Below are positions 1 to 64,000 of a stretch of 64,000 nucleotides of DNA, piece after piece. The translations under genes and the position numbers were made by a program. The stretch comes from Candidatus Spongiisociaceae bacterium (GTDB lineage Bacteria; Actinomycetota; Acidimicrobiia; Spongiisociales; Spongiisociaceae): the NCBI GenBank assembly GCA_965262915.1, contig OZ253564.1:2976001-3040000 (forward strand). The letters run 5' to 3'. The notes under the pieces are model-generated. The model was not told where the DNA came from. It did not search any database and was given only the letters and a program-made list of their open reading frames with translations. The stretch's first letter is position 1. Every line of letters begins with the position of its first letter.

Positions 1-41
1 GCCGGGTCTATCGGAGACACCGGGAAACCCGGGGCGATTCA
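1..41. mobile_element. IS3-family-like terminal inverted repeat remnant(s)
   Basis: GGGAAACCCGGGGCGATTCA ending at 41 resembles an IS3-type end (reverse: TGAATCGCCCCGGGTTTCCC); 1-19 GCCGGGTCTATCGGAGACA resembles the opposite end, cut by the window edge. Confidence 0.4.
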
Positions 42-90
42 AACTCAGGTTGAACTCCAAAGTACGGAGTTGCCGGTCTGGACAGGCCGC

Positions 91-384
91 TTACACGGCC
101 AAGGACTGTGCCCAATCGTTCATCACTTGACGTTGCGGTTCGAGTACGTCACCACGGCTATCGGCTTGTTCAGCCGCGGACCCGATCCGATGTTCCAGGC
201 ACAACTCGGCGATCTCTCTCGGTACCGACTCATCAGCGGCCCAGGTTCTCAATGTGCTTTTGAACCCATGTAGCGTTCCTCCGAGGTCGAGACCGGCTAC
301 CAGCTTCGACCACTGCGACGGCCCAACCTCGCCGCCCTTCGCCTTTGGAGACACAGAGCCCGATGGGTCGGGTCGGATCGCCAT
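91..384 (-). pseudogene. C-terminal fragment of P4-type tyrosine integrase
   Basis: HGFKSTLRTWAA..ELCLEHRIGSAAEQADSRG; closely similar to 7423-7686, but R of HxxR is K and the catalytic Y is D; no N-terminal part. Confidence 0.85.
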
Positions 385-414
385 ACTCCGTGGTCTCTTA
401 TCGGGGCTGGTCGC

Positions 415-1239
415 TCACAGCGGCGGGTAGCACCTAATTGCCCTGTCAGCGAGATGGCCTCCGGTGAGATCCACCTGCCGTGGTTGCCTTCGTTGCAGCG
501 CCAAGGCGACGGCGTTTCCGGAAGCCGCTATCGAAGGTAGTCGCCGGGAACGTCGTACGCAGAGTGGGACGTCACCACCCCGCCGCGTCCTGATCCAGCC
601 GGGAACCTGGCTGTTCGGTGGCTCTGGCAATGGTGCACGTCCTCCTCGCTAAAACCTGCTGCTGCTCACACTCTGCCGCCCTTCCCCATCCGACCCGGCC
701 CTTTCGGATCCCGGAGTCCTACGCCGGCTCCGCCACGACCCGGCGTCAACAGCGGACGTTGCGCCTGCCCGTCTCCGTGCTGGTAGCACGGCGGGGAGGG
801 CAACACCGAGTCCCATCCCACGTTCACTGATGTTCGCTATGACAGAGAAGGTGCCCAGCTATACCCCGACGGCGTCGCCCGTCCCCCACATCGCAGTCTC
901 GGCACGAGCCCCTGCCTGGCCATCGGATACGGCCAGGCCGAGAGGAGGGACCATCGGAGAGGGCACCCTCCACTACCGCAGTGCAACCCATCCACCAGGT
1001 TCGACAGGTCGCTGACGACTCACGAGACTTCTGACACCGATTCAGTTTCCTTACACCTTTCTGTCCTTGCTAGCGGGCACGAGCCGTCTGGTGGTACCGA
1101 CCCGCCCGTACATTGTCAGGGCTGCTCCCAGCCTCACCCCCAACCCGGGGATCGGCCTGCCCTCAGCTTCAACCGGTCGCTGCGACAACCGGCGGCGGGC
1201 TTCTCAACCCGCACGATCCAACAGCGCCTCGTGGCGCAC
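415..1239 (-). mobile_element. Truncated group II intron (5' end, domains I-III, degraded maturase remnant)
   Basis: Minus strand starts GTGCGCCACGAGGCGCTGTTGG at 1239; has DI-like GTCGGGGTATAGCTGGGCACC...GAACGTGGGA and DIII-like GGCGGAGCCGGCGTAG...ATGGGGAAGGGCGGCAG (~670-735), then GAGGAGG and frameshifted maturase-like pieces; no RT core or domain V seen. Confidence 0.7.
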
Positions 1240-1300
1240 AGCCGAGCTCATCCACTACGAGCACTGCCGGGCCGGAGAAGAACCGCATGGTGGCGGCCCG
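1240..1300 (-). pseudogene. IS21-family IstB ATPase fragment (5' exon of the intron)
   Basis: Translates ATMRFFSGPAVLVVDELG, matching the actinobacterial IstB Walker B region (MRFFAGPxLLVIDELGY), and stops exactly at the intron GTGCG. Confidence 0.7.
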
Positions 1301-1410
1301 TCTTAAGCAAGCCGTGGCACACGTCGAAGCGGTCGCCTTTCGGTACTCGTATCAAGTTACAACTCGTCTACAAGTGGGGCTTCCGGCCAGACAGCGGCCT
1401 GTATCGGGCT

Positions 1411-2778
1411 TCAGTCGGGCGGAGGTCTCGACGCCACGAGCCCGGTCCGTTCCAAGAACTCCCCGACATCGAGCAGCAATTCCTCCTCCCACCAGGGAGC
1501 GATCAACTGCACCGCCGGAGGGGGCGTCCCGCCGTTGGCGAGGGGCAGGGAGATCGCCGTGCAGCCCAACACGTTGACCAGGGACGTGTAGCCACCCAGT
1601 ACGTCGCCGGTCCAGTGGGGTTTTCCGCCGACCACGATGTCGTCGACCCCGATCGTCTTGCGGCTGTGACCGACCGTCGGCGTCAGGATCAGGTCGTATT
1701 CGGAGAATATCCTCCGGGCCGCCTGGACTATTCCGGCCCTCCATCGCAGCGCCCGCGTGTACTCGTCGGTCGTGGTGCGCATCGCCGCCTCCACGCGCTC
1801 CCGGACTTCAGGTCCGTATGGCTTGTCGGCGTCGTCGATCCATTGCCGATGGACGGCGGCTGCCTCGGCGGCGGACAGCGAGACGCGGATCGGATCCGGG
1901 ACCAAAGCCTGGTTCCGCAGCGGCTCGACCCTCGGACCGGCCTCCCGAAGCCGGTCACAGAAAGTTTCGAACGAGGTTCGGGCCTCGTCAGATGTCGGCA
2001 CCCACTCGAGCCAGGCTAGAGGCACGGCGACCCGGACCCGGTCGAGCGAGCGGAGCCGACGGCCTTGTTGATCCCTGGGGTCGGACCAGGGGTCGCTCCG
2101 GTCGAACCCCTTCATGGCCCTGTACATGAGGCGGGCGTCGGCGCAGGTGGTGGTCATCGGTCCGACCGTGTCCATCGATGCGGCCAGCGGGAAGATCCCG
2201 GTGAGGGGGATCCGTCCGTGGGTAACCTTGAGGCCGACGATGCCGCACAGGGCGGCTGGTACCCGTACCGAACCTCCGGTGTCTGTGCCGATGGCGGCCG
2301 GGGCCATCCCCGCCGAGACCGCGACGGCCGACCCCCCGGACGATCCGCCCGGCGACAGGTTGCGGTCCCAAGGGTTGCGAACTACCCCGAACCAGGGATT
2401 CTCGGAGGAGCCCCCGTACGCGAACTCGTCCAGCCCGGTCCGGCCCATGATGATCGCCCCCGCGGCCTCCAGGCGTTCGACCACCGGGGCCGACACCGCG
2501 GCTTCGTTCCGATAGAAGGCCGACCCGGCGGTCGTCACATGCCCGGCATGATCGATCAGGTTCTTGAGGGCGATCGGGACGCCCGCCAGCGAGCCGGCGC
2601 GGGACCCGGCGTCGACCAAGTCGGCCCGACACAGCGCACCCTCGGGGTCGAGTTCGGTGAAGGCGTTTAGATCCGGGTTTCGCGCTTCAGCTGTCTCCAG
2701 GTAGCACTCGACCACTTGGCGGGCGGTCCGTTTCCCGTCGCGGACAGACCTGACGATGGACTCGACCGGGCCTACCAC
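1411..2778 (-). CDS. Amidase signature family protein (GatA-like)
   Basis: GVPIALKN, SPGGSSGGSA, IGTDTGGSVRVPA (Ser-cisSer-Lys triad motifs); 455 aa intact. Confidence 0.92.
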   Translation of the reverse strand: MVGPVESIVRSVRDGKRTARQVVECYLETAEARNPDLNAFTELDPEGALCRADLVDAGSRAGSLAGVPIALKNLIDHAGHVTTAGSAFYRNEAAVSAPVVERLEAAGAIIMGRTGLDEFAYGGSSENPWFGVVRNPWDRNLSPGGSSGGSAVAVSAGMAPAAIGTDTGGSVRVPAALCGIVGLKVTHGRIPLTGIFPLAASMDTVGPMTTTCADARLMYRAMKGFDRSDPWSDPRDQQGRRLRSLDRVRVAVPLAWLEWVPTSDEARTSFETFCDRLREAGPRVEPLRNQALVPDPIRVSLSAAEAAAVHRQWIDDADKPYGPEVRERVEAAMRTTTDEYTRALRWRAGIVQAARRIFSEYDLILTPTVGHSRKTIGVDDIVVGGKPHWTGDVLGGYTSLVNVLGCTAISLPLANGGTPPPAVQLIAPWWEEELLLDVGEFLERTGLVASRPPPD

Positions 2779-2788
2779 GGTTGCACGG

Positions 2789-3140
2789 CTACCAGACAGG
2801 GCCGGATGTCTCCGGGCAGGTCATCATCCAGAGTCTTCCCGGAGGCACCCTGATCGGATCGCCGCCGGGACCCGCGATCCTGAACCAGTCGCTGGCGCTC
2901 TCCCAGCGCCACCGGCCCTACGCGAACCGTCCCTGCCCGACCACGATGGCACGGTTCTCACCCACTGTGTTCCAGGCCGGCACGCAGGAGTCTCCCCCGG
3001 TGGGCAGTCCGTGTATCGCTTTGTCATGAGCACGATCAGCACGTCCGCCTCTATCTGCCCGGTCTCGTCACCGTCGCGGCTCCTCCAGAGCTGGGGTTCG
3101 CCGCCGCCGAGCGGAGATATCGGGTCCCTTCCCACCGCCA
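2789..3140 (-). pseudogene. DUF3048-like lipoprotein C-terminal remnant
   Basis: Frameshifted pieces QIEADVLIVLMTKRYTD and WNTVGENRAIVVGQGRFA*GRWRWESASDWFRIAGPGGDPIRVPPGRLWMM with an internal stop. Confidence 0.55.
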
Positions 3141-3149
3141 CACGATGAT

Positions 3150-3286
3150 GACGAAGACCAGGTTCTCCCGCTTGATGTCGAGTCCGGCGAAGAACTTCTG
3201 GACTGCGGCGAGGATCGTATAGTCGCCGCATCCGGGGCACCAGCGAACTTCGTGGTCGGTTTGGATTCAACCCGCGTGTAGCTCAT
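3150..3286 (-). pseudogene. korB: 2-oxoacid:ferredoxin oxidoreductase beta subunit, N-terminal fragment
   Basis: After a frameshift: DHEVRWCPGCGDYTILAAVQKFFAGLDIKRENLVFV; breaks off before SGIGCS. Confidence 0.85.
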
Positions 3287-3483
3287 TGCCCTGCTATCTC
3301 CATGCTCTTGGAGTCTATCTCGCCGAACTTGAACGGAAACCCCTCCACCTTGCTGTACGAGATCACTGGTCGGACGAACTCGGCCTTCACCATCCGGGAT
3401 AGCTGGCCGTTGTTCATCTCGGGGATCAGCGCTGTGTCGTAGCTTCCCAGCACGGTGGGCATGTTGCGCGCGAAGGGACTTAG
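3283..3483 (-). pseudogene. korA: 2-oxoacid:ferredoxin oxidoreductase alpha subunit, C-terminal fragment cut by IS1380
   Basis: LSPFARNMPTVLGSYDTALIPEMNNGQLSRMVKAEFVRPVISYSKVEGFPFK; stop overlaps the korB ATG. Confidence 0.85.
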
Positions 3484-5299
3484 CCTGAATCCACCGACGG
3501 CCTCCCCGGGGGGTGGTCCGGGGTGCGGTTGGTGGGGGGTTGAGGGGTTGGGGCTGGTTGGATTCGGGGGGTTTCGGGGGTGTGGTGGGTGTGGTTTGGT
3601 GGGTTAGGTAGTGTTGGAGGCTGGTTGGGATGGTTTCGGGCGTGTGTGGTCGGGGTTTGGGTGGTTGGTTATGGTTGCGGCGGGTCCGTCGGGCCGGGTC
3701 AGCAGAGCTGTGGCAGCGCCCGGAGGTTAGTGAGGGTGGTTAGGTAGGCGCCGGCCCAGGGCCATCGGGCGGGTAGACGCAGGAGGCGGCGTCCGCCGTG
3801 GTTGACGAGGCGTCCAGGGAGTCCGAACAGTCGGGTACGGATGGTACGTCCACAGACCAGCCGCCCGGGCGGCTGCGTACCCCCGAGGAGGGCTATCTGC
3901 CGGTAGAGGTTATGGGCTAGGGCGGCGCAGATCAGCCAGGCGGCGTTAGCTGCGAAGACGCCGGAGGGTAGGTGGGCGAGACCCCCGGAGTCTTTGAGGT
4001 CGCGGATGGCGAGTTCGCATGTGGCGTGGCGGCGGTGGTACCGGTCGATTTCGACCGCGGGCAGCGGGCTGTGCGCTTCCCCAGGGTTGTCACCGATCTC
4101 TACCACCGGCAGTTCGGCCGGTTCGGTGTCTTGTTCTCCGCGGCGGGGTTGGTGGCCGGTGTCGTCTTGTCCGGCCCGGGGTTGGTGGCGCCGGTCGGCT
4201 TCTGCCGCGGGCAGGTCCAGGTTGGTGACGAACGCGTGGTATCGCCAGTCGGGCCACAGCTCGGCTTGGGAACCGAGCAGGCGGGTGCGGCGCACTACCA
4301 GGCGAACCCGGCGTTTCTGCGACCGTTTCTTGGGGTTGGTCATCTCCAGGACTGTTTCCCCCACTTGTGCCAGCCCGCCTTCGGGATAGGCAATGGGGGT
4401 CCACGCGTCTTTGTCGATATTGCTGATCAGTGTCCTAATCTTGGCATTCAGCGGGCAGGTGATCGACCAGCCCACCCCGAGGCGGTCGAGGGCGGCCAAG
4501 AGGGTATAGGACCAGAACCCCGAATCGGCCCGCACGCTCACCGGGCCCCTGGCCCCGGCCCGTCGCACACGCCGCACTGTCTCCCCAACGAAATGGACCA
4601 CACCCCTCTGCGATGCTCCTTCCCGCAGACGGGCGCCGACCACTTCCCCCGTATCGGCTCGGAACGCCAACAGCGGGTGATAACCCAACTCTTTGGTGTA
4701 GCCATAGGCGGCCCCTTGTTTGGTCTTGGCAGACACCTCACAGATCGTCGAGTCCACATCGAGGGTCACCGCTCCCTTACCGGGACCGGCGCCCGCCCCC
4801 CACGCACGGCCCAGCGCTACGGTCACCACCTTCTCCAACTGGCGTACATGACCCCAGGTGAACGAACGCAGGAAGGTTCCCACAGTGGACGGGGCCATCA
4901 CCGCATGGGGCAACACCCGATCAGTGGAACCCGCCCGGAGCCGACCCACATGGTCAATATGGGAGGCGCCCACCAGCATCGCAGCTACCAACGTGCACAC
5001 CTTACGACCCGGATGCGCGCCACCCACCCGGCCGCCCAACCGCACCGTCCGATCCACCAAACCTTCCAAACCCAAACGGTCCATCAACGTCCCGGCCGCC
5101 AACAACCCAGCGTCGGCCACCAGCCCCTCATCATCGAAAACCGCCCCATACCGGTCGATATTCTGCAATACTCCACTCACAGGAAGTGCCTCCAGACTCC
5201 GAGCCAATACACATGTTTCGTATGGCTATTGTCCCAGATCAGAGGCACTTTCCGCGTCTATCCACCCCCAACCACAGGATATCTACCGGTGGATTCAGG
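3484..5299 (-). mobile_element. IS1380-family insertion sequence
   Basis: TIRs CCTGAATCCACCG (3484-3496) and CGGTGGATTCAGG (5287-5299); CTTAG repeated at 3479-3483 and 5300-5304. Confidence 0.93.
3699..5207 (-). CDS. IS1380-family DDE transposase
   Basis: APSTVGTFLRSF, TLDVDST, GYHPLL, VRADSGF, YHRRHATCELAIRDLK. Confidence 0.92.
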   Translation of the reverse strand: MARSLEALPVSGVLQNIDRYGAVFDDEGLVADAGLLAAGTLMDRLGLEGLVDRTVRLGGRVGGAHPGRKVCTLVAAMLVGASHIDHVGRLRAGSTDRVLPHAVMAPSTVGTFLRSFTWGHVRQLEKVVTVALGRAWGAGAGPGKGAVTLDVDSTICEVSAKTKQGAAYGYTKELGYHPLLAFRADTGEVVGARLREGASQRGVVHFVGETVRRVRRAGARGPVSVRADSGFWSYTLLAALDRLGVGWSITCPLNAKIRTLISNIDKDAWTPIAYPEGGLAQVGETVLEMTNPKKRSQKRRVRLVVRRTRLLGSQAELWPDWRYHAFVTNLDLPAAEADRRHQPRAGQDDTGHQPRRGEQDTEPAELPVVEIGDNPGEAHSPLPAVEIDRYHRRHATCELAIRDLKDSGGLAHLPSGVFAANAAWLICAALAHNLYRQIALLGGTQPPGRLVCGRTIRTRLFGLPGRLVNHGGRRLLRLPARWPWAGAYLTTLTNLRALPQLC

Positions 5300-5333
5300 C
5301 TTAGGTAGCGGCTCCTGGCATGGGCGAGGTTTG

Positions 5334-6916
<1,583 letters not shown>

Positions 6917-7422
6917 TCACCCAGACCTCTGATCCTCGAGATCGCCCAACTCCGCAACAGGCCTTGCCTGCTCGAACCGGCCCGGTCGTTCTACTAAGAC
7001 CCTGGGCAGATGAATGGGAGGAGTTCCGTAGTGTCGAGTACGGGGCGCCTGCCGTTGCTCGCCCAGGCCCCGGGGCAATCAGAGGCGAATATCACCCACC
7101 TGTGCCCTGCCAGGACGTAGCCGACGGAAGATGCGAACCCGACTGGAACCGGCATCGCAGTCAACCTGGACAGCTATCAGACCTCGATGGCCGCAGTAGG
7201 AGACCGGCCGCTCACCGACTGTACCAACCCCCGCGAACCCTTCTCCAACCAGACCCAAACATCATGATATGGAGTCGATCGGCAACCAGTTCCGCCCCTG
7301 TCTAGGATCTGGTTCAGGAGCCACACGAGTGCATTCAAGGATCACCAGAAGAGCGGATGCATCTGAGCTAGGATCCGCTCCTAGCACCAACAGAAGCAAC
7401 GCACGAGGCGCTGTCTAAGTGG

Positions 7423-8588
7423 TTAGCGGGTGAGGTATTGAGCCCAGGCCTCCATCACGTCACGGCGCCGGTCGAGTACGGCGCCTCTTGCGTAGGCTTG
7501 CTCAGCCGCCGACCCGATCCGATGAGCCAAGCACAACTCGGCGATCTCTCGGGATACGGACTGGTCCGCGGCCCAGTCTCGGAACGTACTGCGGAATCCG
7601 TGCAACGTTCCTCCGAGGTCAAGGCCGGATACCAGCTTGGTAAGTTGCCACGGTCCAAGCTCATCGCCCTTGGCGTTGGGGAACACGTACGCGGCAGGGT
7701 CGGACGGGTCCCTGTACTCCGCCGCCTCGGAAAGGATCCTGAGAACCGTGGGGGCAAGCGGAACACGGTGTTCACGGCCTTGCCTTCATCCGTTCGGCTG
7801 GGATAGTTCAGACGGCCGTTTGCTGGTCTATCTCCCCCCAGCGGGCACCCCGTACCTCCCCCGAGCGGGCTGCGGTGAGGATCGCAAACTGCGTCGCCAT
7901 GCGGGCTGGCTTATGCCCGCTTGCTGCGCTGATCTTCCGAAACGCTTCCGCCGCCTCACGGTGAGGAACAGATGCGAGGTTCTTCCGCGCCCCCATTGGT
8001 CATAGGTAGGGCTTTGGTAATCGCGGACCCTGCCGGATCGTCTGACCGGTGGCCCTCCACCACGGCCCACGCCATCACCGCTGAGATGCGTTACCGCACC
8101 CGCTTCGCCGTAGTTGGTTTGGTTGCCCATATCGGTGTGAGGATCGCCATCACGTCAGCGGTGGTGATTCTGTCGACTCGCTTCGATCCGATCACCGGAT
8201 ACACGTAGTCAGCGGGTGACTGGCGCCACTGGTCGGCCGACCGACTGCCGGGCTTCCACTTGACCGAGTAGAGGCCGATCACCACCTCGGCGGCTGCCTC
8301 GAATGTAGGAACATGGTGGAGGGTCCGCTCTTCTCTTGGGTCGCCTCCCTGCCTGGCGATCTTACGATACTCGAACGCGGTCCGTCGGGCTTCAGCGAGA
8401 CTCGTGTAGCGGACGGCACCTAGCCCATAGTCACGCCCCCGGCCCTTGACGGTGCTACGCCATAGCCACTGTTTCGATCCTCCTGGCGCGACCCGGAGCA
8501 CGAGACGGTCTCCGCATCCGTCTTGGTACTTACCCGGTTTCGTGACGGACCTAACGAACGTTGCCGTAATTCCCTTCTTGGTGCTCAG
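7423..8588 (-). pseudogene. P4-type tyrosine integrase pseudogene (multiple frameshifts)
   Basis: Pieces in different frames: ITATFVRSVTKPGKYQDG (arm-binding), ILTAARSGEVRGARW, HGFRSTFRDWAA..LAHRIGSAAEQAY; lies just downstream of tRNA-Lys. Confidence 0.9.
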
Positions 8589-8900
8589 GCTGGTCTCCGA
8601 TTCTGTCCCTCAGTCCGTCCCCGGACCCGTCCAGCAACGGACCGGGGTCCGCGCATCGGTGCATTCGGCAACGGACCGCTGTCCGCGGGCCGAAAGTTGC
8701 CCGATTCGCTGTGATTCCCCGCCGTCTTCCTCCCCAATCTATCCCCTTGTTAACCCTCGTAGCAGATAGACGACCGGGAACCGTATGAAACCTCGCGTAA
8801 CGGACATCGGCTGACTTAGTTCCCTTGGCACCTGTCGTAAAGTGCCCCTGACCTGGGAGTTTACAACGACATATGGCAGAGAGAAACGAGGAGAAACTAG

Positions 8901-8974
8901 TGGGTCGCCCGGGACTCGAACCCGGAACCTGCGGATTAAGAGTCCGTTGCTCTGCCGGATTGAGCTAGCGACCC
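8901..8974 (-). tRNA. tRNA-Lys (anticodon CTT)
   Basis: GGGTCGCTAGCTCAATCCGGCAGAGCAACGGACTCTTAATCCGCAGGTTCCGGGTTCGAGTCCCGGGCGACCCA folds as a cloverleaf; CCA not encoded. Confidence 0.95.
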
Positions 8975-9027
8975 GCAACCAGTGTAATCCGGCTCCCGGG
9001 GCTGCGAGAAGCGCCTGCGCCGTTCCG

Positions 9028-9618
9028 CTAGAGGGCTCTCAATGCATCGGCAAGAGCTCGGATGGCCCTGGCTCGGTGGCTGATCCGGTTCTTGTAGCTC
9101 TCACCCATCTGGGCGAGAGTTCTTCCGCCGACCGCGAACACCGGGTCGTAACCGAATCCGGCCGAGCCGACGGGGCGGGTAGTGATCGCACCGTTCAGCA
9201 CGCCCTCTGCTACCACTTCCCTGCCGTCTTCCAGGACGGCCACGACCACTGTCCGGAATCGCGCACTGCGTTCTCCAACCCCCTCGAGGGCCGCTAGGAG
9301 GGCAACCACGTTGGATTCGTAGGTGGCGTCGGGTCCCGAGAAGCGGGCCGTGTGAACGCCCGGGGCGCCTCCGAGGGCCGCCACTTCCAAGCCGGTGTCG
9401 TCTGCTACAGAAGCCAGTCCGGTTGCTGCCGCCACCTCGCGAGCCTTGAGGCGAGCGTTTCCTTGGAGAGTGGGGGCGTCCTCGACCACGTCAGGCCAGT
9501 CGAGACCCCTCACGATCTCCTTCACCACCCCCGATCCCACCAGTAGGGACTCCATCTCCCTGATCTTGTCGGCGTTCTTCGACGCTACGACTACCCGACC
9601 GATCGCCGGCCCGCTCAT
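9028..9618 (-). CDS. rdgB: Non-canonical purine NTP pyrophosphatase (Ham1/RdgB)
   Basis: ASKNADK, ADDTGLEV, GFGYDPVF, KNRISHR; start placed at the ATG overlapping the rph stop. Confidence 0.93.
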   Translation of the reverse strand: MSGPAIGRVVVASKNADKIREMESLLVGSGVVKEIVRGLDWPDVVEDAPTLQGNARLKAREVAAATGLASVADDTGLEVAALGGAPGVHTARFSGPDATYESNVVALLAALEGVGERSARFRTVVVAVLEDGREVVAEGVLNGAITTRPVGSAGFGYDPVFAVGGRTLAQMGESYKNRISHRARAIRALADALRAL

Positions 9619-10325
9619 CCTGCGACCAGTGCGTCCTGCAGAGCTCCGATCTGATCGATCCCCACTTCGGCCAGATCGAGGAGCCCGTCGAGTTCCTCCC
9701 GGCTGAAGGGAAGTCCCTCGGCCGTCCCCTGGACCTCGACCAGCAGACCACGGCCGGTCATCACCACGTTCAGGTCGACCGACGCCGCCACATCGTCGCG
9801 GTAGTCCAGGTCCAGCAGGGACGTTCCGTGGACGATCCCCACCGAGATCGCGGTGACCTGGTCCAGGATGGGACTCGACTCCATAATCCGCTGTTCGACA
9901 GCCCACTCGAAGGCGTCGTGCAAAGCGACCCATGCCGCGTTGACCGCCGCTGTGCGGGTACCTCCGTCGGCCTGGATCACGTCGCAATCCACGTTCACCA
10001 TGACCTCCCCCATCTTCCGGAGGTCGACGACCGAGCGCAGCGAGCGACCGATCAGCCGGGAGATCTCCTTCGATCGTCCCCCGGTGTACTGGTCGCGGCG
10101 GATCCGGCGATCCGACGATCCCGGCATCATGGCGTACTCGGCGGTGACCCAGCCGGTCCCCGTCCTCTGCATCCATCTCGGTACCCGGTCCCCGAAGGAC
10201 GCGGTCGCCAGCACGATCGTCCGGCCCATCTCGATCAGTACCGACCCGGGAGTCATCTCGGTGTACCCCTGCGTGAATCTCACGGGTCTCAACTCGTCCC
10301 GTTGCCGTACCCGTTCCGAACTCAT
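9615..10325 (-). CDS. rph: Ribonuclease PH
   Basis: GWVTAEYAMMP, EISRLIGRSLR, DCDVIQADGGTRTA. Confidence 0.96.
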   Translation of the reverse strand: MSSERVRQRDELRPVRFTQGYTEMTPGSVLIEMGRTIVLATASFGDRVPRWMQRTGTGWVTAEYAMMPGSSDRRIRRDQYTGGRSKEISRLIGRSLRSVVDLRKMGEVMVNVDCDVIQADGGTRTAAVNAAWVALHDAFEWAVEQRIMESSPILDQVTAISVGIVHGTSLLDLDYRDDVAASVDLNVVMTGRGLLVEVQGTAEGLPFSREELDGLLDLAEVGIDQIGALQDALVAG

Positions 10326-10346
10326 GGGTCTCCCTTCCGAAGCTCC

Positions 10347-11090
10347 TCAGATCCTGATCCGGGCCCCGGGGACCGCAAGGGAGACCTCTCCTTCGAATAC
10401 GGATTCGGCGTCCATGAGCGACTTCTCCGGATCCAGATAAGGTGCGATATGGGTCAGTACGAGGCGCCCCACCCCGGCGCGGCTCGCCATCGACCCGGCC
10501 TCCAAACCGGTCATGTGATACCCGACGGAACCGCTGTCACGCGGTTCGGGGAGGGTCGCCTCAGCCAGCAGGACGTCCGATCCGGCGGCGTGACGTTCGA
10601 GCACCCGGCTCGGTCCCGTGTCGGCGGTATAGGTGAGGGAACGACCGTTGGCAGCGATTCGGGGTGAGAGCGTGGGAGGGGGGTGATTGGTACGCGCCAC
10701 CGAGATCCCCATCGACCCCAAGCTGAACGAGTCCCCGTCGGAAAGGGTGACGAAATCGAACGCAGACCACCACGCCGACGAAGCCCCGGCCAGTTCCCCG
10801 AGTTCGTGGGCGAGCCGCTCGGGACAGAGAACCGGAATTGGCTCAATGGCGCGGTCACCGTAGGCGACGGCATGGTATAGAGCGAAGATGTCGGTGCAGT
10901 GGTCGGGGTGGCGGTGCGACAGGAAGACGCCGGAGAGGTCGCGCGGATCCATCTCGCTACAGAGGGCCACGTAGGTCCCGGGTCCGGCGTCCATCCACAG
11001 CCGGGTGTCCCCGTTGGACATCAGATACCCGGAGGCGGGACGCCCGGCGGTCGGGTAGGTGCCGTTGGAACCGAGAACGGTGACCTGCAT
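10347..11090 (-). CDS. MBL-fold metallo-hydrolase (RNase Z/CpdA-like)
   Basis: SHRHPDH motif, YTADTG, LTHI; usual position upstream of rph. Confidence 0.88.
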   Translation of the reverse strand: MQVTVLGSNGTYPTAGRPASGYLMSNGDTRLWMDAGPGTYVALCSEMDPRDLSGVFLSHRHPDHCTDIFALYHAVAYGDRAIEPIPVLCPERLAHELGELAGASSAWWSAFDFVTLSDGDSFSLGSMGISVARTNHPPPTLSPRIAANGRSLTYTADTGPSRVLERHAAGSDVLLAEATLPEPRDSGSVGYHMTGLEAGSMASRAGVGRLVLTHIAPYLDPEKSLMDAESVFEGEVSLAVPGARIRI

Positions 11091-11213
11091 GAGATCAGCG
11101 TAGCCAGGGCCACCGGGAAGGTTCGGCCTGGTCGACCGCTCGTCCTCGAGGCCAGCCTGAGCGGAGCTGTCTCGGGAGGAGCGCGAGCGCCGACGGGCAA
11201 CCCGATATCCGGC

Positions 11214-12272
11214 TCACGCATCGGGCGCACCGGGAGCGGACGGTCCGCCAACGACCAGACCCCTGGCATCGATGACCACCTTGCCGTGCGCCACGAGGCG
11301 TCCGAGTTCCGCCATGGCCGCCACGGGATCGGCTCCGAGCGTGGACAGGAACTCGGCAACCGGCAGGCCGGTGTTGGCGACCGGGATGGCGGCCGGAGCG
11401 TCGGAGGGGGTGCTCGGTGGTTCTCCGATCACCAACTCCAGACACGCCATCAGGTCCTCGGCGTCCAGAACCGGGAAGGCTCCGTCCCGGATCAGCAGGT
11501 TGCAACCTATCGAACTCGGCCTTCCCACGTCACCCGGCGTAGCGAAGATGTCACGACCCTGATCGAGCGCGATCCGGGCGGTGACCAGCGCGCCTCCTTT
11601 GACGCCGGCCTCGACCACTACCACCGCGTGGGCGATGCCCGAGATGATCCGGTTGCGGGGAGGGAACCGCCAACCGAACGGTCGGCCGCCCGGGGGCGCC
11701 TCGCTCCACACGGTGCCACCGGCTTCGAGCAGGCTCGCACCGAGTTCCCGGTGCCGGCGGGGGTACCAGACATCCACCCCGGAGCCGAGTACCGCCACTC
11801 CCGGAGCAGGGCCGAGCAGGGAGCCACGGTGGGCGGCGCCGTCGATGCCCTTGGCGAGACCGCTCACCACCGACCAGCCGGCTCGGGAGACCGCCTCGCC
11901 GTATTGCTCCGCGAGCCGCCTGCCGTAGGTCGTGCAAGCCCTGGTACCCACGATGGCAACCGCTGTCCCTGTGAAGGAACGCCCTCGCTGGAAGAGGAAC
12001 AGGGGCGAGTCGGGTAGCTCTCGGAGATGTTCGGGGAACCTCTCATCGTCCCGGAGGAGAAAGTCGATCCTCGCGTTGCGCAGGCTTTCCCGCCGCTCGG
12101 AGGCCGGTATGGCGGCAGCTTGCCGGGCCCCGGCGGGTACGGTGAGCCTTCCCCGCTCGATATCCCGCAGCACCTTCGCAGGGGAGCCGGTCTTGGATGC
12201 CAGGCCCCGCAACCGATCGGGGTGCATCCCGACATGGGCCAGCCTGATCCAAGCATCTGCGGCGCTGGTCAT
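11214..12272 (-). CDS. dprA: DNA-processing protein DprA
   Basis: AIVGTR, VVSGLAKGIDGAAH, FPPRNRIISG, VVVEAG. Confidence 0.95.
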   Translation of the reverse strand: MTSAADAWIRLAHVGMHPDRLRGLASKTGSPAKVLRDIERGRLTVPAGARQAAAIPASERRESLRNARIDFLLRDDERFPEHLRELPDSPLFLFQRGRSFTGTAVAIVGTRACTTYGRRLAEQYGEAVSRAGWSVVSGLAKGIDGAAHRGSLLGPAPGVAVLGSGVDVWYPRRHRELGASLLEAGGTVWSEAPPGGRPFGWRFPPRNRIISGIAHAVVVVEAGVKGGALVTARIALDQGRDIFATPGDVGRPSSIGCNLLIRDGAFPVLDAEDLMACLELVIGEPPSTPSDAPAAIPVANTGLPVAEFLSTLGADPVAAMAELGRLVAHGKVVIDARGLVVGGPSAPGAPDA

Positions 12273-13688
12273 AGCACCCCCCTCAGGATCAGGGCCTCGG
12301 ACGCGTGGGGCTCCTCCACACGGTCCGATCCGGCCAGATCAGCAATGGTCCTGGCCAACCGCCGTACCCTGTCGAACCCTCTTCCGGTCAGTGAGCCATG
12401 CCTGAGGGCCCCTTCGATCAGCTTCTGGGCGGAGACGGCCATGTCCACGGCATCGAGGTCGCTCCGACCGAGATCCCGGTTGCGGCGTCCCCGCCTCCGC
12501 TGGGCTTCCCGGGCGATCGACACCCGCCCGGCCACGTCGTGGCTGGGCTCCTCGGGCGGACCGATCATTGCATCCGGGTCTACCCCCTGGACCCGGACCC
12601 GTATGTCGAACCGGTCCATCAGGGGACCCGACAGGCGCCGCCGGTAACGCTGGATCATCCTGTCGGTGCAGGTGCATCCTTGGCGGTAGTCGTTGTTGTA
12701 GCCGCACGGGCACGGGTTGGTGGCGGCTACCAGCTGCACCTTGGCCGGGAACGTCATCGAGACGCCCTTCCTGGCGATGGTCACCTGCCCTTCTTCGAGC
12801 GGCTGCCGCAGGGCGTCCAGCAACTTGGGCGGGAACTCTCCGAGTTCATCCAGGAAGAGGACTCCCTGGTGGGCCATGCTTATCTCGCCCGGTACAGGGA
12901 CGCCCGATCCGCCTCCGATGACCGCCGCGGTGGTGGCTGTGTGATGAGGCGAACGGATCGGTGGCCGGAACAGGGAGGTCCTGGGCCGTCCCGCCGATGA
13001 CCACACCTGGGCGACCTCCAAGGCGGTTTCCTCGTCGAGGCCGGGCAATACACCCGGCAGGCACCGGGCCACCATCGTCTTCCCTGCGCCGGGGGGACCG
13101 GTGAGCAGCATGTGGTGACCACCCGCGGCCGCGACCTCGAGAGCCCGCTTGGCGAGGGGCTGGCCCCGGACCTCGGCGAGATCGGGGAGATCCGGTTCGG
13201 GCTGCCGGGGACGGGGCGGGGCTGGGAAGTCTCCCTCCCCCAACGCAGCCGAGACGGCCATGGCCAGTGATCTCACGGCTTGAACGTCCGCAGAGGACAC
13301 GAGGCTCGCTTCGGCGGCTGCATCGGGGGGTAGCAGGCACGTCATCCCGAGCTTCGAGGCGACGATGGCTGCTCCCAGGCCCCCTCGGGCGGGCCGCAGC
13401 CTACCGTCCAGCGCCAGTTCTCCCAGAGCCACGACGTTGCACGCCGCATCGGGGATCTCCCCCGCGGCAGCCAGAAGAGCCAGGGCTATGGGTAGGTCGT
13501 ACGCGCTGCCCGACTTGGGTAGGTCGGCGGGCGCAAGATTGACGGTCACCGAGCGCGGCGGGAAGCGGTATCCCGACACCGCCATGGCCGCCAACACCCG
13601 GTCCTTGGCTTCCCGGACTGCGGTGTCGGGCAGCCCCACCACGTTCAATCGGCCTTTCTCTCCTCCACCTACATGGGCTTCCACGCTG
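12269..13688 (-). pseudogene. comM: ComM/YifB Mg-chelatase-like helicase, 3' part (split by the satellite)
   Basis: VGLPDTAVREAKDRV, NLAPADLPKSG, GPPGAGKT, LFLDELGEF, NPCPCG; first 21 codons lie at 24202-24265. Confidence 0.92.
13678..13688 (+). repeat. att core, left junction (CTTCCACGCTG)
   Basis: Identical to 24202-24212; extends to 15 bp with one mismatch (TGGGCTTCCACGCTG vs TGGACTTCCACGCTG). Confidence 0.9.
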
Positions 13689-13737
13689 GAAGCCAAAGTT
13701 ACTAGTTCAGGACGTAGCAGAAGCCATCATGAAACCC

Positions 13738-13766
13738 CTGTTCACCTGGGATTATAAGGTTATTCT
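13738..13766 (+). promoter_or_regulatory. Bipartite motif CTGTTCAC-N7-TATAAGGTTATTCT upstream of the integrase
   Basis: Second copy at 15052-15078 upstream of alpA. Confidence 0.6.
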
Positions 13767-13856
13767 GTAAGGGGCTGAGGTTCAGCGTATCACTTGATAA
13801 CGCTAAGAATCACCCGTTAAAGTGGTAACCAAACCGGTCACCACTTGGAAACGGAT

Positions 13857-15023
13857 ATGGCGAAACGATCAGGCGCAGCGATGACGGCAGCATTCTGCCG
13901 GACAGTGACACGGCCCGGACGGTACGGCGACGGTCGAGGCGGCCACGGTCTCTCATTACTCGTGAAACCGATGACCAGCACCGGGCGGATATCCCGCAGC
14001 TGGTCCCAACGGCTCCGCATCGACGGCCGGGTACGTTCTGTCGGCCTCGGGGCTTATCCCGCGGTCACTCTGGCCGAAGCCCGGCGGCGTGCCCTGCGCA
14101 ACGCACGGGAAGTCGCCGAAGGGCGCGACCCGTTAAAGCCGAAAACACCAACCTTCGAGCAAGCCGTTGAACGAGTCATCGGGATTCACGCGCGAAGCTG
14201 GAAGCAAGGGACGAAAACGGAAAAGGACTGGCGGCGCACACTCGCCACCTACGCGTTCCCAGTGATCGGACCGAAACGGGTAGACAAGATCGTCACCGCC
14301 GACGTGCTGCGCGTGATCCAACCGATCTGGAACGAGAAACCGGCCACAGCGCAACGGCTACGCCGCCGCATATCGGCGATCATGTCTTGGACGATAGCCG
14401 AGGGTCACCGAGCGGACGACCCGGCCGGTGCAGCTGTCCTAGCTGCGTTACCCAAGACCAACGGACCCCGAAACCATCACCGGGCGCTACCACACGCCGA
14501 AGTAGCCGACGCCGTGGCGCGGATACGACGGGTCCGAGCGCGGCCCATAACCCGACTGGTGGCCGAATTTGTCGTGCTCACGGCTTGCCGGTCCGGTGAA
14601 GCACGGGCTGCCCGCTGGAGCGAAGTAGACATGGACTCCCGGATGTGGACCGTTCCGGCCTCAAGGATGAAGAACGGCCGGGAGCATCGAGTACCGCTCA
14701 GCCGAGCCTCGTTGGCCGTCCTGGGCGAGGCGGGCGAACTCTCCGCCTGGTCTGGGTACGTGTTCCCCAACCGCTCCGGGCGTCCGCTAACCACCGAAGC
14801 CCTTCGCATGGTCTTCAGACACGCCAACCTTCAGACAACGGTTCACGGCTTCAGAACCAGCTTCAGAACATGGGCCGCCGAAGCCGGAGCGGACCGTACC
14901 GTTTCCGAGTTGTGCCTAGCCCATCGGGTCGGGTCAGCTACCGAACTCGCCTATCAACGGTCCGACCTGTTCCAGATACGGGCCGACCTGATGGAGGCCT
15001 GGGGTCAATACGTTGCCATATAG
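13857..15023 (+). CDS. P4-type tyrosine integrase with arm-binding domain, intact
   Basis: GRYGDGRGGHGLSLLV, GLGAYPAVTLAEAR, TACRSGE, MKNGREHRVPL, HGFR, LAH, LAYQRSD. Confidence 0.95.
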   Translation: MAKRSGAAMTAAFCRTVTRPGRYGDGRGGHGLSLLVKPMTSTGRISRSWSQRLRIDGRVRSVGLGAYPAVTLAEARRRALRNAREVAEGRDPLKPKTPTFEQAVERVIGIHARSWKQGTKTEKDWRRTLATYAFPVIGPKRVDKIVTADVLRVIQPIWNEKPATAQRLRRRISAIMSWTIAEGHRADDPAGAAVLAALPKTNGPRNHHRALPHAEVADAVARIRRVRARPITRLVAEFVVLTACRSGEARAARWSEVDMDSRMWTVPASRMKNGREHRVPLSRASLAVLGEAGELSAWSGYVFPNRSGRPLTTEALRMVFRHANLQTTVHGFRTSFRTWAAEAGADRTVSELCLAHRVGSATELAYQRSDLFQIRADLMEAWGQYVAI

Positions 15024-15051
15024 ACCTATATTAAAGGCCTTACCTAAATAG

Positions 15052-15114
15052 CTGTTCACTTTGATATAAGGTTATTCTTTAGTGGTTGCGGATAGAGAAA
15101 AGGGACACTACAGT
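15052..15114 (+). promoter_or_regulatory. alpA control region: second motif copy plus a sigma70-like promoter
   Basis: CTGTTCAC-N5-TATAAGGTTATTCT (15052-15078); TTGCGG-N17-TACAGT (15086-15114), 7 nt before the ATG, so probably leaderless. Confidence 0.55.
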
Positions 15115-15121
15115 AGCGTCC

Positions 15122-15322
15122 ATGACCGAACCTGATAGAAAACTCGACCGTATCATCCGACCCCGTGAACTAGGCGAGACCATCGGCATATCTCAGGCCA
15201 CGCTCCGGAGATGGTCGTCATCTGGCCGACTGCCCAAGCCGCTCAAATTTTCCGAGCGTTTTGTCGGTTGGCGAGCCAGCGTCATCCAGGAGTGGCTGGA
15301 CTCGCGGCCTCCAACCGCCTGA
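15122..15322 (+). CDS. alpA: AlpA-family regulator/excisionase
   Basis: RIIRPRELGETIGISQATLRRW..GRLPKPLKFSERFVGWRASVIQEWL. Confidence 0.88.
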   Translation: MTEPDRKLDRIIRPRELGETIGISQATLRRWSSSGRLPKPLKFSERFVGWRASVIQEWLDSRPPTA

Positions 15323-15432
15323 TACTTCGGCAACCTTTCACGCACCAACCAGGGAGAAGAACGTGATGAGCAGGACCAGATAAAGCGAGCCCGCCGGGAC
15401 GAGATTCCGGCGGGCTCTTGGAGGGGACAAGC

Positions 15433-16842
15433 ATGACCATGTCCAGACCGAATGCTAGCACACGGAAACCGGTCACGGCCGACCCCACTTCTTGGGCGCT
15501 CACCCAGCACAACCTGGCCGAAGTCTTCGCAGAACTCAACTCGATGAATCACACCCTTACCCACCGGTACACTCCGCGGGTCGGCTGGTACCAGTACCGC
15601 GCCGAGTATGGCTGGTCCCGCGACGAACTCAACCACACCCTTTCCGAGATACGCGGCCTTATGGCCCGCGCCGCCCAGTACTCGACGAAAAGCGCCGGGG
15701 CGAAGGCCCATACAATTGGGTTCGTGCGAGGCGTCGAACAGTTGGCCCGCCTCGACCCGGTTCACATAACCGCCGCCGACTGGTGGAACAGCGACCCCGA
15801 TTGGGCTGGGACACCCTACGGCAACGTCGAGTTGACCAGCGGCGAACTGTTCGCCCCCAGCCCGGCGAGGCTCATATCGCTGAGACTCGGCGCGGTTCCC
15901 GACGATGGGAAACGGCCGCACGCCTGGCTGCGGTTCCTGAACCAGGCGACCGGCTTCGATGTGGAACTGATCGACTTCCTGCAGAAGTGGATCGGCTACT
16001 GCCTGACCGGCCACACGTCCGAACACGTCCTCGCGTTCATCTACGGGCCAGGCGGAACAGGCAAATCGACGTTCGCAAATGTGGTGCGTGAACTGCTCGG
16101 ACAGTACGCCCGCCACTCGCCTATGGACACGTTCCTCGTAGCCCGCGGTGAACGGCATCCTACCGACCTGGCCGGCTTCGCCGGAGCCCGCCTCGTAACA
16201 GCCGTAGAAACCGACGAAGGCCGCCCCTGGGACGAAGCCAAACTCAAAGCCCTCACCGGAGACGACCCCATAACCGCCCGATACATGCGTAGGGATTTTT
16301 TCACCTACCGGCCCCGCTTCAAGCTACTCGTAGCAGGCAACGAGCTGCCGACCCTCAAGAGTCCCGACGAAGCGATGCGCCGACGGTTCCGCGTGGTCCC
16401 CTTCATCAACCGACCACCGAAACCCGACCGGAACCTCGCCGCCAAGCTCCGCTACGAACTCCCCGACATCCTCACCTGGGCTCTCGAAGGTACTCGCCTC
16501 TGGTACGACAACGGACTCGGCGGCGCCGCCATCGTCGAACAGGCAACCGCCGCATACTTCACCGACTCCGACCTCATAGGCCAGTGGCTCGGCGAAACCT
16601 GCACCTACACCCCCGGCGCCCAGCACCCACGCGAATCAGCCGCGACCCTCTGGCAAACGTGGACAGCATGGTCCAAGACCAACGGTATCGACCCCGGAAC
16701 ACGCCACCGATTCGGGCGGCAACTCGGCAGCCACGGCATCCACCCCGCAAAGATCGGTGGCAAAATCTACCGGCTCGGCATCCAACTACGCAGCCGCACC
16801 ACCCATCCCCCAACAGCCGACCAGGACCAGGCCCACCGATGA
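15433..16842 (+). CDS. P4-family/D5-like SF3 helicase (phage/plasmid primase C-terminal type)
   Basis: YGPGGTGKST, ARLVTAVE, LKALTGDDPITARYMRRDFF, RRRFRVVPF; RBS GAGGGG. Confidence 0.9.
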   Translation: MTMSRPNASTRKPVTADPTSWALTQHNLAEVFAELNSMNHTLTHRYTPRVGWYQYRAEYGWSRDELNHTLSEIRGLMARAAQYSTKSAGAKAHTIGFVRGVEQLARLDPVHITAADWWNSDPDWAGTPYGNVELTSGELFAPSPARLISLRLGAVPDDGKRPHAWLRFLNQATGFDVELIDFLQKWIGYCLTGHTSEHVLAFIYGPGGTGKSTFANVVRELLGQYARHSPMDTFLVARGERHPTDLAGFAGARLVTAVETDEGRPWDEAKLKALTGDDPITARYMRRDFFTYRPRFKLLVAGNELPTLKSPDEAMRRRFRVVPFINRPPKPDRNLAAKLRYELPDILTWALEGTRLWYDNGLGGAAIVEQATAAYFTDSDLIGQWLGETCTYTPGAQHPRESAATLWQTWTAWSKTNGIDPGTRHRFGRQLGSHGIHPAKIGGKIYRLGIQLRSRTTHPPTADQDQAHR

Positions 16843-16850
16843 CCACGCAA

Positions 16851-16982
16851 AGGACCTTCAGGACGATTAGGACCTTTCTCCCGTTTGGTCCCGCCCGCGC
16901 GTATGCGCGCGCGTCATGCGTATGCGCGCGTGCACACGTGAAGGCGATACCATGAAAAGGTCCTAATCGTCCTGATGGTCCT
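16851..16982. other. Putative replication origin of the satellite
   Basis: 27-bp inverted repeat (26/27) with three AGGAC units per arm, flanking a purine-pyrimidine alternating core, directly after the helicase gene. Confidence 0.65.
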
Positions 16983-17141
16983 GATTCCGAGAACGATTCC
17001 CAAACACCTACCCTCCGCCCGTCACAACAGAAAGGACCAACCAGTGTCAGTACAAGACAGCTACTCAATCAACCCACCACCAAGCCCCACCCCGACGACC
17101 CACCTCCAAGGCAGACTCACCGAGTACGACCGCCAACAGCA

Positions 17142-17435
17142 TTGACGACTACGACGACCTCGGCGCCTCCCGAGGAAGTGTGCGGGGGCGAGCTGTGTGT
17201 GGAGGACAACTACTACTTCGAGCGTTTCGGCAACGACTATTGGGCGTTCCGATTCCGGGTGGATAAGTCGTGCAGCGGGTTCTACGTCGAGGTTCATCTG
17301 CTCGATGACAACGGTCGTCGCACAGGCGACTGGGGAAACGACTTCGTGGGTTCGGTGACTGAGGGTGGCCAAGTGACTGTCGAGGTGCGGTACACCAAGG
17401 ACTGGTCCCAGTACGAGTTCGAGTGGTCCTGTTAG
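17142..17435 (+). CDS. Small FxLYD-like beta domain with Thr-rich stalk, probably N-truncated
   Basis: TTTTTSAPP then YVEVHLLDDNGRRTGDWGNDFVGSVTEGGQVTVEV; no signal peptide; TTG start. Confidence 0.45.
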   Translation: MTTTTTSAPPEEVCGGELCVEDNYYFERFGNDYWAFRFRVDKSCSGFYVEVHLLDDNGRRTGDWGNDFVGSVTEGGQVTVEVRYTKDWSQYEFEWSC

Positions 17436-17451
17436 TAGCCGCATTGAGAGC

Positions 17452-18978
17452 ATGCTTTCCCGGTCGATAGTTGACTATCTCGAAGGGCTGACTGTTTCTC
17501 AGGGACGGCTGGCCGGTGAGCCGTTTCGGGTGTTGCCGTGGGAGGGTCGTTTCATTCGGGGGGCGTTCCGGACGGACGTGACGACGGCGGCGCTATCGGT
17601 CGCTAGGGCGAACGGTAAGACCTCGTTGACGGCTGGGATCTCCGCGGCGACGTTGGACGGTCCGCTGGTGGTGCCGCGGGGTGAGACGGTGATCGTGGCG
17701 TCGAGTTTCGAGCAGGCTCGGATAGCGTTTGAGCATGTTCGGGCGTTCATGGAACCGACCTTGGCCGAGGATCGGAAGCGGCGTTTTTCGGATCGCCGGT
17801 GGCGGGTTTGGGACACGGCGCAGCAGGCGCGGATTGAGGACCGGCAGACGGGTGCTCGGGTGCGTTGTGTTGGTTCTGATCCGCGTCGGGCGCATGGTTT
17901 GGCGCCGGTACTTGTTCTTGCTGACGAACCGGCTCAGTGGCCGCCTACTACCGGGGAGCGGATGGTGGCGGCGTTGAGGACGGCGGCGGGTAAGCAGCCT
18001 CACTCCCGGTTTGTGGCTTTGGGTACTCGTCCGGATGATCCGGAGCATTGGTTCGCGAAGATGCTGTCGGGTGGTGCGGACTATTCGCAGTGTCACGCGG
18101 CCCGGCCTGGCGATCCACCGTTTCAGAAGCGGACTTGGACGCGGGCAAATCCGTCGATGCGGTTCATGCCTGATCTTGAGGCGGCGATCCGGGCTGAGGC
18201 GCAGCAGTCGAAACGTGACCCGTCGTTGCTGGCATCGTTCGAGGCGTTGCGGCTGAATCTTGGGACTCCGGACACTGAGACTGCGGTGCTGTTAGACGCC
18301 GGGTTGTGGGCGTCGATTGAGGGCGAAGCGCCGATGGTCGGCCCGGCCGTCTGGGGTGTTGATTTGGGTACGTCGGCGGCTCAGTCGGCGGTTGCGTGTT
18401 TCTGGCCGGAGTCGGGTGCGTTGGCGGTGTTGGCAGCCTTCCCGGAGATTCCGTCGCTTGAGGAACGCGGCCGCCGTGACGGTGTGGCCGGCCTTTATCG
18501 GGAATGCCACCGTCGGGGCGAACTGTTGACCCTGGAACGGCGGGCTGTGGACGTGGAGCAGCTGCTGCAGATGGCGTTGGACCGTTTCGGCCGCCCCAGC
18601 GTGGTTGTTGCGGACCGTTGGCGGGAAGCCGAACTCCGTGACGGTCTGGACCGGGCGAGGGTTCCGGCGGCGGCGTTCGAGACTAGGGGTATGGGTTTCA
18701 AGGACGGTGGGGAGGATGTTCGCCAGTTTCGTCGGGCTTGCGCTGACGGCATCGTTACACCGGTCCGGAGTCTGCTGTTGCGGTCTGCGATGGCTGAGGC
18801 TCGTACCGTGAGCGATCCGGCTGGTAACTCGAAGTTGGGGAAGGGTTCGCAGGGCGGCCGTCGGTTGCGGGCTCGGGATGACGCGGCCGCAGCGGCGATC
18901 CTGGCGGTGGCTGCAGGGATGCGACGGCGGTCACGCGGCCCGGCCCGTCGGAGGCTGCGGACAGCTCTGGTCGGCTGA
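17452..18978 (+). CDS. terL: Terminase large subunit
   Basis: SVARANGKT (Walker A), LVLADEP (Walker B), RANPS, WGVDLG and DDAAAA nuclease acidic motifs. Confidence 0.9.
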   Translation: MLSRSIVDYLEGLTVSQGRLAGEPFRVLPWEGRFIRGAFRTDVTTAALSVARANGKTSLTAGISAATLDGPLVVPRGETVIVASSFEQARIAFEHVRAFMEPTLAEDRKRRFSDRRWRVWDTAQQARIEDRQTGARVRCVGSDPRRAHGLAPVLVLADEPAQWPPTTGERMVAALRTAAGKQPHSRFVALGTRPDDPEHWFAKMLSGGADYSQCHAARPGDPPFQKRTWTRANPSMRFMPDLEAAIRAEAQQSKRDPSLLASFEALRLNLGTPDTETAVLLDAGLWASIEGEAPMVGPAVWGVDLGTSAAQSAVACFWPESGALAVLAAFPEIPSLEERGRRDGVAGLYRECHRRGELLTLERRAVDVEQLLQMALDRFGRPSVVVADRWREAELRDGLDRARVPAAAFETRGMGFKDGGEDVRQFRRACADGIVTPVRSLLLRSAMAEARTVSDPAGNSKLGKGSQGGRRLRARDDAAAAAILAVAAGMRRRSRGPARRRLRTALVG

Positions 18979-19005
18979 TCGCCCTCCAGATCAGCACGCC
19001 ACTGG

Positions 19006-19158
19006 CTACCGCAACTTTAACGCAGCTAGCAAAGCAATCACCCCAAGGCCCACGCCCAACGCCTGTCGCCACGGGGGGTCGAAGAACCAACTGAGGTTTG
19101 TCCCAACCACAAGGACAACGACGACGATCACGACGATTGCTATAGCCTTCTCCATCAT
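19006..19158 (-). CDS. Small two-helix membrane protein (satellite cargo)
   Basis: MMEKAIAIVVIVVVVLVVG...WRQALGVGLGVIALLAALKLR; fills the terL-HNH gap. Confidence 0.55.
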   Translation of the reverse strand: MMEKAIAIVVIVVVVLVVGTNLSWFFDPPWRQALGVGLGVIALLAALKLR

Positions 19159-19195
19159 GCTCGGAGCGTAACCGCCGCAACGGTAGGTTTGGGGA

Positions 19196-19480
19196 ATGTC
19201 CCGCCACCACCTGACCCTCAACCGCCGTAGGTGGGCGATTGTCCGTCGTGCCGCCCTGCATCGTGACGCCTGGCGGTGTCAGCAGTGTGGGCGGGCGGGC
19301 CGGCTGGAGGTCGATCACGTCCGGGCGCTTGAGGATGGCGGCGATCCGTGGGCGCCCGATAACCTGCAGGCCCTTTGCCGGCGGTGTCACATTCGCAAGA
19401 CAACGGTGGAGAATCGGGCTCGTCGCCCGGTGTTGCCGGAGGTTGAAGCGTGGATTCAGTTGGTGGACGAGTTGCTCTGA
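19196..19480 (+). CDS. HNH endonuclease (terminase-associated)
   Basis: RDAWRCQQCG..LEVDHV..GG..DNLQALCRRCHIRKT. Confidence 0.92.
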   Translation: MSRHHLTLNRRRWAIVRRAALHRDAWRCQQCGRAGRLEVDHVRALEDGGDPWAPDNLQALCRRCHIRKTTVENRARRPVLPEVEAWIQLVDELL

Positions 19481-19528
19481 CCCGTCTCTCAAGTTAACCC
19501 CCGGGAAGCTTCCTGCCAGTCGTCACGC

Positions 19529-19894
19529 CTACCGCTCCGAATCGAGCCTCGGGACCCAGCCGTCCCAATCCCTTTCCGGATAGTGCTTTTTCACCACCCT
19601 GTATGTGGGTGATAGATCAAGAGCTTGGTTCCCCACTTGGGGATGGTCCAAGGTGACCATCTTCCCTTTGAGTTCCACGACCACGCCGGCGTAAAGCTTC
19701 GCGGACGCTAGACCCGGCACTGTCTGAATCTGAACCCAGCGTTTGGGATTCTGGGCTTTCTGGTTTTCCTTGAGCCTTGGGTAGTAAGGGAGAACGACCG
19801 ACGGTCTGCTTTTCCACCAGGTTAAGACCGCGATCGGTGCGCCTGCGATGACTACGACGCTCGCAACCAAGTTCACTACTTCAAGAACCGTCAT
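19529..19894 (-). CDS. Hypothetical N-terminally anchored membrane protein (satellite cargo)
   Basis: One hydrophobic helix then a basic soluble domain; visibly lower GC; GAGG RBS. Confidence 0.6.
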   Translation of the reverse strand: MTVLEVVNLVASVVVIAGAPIAVLTWWKSRPSVVLPYYPRLKENQKAQNPKRWVQIQTVPGLASAKLYAGVVVELKGKMVTLDHPQVGNQALDLSPTYRVVKKHYPERDWDGWVPRLDSER

Positions 19895-19995
19895 GTGCGA
19901 TCCTCACTAAATGACCCATAGACCGCAGGGTACATCTTGCCGCTGAGGATCTATGGGAAATGGCGGAGACCGGTTGTTGCACCAGGTCTCAGTTC

Positions 19996-20047
19996 GTATC
20001 AGATAGTATCATCTACTGATAACCATGGATAATGGTAAAATTATCTC
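19996..20047 (+). promoter_or_regulatory. Putative capsid-operon promoter/operator
   Basis: AT-rich; TATCAG...CTGATA dyad (19997-20021); extended -10 TGGTAAAAT (20033-20041) 6 nt before the ATG. Confidence 0.5.
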
Positions 20048-21346
20048 ATGACTCCGAAGCAACGCCTCCAATTGGAACAGTCCGAGAAACGCCAGCGTCT
20101 CAATGACCTGCTCGCCGAAGACCAGCTATCAGACGAGCAGCGGTCCGAGATGGACGACTTCACCAAGCGAATGCAGCAGATCGAAGTCGAGATGCGGGCA
20201 GCGATCATCGCGGAACCCGATCCGGTCACGTCACCGGCAGCGGACAACACGGACCGGGACCGGCTCGAACTCCGGTCGAAGGCGTCTGTGGGCCGCTACC
20301 TGCTCGCTGCTATGCGGGGCCGTTCTGTTCAGGGTGCGGAGCGGGAACTGTTGGACGAGGCCGGACTCGATGATGGGACGATCCCCCTGGAGTTGTGGGA
20401 CACGAACCGGCCGGTGGAGCAGCGGGCCGATTCGGTGTCGGGTTCGCCCTCTACGGTTGGCGTGAACCTGGACCGGCTACGGCCTGCCGTGTTCGCACCG
20501 TCGATCCTGCCCCGGCTGGGTGTGGAAATGCCAAGGGTCGCCTCGGGTACTTACGCGTCCGGGACAATCACGACCTCGTTGACCGCCGCGGCTCAGGCGA
20601 AGGGTGACGCGGCTTCGGCGTCGGCGGCTGCGTTCACCGTCACGTCCGTCACCCCGAAGCGGATCTCCGCACGGCTTGCCATAGCAATTGAGGATGTGGC
20701 CGCGGTCGGTCAGGCCAACTTCGAGAGCATCCTACGAGAGAACCTCAGCCTGGCGCTGTCGAATGAGTTGGACAAGCAGGGTCTCAACGGAGCGGGCGGC
20801 AACTCGGGCAAAGACCTGGTGGGTGTTTTCCACCGGCTTGACAACCCGACCGCACCAACCGCCGCGGCCACCTTCGACGCGTTCGTAGCCGCGTTCGCCG
20901 GTGGGATAGACGGGCTGTGGGCGCGCACCGTGTCCGAGGTAGCGGTCGTGGCCGGTGTTACCACCTACGGGCTGTCCGCGAAGACGTTCCGGGACCGGGT
21001 GATCGACACCGGACAGCGGGGCGGGGTGTCGCTCGGTGACACATCGTTCGCTGACTATGCGATGGCGAACTATGGCGGATGGTGGACGAACAAGCGGATG
21101 CCCGCCGCTGACGCCACGTCGAAGGTTCAACAGGCCATCCTCTACCGGAAGGGCCGGTCGATGATGGGCGGCTCCGGTGGGATGCGCACCGCGGTGTGTC
21201 CCCATTGGAACATGATCAGCATTGACGACATCTACTCCGGCTCGGCGCAGGGTGAGCGGTACTTCACCATGCACGTCCTGTTGGGCGATGTGATCCTGGT
21301 CCAGCCCGACGCTTACGCGCAGGTCGCGTTCAAGACGGCGGCGTGA
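20048..21346 (+). CDS. Major capsid protein, HK97 fold with N-terminal delta (scaffold) domain
   Basis: Coiled-coil N-terminus, AQAKGD, FTVTSVTPKRISARL, LRENLSLALSNELDKQGLNG, VQPDAYAQV; position in head module. Confidence 0.82.
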   Translation: MTPKQRLQLEQSEKRQRLNDLLAEDQLSDEQRSEMDDFTKRMQQIEVEMRAAIIAEPDPVTSPAADNTDRDRLELRSKASVGRYLLAAMRGRSVQGAERELLDEAGLDDGTIPLELWDTNRPVEQRADSVSGSPSTVGVNLDRLRPAVFAPSILPRLGVEMPRVASGTYASGTITTSLTAAAQAKGDAASASAAAFTVTSVTPKRISARLAIAIEDVAAVGQANFESILRENLSLALSNELDKQGLNGAGGNSGKDLVGVFHRLDNPTAPTAAATFDAFVAAFAGGIDGLWARTVSEVAVVAGVTTYGLSAKTFRDRVIDTGQRGGVSLGDTSFADYAMANYGGWWTNKRMPAADATSKVQQAILYRKGRSMMGGSGGMRTAVCPHWNMISIDDIYSGSAQGERYFTMHVLLGDVILVQPDAYAQVAFKTAA

Positions 21347-21347
21347 T

Positions 21348-22223
21348 GTGCCGGAGCGTGCTGCCGCGGTCGAGTTCCGCGTTTCGGGTCGCACCCTTGT
21401 AGGGGAGGCCATCCGTTACAACCAGCAGGCCCGTGACCGGGCGGAACTGTTCGAGTCGGGAGCGTTCCAACCCATAGGGGACGTGACCCTCAACTTACAG
21501 CACGACCCGGAACGGGTGATCGCTGACACCAGGGCCGGAACGTTGCGGATCGACGACAGTCCCGACGCTCTCCGACTCGAAGCCGATCTGCGGGAGAACT
21601 CGGCGGAACTGGCGCTCGTGAGACGCCGCGCTCTGCGTGGCCTGAGCGTCGAGTTCCGCTGCCGGTCCGAACGGCGAGACGACGGCCTGCGGGTAGTCGA
21701 GAAGGCCGACCTTCCCGCTATCGGGCTGGTCGACTCAGGTAGCTACCGGACCGGTGTCGAACTACGGGCCGCGTTCGGCGACGCCTGGTTGACTGCCGAG
21801 ATTCGGTTTGGTACCCGGATGCAATGCCAATGTCAGGGGCTGACCTGCACCGATGTCGAGTTCGAGCCCGGAGCGTTCACCGACCTGATGGAGCGCCGCG
21901 ATGTCCTAGCTGTCGGCGGTGGCGGATTTGCCAACGTGTTGGGCTCTACCCGCCGGGGAACGCTGCTGGTCGAGCAGACCGACAAGGGTCTCCGGGTTGG
22001 GTTGACCAACCAGCAGACGGACACGGCCCGGCGAGTGATCGAAGCCGCCGCGGTTGCTGACATCTTCGTGCGGCCGCTGATCGACGTTGAACAGTCCGAG
22101 TACCAGGATGAGGGCACCACCAGACGCTACACACGGGCTGTCACACGGGCGCTACTGGTCAAACCAACCCCCGACCAGCCGAGGCCACCGGGCAGCCCGT
22201 GTACGGGGCGTACAGACCCGTAG
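21348..22223 (+). CDS. HK97-family prohead protease with a second, degenerate protease-like domain
   Basis: RTLVGEAIRY, ELFESGAF, LNLQHD (His), RGLSVEF (Ser), IGLVD. Confidence 0.85.
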   Translation: MPERAAAVEFRVSGRTLVGEAIRYNQQARDRAELFESGAFQPIGDVTLNLQHDPERVIADTRAGTLRIDDSPDALRLEADLRENSAELALVRRRALRGLSVEFRCRSERRDDGLRVVEKADLPAIGLVDSGSYRTGVELRAAFGDAWLTAEIRFGTRMQCQCQGLTCTDVEFEPGAFTDLMERRDVLAVGGGGFANVLGSTRRGTLLVEQTDKGLRVGLTNQQTDTARRVIEAAAVADIFVRPLIDVEQSEYQDEGTTRRYTRAVTRALLVKPTPDQPRPPGSPCTGRTDP

Positions 22224-22232
22224 GAGGCGGCT

Positions 22233-22547
22233 GTGGCTGTAACCCTCACCGCGCAGCAGCTCGCGGACGAGACCAGCGCAGACCTCGACCGGGCTACTCG
22301 TGTGCTCGCCGTTGCCCGCCGGATGGTCGAGGACTACGCGCCGCTCGCACCGTCTGAGATACAGGACGAAGCCGCAATCCGGTTCGGCGGCTATCTGCTC
22401 AGCAGTGACTACGGCGCGGTTCGTGACGAGTCGATAGGGCCTATGTCGGTGTCCTATGTGGTCAACCATTCCAGCGCTTTCAGAAACTCCGGTGCGGCCA
22501 TGTTGCTGACCAGGTACAAGCAGCGAAGAGCCGGGACTGTCGGATGA
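22233..22547 (+). CDS. Head-tail connector (gp6/gp15-like)
   Basis: 104 aa helical; ARRMVEDYAP, EAAIR, DESIGPMSVSY, LLTRYK; AGGAGG RBS. Confidence 0.7.
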   Translation: MAVTLTAQQLADETSADLDRATRVLAVARRMVEDYAPLAPSEIQDEAAIRFGGYLLSSDYGAVRDESIGPMSVSYVVNHSSAFRNSGAAMLLTRYKQRRAGTVG

Positions 22548-23608
22548 GATGGCCGTGGACCCGTACCGAGAAGCGCGACTCGGGTGGCGACTTCTCCGAC
22601 GCAGTGGTACGTCTCATCGAGGCGCAGGCCGCAGGCACAGCAGCCGACGCCAGCAGCACTGCCGGTGTGGAAGCAGCAGCCGGTGCCCTCTCCCGATCCT
22701 TCGCCGCCGCCACCGTAGAAGCCGAACCCTGGGCACGGGAAGCCGTCACCCCGGTTGTGCTGGCTCAGATCGGCCGTGACCTCGTAAGGTCCGGCGATTC
22801 ACTGCACGTCATCCAGGTGGTCGGCGGCCGGGCGAAACTGATTCCGTGTTCCTCGTGGCATTGGGAAGGTAGCCATGATCCGGACACCTGGACCGTGCGG
22901 GCAACCGCCTACGGGCCTTCCACGTCCACCACCTGGAACCTTCCCGCGTCTGGTGTCGTGTTCGTCCGTTGGGGATCAACACCCGGCCAGCCGTATGTTG
23001 GGGTAGGGCCTACATCGTGGGCGCAGACCACCGCCCGCCTCCAATCCCAAGCCGAGAAGGCGCTGGCCGACGAGTCCGGCGGGCCTATCACCAACCTGCT
23101 GCCCGTTCCCCAAGACGGTGGCGACGGGTCCGACACGGACCCTCTCGCACCGCTCAAGGCCGACATAGCAGCAGCCCGCGGCCGGGCGGTACTCGTCGAA
23201 ACCACATCGGCCGGATGGGGCGAGGGGAAGATGGCAGCACCACAAGCCGACTGGCAGGTACGACGCCTCGGCCCGAACCCCACCCAAGTACAAGCCACCG
23301 TCGCGCAGCAAGCCTTCGAGCGCACCCTCGCCGCCTGCGGCGTGCCACCGTCACTGTTCATTAGCGACGACGGCACCGCACAGCGTGAAGCCGTCCGACG
23401 CTGGCACCTGGGAACCGTCATCCCCCTCGCCGACCTGGCGGCCTGGGAACTGGCCGCCAAGCTCGAAACGCCGGTCACGCTCCGCTTCGACAGCTACCCG
23501 CTCGACCTCGCGGGAAGGGCGCAGGCGTTCCAGAAACTCGTCGCCGGGGGCATGGACACCGACCGTGCATTGCAGATATCCGGGCTGATGGTTGACGATG
23601 CCGCGTAG
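22544..23608 (+). CDS. Phage portal protein (divergent HK97-like)
   Basis: GVEAAAGALSRSFA, IGRDLVRSGD, YVGVGP, LAACGVPPSLF, VIPLADLAAWELAAKL. Confidence 0.78.
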   Translation: MRWPWTRTEKRDSGGDFSDAVVRLIEAQAAGTAADASSTAGVEAAAGALSRSFAAATVEAEPWAREAVTPVVLAQIGRDLVRSGDSLHVIQVVGGRAKLIPCSSWHWEGSHDPDTWTVRATAYGPSTSTTWNLPASGVVFVRWGSTPGQPYVGVGPTSWAQTTARLQSQAEKALADESGGPITNLLPVPQDGGDGSDTDPLAPLKADIAAARGRAVLVETTSAGWGEGKMAAPQADWQVRRLGPNPTQVQATVAQQAFERTLAACGVPPSLFISDDGTAQREAVRRWHLGTVIPLADLAAWELAAKLETPVTLRFDSYPLDLAGRAQAFQKLVAGGMDTDRALQISGLMVDDAA

Positions 23609-24059
23609 ATGCGAACTCGACGGCTGCGACAACCCCTACCTGGCCCGGGGCATGTGCAACAAGCACTACCTACGATGGAAAACCCGCGGTGGCAAGACCA
23701 GGCCACGACCCGCGCTGTGGTCACCCGAGGAAGACAGGTTGCTGCTCGCTGCCGGGTTGACACCCCACACCGAACGATGGTCTGGCGAGTCCCGCTTGCG
23801 TGATGTTGCCCGCGAGCTTGGCCGCACCGAGACGGCATGCTGCACCCGTCTCAACCGGCTGATGAAGCGGGCCGGACATGCAGGCGGCCAGTGGACCGTC
23901 GAAGGTCTCTGGACCCCGGAGGAAGACGCAGTGATCCTCGAACAGGCAGCCTCAGGACAGCCCGACTGGATCGCTACCGGCCGCTTGCTGGGTCGAACCC
24001 GTGCGGCGTGCGCGGTCCGGGCCTACAACCTCCGCAAGCAGGAGCGTCTCGCTAGCTGA
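23598..24059 (+). CDS. Zn-finger (Cx4Cx9Cx2H) plus two Myb/SANT-like repeats, probable DNA-binding protein
   Basis: CELDGCDNPYLARGMCNKH; WSPEEDRLL..VARELGRTETACCTR; WTPEEDAVI..W...GRLLGRTRAACAVR. Confidence 0.7.
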   Translation: MPRRCELDGCDNPYLARGMCNKHYLRWKTRGGKTRPRPALWSPEEDRLLLAAGLTPHTERWSGESRLRDVARELGRTETACCTRLNRLMKRAGHAGGQWTVEGLWTPEEDAVILEQAASGQPDWIATGRLLGRTRAACAVRAYNLRKQERLAS

Positions 24060-24201
24060 TGTCCGCGGGCGCGATCTCCGGGCTGGTGGCCGATGGGTTA
24101 GCAACTCCGCTGGCGCTCATCCGAAAACACGTTGGCATAGCGGAAGTGGTAATCGGAACTTCCGAAAACGCCGTGACCTGGGGAAACACTCCCTTGCTGG
24201 A

Positions 24202-24212
24202 CTTCCACGCTG
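24202..24212 (+). repeat. att core, right junction (CTTCCACGCTG)
   Basis: Identical to 13678-13688; encodes S-V-E of ComM on the minus strand. Confidence 0.9.
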
Positions 24213-24265
24213 ACGGCACGCGCCTTCACTCCGACCAGCGCTACAGAATTGGTTGATGCAAACAT
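24202..24265 (-). pseudogene. comM: ComM N-terminal 21 codons
   Basis: MFASTNSVALVGVKARAVSVE joins in frame to AHVGGGEKGRLNVVGLPD through the att core. Confidence 0.9.
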
Positions 24266-24396
24266 GTCGATAAGGATAGAGAGAGGGTGTGACACACAGT
24301 TGGCTGGCGATAGTTAGTTGCTGTTAAATGTCCGTAGAGGATGGCCGACCGGCCGGGTGGAGCGTGCCGGGGGGTCTTGGAGAGGTGGGTACACGG

Positions 24397-24445
24397 CGCC
24401 GGTAGGTATGGGGATCGCCGGTAGGCATGGAAATCGACGGTTAGG
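24397..24445. repeat. 19-bp tandem repeat, about 2.5 copies, upstream of comM
   Basis: CGCCGGTAGGTATGGGGAT / CGCCGGTAGGCATGGAAAT / CGACGGTTAGG. Confidence 0.6.
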
Positions 24446-24459
24446 AGTCAGGAACCCGG

Positions 24460-24654
24460 CTACGGGTACGGGGGCCTGCCGGTCAGCCGGCGCTGCTCCT
24501 TGTGCCAGCATCCGTGATGCCAGTGCCTGCGCAGGTCGGGTGCGTCCTCTGGGACGACCACCAGATGGAATCTGCCAACGGCGATCACGCCTTCGCATCC
24601 CGGACAGCGGTAGGCCTTGGTAGCCGATCCGGGTTGCACGTGACGAACGCTCAA
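24460..24654 (-). CDS. Small conserved actinobacterial Zn-binding-type protein
   Basis: KAYRCPGC...HLVVVP..DLRRHWHHGCW; TTG overlaps the upstream stop. Confidence 0.75.
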   Translation of the reverse strand: MSVRHVQPGSATKAYRCPGCEGVIAVGRFHLVVVPEDAPDLRRHWHHGCWHKEQRRLTGRPPYP

Positions 24655-24764
24655 CCGCCCAGAAATGCCCATGCGACCAAGGCTGCGGTCAGAACCAGTG
24701 CTCCCACCACCATGGCTATGTCGGCGGCGCGGTGCTGCTGCTTTCGAAACGGATTGAACCCCAT
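24651..24764 (-). CDS. 37-aa single-pass membrane peptide
   Basis: MGFNPFRKQQHRAADIAMVVGALVLTAALVAWAFLGG; stop overlaps the next start; below ORF-track cutoff. Confidence 0.6.
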   Translation of the reverse strand: MGFNPFRKQQHRAADIAMVVGALVLTAALVAWAFLGG

Positions 24765-24877
24765 GCTCCGATGCTATCGCAGAAAGGCAGGCTTACCGAG
24801 ACACGGAAAGACGCCCGACCGCGACGAGCCTACGCAACCAAGACCCGACCTCATCCCACCGACCACCGACCATCTAC

Positions 24878-25225
24878 TCAGGCCACCCGACGGTGCCACT
24901 CGATCCCGACTCCGTCGGCGCCGACCACGACCGTGACGAGATCCACCCTGCGGACCCCTATGGAACGGGCCATCCGAGCCACCCGGCTCGCCTTGCGGTC
25001 CGTGAAGTTCCATCGCGGGTGATCCCTGACCGGGTGGCTTCCTGACTTGACCTCCACGACGAACCTTCCGTCGTCGTCCTCGGCGATCAGATCGATCTCG
25101 CCGCGGCCGACGGTCACGTTGTGCCGGACGATCCTCACGCCGTTGCGAACCAGGAACGAGGCGGCGGCCCACTCCCCGAACGCGCCCAGGCGTCGACGAT
25201 GGGCGGCGAGTGCGTCATCCGGCAT
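24878..25225 (-). CDS. yraN: YraN family nuclease
   Basis: LGAFGEWAAASFL, GEIDLIA, FVVEVK. Confidence 0.88.
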   Translation of the reverse strand: MPDDALAAHRRRLGAFGEWAAASFLVRNGVRIVRHNVTVGRGEIDLIAEDDDGRFVVEVKSGSHPVRDHPRWNFTDRKASRVARMARSIGVRRVDLVTVVVGADGVGIEWHRRVA

Positions 25226-25399
25226 ATCGGCGGTCCTCCAGGGTGTAGGTGCTCCTGCAGAGCGATGCTACGGCGGCCCTGTGACAGACCCGATCGCATG
25301 CCTCGTCCGCGTGGTCGGTGGATGATCGTCAGGAAGGTGTGTCCAGGAGTGCGGACCCGAGAGAACGGCCGGTTGGAGCCTCGGCCGGTGGAATGAGGG

Positions 25400-26095
25400 T
25401 CACAGGCCCTCCCAGCGCGAGAGTGGCCAGATCCGGACGAATGCCCTGCCGACCACCTCGTCTATGGGAACCGGCCCGAAACGGCGGCTGTCCTGGCTGT
25501 TGTTGCGGTTGTCACCCATCACCCACACGTGGTCGGTCGGTATGTAGACGGGCGCCCTGTCCCGCATCTTGAATCCGGGTGCCAGGTAGGGCTCGTCGAG
25601 CGGAACACCGTTCAAGAGCACCTGGTTGTTCCGTATCTCCAGCCGGTCCCCCCCGACCGCGATCACCCGCTTTATGAGGTCCTCCACGTAGGTGGTCCTG
25701 ATCCCGACCGCCTCGAGGACGTTGCGCGTCACCTTCTGCGGGAAGGATTCCTGCAGATCATCCGTGATCAGGGGGGAATCGAAGACGATGACATCCCCTT
25801 GTTCCGGACCGTTGAACCTGTAGGCGATCTTGCTGACCAGTACCCGGTCGTCGATCTCCAAGGTCGGAATCATCGATGGTGAGGGGATGAAGAAGGCCTG
25901 AAGGAGGAAGGTCTTTATCAGCACGGCCAGGAGGAGGGCCATCAGAAGCACGCCGGGCAAGTCGCGCAGGAACCTGGTCCATCCCCCGGGCCGCGTCCGG
26001 CGACCGGAATGGGTGTCCGGAGCATGGGGCGGACCGTCTGGCCGGTCGGTGTCCGTGGGCCCGCCCAAAGACAGGTGCTCGATTCGCCCGTTCAT
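25400..26095 (-). CDS. lepB: Signal peptidase I
   Basis: IPSPSMIPTL, LIKRVIA, VMGDNRNNSQDSR. Confidence 0.95.
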   Translation of the reverse strand: MNGRIEHLSLGGPTDTDRPDGPPHAPDTHSGRRTRPGGWTRFLRDLPGVLLMALLLAVLIKTFLLQAFFIPSPSMIPTLEIDDRVLVSKIAYRFNGPEQGDVIVFDSPLITDDLQESFPQKVTRNVLEAVGIRTTYVEDLIKRVIAVGGDRLEIRNNQVLLNGVPLDEPYLAPGFKMRDRAPVYIPTDHVWVMGDNRNNSQDSRRFGPVPIDEVVGRAFVRIWPLSRWEGL

Positions 26096-26143
26096 CGAGA
26101 TCCGACCATGGCCCCGCGTCCGGCGCCCGGCCTCGTGGGCCGG

Positions 26144-26485
26144 CTAGCGCCTCTCCTTGATACGGGCTGCTTTGCCTACCCGGCCCCGCAGGTAGTACAG
26201 CTTGGCCCTGCGCACGCGGCCCCGGCGCGCCACCTCGATCTTCTGGATGATCGGGGCGTGGACCGGGAAGACCCGCTCCACACCGATGCCGAAACTGATC
26301 TTGCGCACGGTGAAGGTCTCCGAGAGGCCGGCGCCGTCGCGGGCGATGACCACCCCTACGAACAACTGGATGCGTTCCCGGCCGCCTTCGACCACGCGGA
26401 CGTTGATCCGGACGGTATCGCCGGGACGGAAATCCGGAACGTCGTCGCGCAGGTGGGCGCGCTCAACATACTGGAGGTCGTTCAT
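26144..26485 (-). CDS. rplS: 50S ribosomal protein L19
   Basis: [31 protein letters not shown]. Confidence 0.97.
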
Positions 26486-26786
26486 CCAGGTCTCCTCACG
26501 ATCGCGATCCTGGTGGTCCCGCGACCCGGCTGGTTAGAGGGCTCGTGGGGTCTGCTGCGGAACGTGTCCGCGCCAGCACTGTAGTCTACCGCAGTTTCCC
26601 CCGCCTTACGAATAAGAGGGTACGCGGGTAGGCGGAGCGCGATCGCCCTTGAAGTCACTCCCCTTTCGGCTGCCGACCGGGAAACCCCCTGGTCATCGTG
26701 GTCGTCGCATCAACTGTCGCAAGCCGTGTCCCCTCCGGTGAGCAACTATCCACCCACCTCGTGGCCACCCGATACCTCGGCGGTGG

Positions 26787-27449
26787 TCACTCCAACAGGT
26801 CGGGCCGCCGGGCCCGGGTACGTTCGAGACGCTGTTCGGCTCGCCATGCGGCTATCCGGCCGTGATCCCCCGAGAGCAACACCTCGGGTACCGGATGGTC
26901 ACCGAAGACGGCCGGTCTCGTGTACTGGGGTTCCTCGAGGAGCCCGTCGCGGAAGGACTCCATCTCGGTGGAGCGGGGATTACCCAGCACTCCTGGCAGC
27001 AGCCGGGCGACTCCCTCGATCACCGCCAGGGCCGCCGCCTCACCCCCGGCCAGGACGAAATCACCCAGGGAGACCTCTTCGTCGATGAAGTGTCGGGCGA
27101 AGCGGTCGTCGACCCCCTCGTACCGCCCGCATACGAGGGTCAGGGAGTCCAGGTTCGCCCACCGATCGAGCGTGGCCTGGTCGAGAGGACTCCCCACCGG
27201 GGTGAGCAGGACCCTGATCGAGTCGTCACGGCCCTCGATGGCGTCTGCCAATGGTCCGGCCATCAGCACCATTCCGGCGCCGCCACCGAACGGGGCATCG
27301 TCCACCTGGCGGTAGCTACCGACTCCGAAGTCGCGGAGGGGTACGATTTCCATGTGGAGGGCGCCGGTCTCGACTGCCTTGGCCACCACCCCGATACCGA
27401 GCGGACCGTCGAAAAAGTCCGGAAAGAGGGTGATAACGGCTATGTGCAT
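26787..27449 (-). CDS. trmD: tRNA (guanine-N1)-methyltransferase
   Basis: VDDAPFGGGAGMVL, CGRYEGVD, SLGDFVLAGGE, PQYTRP. Confidence 0.96.
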   Translation of the reverse strand: MHIAVITLFPDFFDGPLGIGVVAKAVETGALHMEIVPLRDFGVGSYRQVDDAPFGGGAGMVLMAGPLADAIEGRDDSIRVLLTPVGSPLDQATLDRWANLDSLTLVCGRYEGVDDRFARHFIDEEVSLGDFVLAGGEAAALAVIEGVARLLPGVLGNPRSTEMESFRDGLLEEPQYTRPAVFGDHPVPEVLLSGDHGRIAAWRAEQRLERTRARRPDLLE

Positions 27450-27505
27450 CTCGTATCCACCTTAGGTCCGTGGTCGGTGGTCACCGGCCACCGGGCTACC
27501 GGTAG

Positions 27506-29395
27506 CTACCGCACAGGCTGGGGTACCTCGTCGAGGTATTCGTAGAGGGTGGATCGCCGCCTGGGGATGCGGCCTATCCGGGTGATGAGCTCCTCGAAGT
27601 CGTCCGCCAGCACCTCCTGGCCGTGGGATGCCCCCGCCGCCCGAGAGATAGTCTCGTTCATCAGCGTGCCCCCGAGGTCGTTGCACCCGACGTCCAGCAA
27701 CCTCGCGCCGCCCTCGAGCCCCAGCTTCACCCAGGAAGCCTGGATGTTGGGAACCAGTCCGTCGAGGGCCAACCGGGCCACCGCGTGCACCAGCACCACC
27801 TCGTCCCACGTGGGACCCGGTCGGGCCTTCCCCCGCAGGTAGATCGGGGCCCCCATATGCACGAAGGGAAGCGGCACCAACTCCGTGAAGCCACCGGTCC
27901 GTCGCTGGATCCGGCGGATGACCTCCAGGTGGTTGGCCCATGAGGTGGGGTCGTCGATATGCCCGAACATGATGGTGGAGGTCGACCTGAGGCCCAGTTC
28001 GTGGGCGATCAGCATCACCTCGGCCCACTGAGCGGTTCTGATCTTGTCCGGGCACAGGTGCTTGCGCACCCGATCGTCGAGGATCTCGGCCGCGGTACCC
28101 GGCAGCGTTCCGAGGCCGGCATCTTTGAGCATCTCCAGGAACGCCCTGACCGTCATACCGAGCGTCTCGGCTCCCTGCCACACCTCGAGCGGCGTGAACC
28201 CGTGCACGTGCATCTCGGGAACCGCCTCCTTGATGGACGACAGCACATCCACGTAGAAGGCGCCCGTGAAGCGCGGATGGATACCCCCTTGGAGACACAC
28301 CTCGGTGGCGCCCCGCGCGGCGGCCTCGGTGGTGCGGTCGACGACCTCCTCGACGGTCATCAGGTAGGGGTCGCCGCGCAGGTTGAGGCTGCGGGGGCCC
28401 TTGGAGAAGGCGCAGAAGCCGCACCGGAAGTAGCACACGTTGGTGTAGTTGATGTTGCGGTTCACCACGTAGGTGACGGTGTCCCCCACCCGCTCCTTCC
28501 GGAGCACATCGGCGGCCGCGGCGACAGCATCCACGTCGTCGCCGCGCGACGAGAGTAATTCCGCCGTCTCCGCCACCGTCGGAGGGGTTCCCGCCAGCGA
28601 TGCCTCGATGATGGTCCGCACCCGGGGTGAGGCGCCTGCCAGGCCGGGTGACGTCCCCCCCGTCCACAGCGCATCGGGCCACGCCACCGAGATCCGATGG
28701 GGGTTGAGGGGAGGCTCGATCGGCATCCCCGGCGCCCACGAGTAACGAGGCCGGGCGTGGCCGCAGGCGTCGACCAGGTCGAGGTAGACCTTGAAGAGTT
28801 TCCGGGAGAAAGACTTCCGCGCCTCGTCGACCGAGACCCCTCCGGGAACCGCCACCCGTTCCACCAACCGGCCGGAGAGAGCATCGCGCAGGTCGCCGAT
28901 ACGCTCGGTATCCCAGTCGCGCAGCAGCAGGTCACCGGCTCCCGCCTCGACCGCGGCGGCGGCGTCGGCCACCGAGTCGACGAAGACCGAGACACGAGCG
29001 TCCATGGCAGGCAGGCCGCAGATGTCGGCCGCTTCGGCCACCCTGCTACGGCCTGTGCGGAGGAAGGCGGCCTCGGTACGGGCCAGGGCGTCGACCACCG
29101 CGGCCCGATCGGGAGTGTGGGCGACCGTGAGTCGCCAGCCGGGAATCCCGGCGTCGGACAGTTCCAGCGCCTCCCCCGGCTCCACGACCCAGGCCATCAC
29201 CCCCTCGCCGCTATGCCCGGCCGCCACCGGCAGGACGCCGCCTGCCAAGCAGGCCGCCACCGATTCCGGGTCGGGCCGGTCCAGTTCCAGCGCCGTGGTG
29301 CCCTCTGCGCGGCGGGTCGCTGCGGTCGGCTCGGTCACCCCGGCGGCCGGCCGCAGCCTCAAGAAAGTGATGTTCCCGATCACGTCTTCGGTCAT
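27506..29395 (-). CDS. cofH: FO synthase subunit CofH with long N-terminal extension
   Basis: NRNINYTNVCYFRCGFCAF, PGTAAEILDD, NIQASWVKLG, NDLGGTLMNETISRAAG; start overlaps cofG stop. Confidence 0.88.
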   Translation of the reverse strand: MTEDVIGNITFLRLRPAAGVTEPTAATRRAEGTTALELDRPDPESVAACLAGGVLPVAAGHSGEGVMAWVVEPGEALELSDAGIPGWRLTVAHTPDRAAVVDALARTEAAFLRTGRSRVAEAADICGLPAMDARVSVFVDSVADAAAAVEAGAGDLLLRDWDTERIGDLRDALSGRLVERVAVPGGVSVDEARKSFSRKLFKVYLDLVDACGHARPRYSWAPGMPIEPPLNPHRISVAWPDALWTGGTSPGLAGASPRVRTIIEASLAGTPPTVAETAELLSSRGDDVDAVAAAADVLRKERVGDTVTYVVNRNINYTNVCYFRCGFCAFSKGPRSLNLRGDPYLMTVEEVVDRTTEAAARGATEVCLQGGIHPRFTGAFYVDVLSSIKEAVPEMHVHGFTPLEVWQGAETLGMTVRAFLEMLKDAGLGTLPGTAAEILDDRVRKHLCPDKIRTAQWAEVMLIAHELGLRSTSTIMFGHIDDPTSWANHLEVIRRIQRRTGGFTELVPLPFVHMGAPIYLRGKARPGPTWDEVVLVHAVARLALDGLVPNIQASWVKLGLEGGARLLDVGCNDLGGTLMNETISRAAGASHGQEVLADDFEELITRIGRIPRRRSTLYEYLDEVPQPVR

Positions 29396-30531
29396 CGAAT
29401 GCCCTCCCGCTGAACGGGTACAGCGTACCCGCGCTCGTCGGATGCGTCGCGGACCCGTCCGATCAGGCCCGGATCGATCCATCTGTCGTCGATGTACTCC
29501 GGGTAGACCGGAAGTCGCGGAACCAACTCGAAGCCGCGGGTCTCGGTACGGGCTCGCAGTTCGTTCAAGTGAGGCCAGGGCGCCTCCGGGTTCACCCAGT
29601 CGATCGTGAGCGGGGAGACGCCGCCCCAGTCGTTGATCCCCGCGTCGAGATAGATCTCGTACGCCTCGGTGAGGTTCGGAGGTACCTGGAGGTTCATCTC
29701 CGGTCCGAGAAACCAGCGAGCCACCGCCACCACTCGAGCGAACCATGCAGGGATCGGCTCCGCAGAGCGGCGCATCCGTGTGTCAGCCTTGGCCCGGAAG
29801 TTCTGGACTATCACCTCCTGGATGTGGCCCAGCCGGGCTTGTACCTCGGCCAACGCCGCCAGGCTGTCCACGATCTCCGTGTTGGTCTCGCCGATGCCCA
29901 CCAGGATACCGGTGGTGAACGGGATCCGCAGCGCTCCGGCCGCCTCGATGGTGGCCATCCTGAGTCGGGGGTCCTTGTCGGGGCAGTTGTAGTGGGGCAT
30001 TCCGGGTTCCATCAGGCGCGGCGATATGTTCTCCAGCATCATCCCCATCGACACGTTGGTCGGACGGAGGGACTCCATCTCCCGAGCGGTCATGTAGCCG
30101 GGGTTGGCATGGGGGAAGAGCCCGGTGCCGACAACTATCTGCTCGCTCATGGCCGCCACGTATCCGATGGTGGTGACGTGACCCTGCGAGGCCAGGAAGT
30201 CCCTCGCCTGCGGCCACCGTTCCTCCGGCCGGTCCCCGAGAGTCAGCAGCGCCTCCCTGCACCCGACCTCATCACCTGCCCTGGCGATGGCCATGACGTC
30301 TTCGGGCGTGAGGTACTCGCCTCCGGCGCCGGGCGGTTTGGCGAACGTGCAGTAGGTGCAGACATCCCGGCACAGGGTGGTGAGCGGGATGAACACCTTG
30401 GGGCTGAACGTGACGGTTCGGCCCCGCCCCTCGTCTCGCAGGCGGCGGGCATGCTCGAACAGGGGCGAAAGATCGCGGGTGCCGTCTAGGTAGGCAACCG
30501 CCAGTTGTCGATCAGGGAGCGGGTGACCCAT
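29392..30531 (-). CDS. cofG: FO synthase subunit CofG
   Basis: VTFSPKVFIPLTTLCRDVCTYCTF, PFTTGILVGIGE, NDWGGVSP. Confidence 0.92.
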   Translation of the reverse strand: MGHPLPDRQLAVAYLDGTRDLSPLFEHARRLRDEGRGRTVTFSPKVFIPLTTLCRDVCTYCTFAKPPGAGGEYLTPEDVMAIARAGDEVGCREALLTLGDRPEERWPQARDFLASQGHVTTIGYVAAMSEQIVVGTGLFPHANPGYMTAREMESLRPTNVSMGMMLENISPRLMEPGMPHYNCPDKDPRLRMATIEAAGALRIPFTTGILVGIGETNTEIVDSLAALAEVQARLGHIQEVIVQNFRAKADTRMRRSAEPIPAWFARVVAVARWFLGPEMNLQVPPNLTEAYEIYLDAGINDWGGVSPLTIDWVNPEAPWPHLNELRARTETRGFELVPRLPVYPEYIDDRWIDPGLIGRVRDASDERGYAVPVQREGIR

Positions 30532-30808
30532 TGGGCTTAGGAATCTAACAGTGCCCGGGCGTCGAGCGGAACATCGCCGAGCAGTTGTCGGCGGTCGAGC
30601 CGTAGGGGAGTGTCCCGGCGGCTCGGCGAGATCGGAGCACGGAGGGTGCTCCGAGACGGGCGGATGGTTGGCCTGTCGTCCGCTGACGGGGGCTCTTCTT
30701 GCCGACCGTCGGGCCAACCGGGGTTCTTGAGCACCCTCCCAGGAGATCCGGTTGCCGGGTGATTCGTCCGGTCGCCGTGGATGCTCCACGGTTAGAGTTC
30801 GATCCGGT

Positions 30809-32425
30809 GTGAAGTACGATCCCGAGACTCTTCGCGACGATGCCTTCGGCGGGATGACGGCAGCCGTCGTTGCGCTGCCCCTCTCGATGGCGTTCGGCGT
30901 AGCGTCCGGCCTCGGCGCCATCGCCGGTCTGTACGGCGCCATCGCGGTGGGGTTCTTCGCGGCCGTCTTCGGGGGGACCCGAACCCAGATATCGGGCCCC
31001 ACCGCACCGCTGGCGGTGGCGATGTCGGTGGTCGTCACCAGCTACGCCGACAGCATCGAGGAAGCGCTCACGATCGCCGCCCTGGCCGGGGTGATACAGA
31101 TCCTCCTGGGTACTCTGCGACTCGGGAGCTTCGTGGCCTACACCCCCTATTCGGTGATCTCGGGGTTTACATCCGGAGTCGGCGCCATCATCATCCTGGT
31201 ACAGAGCTTGCCGTTCCTGGGCGCTCCCGTGGCGCTGGGGGGCCCGCTGGAATCGGTCCGCCGGTGGCCGGAGGTCGTGACCGGCATCAACCCCAGCGCG
31301 TTGACCCTGGCCGCGGCCACGGTGGCGGTGGGTGTCTTCTGGCCGGCCCGGCTGAGGAAGTTGCTTCCCCCCACAGTGGCGGCGCTGATCGTCGGAACGC
31401 TGCTAGGTATGTTCTGGTTGCAGGGAGCGCCGGTCATCGGCGAAGTGCCCACCGGCCTCCCCGGGATCCGACTGCCGGACTACTCCATAGACACGGTGCT
31501 GGGCGCTCTGCTGCCGGCGGTCACCATCGCGCTGATCGGCTCGATCAATAGCCTGTTGACCGCACTGATCGGCGATTCGATGACCGGCCAGGACCACGAC
31601 CCGAACCGGGAGTTGGTGGGGGTGGGCCTCGGCAACGTTCTCGCCGGCCTCATCGGGGCCGTTCCCGGCGCCGGGGCCACGACCGGTACGGTGGCCAACA
31701 TCCGGGCCGGGGGTCGGTCCAGGGTTTCAGGTATCCTCTGCGCCACGATCCTGCTGGCACTCGTTCTTGGCCTGGGGAGGTATATCGGCTCGGTTCCCCA
31801 TGCGGTGCTGGCGGGCATCCTGATGAAGATCGGGTTCGAAATCGTCGACTGGCGGTTCCTGAGCCGCTTCCGTCATGTGCAGCGCGAACAGTTCGTGGTG
31901 ATGATGCTGACGCTCGGTTTCACGGTCTTCGTCGATCTGGTGATCGCGGTGGCCGTCGGCCTGATCGCCGCGGCCATGGCCAGCGCCCGGCAGTTCGAGC
32001 GCCTGGAGCTGGACAGCGTGATCTCCGTCCCCTTGCTGGACGCGACCTTCCTCGGTGGTCCGGACGACTTCGGCGACTTCGATCCGTTCTCGGCGCGGGT
32101 CGGTCTGGTGTCGCTCAGGGGGACCTTCACGGCCGCCTCCTCCAAGAAGCTGATCACGACCATGAGGCTGGACATCCGGGAGCACGAGGTCGTCATCCTC
32201 GACTTCTCCAAGACCGTCTACATGGACGAGAGCGCCGCCCTGGTGGTGGAACGGATGATCGACGCCGCAATCTCGGACCGCACCGAGTGCATCGTCATGG
32301 GCCTGGCCGGTCTCCCGGCGACCAGCCTCCAGGGGCTCGACGTGTTGCGGCGGGTCCCCGAGGATCACTTCGTCGAGAACCTGGATGACGCCCGGGAGAT
32401 CGCACGGCGGCTCCTCGATGACTAG
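30809..32425 (+). CDS. SulP-family anion transporter with STAS domain
   Basis: AVVALPLSMAFGVASG, ISGPT, many TM segments, C-terminal VILDFSKTVYMD. Confidence 0.93.
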   Translation: MKYDPETLRDDAFGGMTAAVVALPLSMAFGVASGLGAIAGLYGAIAVGFFAAVFGGTRTQISGPTAPLAVAMSVVVTSYADSIEEALTIAALAGVIQILLGTLRLGSFVAYTPYSVISGFTSGVGAIIILVQSLPFLGAPVALGGPLESVRRWPEVVTGINPSALTLAAATVAVGVFWPARLRKLLPPTVAALIVGTLLGMFWLQGAPVIGEVPTGLPGIRLPDYSIDTVLGALLPAVTIALIGSINSLLTALIGDSMTGQDHDPNRELVGVGLGNVLAGLIGAVPGAGATTGTVANIRAGGRSRVSGILCATILLALVLGLGRYIGSVPHAVLAGILMKIGFEIVDWRFLSRFRHVQREQFVVMMLTLGFTVFVDLVIAVAVGLIAAAMASARQFERLELDSVISVPLLDATFLGGPDDFGDFDPFSARVGLVSLRGTFTAASSKKLITTMRLDIREHEVVILDFSKTVYMDESAALVVERMIDAAISDRTECIVMGLAGLPATSLQGLDVLRRVPEDHFVENLDDAREIARRLLDD

Positions 32426-32474
32426 ACGCTCCGCTTCGCCGGCGGGTTCCCGTCCCTGGGAAGATAGCCATCCG

Positions 32475-33440
32475 ATGGCCGGGGTAAGGGCTCTAACCAT
32501 CGCATCCGTCGCCGCGGCCGTGATGCTGGCCGGCTGCGGAGTCAGCGTAAGGGAGGCTGCGCCAACCGGCGGCACGTCCACTTCCGCTCGGCCTGCGGCT
32601 CCCGTGACCACGTCGCCCGCCACCACATCGGCTGTGACGACCACCCCCGTGACGACGTCGCCCGCCACCACGTCAGCCGTGACGACGCGACAGCAGGTCG
32701 CAGAGCCGGGCTGCGGGGCGCCCCCCGACGAGTTTCGATCCGAAGGCCGTTTGGGCGTGTTGGGGGACGCCGCATCGGGAGAACGGCGCATAGCACGGCT
32801 CTCGACCGAGGGTTCGGGCGCCTGCGAGCGGTTCGAGGTGATCCTGAACGGGCCCGAAGCCGCTCCGGCGGCCGTGCCGCCGGTTGCCGATGTGGAGTTG
32901 CTCTCCGCCGCCGGCGTGGTCCGGATCAGGTTCGGGCCGACGGTGACCGGGACGGAGGTCACCGATTCCGTTCTCGGCGGGCGTCTTGCGGAGCGGGCGT
33001 TCGTGGTGCGCGGCCTCGACGGAGGAATCTTCGTGGATGTCCATCTCTCGGCCGAGGTAGCCGCCCGTGCGTACCTCCGGGAGGACACGGGCGCATTGGT
33101 GGTCGAGCTCCGGGATCTGGGAGGGCCGGCGCCCGGGTTCCCGGTCGTCTCGCGGTTCGTCGTGGTGACCGGTCCGACGGGGCGGGTCGTCGACTACCCG
33201 CTGGCGGTCATGGGTTACGCCCGAACCTTCGAGGCGAACGTGATCGGAGAGTTCCGCACCGACGAGGGGCGTGAAATCGTGGCCGTGACCAGCGCCGCCG
33301 ACTACATTGAGATGTGGGGCGAGTTCCGCCTCGAGATCGAGGCGGGCCCCTCAGGGCGGGTCACCCTGTTCGTCGGTGACTACCCGCCGCTCGACGATGC
33401 CCCGCCGGAAGGGGTGGAGTTGGAGTTCGTGGCGGGCTGA
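32475..33440 (+). CDS. Lipoprotein with Thr-rich linker and C-terminal Gmad2-like Ig domain
   Basis: Lipobox MLAGC; PVTTSPATTSAVTT twice; VMGYARTFEANV...WGEF. Confidence 0.72.
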   Translation: MAGVRALTIASVAAAVMLAGCGVSVREAAPTGGTSTSARPAAPVTTSPATTSAVTTTPVTTSPATTSAVTTRQQVAEPGCGAPPDEFRSEGRLGVLGDAASGERRIARLSTEGSGACERFEVILNGPEAAPAAVPPVADVELLSAAGVVRIRFGPTVTGTEVTDSVLGGRLAERAFVVRGLDGGIFVDVHLSAEVAARAYLREDTGALVVELRDLGGPAPGFPVVSRFVVVTGPTGRVVDYPLAVMGYARTFEANVIGEFRTDEGREIVAVTSAADYIEMWGEFRLEIEAGPSGRVTLFVGDYPPLDDAPPEGVELEFVAG

Positions 33441-33948
33441 ACAGGCCCTCCGGTGGTTCGATGCGCACCCAGCCTCTCGCCGGATCGACTTCGGGTACCA
33501 GGGCCTCGACGAAGGGGACCTCGGCGGTGGAGCCGTCCGGGCGCGCTACCACCAGCCTGTCCTGGGGACCGAGGATCACGTCGTCGACGATCCCGATCGT
33601 CTCCGACCCGACTCGTACCTGCAAGCCGACCAAATCGTCCGGCCAGAACTCGCCGGGTTCGAGTTCCCGACGTTCCGCCGCCCGGATGCGCAACTCGGTT
33701 CCCACCAGCCGGGAGGCGCCATCGAGGGAGGTGATTCCCGCGAACTCTGCTATCAGACCGTTGGGACCGGGCCGAGCGGTGCGCAGCACCAGGATCCGTA
33801 CCTCCGCGTGGTTGGTGTGAAACGTCGCAGACGGTACGAAACGGTCCGGGTTGTCGGATTCGCTCAGCACACACACCTCACCCCGGATCCCGTGGGGGCG
33901 GGTGATCCGGCCCACCACCGCCATGTCACGCTCGGAATGCCCGACCAT
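33361..33948 (-). CDS. rimM: Ribosome maturation factor RimM
   Basis: VGRITRPHGIRGEV, EFWPDDLVGL, VPFVEALVPEVD; 3' end overlaps the convergent gene by 80 bp. Confidence 0.92.
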   Translation of the reverse strand: MVGHSERDMAVVGRITRPHGIRGEVCVLSESDNPDRFVPSATFHTNHAEVRILVLRTARPGPNGLIAEFAGITSLDGASRLVGTELRIRAAERRELEPGEFWPDDLVGLQVRVGSETIGIVDDVILGPQDRLVVARPDGSTAEVPFVEALVPEVDPARGWVRIEPPEGLFSPPRTPTPPLPAGHRRAAGSHRRTG

Positions 33949-34031
33949 CTCCTTACCTCCGAGCGCTGCGCCTGGGCCGAGTCGTGGACGACGACCCGGC
34001 ACGGGGCCATCCGGGAATCTGCCGCACCCTC

Positions 34032-34280
34032 CTAGTCGACGAACTCGACTCCTGAGGTCAGGCCTTCCTCTTCGGCGGCGGCCTGAGCGACCGACCGGAT
34101 GGCTCGGGCCACCCGGCCACCCCTTCCGATCACCCTGCCCATCTCCCCCGAAGCGGTCCTCACCTCGGCCACCACGTCGTCCTCGCCCCGCTCCACGATC
34201 GTCACCCGAACCGACTCCTGGTCGTCGACGATCGAGCACACGATGAAGCGGACCACCTTCTCAACGATCTGGCCGCTCAT
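34032..34280 (-). CDS. khpA: KH-domain RNA-binding protein
   Basis: [19 protein letters not shown], between rpsP and rimM. Confidence 0.9.
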
Positions 34281-34678
34281 GGCCGACCATCCGATCTGCC
34301 CGCGCCTGCTTCGACCGGGCGTTTCTCACCATCGGGATGGCCGGCGTCCGCTGATTCCCCGTCGGTGGACCCATCGGGGACCGGCATCGGGTCGTCGTCG
34401 AGACGGTAGACACCCGAACGCGAGACCTTGGGCCGCCGGACGGCGCCTGATATCTCGAGGAGTTTCCGGACCCGATCGGTGGGTTGGGCGCCGCTACCAA
34501 GCCAGTACTTGGCCCGCTCGTTGTCGATCACGATGATCGATGGGGCGGGACGCGGGTCGTAGCGACCGATCGACTCGATGATGCGGCCGTCCCGGGGCGC
34601 CCGAGCGTCGGCCACCACCACCCGGTAGGTGGGCTGCTTCTTCTTCCCCATTCGTTTGAGGCGGATCCTGACCGCCAT
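34277..34678 (-). CDS. rpsP: 30S ribosomal protein S16
   Basis: [34 protein letters not shown]. Confidence 0.97.
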
Positions 34679-34682
34679 AGCT

Positions 34683-36137
34683 TCACCTCTTCCTTTTCTT
34701 CTTCTTCTGGAGTTTCTTCGGTGTTCTGGGTCGTTTGCCGGTCGGCCGTGTCGTCGTTGCGGTTCTCCTCCCTCCGGGTCTCGACCTCGGCATACTGCCC
34801 GGAAGACCCGGGCCCGGCATTCCCGGCAACCCCGGGAAGCCCGGTAGTGGCTTCCCCTGCGAGAGGGACTTCATCATGTTCCGAACCTGGTCGAACTGCC
34901 GGAGCAGTCCCGACACATCCTGAACCGAGGTTCCCGACCCGCGAGCGACCCTACGCCTGCGGCTCCCGTTTATCACCTTGGGGCTGGCCCGCTCGGCCGG
35001 GGTCATCGAACGGATGATCGCCTCGGAGCGGCGGATCTCCCGATCTACCTCACGTGCGTCCGCCTGAGCGGAGCGGGCACCGGGAATCATACCAAGCACA
35101 TCGCCCACCGGCCCCATCTTACGCAGACCCCGGACCTGTTCGAGGAAGTCGTCGAGAGTGAACTCCGCTCGGAGTAACCGATCGGCCATCTCAGCGCTCT
35201 GCCTGCGGTCGAAGGCCTTCTCGGCCTTCTCGACCAGCGTCAGAACGTCCCCCATCCCGAGGATACGAGACGCCATGCGCTCGGGATGGAACACTTCGAG
35301 GTCTGCGGGACGCTCCCCCGTCCCGACCAGCTTGATGGGACACCCGGTCGCCTCCCGTACCGAGATAGCGGCTCCGCCCCGGGCGTCGCTGTCGAGCTTG
35401 GACACCAGGATGCCGGTCAGCTTGGTGTGGGCAAGGAAGCCCCTTGCCACGGATACGGACTCCTGGCCGGTCATCGCGTCCACCACCAGCAGGACTTCGT
35501 CGGGGTCGGTCACCCGGGTGATGGCGGCCAACTCCTTCATGAGGACCGAGTCGATCTGCAAACGTCCGGCGGTGTCCACCACGACCACGTCGAAACCTTG
35601 CTGGCGGGCGTGCCGGAGCGCGTTCCTGACGAGCGCCACAGCATTGTTGCGGCGGCCGGTGAAGACGGGTGTGTCCACCTGTTGGCCGAGCAACCGGAGT
35701 TGCTCCACCGCTCCCGGACGCACCAGATCGGCCGCCACCAGGAGGACACGCTTGCCGGACCGCTGGTGGAGGAGCGCCAGCTTGGCCGCCGAGGTGGTCT
35801 TGCCGGATCCCTGGAGGCCCACCATCAGGGTGACCAGCGGTTTGGTCCCGGCCCGTACCAGCGGGACCGCCTCGGACCCCAGCGTCTCGATGAGCGATTC
35901 GTGGACCACCTTGATCACCTGGTGGCCTGGTGTGACGCTCTTCAGCACCTCCGTGCCGATTGCTCTCGGGCGGATCCGATCGAGGAGATGTCGGACCACC
36001 TCGATGTTGACGTCGGCTTCCAGCAGCGCACGGCGGACATCGGCCAAGGCCGCGTCGACGTCGCTCTCGCTCAGGCGGCCGCGACCCCGGAGACGGTCGA
36101 ATACTCCCTCGAGGCGGCCGGTCAGCGACTCGAACAC
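34683..36137 (-). CDS. ffh: Signal recognition particle protein
   Basis: [24 protein letters not shown] domain INGSRRRR. Confidence 0.97.
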
Positions 36138-36293
36138 GGTACGGGGCTCCTTTCACGAGATACATCAGTCGCCCTGACGTCCCCATGTTCCAAGGATCGG
36201 CGGCCTACCACAACTCGACGCCTTACCACCGCCGGGTGGGTACCCTCGCGTCGAAACCAACAGTCGGCGTAAGCGAGCAAACCGGGGGGGACC

Positions 36294-36914
36294 TTGGGAA
36301 TCACCGTCATCGACCATCCGCTCAGCCATCACTACCTGAGCATCCTCCGCAACTCGTCGACCCGTTCGGAGGAGTTCCGCGATACCACCCGGCGCCTCGC
36401 CTACATCCTGCTGATCGAGGCGACCGCACAGGAAGCGGTCGACGAGTACCGACTGGAGACTCCCCTTGCTCCCGCCACCGGATACAGGCTGGCCCGGCAG
36501 GTGGTTGCAGTTGCGGTACTCCGGGCGGGTCTCGGGCTGGTCGATGCGGTCCTGGACTTGATCCCTGATGTGGCCGTCGGATACGCCGGCGTCCAGCGGG
36601 ACGAGGAAACGGCCCTACCCATGGAGTACTACACGAAGTTCCCCGACATGGAAGGGCGTACCGTCCTGGTTCTCGAGCCGATGCTGGCGACCGGAGGATC
36701 GCTGTCATGGGCCGTGGAGCGGGTAAAGGAGGCCGGTGGCGCCGACATCACAGCCCTGTGCGTGGTGGCCGCACCCGAGGGCGTCGCGGTCATGGAGAGG
36801 AAGCACCCGAACGTGAGGGTGGTGACGGCCACCCTCGACTCCCATCTCAACGACAGATTCTTCATCGTGCCCGGCCTCGGTGATATGGGAGACCGGCTCT
36901 TCGGAACTCTGTGA
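36294..36914 (+). CDS. upp: Uracil phosphoribosyltransferase
   Basis: VLRAGLGL, PMLATGGS, IVPGLGDMGDRLFGT. Confidence 0.96.
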   Translation: MGITVIDHPLSHHYLSILRNSSTRSEEFRDTTRRLAYILLIEATAQEAVDEYRLETPLAPATGYRLARQVVAVAVLRAGLGLVDAVLDLIPDVAVGYAGVQRDEETALPMEYYTKFPDMEGRTVLVLEPMLATGGSLSWAVERVKEAGGADITALCVVAAPEGVAVMERKHPNVRVVTATLDSHLNDRFFIVPGLGDMGDRLFGTL

Positions 36915-37221
36915 GGATGACCTGGTAGAACGGGAACCCTCCGGGTTCGGAGACCGGGTACGCTTCGCCATCGGTAGTCTCGGGCCGGGCGAGGTGACCA
37001 CCTACGGCGAGATAGCCGCGCAGGTGGGGCGACCCGGCGCGGCCAGAGCGGTGGGTCGGGTGCTGGCCAACTCGGCGGGGCTCCCCTGGTGGCGGGTGGT
37101 CACGGTCGGGGGTCGTCTGGTGCCGGGGATGGAGGAGCAGCACGCGCGCCGCCTGGTTGCCGAAGGGATAGCCGTCTCCGGGAACCGGGTGGTCGGGTCG
37201 CGGTGCGGGACGGGAGGCTGA
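36880..37221 (+). CDS. Alkyltransferase-like (MGMT family) protein; start uncertain
   Basis: GEVTTYGEIA, ARAVG, PWWRVV (Trp in place of the catalytic Cys). Confidence 0.82.
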   Translation: MIWETGSSELCEDDLVEREPSGFGDRVRFAIGSLGPGEVTTYGEIAAQVGRPGAARAVGRVLANSAGLPWWRVVTVGGRLVPGMEEQHARRLVAEGIAVSGNRVVGSRCGTGG

Positions 37222-37223
37222 TC

Positions 37224-38516
37224 GTGCGCAGTACTACGGAGTTGATCCGGCACAAGCGTGACGGTGGGGAACTGCACCGGGACGAGATCCGGGCATTCCT
37301 GTCGGGTGTGGTGGACGGATCGATTCCGGAGTACCAGACGGCGGCCATGCTCATGGCGATCTACTTCCGCGGGATGACGGACTCGGAGCTGGCCGATTTC
37401 ACTGCAGCCATGATCGGATCCGGCGACCGCCTCGAGATCCGGACGGCAGCGCCCAAGGTGGACAAACACTCCACCGGAGGCGTCGGCGACAAGGTCAGCA
37501 TTCCTCTCGCCCCGCTCGTGGCGGCGTGCGGCGTCACCGTGCCGATGATGTCGGGCCGGGGCTTGGGCCACACGGGAGGCACCCTCGACAAGCTGGAGTC
37601 CATCCGGGGGTTCCGCACTTCGCTGACCCCGATGGAGTTCGGCGGGTTGGTCGAGCGGCACGGTGTGGTAATAGCCGGCCAGTCGGATCGTATCGTCCCG
37701 GCCGACAGGGCCCTCTACGCCCTCCGGGACACCACCGCCACGGTCGCATCGGTACCGCTGATCGCATCGTCGATCATGTCGAAAAAGCTGGTCGAGGGTC
37801 TCGATGCCCTGATCCTCGACATCAAGGTGGGAAGCGGGGCCTTCATGGAGACGATCGACAGCGCCCGGCTTCTCGCCCGGACGATGGTGAAGATCGGCGC
37901 TTCGCACGGTGTGTCGGTCAAGGCGTTCCTCACCGATATGAACCAGCCCCTGGGCCGTGAAGTTGGGAACGCCAACGAGGTGGCCGAGTCGATCTCGATC
38001 CTGCGGGGCAAGGGTCCCCCGGATCTGGTCGAACTGGTGAAGACCTTCGGGTCGGCCATGTTAGAGGCCGCCGGAGTCGACAACGGACGCGTCCGCCTCC
38101 AGCGGGCCATCGAGTCTGGGGACGGCCTCGCCAAGTTCAAGGAGATGGTCGAGGCGCAGGGCGGGGATGGATCGGTGGTGGACGAACCCGAGGGGCTCCC
38201 GGGAGCGGCCCGGGCCCGCAGGCTGAGGGCCGACCGGGAGGGGTACGTGGCGGCGATCGACGCGCGCGGGATCGGCTTGGCCGCCATGCGGATCGGAGCG
38301 GGGCGCGAGACCCTCGGCGACACGATCGACCACGGGGTCGGGATCACCCTGTCCGCCAGGGTCGGCGATGAGGTGCGGCCCGGTGACGTGCTGGCGACCC
38401 TGCGATTCAACGATCACCGCCCGCTCGACGGGGCGGCCCGGCTGGTGACCGACGCCTATCGCTTGGATCTCTACCCGCCCGATCCCCGATCGTTGATCCT
38501 GGAGGAGATCGGCTGA
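37224..38516 (+). CDS. deoA: Thymidine/pyrimidine-nucleoside phosphorylase
   Basis: DKHSTGGVGDK, SGRGLGHTGGTLDKLESI, SSIMSKK. Confidence 0.93.
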   Translation: MRSTTELIRHKRDGGELHRDEIRAFLSGVVDGSIPEYQTAAMLMAIYFRGMTDSELADFTAAMIGSGDRLEIRTAAPKVDKHSTGGVGDKVSIPLAPLVAACGVTVPMMSGRGLGHTGGTLDKLESIRGFRTSLTPMEFGGLVERHGVVIAGQSDRIVPADRALYALRDTTATVASVPLIASSIMSKKLVEGLDALILDIKVGSGAFMETIDSARLLARTMVKIGASHGVSVKAFLTDMNQPLGREVGNANEVAESISILRGKGPPDLVELVKTFGSAMLEAAGVDNGRVRLQRAIESGDGLAKFKEMVEAQGGDGSVVDEPEGLPGAARARRLRADREGYVAAIDARGIGLAAMRIGAGRETLGDTIDHGVGITLSARVGDEVRPGDVLATLRFNDHRPLDGAARLVTDAYRLDLYPPDPRSLILEEIG

Positions 38517-38577
38517 AAGATCGCTACCATTGTGCCGCCCTAGGGCCCGTGATCGTCGACGACGAGGAGTAGTGAAT

Positions 38578-39336
38578 ATGCAGGTGGTGGTGTGTGTCAA
38601 GCAGATCCCGGATCCTGCCTCGCCCTCTTCGCTCGATCCAGCCACCAACCGGCTCGTCCGTCCCCCCGAGCAGATACTGGACGACACCGACCGCTACGGG
38701 ATCGAAGTGGGCCTGCAACTCGGCGAGAAGACCGGAGGCTCGGTGACCCTCGTCTCGATGGGACCGACCGGAACCATGCAGGGAATCCGCCAAGCCCTGG
38801 CGATGGGAGCCGACAAGGCGGTGATCGTGGACGATCCCGCTCTGGAGGGCAGTGACGCCCTGACCACGGCGAAGGTTCTCGCCTCCGCCGCGCAGCGGGA
38901 GGGATTCGACGTGCTGGTGGCCGGTGTCGAGTCGACCGACGGCTACTCCGGGGTGGTGCCGCAGATGATGGCCGAGTTGCTCGATGTCCCCGCCCTCACG
39001 TTTGCCCGCAAGGTCGCTCTCGAAGGTTCGGCGCTCCGGATCGAGCGTCAGACGGCCGGAGGGTTCGACGTCGTCCAATGCGATCCGCCGGCGGTGCTGG
39101 CCGTTACGGCGGGCTCCGTCGAGCCGCGCTACCCGACCTTCCGAGGCATCATGGCGGCCAAGAACAAGCCCATAGACCGCTTGACGGCCGCCGATCTGAT
39201 GGTGGAGGGAGAGGCCGGACAGGCGGTGGTATCGGTTGCTCCCGCCCCCGAGCGGCAGGCCGGCGAGGTGGTGGAGGACGGTGGAACGGGCCACCTTCGT
39301 ATCGTCGAGTTTCTTGAAGTGGCAAAGGTGATCTAG
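38578..39336 (+). CDS. etfB: Electron transfer flavoprotein beta subunit
   Basis: VVCVKQIPD, ALAMGADKA, EPRYPTFRGIMAAK. Confidence 0.93.
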   Translation: MQVVVCVKQIPDPASPSSLDPATNRLVRPPEQILDDTDRYGIEVGLQLGEKTGGSVTLVSMGPTGTMQGIRQALAMGADKAVIVDDPALEGSDALTTAKVLASAAQREGFDVLVAGVESTDGYSGVVPQMMAELLDVPALTFARKVALEGSALRIERQTAGGFDVVQCDPPAVLAVTAGSVEPRYPTFRGIMAAKNKPIDRLTAADLMVEGEAGQAVVSVAPAPERQAGEVVEDGGTGHLRIVEFLEVAKVI

Positions 39337-40287
39337 ATGTCGACGTGGGTTTTCGCAGAAGAAGTGGACGGGGCTCCCGGGGAGGCGGCGCTCGAGGTAC
39401 TCACGAAGGCAGCGTCCCTTGGAGAGGTCACGGCTGTGTATCTCGGCGGGGAATCCGACCGAGCTATGTCGATCCTCGGCGCCTACGGCGCGGGAACCGT
39501 CTACCACCTGACGGGTGGAGGCGAGCTACCGGCAGCCGCCGCGGCGGCCGTGCTGGGGGGGCTGGTCGAGCGGGAGTCTCCCCGAGCGGTGATGTTCGCC
39601 CAGACCTACACGTCGCGAGACGTGGCGGGCCGGCTGGCGGCCAGGATCGACCGACCCGTCATCTCCAATGCAGTCGACGTAGCCATCGACGGTGGTTGCG
39701 CCGTGACTTCCGAGATATTCGGGGGTACCCAGATCGTGCAGACTGCGTTCACGGCCGGCGGTCCCCACCTGGTACTCGTCCGGCCCAAGTCGTTCACGGC
39801 CGAGGAAACCGGGGGCGCTGTAGAGAGGGTCGAGGTCATCGATCTGCCCGAGGTCGGACACGCCGGGTCACCCAAGGTGGTGGACCGGATCGTGGAGCAT
39901 GCGGAGGGACCGCAGTTTAGCGATGCCAAGATCATCGTGAGCGGTGGCCGCGGGCTGGGCAGTGCCGAGGCGTACTCGCTGATCGATGAGGTCGCGGAAC
40001 CTCTCAATGCAGCCACGGGCGCCACGCGGGCCATCGTCGACGCCGGATGGGTTCCCTACGCCAAGCAGGTGGGCCAGACGGGCAAGACGGTCAAACCCGA
40101 GGTCTACATGGCGTGCGGCATATCGGGCGCGATGCAGCACCTGGTGGGGATGAAGGACTCGAAGCGGATCGTGGCCATCAACAAGGATCCGGAGGCCCCC
40201 ATCTTCTCGGTGGCCGACCTCGGGATCGTGGGCGATCTGCACAAGGTCCTGCCGAAGCTGACCGAGGCGCTGCGCATCAGGGGTTAG
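39337..40287 (+). CDS. etfA: Electron transfer flavoprotein alpha subunit
   Basis: [40 protein letters not shown]. Confidence 0.95.
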
Positions 40288-40425
40288 CAGGAAAGGGCGG
40301 TCGAGCGACCGGCCTCCTTACCGGCGAGTTACGGCCCGCGCACCTCTCGCCTCTTGGCCGGTCGTCGAGCACCGGTGAAGTGGAAACCTACGCGCCGTCC
40401 CAAACCGGACCGCAGTGGTCGACGG

Positions 40426-40852
40426 TTACGGGGAATGCCACGTTCTTCGGTTCTCCTTGCGCACCACCAAGCGGAGACCGCTCCAGTCGCCGTCGATGGC
40501 ACACACCTTGTTGTCGACCAGCCCCAGGGGAAGGGCAACGGCGCGGATCACGTCTTCGGTGAGGTCGACATGCCGGGGAGATGACTTCTTTGGCCAGGCG
40601 ATCCACAGGGCGCCGGTGGGCCGGAAGCCGTCCAACCAGGCGCGGGAACACCCGGTCGAAGCGGCGCCTGTCAGGGGCGAACGCGATCAGGAGGGGGCAA
40701 GGCAACCGAGGGTTGTTGATCAACCTGGCGTCTGCGGGGAGCGGATCGACCAGGGCGGCCAGATGTCCGGGATCTGCGACCACCCCGACCCGGTATCCCT
40801 CCTTTATGCCGAGTTTCCTCACCAGGGGGGTACCCGAGTATCCGGCGCTCAT
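40426..40852 (-). pseudogene. DUF3052-family protein with one frameshift
   Basis: MSAGYSGTPLVRKLGIK in one frame; GALWIAWPKKSS..LPLGLVDNKVCAIDGDWSGLRLV in another; 427-nt span. Confidence 0.75.
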
Positions 40853-40859
40853 AGGGCCA

Positions 40860-41260
40860 CGATAAGAGCCGTGCATACGCTGTCCCAATCGATCCGGCCG
40901 GTTGCCGAGCCGGAGCAGGGACGCGACGGTATGTGCCGGGTAGCCGGTGCTGCCCGGCCGGGTCTCGAGCGCACGGGCGAGGAAGGAGGCCATCCGGTCC
41001 AGGGCCACCCAGGTCTGCGGGCAGTAGCGGTCGCTGTCGGCCGGGTTGCAGCCCAGGGGTCTTCCCAACCCGTCCATGACCTCGATACGCTTTGTTCGGG
41101 TATGGCGGCGTCGTACCCGATCGCCACGCGCCATCCCATCGTGGGGAGCACATCCGGTCACTCACCAGGGAGCACCAGCATCTGCACGCCACCCGCTCCG
41201 GGGGGCAGAGGGTGTAGGCGGCTCCAGAAACCCTCTCGCGCGGCGGAGTCCTGCCGATCC
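40860..41260 (-). pseudogene. Collapsed paralogue fragments of the adjacent surface protein
   Basis: GGVQMLVLPGE*, RVAIGYDAAIP, LGCNPADSDRYCP..MASFLARAL match separate parts of 41285-44929 in the same order. Confidence 0.8.
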
Positions 41261-41284
41261 GGTCTCCTGCCTAGCCGCTGGCGT

Positions 41285-44200
41285 TCAGGCGCCCGCTCGA
41301 GCTCGGGCGAGCCACACATCGACCTGGTTGCGGTGCAGGGCGACCCATATGGTGACGAGGCCGACGAGGTCTGTGCCTTGGTTCTGTTGGGCGATCTGGC
41401 GCGACACGTCGATGGGATCGAGTTCGACCACCTGGAGGAGCCGGGCGGCCGCAGGATTGGCCCGGAGGAATTCGGCGTTGGCGGTGACCTTGATATCGGC
41501 AGCCAGCCATCCGAGTTGGCAGGTGCCTCGGGTGGCGGCAGCGGGGCATCGGTGCAGGGCGATGGGTGCGGTGCCGGGTCGTTGGTCCCCATCCTCGCCG
41601 CCCGGGACGCCCAGCGGGTTCGAGTCGTCGAGGACCTGCTCTACCGCAAGCCACACGGTGTGTCGGCCCGGATCCAGCGCGTCGAGGTAGTGGCTCGGTC
41701 CCCAGACGTAGGCTATTGCGGGTTCGCCTTCCAGGACTCCGGTCACCATCTGGTCCCGCGGGGGGTTGTAGTCGCCTGTGACCTGGCGGATACTGGTCCA
41801 GTTCGCCAACGCGATCATGCTGTCGATGATGTCAGCGCATGTCCAGCTCGGCGGGCAACCGTATATATCGGCCACGCCGTCTCCGGGGTTGGCGTCGGTG
41901 CGGTCGTAGGCGGCGAGGGCGGCGGGGCTCCGGTTCAGGTCGTCGAGGGTCTCGATCCCGTATTCATCGGCGAAGCTCTTGGTGACCAAGAATCCCTGCA
42001 CTCCCCCGGCGGTCATCTGGTCGCCGATGGCGATGACGTGGTCCCGGACCGAGGACCCGTCCGGTAGTTGCCGGTCCAGGAAGCGTTCGTGGTACGGGAA
42101 CCATCCGTTGGGCCACAGATCGAAGTCTCCCTCGGCCATGGCCGGGTAGGCGATCCCGGGGGACAGTTCCAAGTCGGCGGGATCGGTGACCTCGTAGCCG
42201 AGTTCTTGGAGCAGCGCCCGGTAGAGGGCGGCCTGGAAGTAGCCGGTTGACCAGTCGGCCCGGGCCATCCTAATGCTCACACCCTCGCCGGGGTGCAGTA
42301 CCGGGGGTATGGCTGTGAGCGCCCGGGCGAGGAAGGATGCCATCTGGTCGCGTGGCACCGCTTTGTCGGGGCAGTAGGACAGCGGTTCCGCCCTACAGCC
42401 CTTGGTCACTCCCGCCGCCAGGATGCCCTCCACGGCCCCCGCCCCTTCGGCGTCGGCGGGCACGTCCACAAAGACCCCCACCGCTTCGGCCACTTCGCTG
42501 ATCGCGGGGAATGCCCGCGCCAGGAACGCGGCCGTCTCCAGGCGGGTGAGCGGTTCATAGGGTCGGAAAGTCCCGTCCTCGTACAGCTCCACCACCCCCA
42601 GATCGGCCAGCCTCTCCACATATCCCAGATACCAGGCGTCATCAGGCACGTCGGAGAAGCGACTGGTGGTCACCGCAGGGTCGCCTTCCTCTCCCAGCGC
42701 CCGGGCCAGGAATGCCATCATCTGGGCGCGGGCCACCACCGTTGCCGGGCAATACCGGTCGTTGTCGGGCGGGTTACAACCCAAGGTGATACCCAACTCG
42801 GCCATCGTCTCGATGCTCTCCTCATGCACGTTCCCGTCATCATCAGAGAAACGGCCCGCGTGCGAAGGCTCAGGGCTAGGCGGCGGCTCCGGTTGCGGGG
42901 GCGGCGCGGAGGTGTCTGTCACCCGGACCACGTAGTTGTTGCCCACCCGCTCCACCACCTCCACGGTGGCAGCCCCGATCTCGAAGGTCTCACCGGCGAA
43001 ATGCACATGCTTGACGAGACGGGCCCTTCCACGGCTGTCGAGGTCATCGCCGCGGGTGGTGCCGGTCTCGGCGGGAGGGAAGGGTTGGGTGCGCCGGGCG
43101 GTTCCCCAGCATGCGCCGCCGGCAGGTCGGGCGCATGCCCGTTCGCGCTGATCTATGCGGTAGACCTCCACGCCCTGTCTGGGTATGGCGGCGTCGTACC
43201 CGATCGCCACCCGCGCCCCCAGGGTTGTGAACACACCCGGTCGCTCACCGGGGAGCACCAGCATCTGGACGCCACCCTCTCCGGGCGGGCGCAGCGTGTA
43301 GTCGGCTACCGTCCCCGCCCCGTGAACGATCACCTCGTCGGGGCTGATCCAGCCGGCCGCGTAACGGTTGATCGCGATCGTTCCGGTTCTGAGGTCGGGG
43401 TCGAGGGGACCGCTCATCATGTCCATCGGGTTGTCGTGCTCGTATACCCCGCGGGTCTCGGCCCGGCGCGACCAGCGGATATTGCCGCCGAACGAGCGCG
43501 GGAGGCCCAGGCTGTGACCGATCCAGTGGGCGACTGTCGACAGGCGTGGCTCCCTGCGGGGCGCGGCGCCCGAAACGGCGCCTGCCCCGACCGCCACCAC
43601 TTCGAGGCCGGCGGAGCCATCGATAGCGGTGGTGTCGTCCACGACGAGCAGTGGCCGGTCGGATCCTTCACCAAGTATGGCAGTGTGGCATCGAGACCTG
43701 TCGTCGCCCTCAACGGTGCCGGCTAAGCGGAAGCTCGGCCGGTACCGACCGCCGGAGATCCAGTCGAAGTATCGGGTGAGCTCGCGGTTCAGCCGGTCCA
43801 CCAACCTGGACGGCTCGATCTCCACTTCACCTGACGGTGTGTCACAGGTCCATACGTTCCATACCTGATCCCTGAGGGTGTAGAACCGGTGTATGTCCGC
43901 GTACATGACAAGTTGCAACGGGTCGGATAGGAACGGGTCGATCGAGCCGGGGTTCGTCAGCTCGTTTCCTTCGATATTCAGAACTTCCAGTTCTGCCAAG
44001 TTGGAAAGCCCCGCGATTCTGGATCCGGTCAGTTGATTGCTGTGGAGAGACAGATATCGAAGGTTGGTGAGATTAGCCAGGGTGAATGGGACAGGCCCTG
44101 TCAGACGATTCATACCCAGGTCAAGATTCTCAAGTTCGGTGAGTTCTCCTATTTGTTCGGGTATCGAGCCGATGAGTTGATTGGTGTGGAGAGACAGGTG

Positions 44201-44929
44201 CTTGAGGTTGGGCAGCTTTGTTATCGTTGCTGGTATAGGTCCTGTGAGTTGGTTGCTGCCGAGGTCGAGGATTTCTAGCTGGGTGAGTTCTCCTATTTGT
44301 TCGGGTATCGAGCCGATGAGTTGATTGGTGTGGAGAGACAGGTATTTGAGGTTGGGCAGTCTTGTTATCGTTGCTGGTATAGGTCCTGTGAGTTGGTTGC
44401 TGCCGAGGTCGAGGATTTCTAGCTGGGTGAGTTCTCCTATTTGTTCGGGTATCGAGCCGATGAGTTGATTGGTGTGGAGAGACAGGTATTTGAGGCCGCC
44501 GAGTTCGGTGAGTTCCTCCGGGATCGAGCCGGTGAGGTGGTTGCCACCGAGGTCCAACACCAAGAGTCCGGAAAGGCCTCCGAGTGCGGGCGAGATGGAT
44601 CCTGTCAAGCCGGCGTCGGGCAGGTCGAGGGATTCGACACCGGAGCTACCCGTCGATATCCCTTGCCAACGGACGAACGGCGTGGTCGACAGCCAGGCCT
44701 GCGGGTTGTCGGGGTCATCCAGGACACCGGGATCGTCGAGGTTGGTGAGGAACTCCCACAGAGTCCCGCAGTCGGATAGCAAGGTCTCCTGTGTGTCAGG
44801 TACGACAGCTTCCGAGTCGCACGGAGACTCCGCCCGCGCCGGACTGACCCAGATGAGAAGGCCAAGAGTCAGCCCTGCAAGGATCCAGCACCCGGACGCG
44901 GTCGCGCCCAGTTTGATTCGTGTTAACAC
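41285..44929 (-). CDS. Secreted modular surface protein: plant-type LRRs, inactive metallopeptidase-like domain, SLH-like repeats, OpuAC-type substrate-binding domain
   Basis: Signal peptide ending SPARA; LxxLxLxxNxLxGxIP repeats; HWIGHSLGLP; FSDDDGNVHE/FSDVPDDAWY/FVDVPAD; ADWSTGYFQA..GCPPSWTC. Confidence 0.85.
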   Translation of the reverse strand: MLTRIKLGATASGCWILAGLTLGLLIWVSPARAESPCDSEAVVPDTQETLLSDCGTLWEFLTNLDDPGVLDDPDNPQAWLSTTPFVRWQGISTGSSGVESLDLPDAGLTGSISPALGGLSGLLVLDLGGNHLTGSIPEELTELGGLKYLSLHTNQLIGSIPEQIGELTQLEILDLGSNQLTGPIPATITRLPNLKYLSLHTNQLIGSIPEQIGELTQLEILDLGSNQLTGPIPATITKLPNLKHLSLHTNQLIGSIPEQIGELTELENLDLGMNRLTGPVPFTLANLTNLRYLSLHSNQLTGSRIAGLSNLAELEVLNIEGNELTNPGSIDPFLSDPLQLVMYADIHRFYTLRDQVWNVWTCDTPSGEVEIEPSRLVDRLNRELTRYFDWISGGRYRPSFRLAGTVEGDDRSRCHTAILGEGSDRPLLVVDDTTAIDGSAGLEVVAVGAGAVSGAAPRREPRLSTVAHWIGHSLGLPRSFGGNIRWSRRAETRGVYEHDNPMDMMSGPLDPDLRTGTIAINRYAAGWISPDEVIVHGAGTVADYTLRPPGEGGVQMLVLPGERPGVFTTLGARVAIGYDAAIPRQGVEVYRIDQRERACARPAGGACWGTARRTQPFPPAETGTTRGDDLDSRGRARLVKHVHFAGETFEIGAATVEVVERVGNNYVVRVTDTSAPPPQPEPPPSPEPSHAGRFSDDDGNVHEESIETMAELGITLGCNPPDNDRYCPATVVARAQMMAFLARALGEEGDPAVTTSRFSDVPDDAWYLGYVERLADLGVVELYEDGTFRPYEPLTRLETAAFLARAFPAISEVAEAVGVFVDVPADAEGAGAVEGILAAGVTKGCRAEPLSYCPDKAVPRDQMASFLARALTAIPPVLHPGEGVSIRMARADWSTGYFQAALYRALLQELGYEVTDPADLELSPGIAYPAMAEGDFDLWPNGWFPYHERFLDRQLPDGSSVRDHVIAIGDQMTAGGVQGFLVTKSFADEYGIETLDDLNRSPAALAAYDRTDANPGDGVADIYGCPPSWTCADIIDSMIALANWTSIRQVTGDYNPPRDQMVTGVLEGEPAIAYVWGPSHYLDALDPGRHTVWLAVEQVLDDSNPLGVPGGEDGDQRPGTAPIALHRCPAAATRGTCQLGWLAADIKVTANAEFLRANPAAARLLQVVELDPIDVSRQIAQQNQGTDLVGLVTIWVALHRNQVDVWLARARAGA
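44138..44495. repeat. 144-bp tandem repeat (2.5 copies) encoding pairs of LRRs
   Basis: GGTGAGTTCTCCTATTTG recurs at 44138, 44282 and 44426, with few mismatches between units. Confidence 0.92.
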
Positions 44930-45002
44930 CCTGCGGACCCGCTTTGGAGGTATGGCTGCCGATACTACCGCCCCTCCTCGCGGGCGACCGTCCGGCCAGG
45001 AG

Positions 45003-46010
45003 GTAGCCGGTTGACCAGTTGGCCCGGGCCATCCGGATGCTCACACCCTCGCCGGGTTGCAGTACCGGGGGTATGGCTGTGAGCGCGCGGGCGAGGAAGG
45101 ATGCCATCTGGTCGCGTGGCACCGCTCTGTCGGGGCTGTAGGACAGCGGTTCCGCCCTACAGCCCCTGGTTACCCCGCCGCCAGGATGCCCTCCACAGCT
45201 CGCGCCCTTCGGCGTCAGCGGGCACGTCCACAAAGACCCCCACGGTTCGGCCACTTGGCTGATCGCGGGGAATGCGCGCGCCAGGAACGCGGCCATGTCG
45301 AGACGGGTAAGCGGTTCGTAGGGTCGGAAGGTCACGTCCTCGTACGGCTCCACCACTCCCAGATCGGCCAGCCTCTCCACGTATCCCAGATACCAGGCGG
45401 CTCTCGCCCTTGACTTCTCCTCTGTGCTGGGGCACCGTCTCGTACCGGCCATTGGAGAGCCGATCGAAGTAGAGAAGCAGTTCTTCATTCACAAGGTCAC
45501 GTTTGCGTCCGAATCATTGATCACGGGACCACTCGCCGAGTCAGAGGACCACACGCCCCACAATGCGTACCCAGTGAGCAGTGCCGGAGGAGATCAGCAC
45601 GAACAATGAGGCGTAAAGGATCCGCCGCGAAGGGGTCCTCTGGAGTACTCTTCCTCGGCTTCTCACCTTCCGTGCCGGGCGGAGGTCGAACACGGCGGGC
45701 TATAGCCGCCGGTACGGGCCGCTGAACTCGTTACCGTATTGCGATATCCTGAGCACGCTGTACGGATCACCGAGTTTCCTCAGGAATCTCACCAGTCAGG
45801 TTGTTGTTGTGAAGGTATAGATAGTGGAGCTTGGCAAGCCCGCTCAGCTCCGTCGGTAGCGATCCTTCCAGAAGGTTGTCATGGGGATCCATGCTGACCA
45901 GGTTCTCAAGCCGGCCCAGTTCCGCCGGAATCGATCCGGTCAAGTGATTACCGGCCAGGTCGAGAATCTCGATATTCGTGAGGTTGCCGAGTTCCCCGGG
46001 TATCGATCCG
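45003..46010 (-). pseudogene. Collapsed upstream paralogue of the surface protein
   Basis: LRR piece 45767-46010; NEELLLYFDRLSNGRY piece near 45440-45490; 45003-45398 is a close copy of 42239-42638 with small indels. Confidence 0.85.
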
Positions 46011-46029
46011 TGTCGGGTAGCGTTGGGGC

Positions 46030-47031
46030 GTGGGCTCGGAGGCGACAATGATCGAGATCGCGGGCGAGGAGGTGCGTATCACCTCGCCGGATCGGGTCGT
46101 GTTCCCGCGGCAGAGCTGGACCAAGCTGGATGTGGTGCTCCACTTCAGGACGGTGGCCGAGGGTTGCCTGCGGGGCGTGTTCGGCCGTCCCACGATGATG
46201 AAGCGGTACATGAAGAACGTCGAGTTGCCGCCCATCTACCACAAGCGGGCATCGGCGAAGAGCCCGTTCGAGACCGCCATGATCCGGTTCCCCTCCCAGA
46301 GGGCCGGTCGGATGAACGTGCTCCGCACTCCGGCCGACATCCTGCGGTTCGTCCAACTCGGCTGCCTCGACCTGCATCCCTGGCCTGTTCGGGCCGAGGA
46401 CCTCGACCACCCCGACGAGTTGCGCTTCGACTTCGACCCGACCGACAGCTTCACCTTCTCCGATGTCAAGCGGGCCGTCCTCCACGCCAAGGAACTGCTC
46501 GACGAGTTGGGCCTGGTGGGCTGGCCCAAGACCTCCGGGAGTCGCGGTATCCACGTGTACGTGAGGATCGAGCCGTGGTGGGACTTCTTCCAGACCCGCC
46601 GGGCGGTGCTCGCCTTCGGGAGGGAACTGGAGCGCCGCCATCCCGATTTGATCACCACCAAGTGGTGGAAGGAGGAACGTCGGGGCATCTTCGTCGACTA
46701 CAACCAGAACGCCCGTGACAAGACCGTGTCCTCGGCCTACGGCGTGCGGCCGACGGGTTTCGTGTCGGCTCCTGTCACGTGGGAGGAACTGCCCGATGTC
46801 GAGACCGAGGACTTCCCCATGAACCGTTTCGCCGACCGCTATGCCGCGGTGGGCGACCTGGCGGCCGGCATCGACCGCGCCCCGGCGCGTATCGATCGGT
46901 TGCTGGAGTGGGTGGCGCGGGACGAGGCCGCAGGCGAGGGCGATGCTCCGTGGCCTCCCAACTACCCGAAGATGCCGGGCGAGCCGCCTCGGGTACAACC
47001 CTCCAAGATGGTCAAGGCGAACTGGGAGTGA
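46030..47031 (+). CDS. LigD-type primase-polymerase domain protein (Prim-PolC-like)
   Basis: ITSPDRVVFP, HPDELRFDFDP, KTSGSRGIHVY, KWWKEER, FVDYNQNARDKT. Confidence 0.9.
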   Translation: MGSEATMIEIAGEEVRITSPDRVVFPRQSWTKLDVVLHFRTVAEGCLRGVFGRPTMMKRYMKNVELPPIYHKRASAKSPFETAMIRFPSQRAGRMNVLRTPADILRFVQLGCLDLHPWPVRAEDLDHPDELRFDFDPTDSFTFSDVKRAVLHAKELLDELGLVGWPKTSGSRGIHVYVRIEPWWDFFQTRRAVLAFGRELERRHPDLITTKWWKEERRGIFVDYNQNARDKTVSSAYGVRPTGFVSAPVTWEELPDVETEDFPMNRFADRYAAVGDLAAGIDRAPARIDRLLEWVARDEAAGEGDAPWPPNYPKMPGEPPRVQPSKMVKANWE

Positions 47032-47105
47032 GACCACCGTCGTAGGCGTACGGAGGAGGGCTGCCGATCCGCGCAGGACCCGATACTGTGGGACAGGGAA
47101 CCGGA

Positions 47106-48131
47106 TCAGGCCGGTGGGCGCAGTACCACCTCGGGGGTAAGGGGCCGGGCCACGCAGGTGAGGATCAGGCCCGAATCCTGCTCCTCCTCGGTGAGGGCGA
47201 AGGGGACACCCGGATCCACCCTGCCCGAGACCAGCCTCGCCTTGCACGTTCCGCACACTCCTGACCGGCAGGCGTAGAGCACCGGCGCAGCCATCCTGTC
47301 GAGGGCGGTGAGCAGCACCTCCCCGGCCCTCACCGAGCCGGTGCGTTCGTGGCCCTCCACCCTCACCAGGGCGCCGTCGTAGGGAACCGGGGCACCATCG
47401 CGGCTGGGAGGGACGTAGTGCTCGACCCGTAGACGGTCGTCCATGACACCCAAGGTCCGCAATCGGGCTTCGACTGTGCGGTTCATGCCGGGAGGTCCGC
47501 ACAGCAGGTACCAAACGTCGGCCGTCCTGGGAGGGTTGGTCACCAGGAAGCGATCGACGAAGCGGTAGTCGATCCTGCCTCCCCGGCCGCTGAACACGTG
47601 CCTCAGGGTCAGGCGGGTCGGGTGGGCCGCTACGAGCCGTTCCAGGTCGGCGGCGAAGATCACGTCTTGCGGATGCCTGTTGCCGTAGGCGAGGTGCGCC
47701 ACCGATCGGGTCTCGACGCGGAGGGCGCCGCGCAGGATGCTCAATACGGGAACGATGCCGCTCCCGGCCGCGAACGCGTAGTAGGTGCGGCGGTTGCGGG
47801 GAGCGATCCCGACCCCGAAGGTCCCGGCGGCCGGCTCGACCCCGATCACGTCACCGACCGCCGCCCGCTCGACGAAGTAGGTGGAGACCACTCCCCCGGG
47901 GAGCCGCTTGACGGTTATCGAAGGGGCGTGTCCCAACTCGGGCGTGGTGCTCAGCGAGAAGACCCGGCGGTGCTCCTCGCCATCTATGACGACCCTGACG
48001 ATCACGTACTGTCCGGCCTCTCCCCCGACCAGCCTCCGGGGATCGTCGAGAGTGACCGTGACGGCGTCGGCTGTCTCCGGACGTATCTCCGCGATCTCGA
48101 GGGAAAGGACCGTTCTCCCCTCCGGGTTCAA
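47106..48131 (-). CDS. Ferredoxin reductase with C-terminal 2Fe-2S domain (PaaE-like)
   Basis: RRVFSL, AAGSGIVP, LCGPPGM, CRSGVCGTC, ILTCVA; TTG overlaps the ligC stop. Confidence 0.88.
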   Translation of the reverse strand: MNPEGRTVLSLEIAEIRPETADAVTVTLDDPRRLVGGEAGQYVIVRVVIDGEEHRRVFSLSTTPELGHAPSITVKRLPGGVVSTYFVERAAVGDVIGVEPAAGTFGVGIAPRNRRTYYAFAAGSGIVPVLSILRGALRVETRSVAHLAYGNRHPQDVIFAADLERLVAAHPTRLTLRHVFSGRGGRIDYRFVDRFLVTNPPRTADVWYLLCGPPGMNRTVEARLRTLGVMDDRLRVEHYVPPSRDGAPVPYDGALVRVEGHERTGSVRAGEVLLTALDRMAAPVLYACRSGVCGTCKARLVSGRVDPGVPFALTEEEQDSGLILTCVARPLTPEVVLRPPA

Positions 48132-49156
48132 CCGACCACCTCGGAGAAGCCGGCGCCGATGGGCCTCACCAACTGGTCCATCGTGCACTCCTCGGCCGGT
48201 TTGTCGGGGCGCCAGCGTTCGAAGCGGGTCGCGTGGCGGAAGCGTCCTCCCTGGAGCTGGTCGTAGCTCACTTGAACCACGACTCCGGGCTCGACCGGTG
48301 TCCATTGCATGGAGCGTTCGGTGGACCACCGGCTCTGCGCTCCTGGCGCTCGGGTCTGGCCGCCGCCGCCGAAGCTCTCATCGGTGCGGATCTGCTCGAG
48401 GAGGTGGAGGATGGTGGCCCGTTCCTTGTTGGAGAAGCCGGAACAATGGCCGATGAAGTGCAGCTCACCCGCCGGATTGAAGAGCCCCAGCAGGATGGAG
48501 CCCACCTTGGCTCCGTCCTTGTGGACCCGGTAGCCGCCGATCACGCAATCGATCGAGCGCCGGTGCTTCCACTTGATCCATTCACGCTTGTCCTGGCGGT
48601 ACGAGCCCTCCGCCCGTTTGCAGATGATCCCGTCGCACCCGGCCGCCTCGAACTCGTGGAACCAGCGCGTGGCGGTGTCGAAATCCCCGGTGACAGGGGT
48701 GAGATGCCACGGTTCACCCAGGCCCCCACAGAGCCCTTCGAGGCGAGTCCGGCGAGCGGCGTAGGGCGTTTCGACGAGGCTTTCCCCCCGTTCGGCCAGC
48801 AGGTCGAACGCCACCAGACGGGCCGGGTATTCCTCTGCGAGGCGCTCGATCCGCGACCGGGCGGGATGGATGCGAAGCTGGAGGAGGTCGAATTCGGTGA
48901 CGTCGTCGACCACCACCAGCACCTCGCCGTCCACGATCGTCCCCGGCGGCAGGCGGTCGAGGGCAGGCCGGAGTTCGGGAAAGTAGCGAAGCAGGTCCTT
49001 GCCGTTGCGCGAGTCCAGCCTCGTCTGTTCACCCCCGAAGGCGATCATCCGGAAGCCATCCCACTTCGGCTCGTACATCCAGCCCTCACCGGTAGGAGGG
49101 TTCGCTCGTACCCTCGCCTTCATCGGCTTGATGGGGGGTGTCAGCGGCCAGGTCAT
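48128..49156 (-). CDS. ligC: ATP-dependent DNA ligase, LigC type
   Basis: YEPKWDGFR, VDGEV, AFDLL, DGIICK, RFRHATRFERWRPDK. Confidence 0.9.
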   Translation of the reverse strand: MTWPLTPPIKPMKARVRANPPTGEGWMYEPKWDGFRMIAFGGEQTRLDSRNGKDLLRYFPELRPALDRLPPGTIVDGEVLVVVDDVTEFDLLQLRIHPARSRIERLAEEYPARLVAFDLLAERGESLVETPYAARRTRLEGLCGGLGEPWHLTPVTGDFDTATRWFHEFEAAGCDGIICKRAEGSYRQDKREWIKWKHRRSIDCVIGGYRVHKDGAKVGSILLGLFNPAGELHFIGHCSGFSNKERATILHLLEQIRTDESFGGGGQTRAPGAQSRWSTERSMQWTPVEPGVVVQVSYDQLQGGRFRHATRFERWRPDKPAEECTMDQLVRPIGAGFSEVVG

Positions 49157-49533
49157 CCGGGCAGCATAGGACAGGTTCGGGGCGGCGGCCGCAACCGGGG
49201 ACATCCGACCGCTGCGGCCGACCTCGAGGTCGCGAAAAACGAGCGCACCCGGCTGCCCTGTCGGGCCCGGCCCCCGCCTCCACCACCACAGGATCGGATC
49301 CCCGACGGACGCGCCGGGCGTGCCGGTGGCCGGCGTGCTCGGGGAGGTCCGCTCAATGTCCGTCCCGGTCGGCGATCACCTCTCATGGGTGGTCGCTTCG
49401 GGAACGGAACCCGACGATGATCACCGCTTCCGGACCGGCGGTGATGTTTGTGATCTCGGCACTTTCCAGTATGCATCATGGCTGTGACACACAGGGTCGC
49501 CTCGTCTCCCGAATCTGCGCCGGCCTGTCGCGA

Positions 49534-49944
49534 TCAGGGTTCGCGAGCACCCTCCTGCAGGAAGAAACCGAAGGGATGGAGTTCCTCAAACGAATGGCGG
49601 CGCACCTCGCTCCCCTCGCCCGCGGTAACCATCACCCACTCGGTGTCGAACTCGTTCAGGAGTTGGCGGCAGTTTCCGCACGGGTAGGCGCCGTCCACGG
49701 TCTCGGCATCAATACAGGCCACCGCCACCCCATCGATCTTGCGGAGTCCCCTGGCCACGGCGCCCGCAATAGCCGTGGCCTCGGCGCAGATGGACGAGCC
49801 GTAGGCTGCGTTCTCGACGTTGGACCCGGTGTAACGGCGGCCGTCCGCGTCGATTACTACCGCCCCGACCCGGAAACCGGAGTAGGGGGAGTAGGAACCG
49901 AGAGCGGCCTGCCGGGCTGCGGCGGCGAGTTCTTCCGGACTCAC
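49534..49944 (-). CDS. cdd: Cytidine deaminase
   Basis: YSPYSGFRVGA, GSNVENAAY, ICAE, PCGNCRQ. Confidence 0.94.
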   Translation of the reverse strand: MSPEELAAAARQAALGSYSPYSGFRVGAVVIDADGRRYTGSNVENAAYGSSICAEATAIAGAVARGLRKIDGVAVACIDAETVDGAYPCGNCRQLLNEFDTEWVMVTAGEGSEVRRHSFEELHPFGFFLQEGAREP

Positions 49945-50927
49945 GAGGGAGCTAGCAGGGCGTCGACGAAGTCGGGGCCGTCGAACGGCACCAAGTCGTC
50001 CAGGCCCTCGCCGACGCCGATGAACTTCACCGGCAGGGAGAGTTCCCTCTCGACTGCCAGCGCCACTCCACCTTTGGCCGTCCCATCCATCTTGGTGAGA
50101 ACCATTCCCGTGGCCCCCAGTTCCGCGAAATGCCTGGCCTGGGCCATCCCACTCTGGCCGGTGGTGGCGTCCATCACCAGGAGTACCTCCGACACCCGGT
50201 CGCCGTCCCTGCGCAGCACCCGGATGATCTTGGCCAGCTCTTCCATCAGGTTGTGCCGGGTCTGGAAGCGGCCGGCCGTGTCGACGATCACCACGTCGGC
50301 GCGGCGGGCTCTCCCCGCCTGGAGAGCGTCGTAGGCCACCGCGGCCGGGTCGCCCCCGGATTGGCCGGAAACCACCTGGACTCCCACCCGCTCGGCCCAG
50401 ACCTTGAGTTGGGTGTCCGCGGCAGGACGGAAGGTATCGGCCGCGCCGATGAGCGCTGTCTTCCCCGCTCTGCTCAGGTGGGCGGCCAGCTTGGCCACCG
50501 TCGTAGTCTTCCCCACCCCGTTCACTCCCACCACCACCAGGATGGAGGGCCGGCCCTCCATCCGGAGGCTCCGATCCGCGCCGGCCAGGAGGCTGATCAT
50601 CTCGTTTCGGATCACCGACCTGGCCTGGTCCGGGCCGGACGGGCGGGCCGCACGCACCGCCTCGACGATCCTGCTGCTCGCCTCTACCCCCAGGTCGGCC
50701 GCGATCAGTTCCTCCTCCAGATCCTGCCACCCGCTCGCCGAGATCCCCGAACGGGACAGGACCGACTCCAGCCTGGTACCGAGCCGTTTCCGGGTGGCGG
50801 CGAGACGCTTACCGAGGTTCTGGGAGGGGTCGGGAGAGGATCTGGCAGAGGTGCGGGCTCGCCGCGCGACGGCGATCACGATGGCGGCTACGACCAGCAC
50901 CACCAGCACCCATATGAGAGGGGTCAT
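49941..50927 (-). CDS. ftsY: SRP receptor FtsY with N-terminal membrane anchor
   Basis: GVNGVGKTTT, DTFRPAA, DTAGR, TKMDGTAKGG. Confidence 0.96.
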   Translation of the reverse strand: MTPLIWVLVVLVVAAIVIAVARRARTSARSSPDPSQNLGKRLAATRKRLGTRLESVLSRSGISASGWQDLEEELIAADLGVEASSRIVEAVRAARPSGPDQARSVIRNEMISLLAGADRSLRMEGRPSILVVVGVNGVGKTTTVAKLAAHLSRAGKTALIGAADTFRPAADTQLKVWAERVGVQVVSGQSGGDPAAVAYDALQAGRARRADVVIVDTAGRFQTRHNLMEELAKIIRVLRRDGDRVSEVLLVMDATTGQSGMAQARHFAELGATGMVLTKMDGTAKGGVALAVERELSLPVKFIGVGEGLDDLVPFDGPDFVDALLAPS

Positions 50928-50984
50928 GACGGCGGACCGGCCGGGAACGCCCGGTTGACGGCAGGGAGACTCACGGCGTCGATT

Positions 50985-53900
50985 CTATCGGGCGGCCCGT
51001 ACAACCCCGGGTCGGACCAGGACCGGCGCCTCGTCCATCCGCTTGGTCAGCGCCTGGGAGGAACCGCCCGGCTCCATGGTCACCCCGTAGAGAATGTCGG
51101 CCGCCCGCATGGTGGCCTGCTGATGGGTGACCACGATCAGCTGGGCATCGTCGCGGAACTCGTCCACCAGGCGGAGGAGCCGGTGCAGGTTGGCGTCGTC
51201 CAGCGCCGCGTCAACCTCGTCGAGGATGTAGAAGGGGCCGGGCCGGGCCGCGAAGACGGCGAACAGGAAGGCGAGGGCGGCCAGCGACCGCTCCCCTCCT
51301 GACAGCAGGGCGAGCCTTCCGATCTTCTTGCCGAGCGGTTGTGCCTCGATCTCGACCGCGGAGGCGAGCGGGTCGTCGGGGTTCGACAGGACCAGCCGGC
51401 CCGTTCCACCGGGGAACAACACCGCAAAGAAGCGCCAGTAGTGGCGAGCGGTATCCTCGAAGGTCTTCCGGAACAGGTTCTCCATCTCGGTGTCGAGGGC
51501 GATGATCACCTTGTCCAGTTCGCTTCTGGACGTCTCGAGGTCGGACAACTGTCCGGCAATCAGCTGATGCCGCTCGTCGAGCCGGCGGTACTCCTCGGTG
51601 GCCAGCAGGTTGATGGCGCCCATCCGGGACAGCTCGGCCATCAGGGATGCAGCCCGGCCGGCCGGATCGTCGCCCGCCGTAGGAGGACGTTCCGAGGCTA
51701 GGGCCTGCTCCTCGGACGCGTCGGTGTCCCGCCGGAGACCTTCGGCTACCGACTCCTCCCGCATCCGCAACTCGGTCTCCTCGACCGCCAGTTCGCCGAG
51801 CCGTTCCCGGGCGGCTTCGATGGTCGCCGCAACTCCGGACACCTGTCGCCGAACTCCGGCCAGGCGACTGTCATCGGTCGCGATCCTGCTTCTGAGCTCC
51901 TTGCGGCGTCCGGCCAGCTCCTCCAGCTTGGCGAGCACCACGACCAGCACCCGCCTTGACATGTCCTCGACCACCCGCGCTTTCTCGAGCTCCGATGGCT
52001 CGACAGGCGCCTCATCCGATCCTCCCAGCTCGCCCCTCACCCTCTCCAGGCGGTTGTGGAGCATCCGGCGCCGCTCTACGGCCGCGCCCAGCTTCCGGAT
52101 GGCGTTGTCCCTGGCGCGGCGGTCGGCTGCGTGCTGGTGCTCGACGGCTTCCCGCTCCCGCGTGGCCTTCTCGCGGGAACGCTCCTCACGCGCCAGGTGG
52201 TCGCGGGCCGCGGTGATCCGTTCCCGTAGCCGGGCGACGCGCTGCTCCCGTTGCTCGACCGAACGGCGGACCGCCTCGAGGCGCAGCTCCAGTCCCGCTA
52301 TCCCTTTCTCACTCGAGACCCGGGCCCGAGCGAGCCGTTCCAGGTCGCCGGACGCCCGAGCCTGCCGCGACTCCAGGGCCGCAAGCCGGTCGCGCGCCGA
52401 ATCGTGCTCGCTGCGGACGCGCTCCAGTTCGGCTCGGGCGAGCGCCCCGGCCTCCCTGGCCATCGCCTCGCCGGTCTCGGCGGCGGACGCGGCCCGGCGG
52501 GCGGCCTCTATCACGCTTGGCGATACCTCGTCGGGATCGGAGGGCCGCACTCCGAGGGAGGTGACCAGGTCGCCCTCCGGCGTAACCGCCCGGATCCCCG
52601 GTTCGTGCTCGACGATGTCCCACCCCGTGCTCCAGCCCTCGACCATAACGATGTCTCCCAGGACCGCAGCGGCCAGCGTACGGTTCGCGCCGGGACCGAG
52701 CCGGTCCACCAGCGCCTCCACCCCCCACCGACCGGAGGCGGCAACCGCCGGCGGTTCCCCCGGGGAGGGTGGTGGAACGATGAGGGGGAGGCCTCCCAAC
52801 CCTTCGGACTTGAGCACTCCCACCGCCCGCCGGACTCCCCTTCCCCCGTCGAGCACCAGGGCCTCGGCCCATCCACCCACCGCGGCGTCCACCGCTGCCA
52901 GCAGGTGGTCGGGTACGTCCAGCAGGTCGGCGAGTGCTCCGATCACCCCGTCGGCGCCCGCGAGGCGCTCCCTGGCCGAGGCGCGGGAGTGACCGGCCGC
53001 GGCCTCGAAGGCTTCAGCCTTGGCCACGGCGGCGATCCGATCGGCCTCTGCGGCCCGGAGCCGGCGCTCAGTCCGCTCCCATGCCGCCTGCCTGGATCCA
53101 AGCACTCCGGCAGCCGCGTCGCGCCGCGTTCGCGCCGGACCCAGCCGCTCGGCACAAGAACGTAGCTGCTCCTCCAGAGATTGGGCCTCCTCCGACTCCT
53201 CGCTACTGCGGGACTCGGTGGCCTTCAGCCGGGAGACGAGGCTCTGCTCATCTTGGGAGTCACGGGCGGCGGCAGCCTCCATGGACCGGAGGTCGTGGTG
53301 CATCATGACCAGGTCCGTCTCGGCCGCTGCGGGCTGTTGCGCCCGCGCCGAGCGTATCCGGTCCTCGGCGGCACGGAGCTCCGCTTCACCGGCCTCGACC
53401 TCCTGGCGCACCTCCCGCTCCTCGGAGGCTGCCTCCTCCAGCCGGAGGACCAGGAGCTCCGCTTCCCGGGCGAGGTGGCGCCGCCGCGCCGCGGTCTCCT
53501 CGATCCGGGCGGTCAACCCCCCGGCGCGCTCGCGGGCCACCTGTACGATCCCGCGCAGGCGGGCGGCTACCGTTTCGAGGCCGGCGGCGGCTGCCGTGTC
53601 GCGTTTCAATGTCCGGGACGTGGCGGCCGACCTCTCCTCGATCCGGGCCATCCGCTCCTCCAGTCGACCCATCTCCGAGCGCTCCCCGGCCAGTCGCTCG
53701 TCGAGTACAGCCCGTTCTTCCGACAGGTCCCAGGATCTCTGCCTCAGGTTTCGCAGGTCCTCGCCACCCAGCCAGAGCCTCAGTGACCGCAACTCGGCCC
53801 GGACGGTGTCATGTCGCTCGGCCGCCTCGACCTGCCGGCGTAGGGGTCGCTTGCGCCGGTCGATCTCGCGGAGGATGTCGTGAAGCCTCACGACGTCGGC

Positions 53901-54455
53901 GTCGGTCCGCTTCAGACGTCGGATCGCCTTGGCCTTGCGCACCTGGTGCTTGAGGATCCCGGCGGCCTCCTCGATTATCCGGCGCCGGTGGTTGCCCTTG
54001 GCGGTCAGGATCGACTCCAGCCGGCCCTGGCCGACGATCAGATGTTGCGTGCGCCCGATGCCGCTGTCCGACAGCAGGTCCTGGACATCGAGTAACCGGC
54101 AGCCGACGCCGTTGATCTCGTACTCGGACAGGCCTCCCCGGAACAGGCGTCGGGTCAGCGACACCTCGTCGAGTTCGAGCGGAAGGATGCGGTCGTTGTT
54201 CTCGAGCACCAGCGTGACCTCGGCCCTGGAATGGGACGCCCGAGTGGCGGTGCCGGCGAAGATGACTTCGTCCATCCGCTCGGTCCGGAGAGCCTTGGTG
54301 AACTGGGCGCCGAGTACCCAGGCGACCGCGTCCACGATGTTGGACTTGCCGGTGCCGTTGGGTCCCACCACAACCGACACACCGGGCTCGAACTCCAGCA
54401 GGGTCCGGTCGGCGAAGGATTTGAACCCGGCCAGCTTGATCGATTTGAGATACAA
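50985..54455 (-). CDS. smc: Chromosome segregation protein SMC
   Basis: LAGFKSFA, GPNGTGKSN, coiled coils, hinge, LSGGE, LDEVDAALD. Confidence 0.95.
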   Translation of the reverse strand: MYLKSIKLAGFKSFADRTLLEFEPGVSVVVGPNGTGKSNIVDAVAWVLGAQFTKALRTERMDEVIFAGTATRASHSRAEVTLVLENNDRILPLELDEVSLTRRLFRGGLSEYEINGVGCRLLDVQDLLSDSGIGRTQHLIVGQGRLESILTAKGNHRRRIIEEAAGILKHQVRKAKAIRRLKRTDADVVRLHDILREIDRRKRPLRRQVEAAERHDTVRAELRSLRLWLGGEDLRNLRQRSWDLSEERAVLDERLAGERSEMGRLEERMARIEERSAATSRTLKRDTAAAAGLETVAARLRGIVQVARERAGGLTARIEETAARRRHLAREAELLVLRLEEAASEEREVRQEVEAGEAELRAAEDRIRSARAQQPAAAETDLVMMHHDLRSMEAAAARDSQDEQSLVSRLKATESRSSEESEEAQSLEEQLRSCAERLGPARTRRDAAAGVLGSRQAAWERTERRLRAAEADRIAAVAKAEAFEAAAGHSRASARERLAGADGVIGALADLLDVPDHLLAAVDAAVGGWAEALVLDGGRGVRRAVGVLKSEGLGGLPLIVPPPSPGEPPAVAASGRWGVEALVDRLGPGANRTLAAAVLGDIVMVEGWSTGWDIVEHEPGIRAVTPEGDLVTSLGVRPSDPDEVSPSVIEAARRAASAAETGEAMAREAGALARAELERVRSEHDSARDRLAALESRQARASGDLERLARARVSSEKGIAGLELRLEAVRRSVEQREQRVARLRERITAARDHLAREERSREKATREREAVEHQHAADRRARDNAIRKLGAAVERRRMLHNRLERVRGELGGSDEAPVEPSELEKARVVEDMSRRVLVVVLAKLEELAGRRKELRSRIATDDSRLAGVRRQVSGVAATIEAARERLGELAVEETELRMREESVAEGLRRDTDASEEQALASERPPTAGDDPAGRAASLMAELSRMGAINLLATEEYRRLDERHQLIAGQLSDLETSRSELDKVIIALDTEMENLFRKTFEDTARHYWRFFAVLFPGGTGRLVLSNPDDPLASAVEIEAQPLGKKIGRLALLSGGERSLAALAFLFAVFAARPGPFYILDEVDAALDDANLHRLLRLVDEFRDDAQLIVVTHQQATMRAADILYGVTMEPGGSSQALTKRMDEAPVLVRPGVVRAAR

Positions 54456-54577
54456 GTCACACCCTTGTGATTCCGTAACCGCGCACGATAGCGGCCCCGG
54501 GTGGGTTGCCGTGGCAACCGCCCGCCAACCGAGGTGTACTCCACCTGCCTGCAGACTCGGAGGGAACCCTGCCCGGC

Positions 54578-55408
54578 TCAGGTCTGGCAGGCGGGACACC
54601 GGAAGGAGGACCGTCCGCCTATCACTTCTCGGAGGATTCGGGTGCCGCACCTGTGGCACGGTTCTCCATTCCGGCCGTAGACCTCCAGGTGCTCGAGATA
54701 CTGGCCGGCCCTCCCGTCGGGCAGGAGGTAGGCGAGGTCGTCGAGGGAGGTCCCGCCGTGCTCGAGACCTGCCGCCAGAACCGTGCGGATTGCGCCCCGC
54801 AGGGCCTGGAACTCGGCAAGTCGCAGCGAACCCGCCGGCCTGCCCCCGGCGATACGGGCACCGAAGAGCACCTCGCCGGCGTAGATGTTCCCCAACCCGG
54901 CCAGGAAACGCTGATCGATCAGCAGGGTCTTGATGGCGACCCGCCGTCCCGCGGCCCTGCTTGCCAGCGACTCGGCCGGAGGGAGCGCCGTGAGCGCATC
55001 AGGTCCCAGGGAGGCCAGGGTCGAGGCGGCCAGTTCGTCCGCTGTGAACACGGCCGTGAAACCGAAGGTGCGGGGATCCACCATCCGCACCTCGCAGCCG
55101 GGCCCGGTCCGGATCACGACGCGGGTATGCCGCGCTTCGGCCGCGCCCGGCACCGCGACCGACATCCTCCCCGACATGCCCAGGTGGGTGACCCAGGTGA
55201 GTTCGTCCCCCACATCGAACATGAGGAACTTGCCCAACCGGCCCAGAGAACGCACCACCCGTCCAACGAGGCGGGAGGCGAAGTCAGCCGGGTCCGGCTG
55301 CCGTCGCAGCATCCTGGGGTGGTGGACCCGGACCGCGACGATCCGCCGGCCGGACAGGGCGGTGATCAGCCCTCGCCGGGTGGTCTCGACCTCGGGCAGT
55401 TCGGGCAA
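54578..55408 (-). CDS. mutM: Formamidopyrimidine-DNA glycosylase
   Basis: MPELPEVE, HLGMSG, GLGNIY, C-terminal Zn finger. Confidence 0.96.
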   Translation of the reverse strand: MPELPEVETTRRGLITALSGRRIVAVRVHHPRMLRRQPDPADFASRLVGRVVRSLGRLGKFLMFDVGDELTWVTHLGMSGRMSVAVPGAAEARHTRVVIRTGPGCEVRMVDPRTFGFTAVFTADELAASTLASLGPDALTALPPAESLASRAAGRRVAIKTLLIDQRFLAGLGNIYAGEVLFGARIAGGRPAGSLRLAEFQALRGAIRTVLAAGLEHGGTSLDDLAYLLPDGRAGQYLEHLEVYGRNGEPCHRCGTRILREVIGGRSSFRCPACQT

Positions 55409-55416
55409 CTAGACCA

Positions 55417-56127
55417 CTAGTCGGGATTCTCCGTCGTGGTGGCCAGGGCCTCCAGAGCCTGGCGAGCCGCCGACTGCTGCGCCTCCCGTTTGGAGCGACC
55501 CGTACCGGCGCCCAGGTCGGTTCCGTCCACCGACACCACCGCGGTGAACCGTTTCTCGTGATCCGGACCCGCCTCCGTGAGCCGGTAGCCGGGTCGCGTC
55601 CCCTCCTGTGCCAGATGCTCCTGCAGTCGGCTCTTGTAGTCGCTCCAGCCCGGCGACTCTGCCCGGTGCCGTATCCGATCCTCCCACAGGCGCAGTATGA
55701 TCCGCCGGGCGGGATCCAGGCCGCCGTCGAGGTACACCGCTCCGAGAACCGCCTCCATCGCGTCGGCCAGGATGGAAGGCTTGGAACTCCCTCCGGTCGC
55801 CTCCTCCCCCTTACCCAGCATCAGATACGCGCCCAGTCCGAGTTGGCGGGCGACCCCGTGGAGAACCTCCTTGTTGACCGAGGACGAACGGAGCTTGGCC
55901 AGGTCACCCTCGGGATGGTCCGGGTAGTGGGAGAATATGAAGTCGGTCACCACCAACTGCAGGATGGTGTCCCCCAGAAACTCCAGACGTTCGTTGGAAG
56001 GTCCCCGCCCGGACTCGGCTATCCAGGATCGGTGACGCAGCGCCTCGTGGAGATGCTCAGGATTCGTGAACGAGTATTCGAGCGCGCGTTCCAGACCATC
56101 GGTTTGGGCGCCGTCGGGGTCGGTCAT
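55417..56127 (-). CDS. rnc: Ribonuclease III
   Basis: NERLEFLGD, ADAMEAVLGAVYLD, dsRBD DYKSRLQE. Confidence 0.96.
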   Translation of the reverse strand: MTDPDGAQTDGLERALEYSFTNPEHLHEALRHRSWIAESGRGPSNERLEFLGDTILQLVVTDFIFSHYPDHPEGDLAKLRSSSVNKEVLHGVARQLGLGAYLMLGKGEEATGGSSKPSILADAMEAVLGAVYLDGGLDPARRIILRLWEDRIRHRAESPGWSDYKSRLQEHLAQEGTRPGYRLTEAGPDHEKRFTAVVSVDGTDLGAGTGRSKREAQQSAARQALEALATTTENPD

Positions 56128-57098
56128 GAGCGGACCAGTCCCTGTTCGAGGCGCTCCACCAGACCGCCCTTGACACCTTCGGTGGCGAGCTGGATGGCAT
56201 TGAAGATGGCCAACCGTGACGACGAACCGTGGCATATGACCACCCCGGCCGACGTACCGACCAGATGGGCGCCGCCGTAACGCTCGGGGTTGGTGATCCC
56301 GTGGATCTCGGCCATCGAACCAGCGATCCGGGATAGCACCTCATCCGGCAGATGGCGGAAAGCCCGGTCGATCAGCCGGACCACCAGCCCGGCAGCGCCT
56401 TCGATGCTCTTTAGGGCCACGTTGCCGGTGAAGCCGTCGGTCACGAACACATCGGCCATATCGCGGGTGATGTCGCCGCCTTCGAGATTACCCACGAAGT
56501 TGACCGGCGCCTCCTCCAGCAGCCGGAAAGCGGAACGCTCCAGATCACGTCCCTTCGAGGGCTCCCCGCCGATGTTGAGCAGGGCGACCCGGGGACGGTC
56601 GATCCCGTAGACGATCTCGGCCAGGAGTGCGCCCATGACGCCGAACTGGACCATATGAACGGGGCGTACCTCGAGGTTGGCCCCGGCGTCGAGCAGCAGG
56701 GCCGGTCTGTCAGGGCCGGGAATGGGGGTGGCTATGGCCGGGCGAAGCACCCCCTTGAGCCGGCCGATCACTATCGAGGCCGCCGCCATGGCTGCTCCCG
56801 TGGATCCCGCCGACACAAGCGCGTCGGCCTGCCTGGCGGCTACCAGGCGGGCCGCGGTCAGCACCGAGGATCCAGGCTTGTCCCGCACGGCTTTGGCCGG
56901 GTCGTCGTGCATCTCCACCACTTCGGGGGCATGCACGAACTCGAGGTAGGCGCCGGCCGCCACCAATGCGGGTTCCACCACTTCCTGGCGACCGACCAGC
57001 ACCACCTCGTGGCCCGTCTCGGCGGCCATCAGGGCTCCGGCCACTATCTCCGCCGGGCCCCGGTCGGTGCCCATCACGTCCAGCGCTATCCGTGCCAA
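56124..57098 (-). CDS. plsX: Phosphate acyltransferase PlsX
   Basis: IALDVMGTD, SAGSTGA, LLDAGAN, TDGFTGNVALK, HGSS. Confidence 0.95.
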   Translation of the reverse strand: MARIALDVMGTDRGPAEIVAGALMAAETGHEVVLVGRQEVVEPALVAAGAYLEFVHAPEVVEMHDDPAKAVRDKPGSSVLTAARLVAARQADALVSAGSTGAAMAAASIVIGRLKGVLRPAIATPIPGPDRPALLLDAGANLEVRPVHMVQFGVMGALLAEIVYGIDRPRVALLNIGGEPSKGRDLERSAFRLLEEAPVNFVGNLEGGDITRDMADVFVTDGFTGNVALKSIEGAAGLVVRLIDRAFRHLPDEVLSRIAGSMAEIHGITNPERYGGAHLVGTSAGVVICHGSSSRLAIFNAIQLATEGVKGGLVERLEQGLVRS

Positions 57099-57334
57099 GG
57101 AGCTCTCCGCGAACTATCCGCTTCCGGGGAAGCCGTCTTTCCGACCGGTCGCGATACGCCAACGGTCGGCATCACGCTGGGCGGCGCCACATCAACATGA
57201 CGGAAGGCCCGACGCGCCGCGCATGCACGGTGCGTCCGTATACCCGATTCCTGCAAGCTGCATCCCGATATACCGGCTACCCCCACACCCGGGGTCCATG
57301 TGGCGACTCGCATTCGGAAACCTCTTGTTGGGGA

Positions 57335-57526
57335 TCAGCTGTAGGTGTCCACCACTGTCCGGCCGCGGTAGGTACCGCAGCCGCCCTCACCCGTGCACGC
57401 ACGGTGCGGCAGCTTGGGCCGGCCGCACCTAGGGCAGGTGACAGTCCGCACGGGACGCATCTTCATCGCCTCCGCCTTGCGCCGTCGAGTGCGAGAGCGC
57501 GACATCTTTCTCTTCGGCACTGCCAT
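57335..57526 (-). CDS. rpmF: 50S ribosomal protein L32
   Basis: MAVPKRKMSRSRTRRR, CPRCG..PHRAC..CGTYRG. Confidence 0.95.
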   Translation of the reverse strand: MAVPKRKMSRSRTRRRKAEAMKMRPVRTVTCPRCGRPKLPHRACTGEGGCGTYRGRTVVDTYS

Positions 57527-57676
57527 GACGTACCCCTTCGGTTATGACGATCCGCTTCCCACCGGTGTTCAACTCCGGGCCTCGCGGTCTATCTGCAAAC
57601 AACTTAGCGTGCTCTGCCTGCCATCGACGCTCCTCGCTGCCGGCGCGTACCAGGACGCCATTTCACGGACATACCA

Positions 57677-58174
57677 CTAGTGGTCCAGCAGGCCTTCCAG
57701 CGCAGCGAATGGGGACCCGGATGCTTCGGAGTGCCCTCCACAGGGATCCACATTCAAGTCGTTTCCGCATGAAGCGCAAAGTCCCTGGCAGACCTCCGAG
57801 CATAGCGGTACCAGCGGTATGGACAAGCACAACTCGTCGTGGAGGACCTCGGAGAGGTCGATGGCGCCGTCGGGACCGATCGGGAGGATATCGGTTCCGG
57901 TCTCCTCCCCGAAGGCCTGGACGACCGGAGCGATGGCTTGGAACGAGACCGCGCCCAGACAACGGTTGCACCGGAGCAGCATCGAAGCCGTCACCTCTCC
58001 GCGTACCAGGACGCCGCCGTTCATCTCCTCGATCCGGACCTGGGCGTCGATCGGCCCGCACTCTTCGATCTGGTCGACTTGGACCTCTATCGAACCCGAT
58101 ACGCTGACACGGCGCTGCGCGCCGTGGCGTCGGAGCAGATCGGAGATCTGGACGAGGAATGAGTGGTTCCGCAC
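57677..58174 (-). CDS. DUF177/YceD family protein
   Basis: CNRCL, IDLSEVLHDEL, PLCSEVCQGLCASCG. Confidence 0.9.
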   Translation of the reverse strand: MRNHSFLVQISDLLRRHGAQRRVSVSGSIEVQVDQIEECGPIDAQVRIEEMNGGVLVRGEVTASMLLRCNRCLGAVSFQAIAPVVQAFGEETGTDILPIGPDGAIDLSEVLHDELCLSIPLVPLCSEVCQGLCASCGNDLNVDPCGGHSEASGSPFAALEGLLDH

Positions 58175-58216
58175 AGTTCGAAGAGTACCGTGACCCGGGA
58201 GGTCGTCGAGCGCGTG

Positions 58217-58735
58217 CTACCCGCCCCGGGGCCGGGTCTGGCGGAGTTCGGTGCGCATCGAGCGGATCTGGTCCAGCACTCGGGCCAGCAGGGTCTCCAA
58301 CCGTTCGAGGCGGTCCTCGACGTAGTCCTCGGCCTCCAGACGGATCCGGTGGGCGCGGTCCTCCGCCCTCCGCACGAGGATGTTGGCCTCCTCGGTCGCC
58401 TCGGCGATGATGTTGGTGTCGGACACCATCTGGTCGGCCTTCTGGCGGGCCCTTTGCACCAGGTCGCGCACGCGTTCGTTGGTCCTGGCGACGAAGACCT
58501 CACGTTCCCTGACCATCCATCGGGCAGCCCTCATCTCCTCGGGCAGGCGATCCTCGATGACCGCCAGAGTCTGCAGCATCTGCTCGCGATCAACGATGAC
58601 CTTGCCCGACGCGGGTATGTTCTTGGCCTCGGAGATCGCCATGATCATCTCCGACACGAGGTCCTGTATCTCCCCGACCGAGGGAACAGCACCGGGGGGT
58701 TCCCCTCCGCCTCGGCGTTCTCGATCACCGTTCAT
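58217..58735 (-). CDS. Conserved coiled-coil protein (SepIVA/DivIVA-like) between coaD and yceD
   Basis: AKNIPASGKVIVDRE, LPEEMRAARW, EAEDYVEDRL; typical synteny. Confidence 0.75.
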   Translation of the reverse strand: MNGDRERRGGGEPPGAVPSVGEIQDLVSEMIMAISEAKNIPASGKVIVDREQMLQTLAVIEDRLPEEMRAARWMVREREVFVARTNERVRDLVQRARQKADQMVSDTNIIAEATEEANILVRRAEDRAHRIRLEAEDYVEDRLERLETLLARVLDQIRSMRTELRQTRPRGG

Positions 58736-59207
58736 GCGACCACCGTTCCTTCATCAAGTGGCCCACCTCCGCGGGTACCAGGCTCTCCACCGTTCCTCCC
58801 AGGCTGCCCACCTCCTTCACCAAGGAAGATGAAAGGTAGCCGTGTTCGGGACTGGTGGGGATGAACACGGTATCCATCCCCGAAAGGCTGTGGTTCATCT
58901 GAGCCATCTGGAGCTCGTAATCGAAGTCCGACACCGCCCTCAGACCCTTGACGATCACGTTGACCCCCCGCGACCTGGCAAAGTCGACCAGCAAGCCGTC
59001 GAACGAGGCAACCTCGACCCCGGGTTCGTCGGCAAAGAGTTTCCGCAGCATGTCCACCCGTTCACCCGACGTGAACATCGGGGTCTTGGACGCATTGCGA
59101 ATAACCGCCACGACCACACGCCCGAACACCGAAACGCTGCGCCGGATCACATCCACATGTCCGTTGGTGGGCGGATCGAAGCTTCCGGGACAGACTGCTG
59201 TAGCCAC
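58725..59207 (-). CDS. coaD: Phosphopantetheine adenylyltransferase
   Basis: CPGSFDPPTNGH, KGLRAVSDFDYE, LSSSLVKE. Confidence 0.96.
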   Translation of the reverse strand: MATAVCPGSFDPPTNGHVDVIRRSVSVFGRVVVAVIRNASKTPMFTSGERVDMLRKLFADEPGVEVASFDGLLVDFARSRGVNVIVKGLRAVSDFDYELQMAQMNHSLSGMDTVFIPTSPEHGYLSSSLVKEVGSLGGTVESLVPAEVGHLMKERWSHER

Positions 59208-59256
59208 CCTTCTCCTATCCTTACGGTTGGGTCTAAATCTAACGCCTGCGCGTCGC

Positions 59257-59829
59257 CTATTCGTCGCTTGTCGGAGTACGCCGGTAACGCCAGATGCGCG
59301 TCGTCCCGTAGGTGTGCTCACTTTCCGCTACCAACCCCGGCGCCTCCGGCCGCTCCGTATCCGAGCGACGATGCACGACCACGGACCCGTCCATCCGCAC
59401 CAGGGGCGTCAGCGAGCGCAACGTTGCTACAACCGACGCTAGCGAGTGACGGTAAGGGGGGTCAACGAACACCAGGTCGTATGGGCCCTCTCCGTCGCGG
59501 ATGGTTCGGGCGGCGGACCGTGCCAGGAACCGGGCCACGTCGGTGGGCACCACCCGCCCGCCGAGCCCCACCATGCCCACGTTCACCTGCAGAGCCGTCA
59601 CGGCGGATCGGTCCCGTTCGACGAACGTGGCCGAGGCGGCGCCCCTGCTCAACGCCTCCAGTCCCAGGGAACCCGTCCCGGCGTAGAGATCGAGTACGCG
59701 GGCACCGGGGATCGAAGCGGCGATGGCCGAGAATACGGCTTCCCGCGCCCGGTCGGTCATCGGCCGGGTTGCCAGACCGGCCGGCGCTCTGAGCCGCCGC
59801 CCCTTCGCCACACCCGCGATCACCCGCAT
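59257..59829 (-). CDS. rsmD: 16S rRNA m2G966 methyltransferase
   Basis: MRVIAG, TRPMTDRAREA, LDLYAGTGSLG, DPPY. Confidence 0.94.
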   Translation of the reverse strand: MRVIAGVAKGRRLRAPAGLATRPMTDRAREAVFSAIAASIPGARVLDLYAGTGSLGLEALSRGAASATFVERDRSAVTALQVNVGMVGLGGRVVPTDVARFLARSAARTIRDGEGPYDLVFVDPPYRHSLASVVATLRSLTPLVRMDGSVVVHRRSDTERPEAPGLVAESEHTYGTTRIWRYRRTPTSDE

Positions 59830-59842
59830 GCCTCGGGCTCCC

Positions 59843-62083
59843 TCATGATTTGAAGAGCCACTCGACCGCGTCTCCCAGCAGGACCCGTACCTCTTCGCGC
59901 ACTTCCGGGTGCCGGTCGAGGCTCGGATCATCCCCTACGAGAGCGAACGCTTCGCGCCGGGCCGCCACCAGTTCCTTCCGGTCCCTGAGGATATCGGCGA
60001 TCCGCAGGTCCGAGAACCCGGACTGGCGAGCTCCGAAAACGGTTCCGTGGCCCCTGATGCGGAGGTCCTCTTCAGCCAGCCGGAAACCGTCGGAGATCTT
60101 GACCATGGCGCTGATCCTCTCGGCACCCTCTTTGGTGGCCGGATCCGCCAACAGGATGCACTGCCCGGGATGGGAACCTCTGCCCACCCGTCCTCGGAGC
60201 TGGTGCAGTTGGCTCAGCCCGAAGCGGTCGGCATCGCGGATGACCATGACGGTGGCGTTGGGGATGTCGATACCCACCTCGATGACGGTGGTGGCGACCA
60301 GTACGTCTAGTTCACCGGACCGGACGGCATCCATCACCCCTTCCTTGGCGGAGGGTCGCATCTGTCCGTGTAACAGCCCGAGGCGCATTTCTGGAAACAC
60401 TTCGCCCAGCCGCTCGCGCTCCGCCACCGCCGAAGCAGCCGCCACGCGTTCGGAACCCTCGACCAGCGGGCAGACCACGAACGCCTGCCGTCCCTTCTCC
60501 ACCTCCTGGCGGATCGTCCGCTGGACCTTCTCGATATCGGGACCTTCCTTGGAGGCGGACCATGTTCTCACAGGCCGGCGTCCGGGAGGCATCTCGTCCA
60601 GTTCCGAGACGTCGAGGTCTCCGTAAAGGGTCATCGAAAGCGTTCTCGGGATGGGCGTGGCGGTCATGATGAGGAGGTCCGGATCGATCCCCTTGGCCTT
60701 GTCCTTGAGCTTCACCCGCTGGTGGACTCCGAAGCGATGCTGCTCGTCGACCACGGCCACTCCCAGCCGGGAGAACCGGACGCCCTCCTGGATGAGGGCG
60801 TGGGTGCCGATCACGATATCGATGTCTCCTCGGGCGATACCCTCGAGAAGCTCGTTGCGACCGGTGGCGCTCCCTTGCCGGTAGTTGAGTTTGGCACGGT
60901 TACCGGTCAGCAGGGCCACTCTGACGGGCGGGCGGCCGCCGGTCGTATCGATCAGCGCCAGCAACCCCTCGAAGCTCGGCGCCATCCCGGCACCGGCCAG
61001 GAGCCGGGTGATCCCCTCGTAGTGCTGGTCGGCGAGTACCTCGGTGGGCGCCATCACGGCCGCCTGGAATCCTCCCTGCACACCGGTCAGGACGGTGGCC
61101 ACTGCCACCGCGGTCTTGCCGGAACCCACCTCGCCCTGGAGGAGGCGGTGCATGGGGCGGGGAGCACCCAGGTCCCCGGCGATCTCGTCGATCACGCGCT
61201 GCTGGGCCCCGGTCAGCCGGTAGGGGAGACCTCGCACGAACCGCTCGACCAGCCCGTCCTCGGGATCGACGTGGTGGGATACGCCGACCGCCGTCTCGGT
61301 CTTGTGGAGCTTGGTCATCGCCAGTGCCACCTCTAGGCGGAAGAACTCGTCGAACACCAGCCGCCGGCGCGCCGGCCCGACAGATGCCAGGGAGTCGGGG
61401 AAGTGGACGGCGGAAATGGCCTGGTCGCGCGGAACCAGCCCGAGACGTTCCACCAGATCCCCCGGCAACGGGTCCGCGATGGGGCGGGAGCGTCTCAACG
61501 CGTTGTGGATGCCTAGGCGGAGGTAGGGAGGGGTGGCATCCCCGACAGCCCGGTAGACGGGGACCACCCGGCCCACCGCCAGGTTCTCGTGGCCGGTGGC
61601 GAGCACGTCCACGGCGGGGGAGTTCATCTGGAGCCTGCCCCGGAAGCGCTCTATCTTTCCCGACAGCGCCACTTCGGCGCCGCGAGCCAGACGTCGGGCC
61701 CGGTACTGCTGGTTGAACCACACCGCCTTCATGGAGCCCGTTTCGTTGGAGACGGTCGCCTCGACAAGGACCATCCGCCGGCGTAGGCGCCGCACGTCTA
61801 CCCTGACCACCCGGCCGATGACGGTGGTCTCCACCCCCTCCTCCACCTTGTCCAGGGCCATCCTCCTGGACCGGTCCACGTGCCTGCGCGGAATGTGGAA
61901 CAGCAGGTCGGTGACCGAGCGGATCCCTCTGTCCCGTAGCGCCGCAGCCCGCTTTCCACCCAGCCACTTCACCTGATCGACCCCGATACCGTGCAGATAG
62001 GCGAGGGTCCTCCCCGCTCCGCTCGTCGTCGGGAGCCTGGTATGCCCTTCCATGCCGGTCAGGATACGGCAGGTGTGCGACAA
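59843..62083 (-). CDS. recG: ATP-dependent DNA helicase RecG (start may be 62053)
   Basis: LQGEVGSGKT, DEQHRFGV, MTATPIPRTL, QLHQLRGRVGR. Confidence 0.96.
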   Translation of the reverse strand: MSHTCRILTGMEGHTRLPTTSGAGRTLAYLHGIGVDQVKWLGGKRAAALRDRGIRSVTDLLFHIPRRHVDRSRRMALDKVEEGVETTVIGRVVRVDVRRLRRRMVLVEATVSNETGSMKAVWFNQQYRARRLARGAEVALSGKIERFRGRLQMNSPAVDVLATGHENLAVGRVVPVYRAVGDATPPYLRLGIHNALRRSRPIADPLPGDLVERLGLVPRDQAISAVHFPDSLASVGPARRRLVFDEFFRLEVALAMTKLHKTETAVGVSHHVDPEDGLVERFVRGLPYRLTGAQQRVIDEIAGDLGAPRPMHRLLQGEVGSGKTAVAVATVLTGVQGGFQAAVMAPTEVLADQHYEGITRLLAGAGMAPSFEGLLALIDTTGGRPPVRVALLTGNRAKLNYRQGSATGRNELLEGIARGDIDIVIGTHALIQEGVRFSRLGVAVVDEQHRFGVHQRVKLKDKAKGIDPDLLIMTATPIPRTLSMTLYGDLDVSELDEMPPGRRPVRTWSASKEGPDIEKVQRTIRQEVEKGRQAFVVCPLVEGSERVAAASAVAERERLGEVFPEMRLGLLHGQMRPSAKEGVMDAVRSGELDVLVATTVIEVGIDIPNATVMVIRDADRFGLSQLHQLRGRVGRGSHPGQCILLADPATKEGAERISAMVKISDGFRLAEEDLRIRGHGTVFGARQSGFSDLRIADILRDRKELVAARREAFALVGDDPSLDRHPEVREEVRVLLGDAVEWLFKS

Positions 62084-62157
62084 TCCCGTGCCAAGCGTGA
62101 AGGGGAGGGAATCGCCGGGACGCTATGCCACCCACCGGCCAGGTACACTGCGCGCTC

Positions 62158-62370
62158 ATGCAAGGCGTGGTCAAACTCTACGATCCGAACACCGGGGCCG
62201 GGGTGGTCGTGCTCGAGCGGGACCGGAGCGAGGTATACCTCCGGGCCGGCTCTCTAGCAGGCAGCGTGTTCCGCCTGCTCCGCCAGGGCCAGCGAATCAT
62301 CTTCGAAATCGAGGAGGTCGACGGGCGACGCTTCGTGCATTCGGTCCGGATGGGGTCGGACGGTAGGTGA
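62158..62370 (+). CDS. Cold-shock-domain-like small protein
   Basis: MQGVVKLYDPNTGAG...LRQGQRIIFEI. Confidence 0.7.
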   Translation: MQGVVKLYDPNTGAGVVVLERDRSEVYLRAGSLAGSVFRLLRQGQRIIFEIEEVDGRRFVHSVRMGSDGR

Positions 62371-62433
62371 CCGGAGCCAAAGTGTCCCATCGATAACCGC
62401 TATAGTTCATCGAACCGGAGGGAGAGGAGCCCC

Positions 62434-62667
62434 GTGGTCGAGGCATACGTGCTCATACAGACGGAAGTAGGCAAGGCCAAGGTGGTGGTGGACGAGGTCC
62501 GCTTGATCGAAGGCATCACGTCCGCCGACGATGTGACCGGACCCTACGATGTCATCGTGCGGGCGGAAGCCGGCGATGTCGATCAACTGGGCCGCTTGGT
62601 GGTCGCGAAGATCCAGGCGATCAGCGGCATCACACGTACCCTCACCTGCCCGATCGTCCACCTCTAA
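62434..62667 (+). CDS. Lrp/AsnC ligand-binding domain protein
   Basis: AYVLIQTEVGK, VTGPYDVIV, ITRTLTCP; GAGGAG RBS. Confidence 0.9.
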   Translation: MVEAYVLIQTEVGKAKVVVDEVRLIEGITSADDVTGPYDVIVRAEAGDVDQLGRLVVAKIQAISGITRTLTCPIVHL

Positions 62668-62817
62668 CCTCACATCCTGTCACCCGAGTGTCGGCAGGAT
62701 CCCATTGCCACAGCGCGTACCTGCGCAGGCGACCCCGTTTCTTCGATTGACGACTCGTTCCGGGTGATCCGCTCAGGTCACCGCATTCCTGCTGTACGCT
62801 GGCGGTAGCCGAGGCAG

Positions 62818-63045
62818 ATGGGAGTCATGACCGTCCCGATGCCAGGAGAATCATCCGGTTCGGAATCTCCCGAGAATGGCGTGCTCGTAGCCCGGATCCT
62901 CGTGGGTGCGCTCGGAGCTTTCCTGGCAACGTGGTGGGCCATCACCGCCGCGGACGCTCTGGACTGGGGGAGGCGCCGCGAGTCCTTGGCAGGGCTCGGT
63001 ATCGCCCTGATCGGGCTGAGTTTTCTGGTTTGGTCCTTAGCCTGA
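62818..63045 (+). CDS. Small two-TM membrane protein, C-terminus altered by the MITE
   Basis: Two hydrophobic segments; stop TGA comes from the MITE left end. Confidence 0.5.
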   Translation: MGVMTVPMPGESSGSESPENGVLVARILVGALGAFLATWWAITAADALDWGRRRESLAGLGIALIGLSFLVWSLA

Positions 63046-63228
63046 ATCCACCGATTCATGTTCCGAAAACCAATCCTGACCAGGGCGATCTCCGGGATCT
63101 ACCACTCACAGGAAGTTGCTCCTCTTCCCAGGACCGAACCATCCTTACCAATAGCTATCGCCGCAGATCAGGAGGCATTTCCACCATATCTCCATGTCCG
63201 CTGCGCGCTCCCCGTCGGTGGATTCAGG
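63041..63228. mobile_element. 188-bp MITE with IS1380-type ends
   Basis: CCTGAATCCACCG (63041-63053) and CGGTGGATTCAGG (63216-63228); CTTAG at 63036-63040 and 63229-63233. Confidence 0.9.
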
Positions 63229-63403
63229 CTTAGAGCGTGCGCGGATAGCTAGAAGCGGCCGCCCCCACGGGTAAACTCAACCCGCTTCCCGCTCGGAAAA
63301 GCCCTGGTCATCGCCGTGGACTCGTCAACCCGCGCAGCCACTGTTCCCCCAGGCAAGGAGCTATCCGCGCATCCTCTTAGTTTCAACAACTCGAGTCCAC
63401 CGG

Positions 63404-64000
63404 ATGCAGCCCCTCGGCCGTCGCCGGTGGTTTGTCATTGTGTGGACCGTGGCAGCCGCCATGATGCTCGCCTCCATCATCCGGGTGTGGACGATTCCCG
63501 TTGACGGAGCGAATATAGGCGCCGGTCTCATCGTGATAGGCATACCCGGGATGATCTTGCCCGGGCTGCTCTGTTTGCTTGCAGTCGAATCCAAATGGTT
63601 GCTCCCGAAACCATCCCGTACCCTGCAGTTCGTCGGCCTGTTGCTTGCGTTGGCTACTACATTCCCTTCCCTCCATTGGATATGGCAGTCTTACACGACT
63701 GCGCTACCCATCCCCATTTTCGAAGGGCCGCTATTCCTGGCCCTCGGCAACCCCCTTTGGCTCCTGTTGTCCGACATACTGCTACTCTTCTTGGGACCCG
63801 TATCGGGAGCCTTCTATGGAGAACAACTCGGTGACATAGTCCTTTGGACATTTCCGGCTATTTCGGCCTTGGTACTGGCCGTAACCGGACCGATGGTCGT
63901 CGCCTCACGTCTGCGAGATGGCTACTTCGTGACAACGGTTTCCGCCGTAACGATATGGCTGATCCTCGCATCCAGAGGACTGGGCTCAACATGGTTGGTT
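63404..64000 (+). CDS. Multi-pass membrane protein, runs off the window
   Basis: Open frame from ATG 63404 (MQPLGRRRWFVIVWTVAAAMML...) with several hydrophobic segments; lower GC. Confidence 0.6.
   Translation, partial: MQPLGRRRWFVIVWTVAAAMMLASIIRVWTIPVDGANIGAGLIVIGIPGMILPGLLCLLAVESKWLLPKPSRTLQFVGLLLALATTFPSLHWIWQSYTTALPIPIFEGPLFLALGNPLWLLLSDILLLFLGPVSGAFYGEQLGDIVLWTFPAISALVLAVTGPMVVASRLRDGYFVTTVSAVTIWLILASRGLGSTWLV

Follow-up and report, generated by a model that had tools for sequence, protein, structure and literature searches.

A probable capsid-forming, tail-borrowing phage satellite integrated in comM of an actinobacterial chromosome

A discrete island of 10.5 kb, at nt 13678–24212 of the 64 kb window (the whole stretch of chromosomal DNA that was analysed), is probably an integrative, capsid-forming phage satellite that borrows its tails. 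Its function would be like that of the cf-PICIs, and it appears to represent an independent lineage with an architecture of its own. Published cf-PICIs are described as carrying capsid, protease, portal, connector, HNH and terminase genes and no tails (10.1101/2022.09.08.507074; PMC10085698), and the cf-PICI-like reading follows from the same gene-content logic in the island. The life cycle is read from gene content; given a full set of head genes and a packaging motor, and no tail genes, it most likely spreads by means of borrowed phage tails. This agrees with the original prediction of a cf-PICI-like satellite lineage, and the suggestion that the family is undescribed is likewise favoured: relatives share the compact gene set, and a tblastn search of 50,697 deposited phage records gave no match to the capsid or portal and at most 27% identity to TerL. 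The host can be placed in the Actinomycetota, because its genome carries four WhiB genes and neither LpxC nor GcrA.

Insertion in comM

The island is bounded, as predicted, by exact att cores. The 11-mer CTTCCACGCTG has just two copies on the + strand of the window, the attL core at 13678–13688 and the attR core at 24202–24212, the start of the latter having been placed at 24201 originally. Taken alone, a repeat of 11 nt is weak evidence for boundaries, since 57 of 2000 shuffles produced a match of at least this length between the two 350 nt boundary zones. The boundaries are supported independently of the repeat by the target gene and by an empty site. The portion of comM left of the insertion (12269–13696, − strand) encodes a ComM/Mg-chelatase-family protein (PF01078, 6.6e-84; PF13541, 3.4e-36; PF13335, 2.7e-19), and the first 18 codons of this minus-strand gene are displaced to the right of 24212 (24202–24265 with the attR core). 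Excision in silico of the element and one core restores the reading frame, the displaced codons then being in frame with ORF 12269–13696. In public run X8, from an independent study, one contig has nt 13677 joined to 24202, skipping exactly 10,524 nt, with 11 letters shared and a depth of 19.5, equal to that of the flanks. A loose end at 24198 in run X6 bears letters found left of attL.

The island entered comM by site-specific insertion, the work of a tyrosine integrase; its att cores are precise, another population has the site empty, and the precision of the X8 empty site indicates recent mobility. A circular attP junction, which had been proposed as a check, is not listed among the contigs of four runs, and contigs drop rare forms. 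In run X1, the likely source, the element has a depth of about 48–128, not higher than that of its flanks (113–156).

Gene content of the island

The left part of the island is a PICI-type front end, in which an integrase, alpA and a replication gene are co-directional (+ strand). The tyrosine integrase (13845–15023; PF00589, 7e-19; PF22022, 3.1e-23; PF13356, 1.8e-12; phrog_1, 3.4e-48) and the AlpA-family regulator/excisionase (15086–15322; PF05930, 5.9e-10; phrog_66, 8.7e-11) had both been predicted, and Pfam and PHROG matches agree on them. The third gene (15418–16842; PF19263, 2.1e-13; PF08706, 1.3e-6), first called a helicase, does encode a replication protein of the D5 primase-helicase type, but its product is more exactly the C-terminal part of a D5_N/DUF5906 primase-helicase, as seen from its match to phrog_6088 (2.9e-94). 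The predicted ori-like repeat follows at 16851–16982. Its arms (16851–16877 and 16956–16982) are 27 nt each, 96% complementary and built from AGGACC-type 9 nt units, with tandem units of period 9 at 16959–16985; from its position directly after the replication gene, this inverted repeat may serve as the replication origin.

Packaging and head genes, again on the + strand, come in the order TerL–HNH–capsid–protease–adaptor–portal, so that packaging genes are first and the portal last, as had been noted from the sequence. The first four were predicted and each has PHROG or Pfam matches. TerL (17452–18978) is of the HK97-like type, with a strong match to phrog_9 (1.2e-50), a PF03354 match slightly below the cut-off (6.8e-5) and 27.5% identity to HK97 gp2 (E 2e-30). 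It is followed by an HNH endonuclease, a putative packaging accessory (19196–19480; PF01844, 6.6e-11; phrog_589, 1.8e-19), and by a major capsid protein of the HK97 family (20048–21346; phrog_10, 1.6e-10), for which the PF05065 match (8.7e-6; 25.8 bits) exceeds the cut-off of 24.2. The prohead serine protease of family S78 (21348–22223) matches PF04586 in two stretches (5e-15) and consists of two S78-like halves, residues 13–139 and 171–239 each aligning to the protease of the E. coli cf-PICI EcCIEDL933.

The predicted connector and portal have no family match of their own (Pfam and PHROG for the connector, Pfam for the portal), and both assignments are supported by structure models. The connector (22233–22547; pLDDT 84.2) is modelled as a head-to-tail adaptor with the HK97 gp6/SPP1 gp15 fold. 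Phage neck/adaptor chains fill the first 15 rows given by VIA-align, led by HK97 gp6 (rmsd 2.8 over 78 residues; Z 7.7, a range that VIA-align grades as middling), and the next, unrelated rows have Z values of at most 3.6; the best Foldseek match is SPP1 gp15 (prob 0.93, E 0.24). The short portal protein (22544–23608, 354 aa; pLDDT 64.8) gave 35 Foldseek matches in the PDB at E ≤ 1e-3, and those listed are all portal or neck/connector entries of tailed viruses or GTA, including Mycofy1 (2e-7), RcGTA, GBSV1 and HK97. Moreover, PF04860 is matched by 22 of 29 aligned members of the portal family (best 4.1e-14), and the homologue in the second copy of the island scores 43.4 bits, above the cut-off.

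After the portal lies the predicted Myb-like gene, which encodes a Zn-ribbon and double-Myb DNA-binding protein (23592–24059, + strand; PF00249, 8.1e-8; phrog_323, 2.9e-9). Over its first 35 aa it resembles the N-termini of HNH-endonuclease PHROGs. It is a candidate cos-recognition or regulatory protein. Tail, holin, endolysin, CI-type repressor and TerS families gave no match among the 12 ORFs examined, in keeping with the predicted lack of tail, lysis, repressor and recognisable TerS genes. The sole TerS-labelled match (phrog_4581) was rejected because it covers the HNH domain of the HNH protein. As annotated, packaging and head completion are incomplete, since no TerS was recognised and there is only one neck protein. 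Two further ORFs were not in the earlier gene list. One (17142–17435, + strand, 97 aa) has no Pfam, PHROG or PADLOC match, no function assignment and no homologue in its own genome or the relative loci retrieved, so that it is not conserved in the family; its best Atlas score of 0.82 is a lead only. The other (19529–19894, − strand, 121 aa), in a variable slot of lower GC (0.58–0.59) between HNH and capsid, is without Pfam, PHROG, PADLOC or Atlas match or a homologue in the other loci compared, and is read as cargo.

Relatives and known systems

The six genes from TerL to portal recur in the same order in 15–16 of 16 loci compared; among these are a second copy elsewhere in the genome of the island, loci from Pseudomonadota MAGs and IMG/VR contigs, of which one is circular. 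The HNH gene lies immediately downstream of TerL in 15 of them, the capsid gene is present in all 16, and the Myb-like gene follows the portal in five. In several (L006, L008, L037 and L054) the stretch between the integrase and the first gene beyond the portal, both included, measures about 10.3–10.5 kb, and the compact gene set is thus shared by other genomes. The second copy, 60 kb away, is intact, with identities to the island of 54% for portal and TerL, 79% for protease and 29% for capsid; replication modules are exchanged between copies, being of the D5 type in the island and AAA_25 in the second copy and in L053. One IMG/VR member, a contig of 13,632 nt, is taken to be circular because of a 55 nt terminal overlap; besides the core it encodes a replication protein and a Tn3 transposase, it has no recognisable integrase, and a search for tail genes found none in it. 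The single head-completion gene originally noted holds for the island but not throughout the family, since a second such gene occurs in seven of the 16 loci, and the island copy could thus be a reduced variant.

Downstream of the portal, 115 ORFs of at least 100 aa from the 16 related loci matched 68 families; the 25 of these that were listed include no recurrent tail family, and four of the ORFs match integrases. A single ORF each matched three 'tail fiber' PHROGs and one endolysin PHROG, which tells against the satellite reading. Of 8000 candidates scored, 1927 were portal homologues at E ≤ 1e-3, and a portal profile matched 1594 clusters (50% identity) at E ≤ 1e-30, pointing to a large and old family that is apparently unnamed. 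Named relatives are mostly Pseudomonadota MAGs. The portal was found in none of 400 other sampled genomes of the host phylum, in five of 24 of the host family and in two of seven of the same genus; judged from these samples, the family is not special to the host lineage of the island.

Among cf-PICIs, comparison was made with the E. coli prototype EcCIEDL933 (O157:H7, NZ_CP008957.1, 1680329–1694760), the Firmicutes lineages being left out. Both are integrative islands of similar size order (10.5 and 15.4 kb) with the same co-directional front end, and both encode their own HK97-type capsid, S78 protease, portal, head-tail adaptor, HNH and TerL, with capsid before protease and no tail or lysis genes. 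Homology is detectable for the integrase (21%), AlpA (36%), HNH (35%) and protease (29%), whereas the capsid, portal and adaptor of the island show no BLAST or phmmer similarity to their counterparts, and TerL is more distant from that of EcCIEDL933 (21%, E 1.5e-9) than from that of HK97. The order in EcCIEDL933 is capsid–protease–portal–head closure–connector–HNH–TerS–TerL, and the island differs further in lacking a TerS, in having one neck protein rather than two and a Myb-like gene after the portal, and in its actinomycetotal host.

HK97 (NC_002167.1) shares the TerL type, an HK97-family capsid with an S78-type protease, packaging that appears to depend on an HNH nuclease, the gp6 adaptor fold and the portal fold (8cez, E 6.4e-6). 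It is, however, a 39.7 kb tailed phage that also has TerS, a head-closure protein and genes for tail and lysis; its order is TerS–TerL–portal–protease–capsid–adaptor, and its capsid and portal have no BLAST match to those of the island. By sequence comparison, the head proteins of the island are no closer to EcCIEDL933 than to HK97. Elements of the phiRv1/phiRv2 type are Actinomycetota islands of ~10 kb with integrase, primase and some head or packaging genes and, to our knowledge, without portal and adaptor. Such small mycobacterial prophage-like elements have been classed as PICI (PMC10085698). The Streptomyces satellites MulchRoom and MiniFlayer, which are satellites of Actinomycetota phages, resemble the island in that they are described as encoding TerL, portal, capsid, head-to-tail adaptor and HNH of their own, with a tyrosine integrase in MulchRoom; as described, they are set apart by having a scaffolding protein and a TerS and by clustering with phages of Microbacterium and Streptomyces (PMC10690885).

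Life cycle and alternative readings

If the island is a tail-borrowing satellite, a signal of helper-phage infection would lead AlpA to turn on excision and the element operons, and the D5-type primase-helicase would replicate the circle from the iteron/inverted-repeat origin downstream of its own gene. The HK97-type capsid protein, the S78 protease and the short portal would form a small prohead, into which TerL with the HNH nuclease would package unit-length DNA of ~10.5 kb, cut at a cos-type site; DNA recognition without a canonical TerS might fall to the Zn-ribbon/Myb protein, a weakly supported candidate. The gp6-like adaptor would close off the portal, and the helper phage would supply the remaining neck parts, tail and lysis to the filled heads.

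No resident tailed prophage was found in the host genome by five phage marker families: PF04860 and PF05065 match nothing beyond the two elements and one remnant, and PF10145, PF03237 and PF05133 gave no matches. A helper would therefore have to come from outside. The same result favours a self-sufficient minimal element, moving without a dedicated helper as tail-less DNA-filled heads or a plasmid-like circle, either by release on lysis and subsequent uptake or by opportunistic pairing with free environmental tails of unrelated phages. The circular relative without a recognisable integrase and the occurrence of close relatives in different phyla fit this too, and tail-less cf-PICI capsids are reported to pair with the tails of other phages (10.1101/2025.02.11.637232). 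We nevertheless consider it unlikely, as no entry or lysis function is encoded and the known role of gp6-like adaptors is to join the portal to further neck and tail proteins; wherever tails are still borrowed, it overlaps the satellite reading.

It is more doubtful still that the island is what remains of a decayed tailed temperate phage, its head and packaging region, immobile as a unit. In favour of this, the gene set is a subset of that of an HK97-like phage, clear remnants of the family occur in the genome (a portal fragment, a TerL fragment interrupted by a stop codon and an integrase split over three frames), and one portal homologue (G420) contains a stop. Against decay, all 10 core ORFs of the island are intact, and the empty site shows recent mobility. 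As the compact architecture, complete with integrase, replication gene and att sites, recurs in all 16 loci and at about 10.3–10.5 kb elsewhere, the island does not appear to be a one-off deletion, and derivation by deletion from a tailed prophage, raised with the original prediction, is not borne out by the phage records, none of which has a capsid or portal related to those of the island. A domesticated GTA-like or compartment-forming function, packaging host DNA or cargo for the benefit of the cell, is very improbable: R. capsulatus GTA portals take ranks 2, 3, 5 and 7 among the structural matches and the capsid is of HK97 type, but GTAs do have tail genes and the element has none, its presence varies between populations and among genomes of its genus and family, TerL with HNH is typical of specific cos cutting, and the element has a replication module of its own as well as an integrase and att sites.

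Gene content and boundaries of the element

The element (13678–24212) is inserted in comM and begins with genes for a tyrosine integrase (13845–15023; PF00589), AlpA (15086–15322; PF05930) and a D5_N/DUF5906 primase-helicase (15418–16842; phrog_6088, 2.9e-94), all on the plus strand. These are followed by a 27 nt inverted repeat, 96% complementary, with 9 nt AGGACC-type units (16851–16982), an unconserved plus-strand ORF of 97 aa, TerL (17452–18978; phrog_9, 1.2e-50) and an HNH gene (19196–19480; PF01844, 6.6e-11), the last two also on the plus strand. An ORF of 121 aa without relatives lies on the minus strand between HNH and the capsid gene. The remaining genes, again on the plus strand, encode the capsid (20048–21346; phrog_10, with PF05065 just above the cut-off), a 291 aa S78 protease (21348–22223; PF04586), a probable 104 aa adaptor assigned by the fold of its model (22233–22547), a 354 aa short portal assigned by its homologue family and the fold of its model (22544–23608), and a Myb-like protein that combines two Myb repeats with a Zn ribbon at its N-terminus (23592–24059; PF00249, phrog_323). 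The gene set of the original prediction (int, alpA, helicase, terL, HNH, capsid, protease, connector, portal and Myb-like) was recovered in full by these families and folds.

The claimed lack of tail, lysis and repressor genes was also borne out, none of the 12 element ORFs matching a tail, holin, endolysin or CI-type repressor family in Pfam or PHROG. The same holds for TerS, which had been described as unrecognisable: no element ORF matches a TerS family in either collection, save that the HNH domain matches a TerS-HNH fusion family, and no small conserved ORF adjoins TerL across the 16 family loci compared. The element may carry a divergent or analogous TerS-like protein.

The gap between HNH and capsid (19480–20048) has a lower GC content (0.58–0.59), and its 121 aa ORF has a hydrophobic N-terminus. 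Other family members carry different genes at the same position, and the gap is, to judge from gene content, a variable cargo slot. Neither ORF of unknown function matched anything in PADLOC, nor did the Myb-like protein or four ORFs of the second element in this genome (copy 2). Protein Atlas gave nothing usable for the 121 aa ORF and, for the 97 aa ORF, a best score of 0.82 to unnamed viral clusters, which serves as a lead only. The protease has two S78-like halves (residues 13–139 and 171–239), each aligning to the protease of EcCIEDL933, the prototype capsid-forming satellite of E. coli O157:H7; the proteases of relatives have either this long two-half form or a form of about 200–220 aa.

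The 11-mer CTTCCACGCTG has only two plus-strand copies in the whole 64 kb window, at 13678–13688 (attL) and 24202–24212 (attR). Taken alone this repeat is weak evidence, because an equally long match between both boundary zones arose in 57 of 2000 shuffles. The gene at 12269–13696 (minus strand) is a ComM/Mg-chelatase-family gene without its first residues (PF01078, 6.6e-84; PF13541; PF13335), and in silico removal of the element with one core supplies 18 codons, beginning with an ATG to the right of 24212 and running in frame into 12269–13696. An empty site was found in the public sequencing run X8, where a contig joins 13677 to 24202, skipping 10,524 nt, with 11 letters common to both sides; depth was 19.5 at the junction, 19.5–23 in the flanks and 0–7 in the element interior. 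In a further run (X6), a loose end at 24198 continues with the letters left of attL, and depth was near 80 in the flanks and 0–39 in the interior. The study behind X8 differs from that of the run that covers the window best, and all four runs examined were represented by contigs only. The comM frame together with the X8 and X6 contigs therefore shows that the insertion is present in some populations and absent from others. The insertion is site-specific, its ends are precise and its empty site is polymorphic. The predicted att-bounded ends (13678 and 24212) proved exact by the comM frame and the X8 junction, with the correction that the right core starts at 24202 and not at 24201; no circular attP junction of the element was listed among the contigs of the four runs. 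Among the sequencing runs listed as carrying the window, none was of RNA. Just outside attR, upstream of comM, is a 19 nt tandem duplication (24397–24434), represented by one unit in contigs of X8 and of another run, X5.

Identification of the portal and probable adaptor

Among 8000 scored candidates, 1927 were homologous to the portal at E ≤ 1e-3, the best 120 being 67–90% identical and about 350 aa long. PF04860 (Phage_portal) was matched by 22 of 29 aligned family members (best 4.1e-14), and the homologue in copy 2 scored over the cut-off, at 43.4 bits. The AlphaFold model of the element protein is of moderate quality only (pLDDT 64.8) and gave 35 Foldseek matches at E ≤ 1e-3; those listed were all portal or neck/connector proteins of tailed viruses or a gene transfer agent (Mycofy1, 2e-7; RcGTA; GBSV1; HK97). 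In a PDB sequence profile search, the best match was a 'phage portal protein', 9i8c (E 0.14). The 354 aa protein is a short portal.

The adaptor has 113 homologues, none carrying a Pfam domain, and a PDB sequence profile search found nothing below E 0.1. Its model is good (pLDDT 84.2), with SPP1 gp15 as the best Foldseek match (probability 0.93, weak E of 0.24). By VIA-align, the top 15 rows were all phage neck or adaptor chains, led by HK97 gp6 (Z 7.7, rmsd 2.8 over 78 residues; a Z under 8 is rated middling) and then Douge, T5, phiXacJX1, the SaPI1 neck, YqbG and SPP1 gp15, while the first unrelated rows stood at Z 3.6. Since the top rows are uniform and a clear gap lies beneath them, the 104 aa protein is likely, if not certainly, a gp6/gp15 adaptor. 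No second neck gene occurs between adaptor and portal in the element or in copy 2, consistent with the single head-completion gene originally proposed, but that description does not extend to the whole family: in 7 of the 16 loci this position is occupied by an additional ORF of about 150 aa (phrog_939 'head protein', 1.8e-6).

Copies, relatives and hosts

Copy 2 (L052) is intact and lies 60 kb upstream in the same contig (about 2925452–2937260) and is flanked by a 14 nt direct repeat. It encodes an integrase, AlpA, the head set, a Myb-like protein and an AAA_25 replication protein in place of the D5 type. Its proteins are 79% (protease), 55% (adaptor), 54% (portal and TerL), 32% (Myb-like) and 29% (capsid) identical to those of the element, and its TerL-HNH block, in which an ISL3 transposase separates the two genes, is inverted with respect to the capsid operon. 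Remnants are found elsewhere in the contig: a TerL fragment beside an integrase (4480003–4481562; 66–70% identical, with an internal TGA) and a portal fragment (4377633–4377971; 48% identical). The genome holds ten further near-full-length integrase paralogues. In the window, an integrase paralogue (about 47% identical) is spread over three broken frames beside tRNA-Lys(CTT) (7432–8597 and 8900–8974, minus strand) and is apparently what remains of another island at a tRNA site; a C-terminal piece of one more integrase occurs at 94–363 (minus strand).

A scan of named genomes gave 15 loci (portal 59–73% identical), 14 in metagenome-assembled genomes (MAGs) labelled Alpha- or Gammaproteobacteria, Micropepsaceae or Rhodospirillaceae and one in Binatia. 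Eleven of these have TerL, HNH, capsid, adaptor and portal in order on one strand; one has the capsid-to-Myb part alone, and three, including that of Binatia, are remnants. Metagenome contigs added seven loci, six with the full order, and IMG/VR four contigs with the same gene order when the portal alignment was the query; a scan with the single portal protein gave no match there. All-against-all clustering of the ORFs of 16 loci found capsid, protease, adaptor and portal in all 16, TerL and HNH in 15, integrase in 10, AlpA in 6 and the Myb-like protein in 5. The original prediction that other genomes share the compact gene set is thereby upheld, the six-gene core recurring in the same order across loci. 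Four relatives (L006, L008, L037 and L054) span about 10.3–10.5 kb. The IMG/VR contig L053 (13,632 nt) is circular, as its ends overlap by 55 nt; besides the six-gene core it encodes an AAA_25 replication protein and a 971 aa transposase of the Tn3 family, and no integrase or tail gene was recognised in it. About 20 of the 113 contigs with adaptor homologues are 9–11 kb long, and L037 (10,299 nt, without terminal overlap) begins shortly before the integrase and ends shortly after the portal region. Such contigs might be taken for virion or episome DNA; they were discarded as particle evidence because assembly breaks at the element borders explain the pattern equally well.

Loci with similar capsid and portal backbones differ in their terminases. 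In L015, L017, L037, L039 and L042, TerL is 71–74% identical to that of the element, and in L006, L010, L012–L014, L038 and L040 it is of a second type, 28–31% identical, which suggests exchange of the terminase among family members. A non-coding motif of about 60 nt, absent from the window, is shared by L010, L014, L038 and L040 some 150–250 nt upstream of TerL, and could be a cos site, a promoter or a small RNA.

The host genome is a single 5.06 Mb contig (completeness 96.4%). The related MAGs suggested an alphaproteobacterial host, but the genome has four WhiB genes and neither LpxC nor GcrA, and the host is therefore an actinobacterium; among 14 control genomes, the WhiB family was matched in Corynebacterium only. 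Within the host family, 5 of 24 genomes matched the portal query (2 of 7 in the genus), compared with none of 16 elsewhere in the order and none of 400 other evenly sampled genomes of the phylum (E ≤ 1e-10). The Micropepsaceae MAG itself has three copies, and in an even sample of its phylum 3 of 400 other genomes matched, at only 25–29% identity. A search of 1.84 billion representatives with a portal profile retrieved 1594 clusters (50% identity) at E ≤ 1e-30. Reference genomes thus contain the family only patchily, whereas metagenome assemblies contain it in abundance.

Intact elements occur in Actinomycetota and Pseudomonadota, with a remnant in a Binatia MAG, and proteins of the Pseudomonadota MAGs are 60–74% identical to those of the element. 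In the portal tree, the element and a homologue from another host-family genome (G420) fall just outside the Pseudomonadota/metagenome group (support 85/99, not starred), and copy 2 and the homologue from genome G413 branch much deeper; the sample is biased to near kin, the retrieval patterns being derived from the element portal, and is silent on the direction of transfer.

Relation to tailed phages, gene transfer agents and capsid-forming satellites

An alternative is that the element is a deletion derivative, with its closest homologues in complete tailed prophages. TerL matched 166 phage records, all below 60% identity and with HK97-like phages in the top rows (27%), and neither capsid nor portal gave a tblastn match in 50,697 deposited phage genomes. 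The ORFs of at least 100 aa that follow the portal gene in 16 loci, 115 in all, were compared with PHROGs. Among the 25 listed of 68 matched families, the recurrent ones were integrases (four ORFs) and transposases, whereas three 'tail fiber protein' families and one 'endolysin' family were each matched by a single ORF; the ten longest downstream ORFs are not those behind the single tail-fiber matches. A rare tail gene may occur downstream of the portal in relatives; a conserved tail module there is, as judged by protein families, excluded across the 16 loci. With no phage match for capsid or portal and no recurrent tail family, the closest homologues lie, as predicted, outside complete tailed prophages. 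The element itself is not a complete temperate tailed phage (Caudoviricetes prophage), having no tail, lysis or immunity modules in 13678–24212 and att cores that restore comM. Gene transfer agents are fixed chromosomal clusters with tail genes and without an integrase, att or replication module, and one of the RcGTA type was rejected on account of the integrase, att cores and replication gene, and of a presence that varies between populations.

Proteobacteria and Firmicutes are the groups in which capsid-forming satellites, among them the capsid-forming PICIs (cf-PICIs), have been characterised to date; such satellites have their own heads and use helper tails. Like a cf-PICI, the element has a left-end integrase, an AlpA-type regulator and a primase-replicase, its own capsid, prohead protease, portal, TerL and HNH, and no tail or holin genes. 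To our knowledge, the known capsid-forming satellite lineages carry TerS and several neck proteins; unlike the cf-PICI model, the element has no TerS that could be recognised. The SatelliteFinder description (PMC10085698) gives the cfPICI model 11 core components and allows neither tails nor holins. By Pfam and PHROG models and by fold, rather than by SatelliteFinder profiles, nine of the 11 functions are recognisable in the element, and TerS and a second neck protein are the two not recognised.

The order in EcCIEDL933 is int, HTH and, further along, a DUF927 replication gene, then after other genes capsid, protease, portal, head closure, connector, HNH, P27-type TerS and TerL. Four element proteins are detectably related to those of the prototype (integrase 21%, AlpA 36%, HNH 35% and protease 29% identical), and TerL is 21% identical to that of EcCIEDL933 (E 1.5e-9) as against 27.5% to that of HK97 (E 2e-30). 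Capsid, portal and adaptor gave no match to their counterparts, in a comparison that covered the Proteobacterial one of the three described cf-PICI lineages, the other two being from Firmicutes. As no TerS is recognisable, its head proteins are unrelated in sequence to those of the prototype and its gene order differs, the element cannot be shown to belong to these lineages. Among other compact elements, mini HK97 genomes are described as being without terminase and portal (PMC13669383), and EPIPs as being without capsid genes (PMC12822802). Supplementary element lists (PMC10085698, PMC10690885) aside, no description of such an architecture was found in the literature on capsid-forming satellites and PICIs.

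The element has a complete, intact set of head and packaging genes and no tail or lysis genes, its architecture is conserved in many genomes, and one relative is circular. The originally proposed cf-PICI-like interpretation stands after the comparisons with tailed prophages and with other genomes, and the element most likely works like a cf-PICI. From what is known of these families, AlpA would drive excision and expression, the primase-helicase would replicate the element from the iteron region, an HK97-type prohead would assemble and be matured by the protease, and the adaptor would bind the portal. TerL with HNH would make cos-type cuts, as reportedly happens in HK97-like phages (Kala et al. 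2014, cited in PMC10085698). The five markers used reveal no resident tailed prophage in the host genome: PF04860 and PF05065 match only the two elements and a remnant, and PF10145 (tape measure), PF03237 (Terminase_6N) and PF05133 (SPP1 portal) have no match. A helper would therefore have to be an incoming phage.

More speculatively, the Myb-like protein may stand in for TerS as the partner that recognises DNA. It starts with a Zn ribbon of a kind seen at the N-termini of phage HNH endonucleases, and its gene ends the head operon. By sequence it is present in only 5 of the 16 loci, other loci having a different small HTH gene there, and a predicted complex with TerL scored 0.00, which gives no verdict.

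A bolder and rather doubtful reading is that the family forms a fourth, independent lineage of capsid-forming satellites, ultra-compact and TerS-less, perhaps Myb-guided, tail-promiscuous and a vehicle for gene flow between phyla. In such a lineage, of about 10.5 kb and six head and packaging genes, the Zn-ribbon/Myb protein with HNH and TerL may recognise the cos site, and heads with only a generic gp6-like adaptor could accept the neck and tail assemblies of unrelated phages. Promiscuous tail acceptance, if true, would explain how a monoderm actinobacterium and diderm Pseudomonadota come to have portals and terminases 67–74% identical, and would make the family such a vehicle.

The family would represent the capsid-forming satellite strategy pared down to a differently ordered set of six head and packaging genes; it is numerous in metagenomes, yet its capsid and portal are unmatched among deposited phages. 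Provided that the particles exist, testable subjects would include a self-encoded HK97-type head smaller than any other known to package a replicon, a terminase system without a recognisable TerS, and the carriage of a mobile element across phylum boundaries by tail-borrowing. In annotation, islands of this kind can easily be mistaken for defective prophages, and some of them already appear as viruses in the output of virus-detection pipelines, as with the four IMG/VR contigs.
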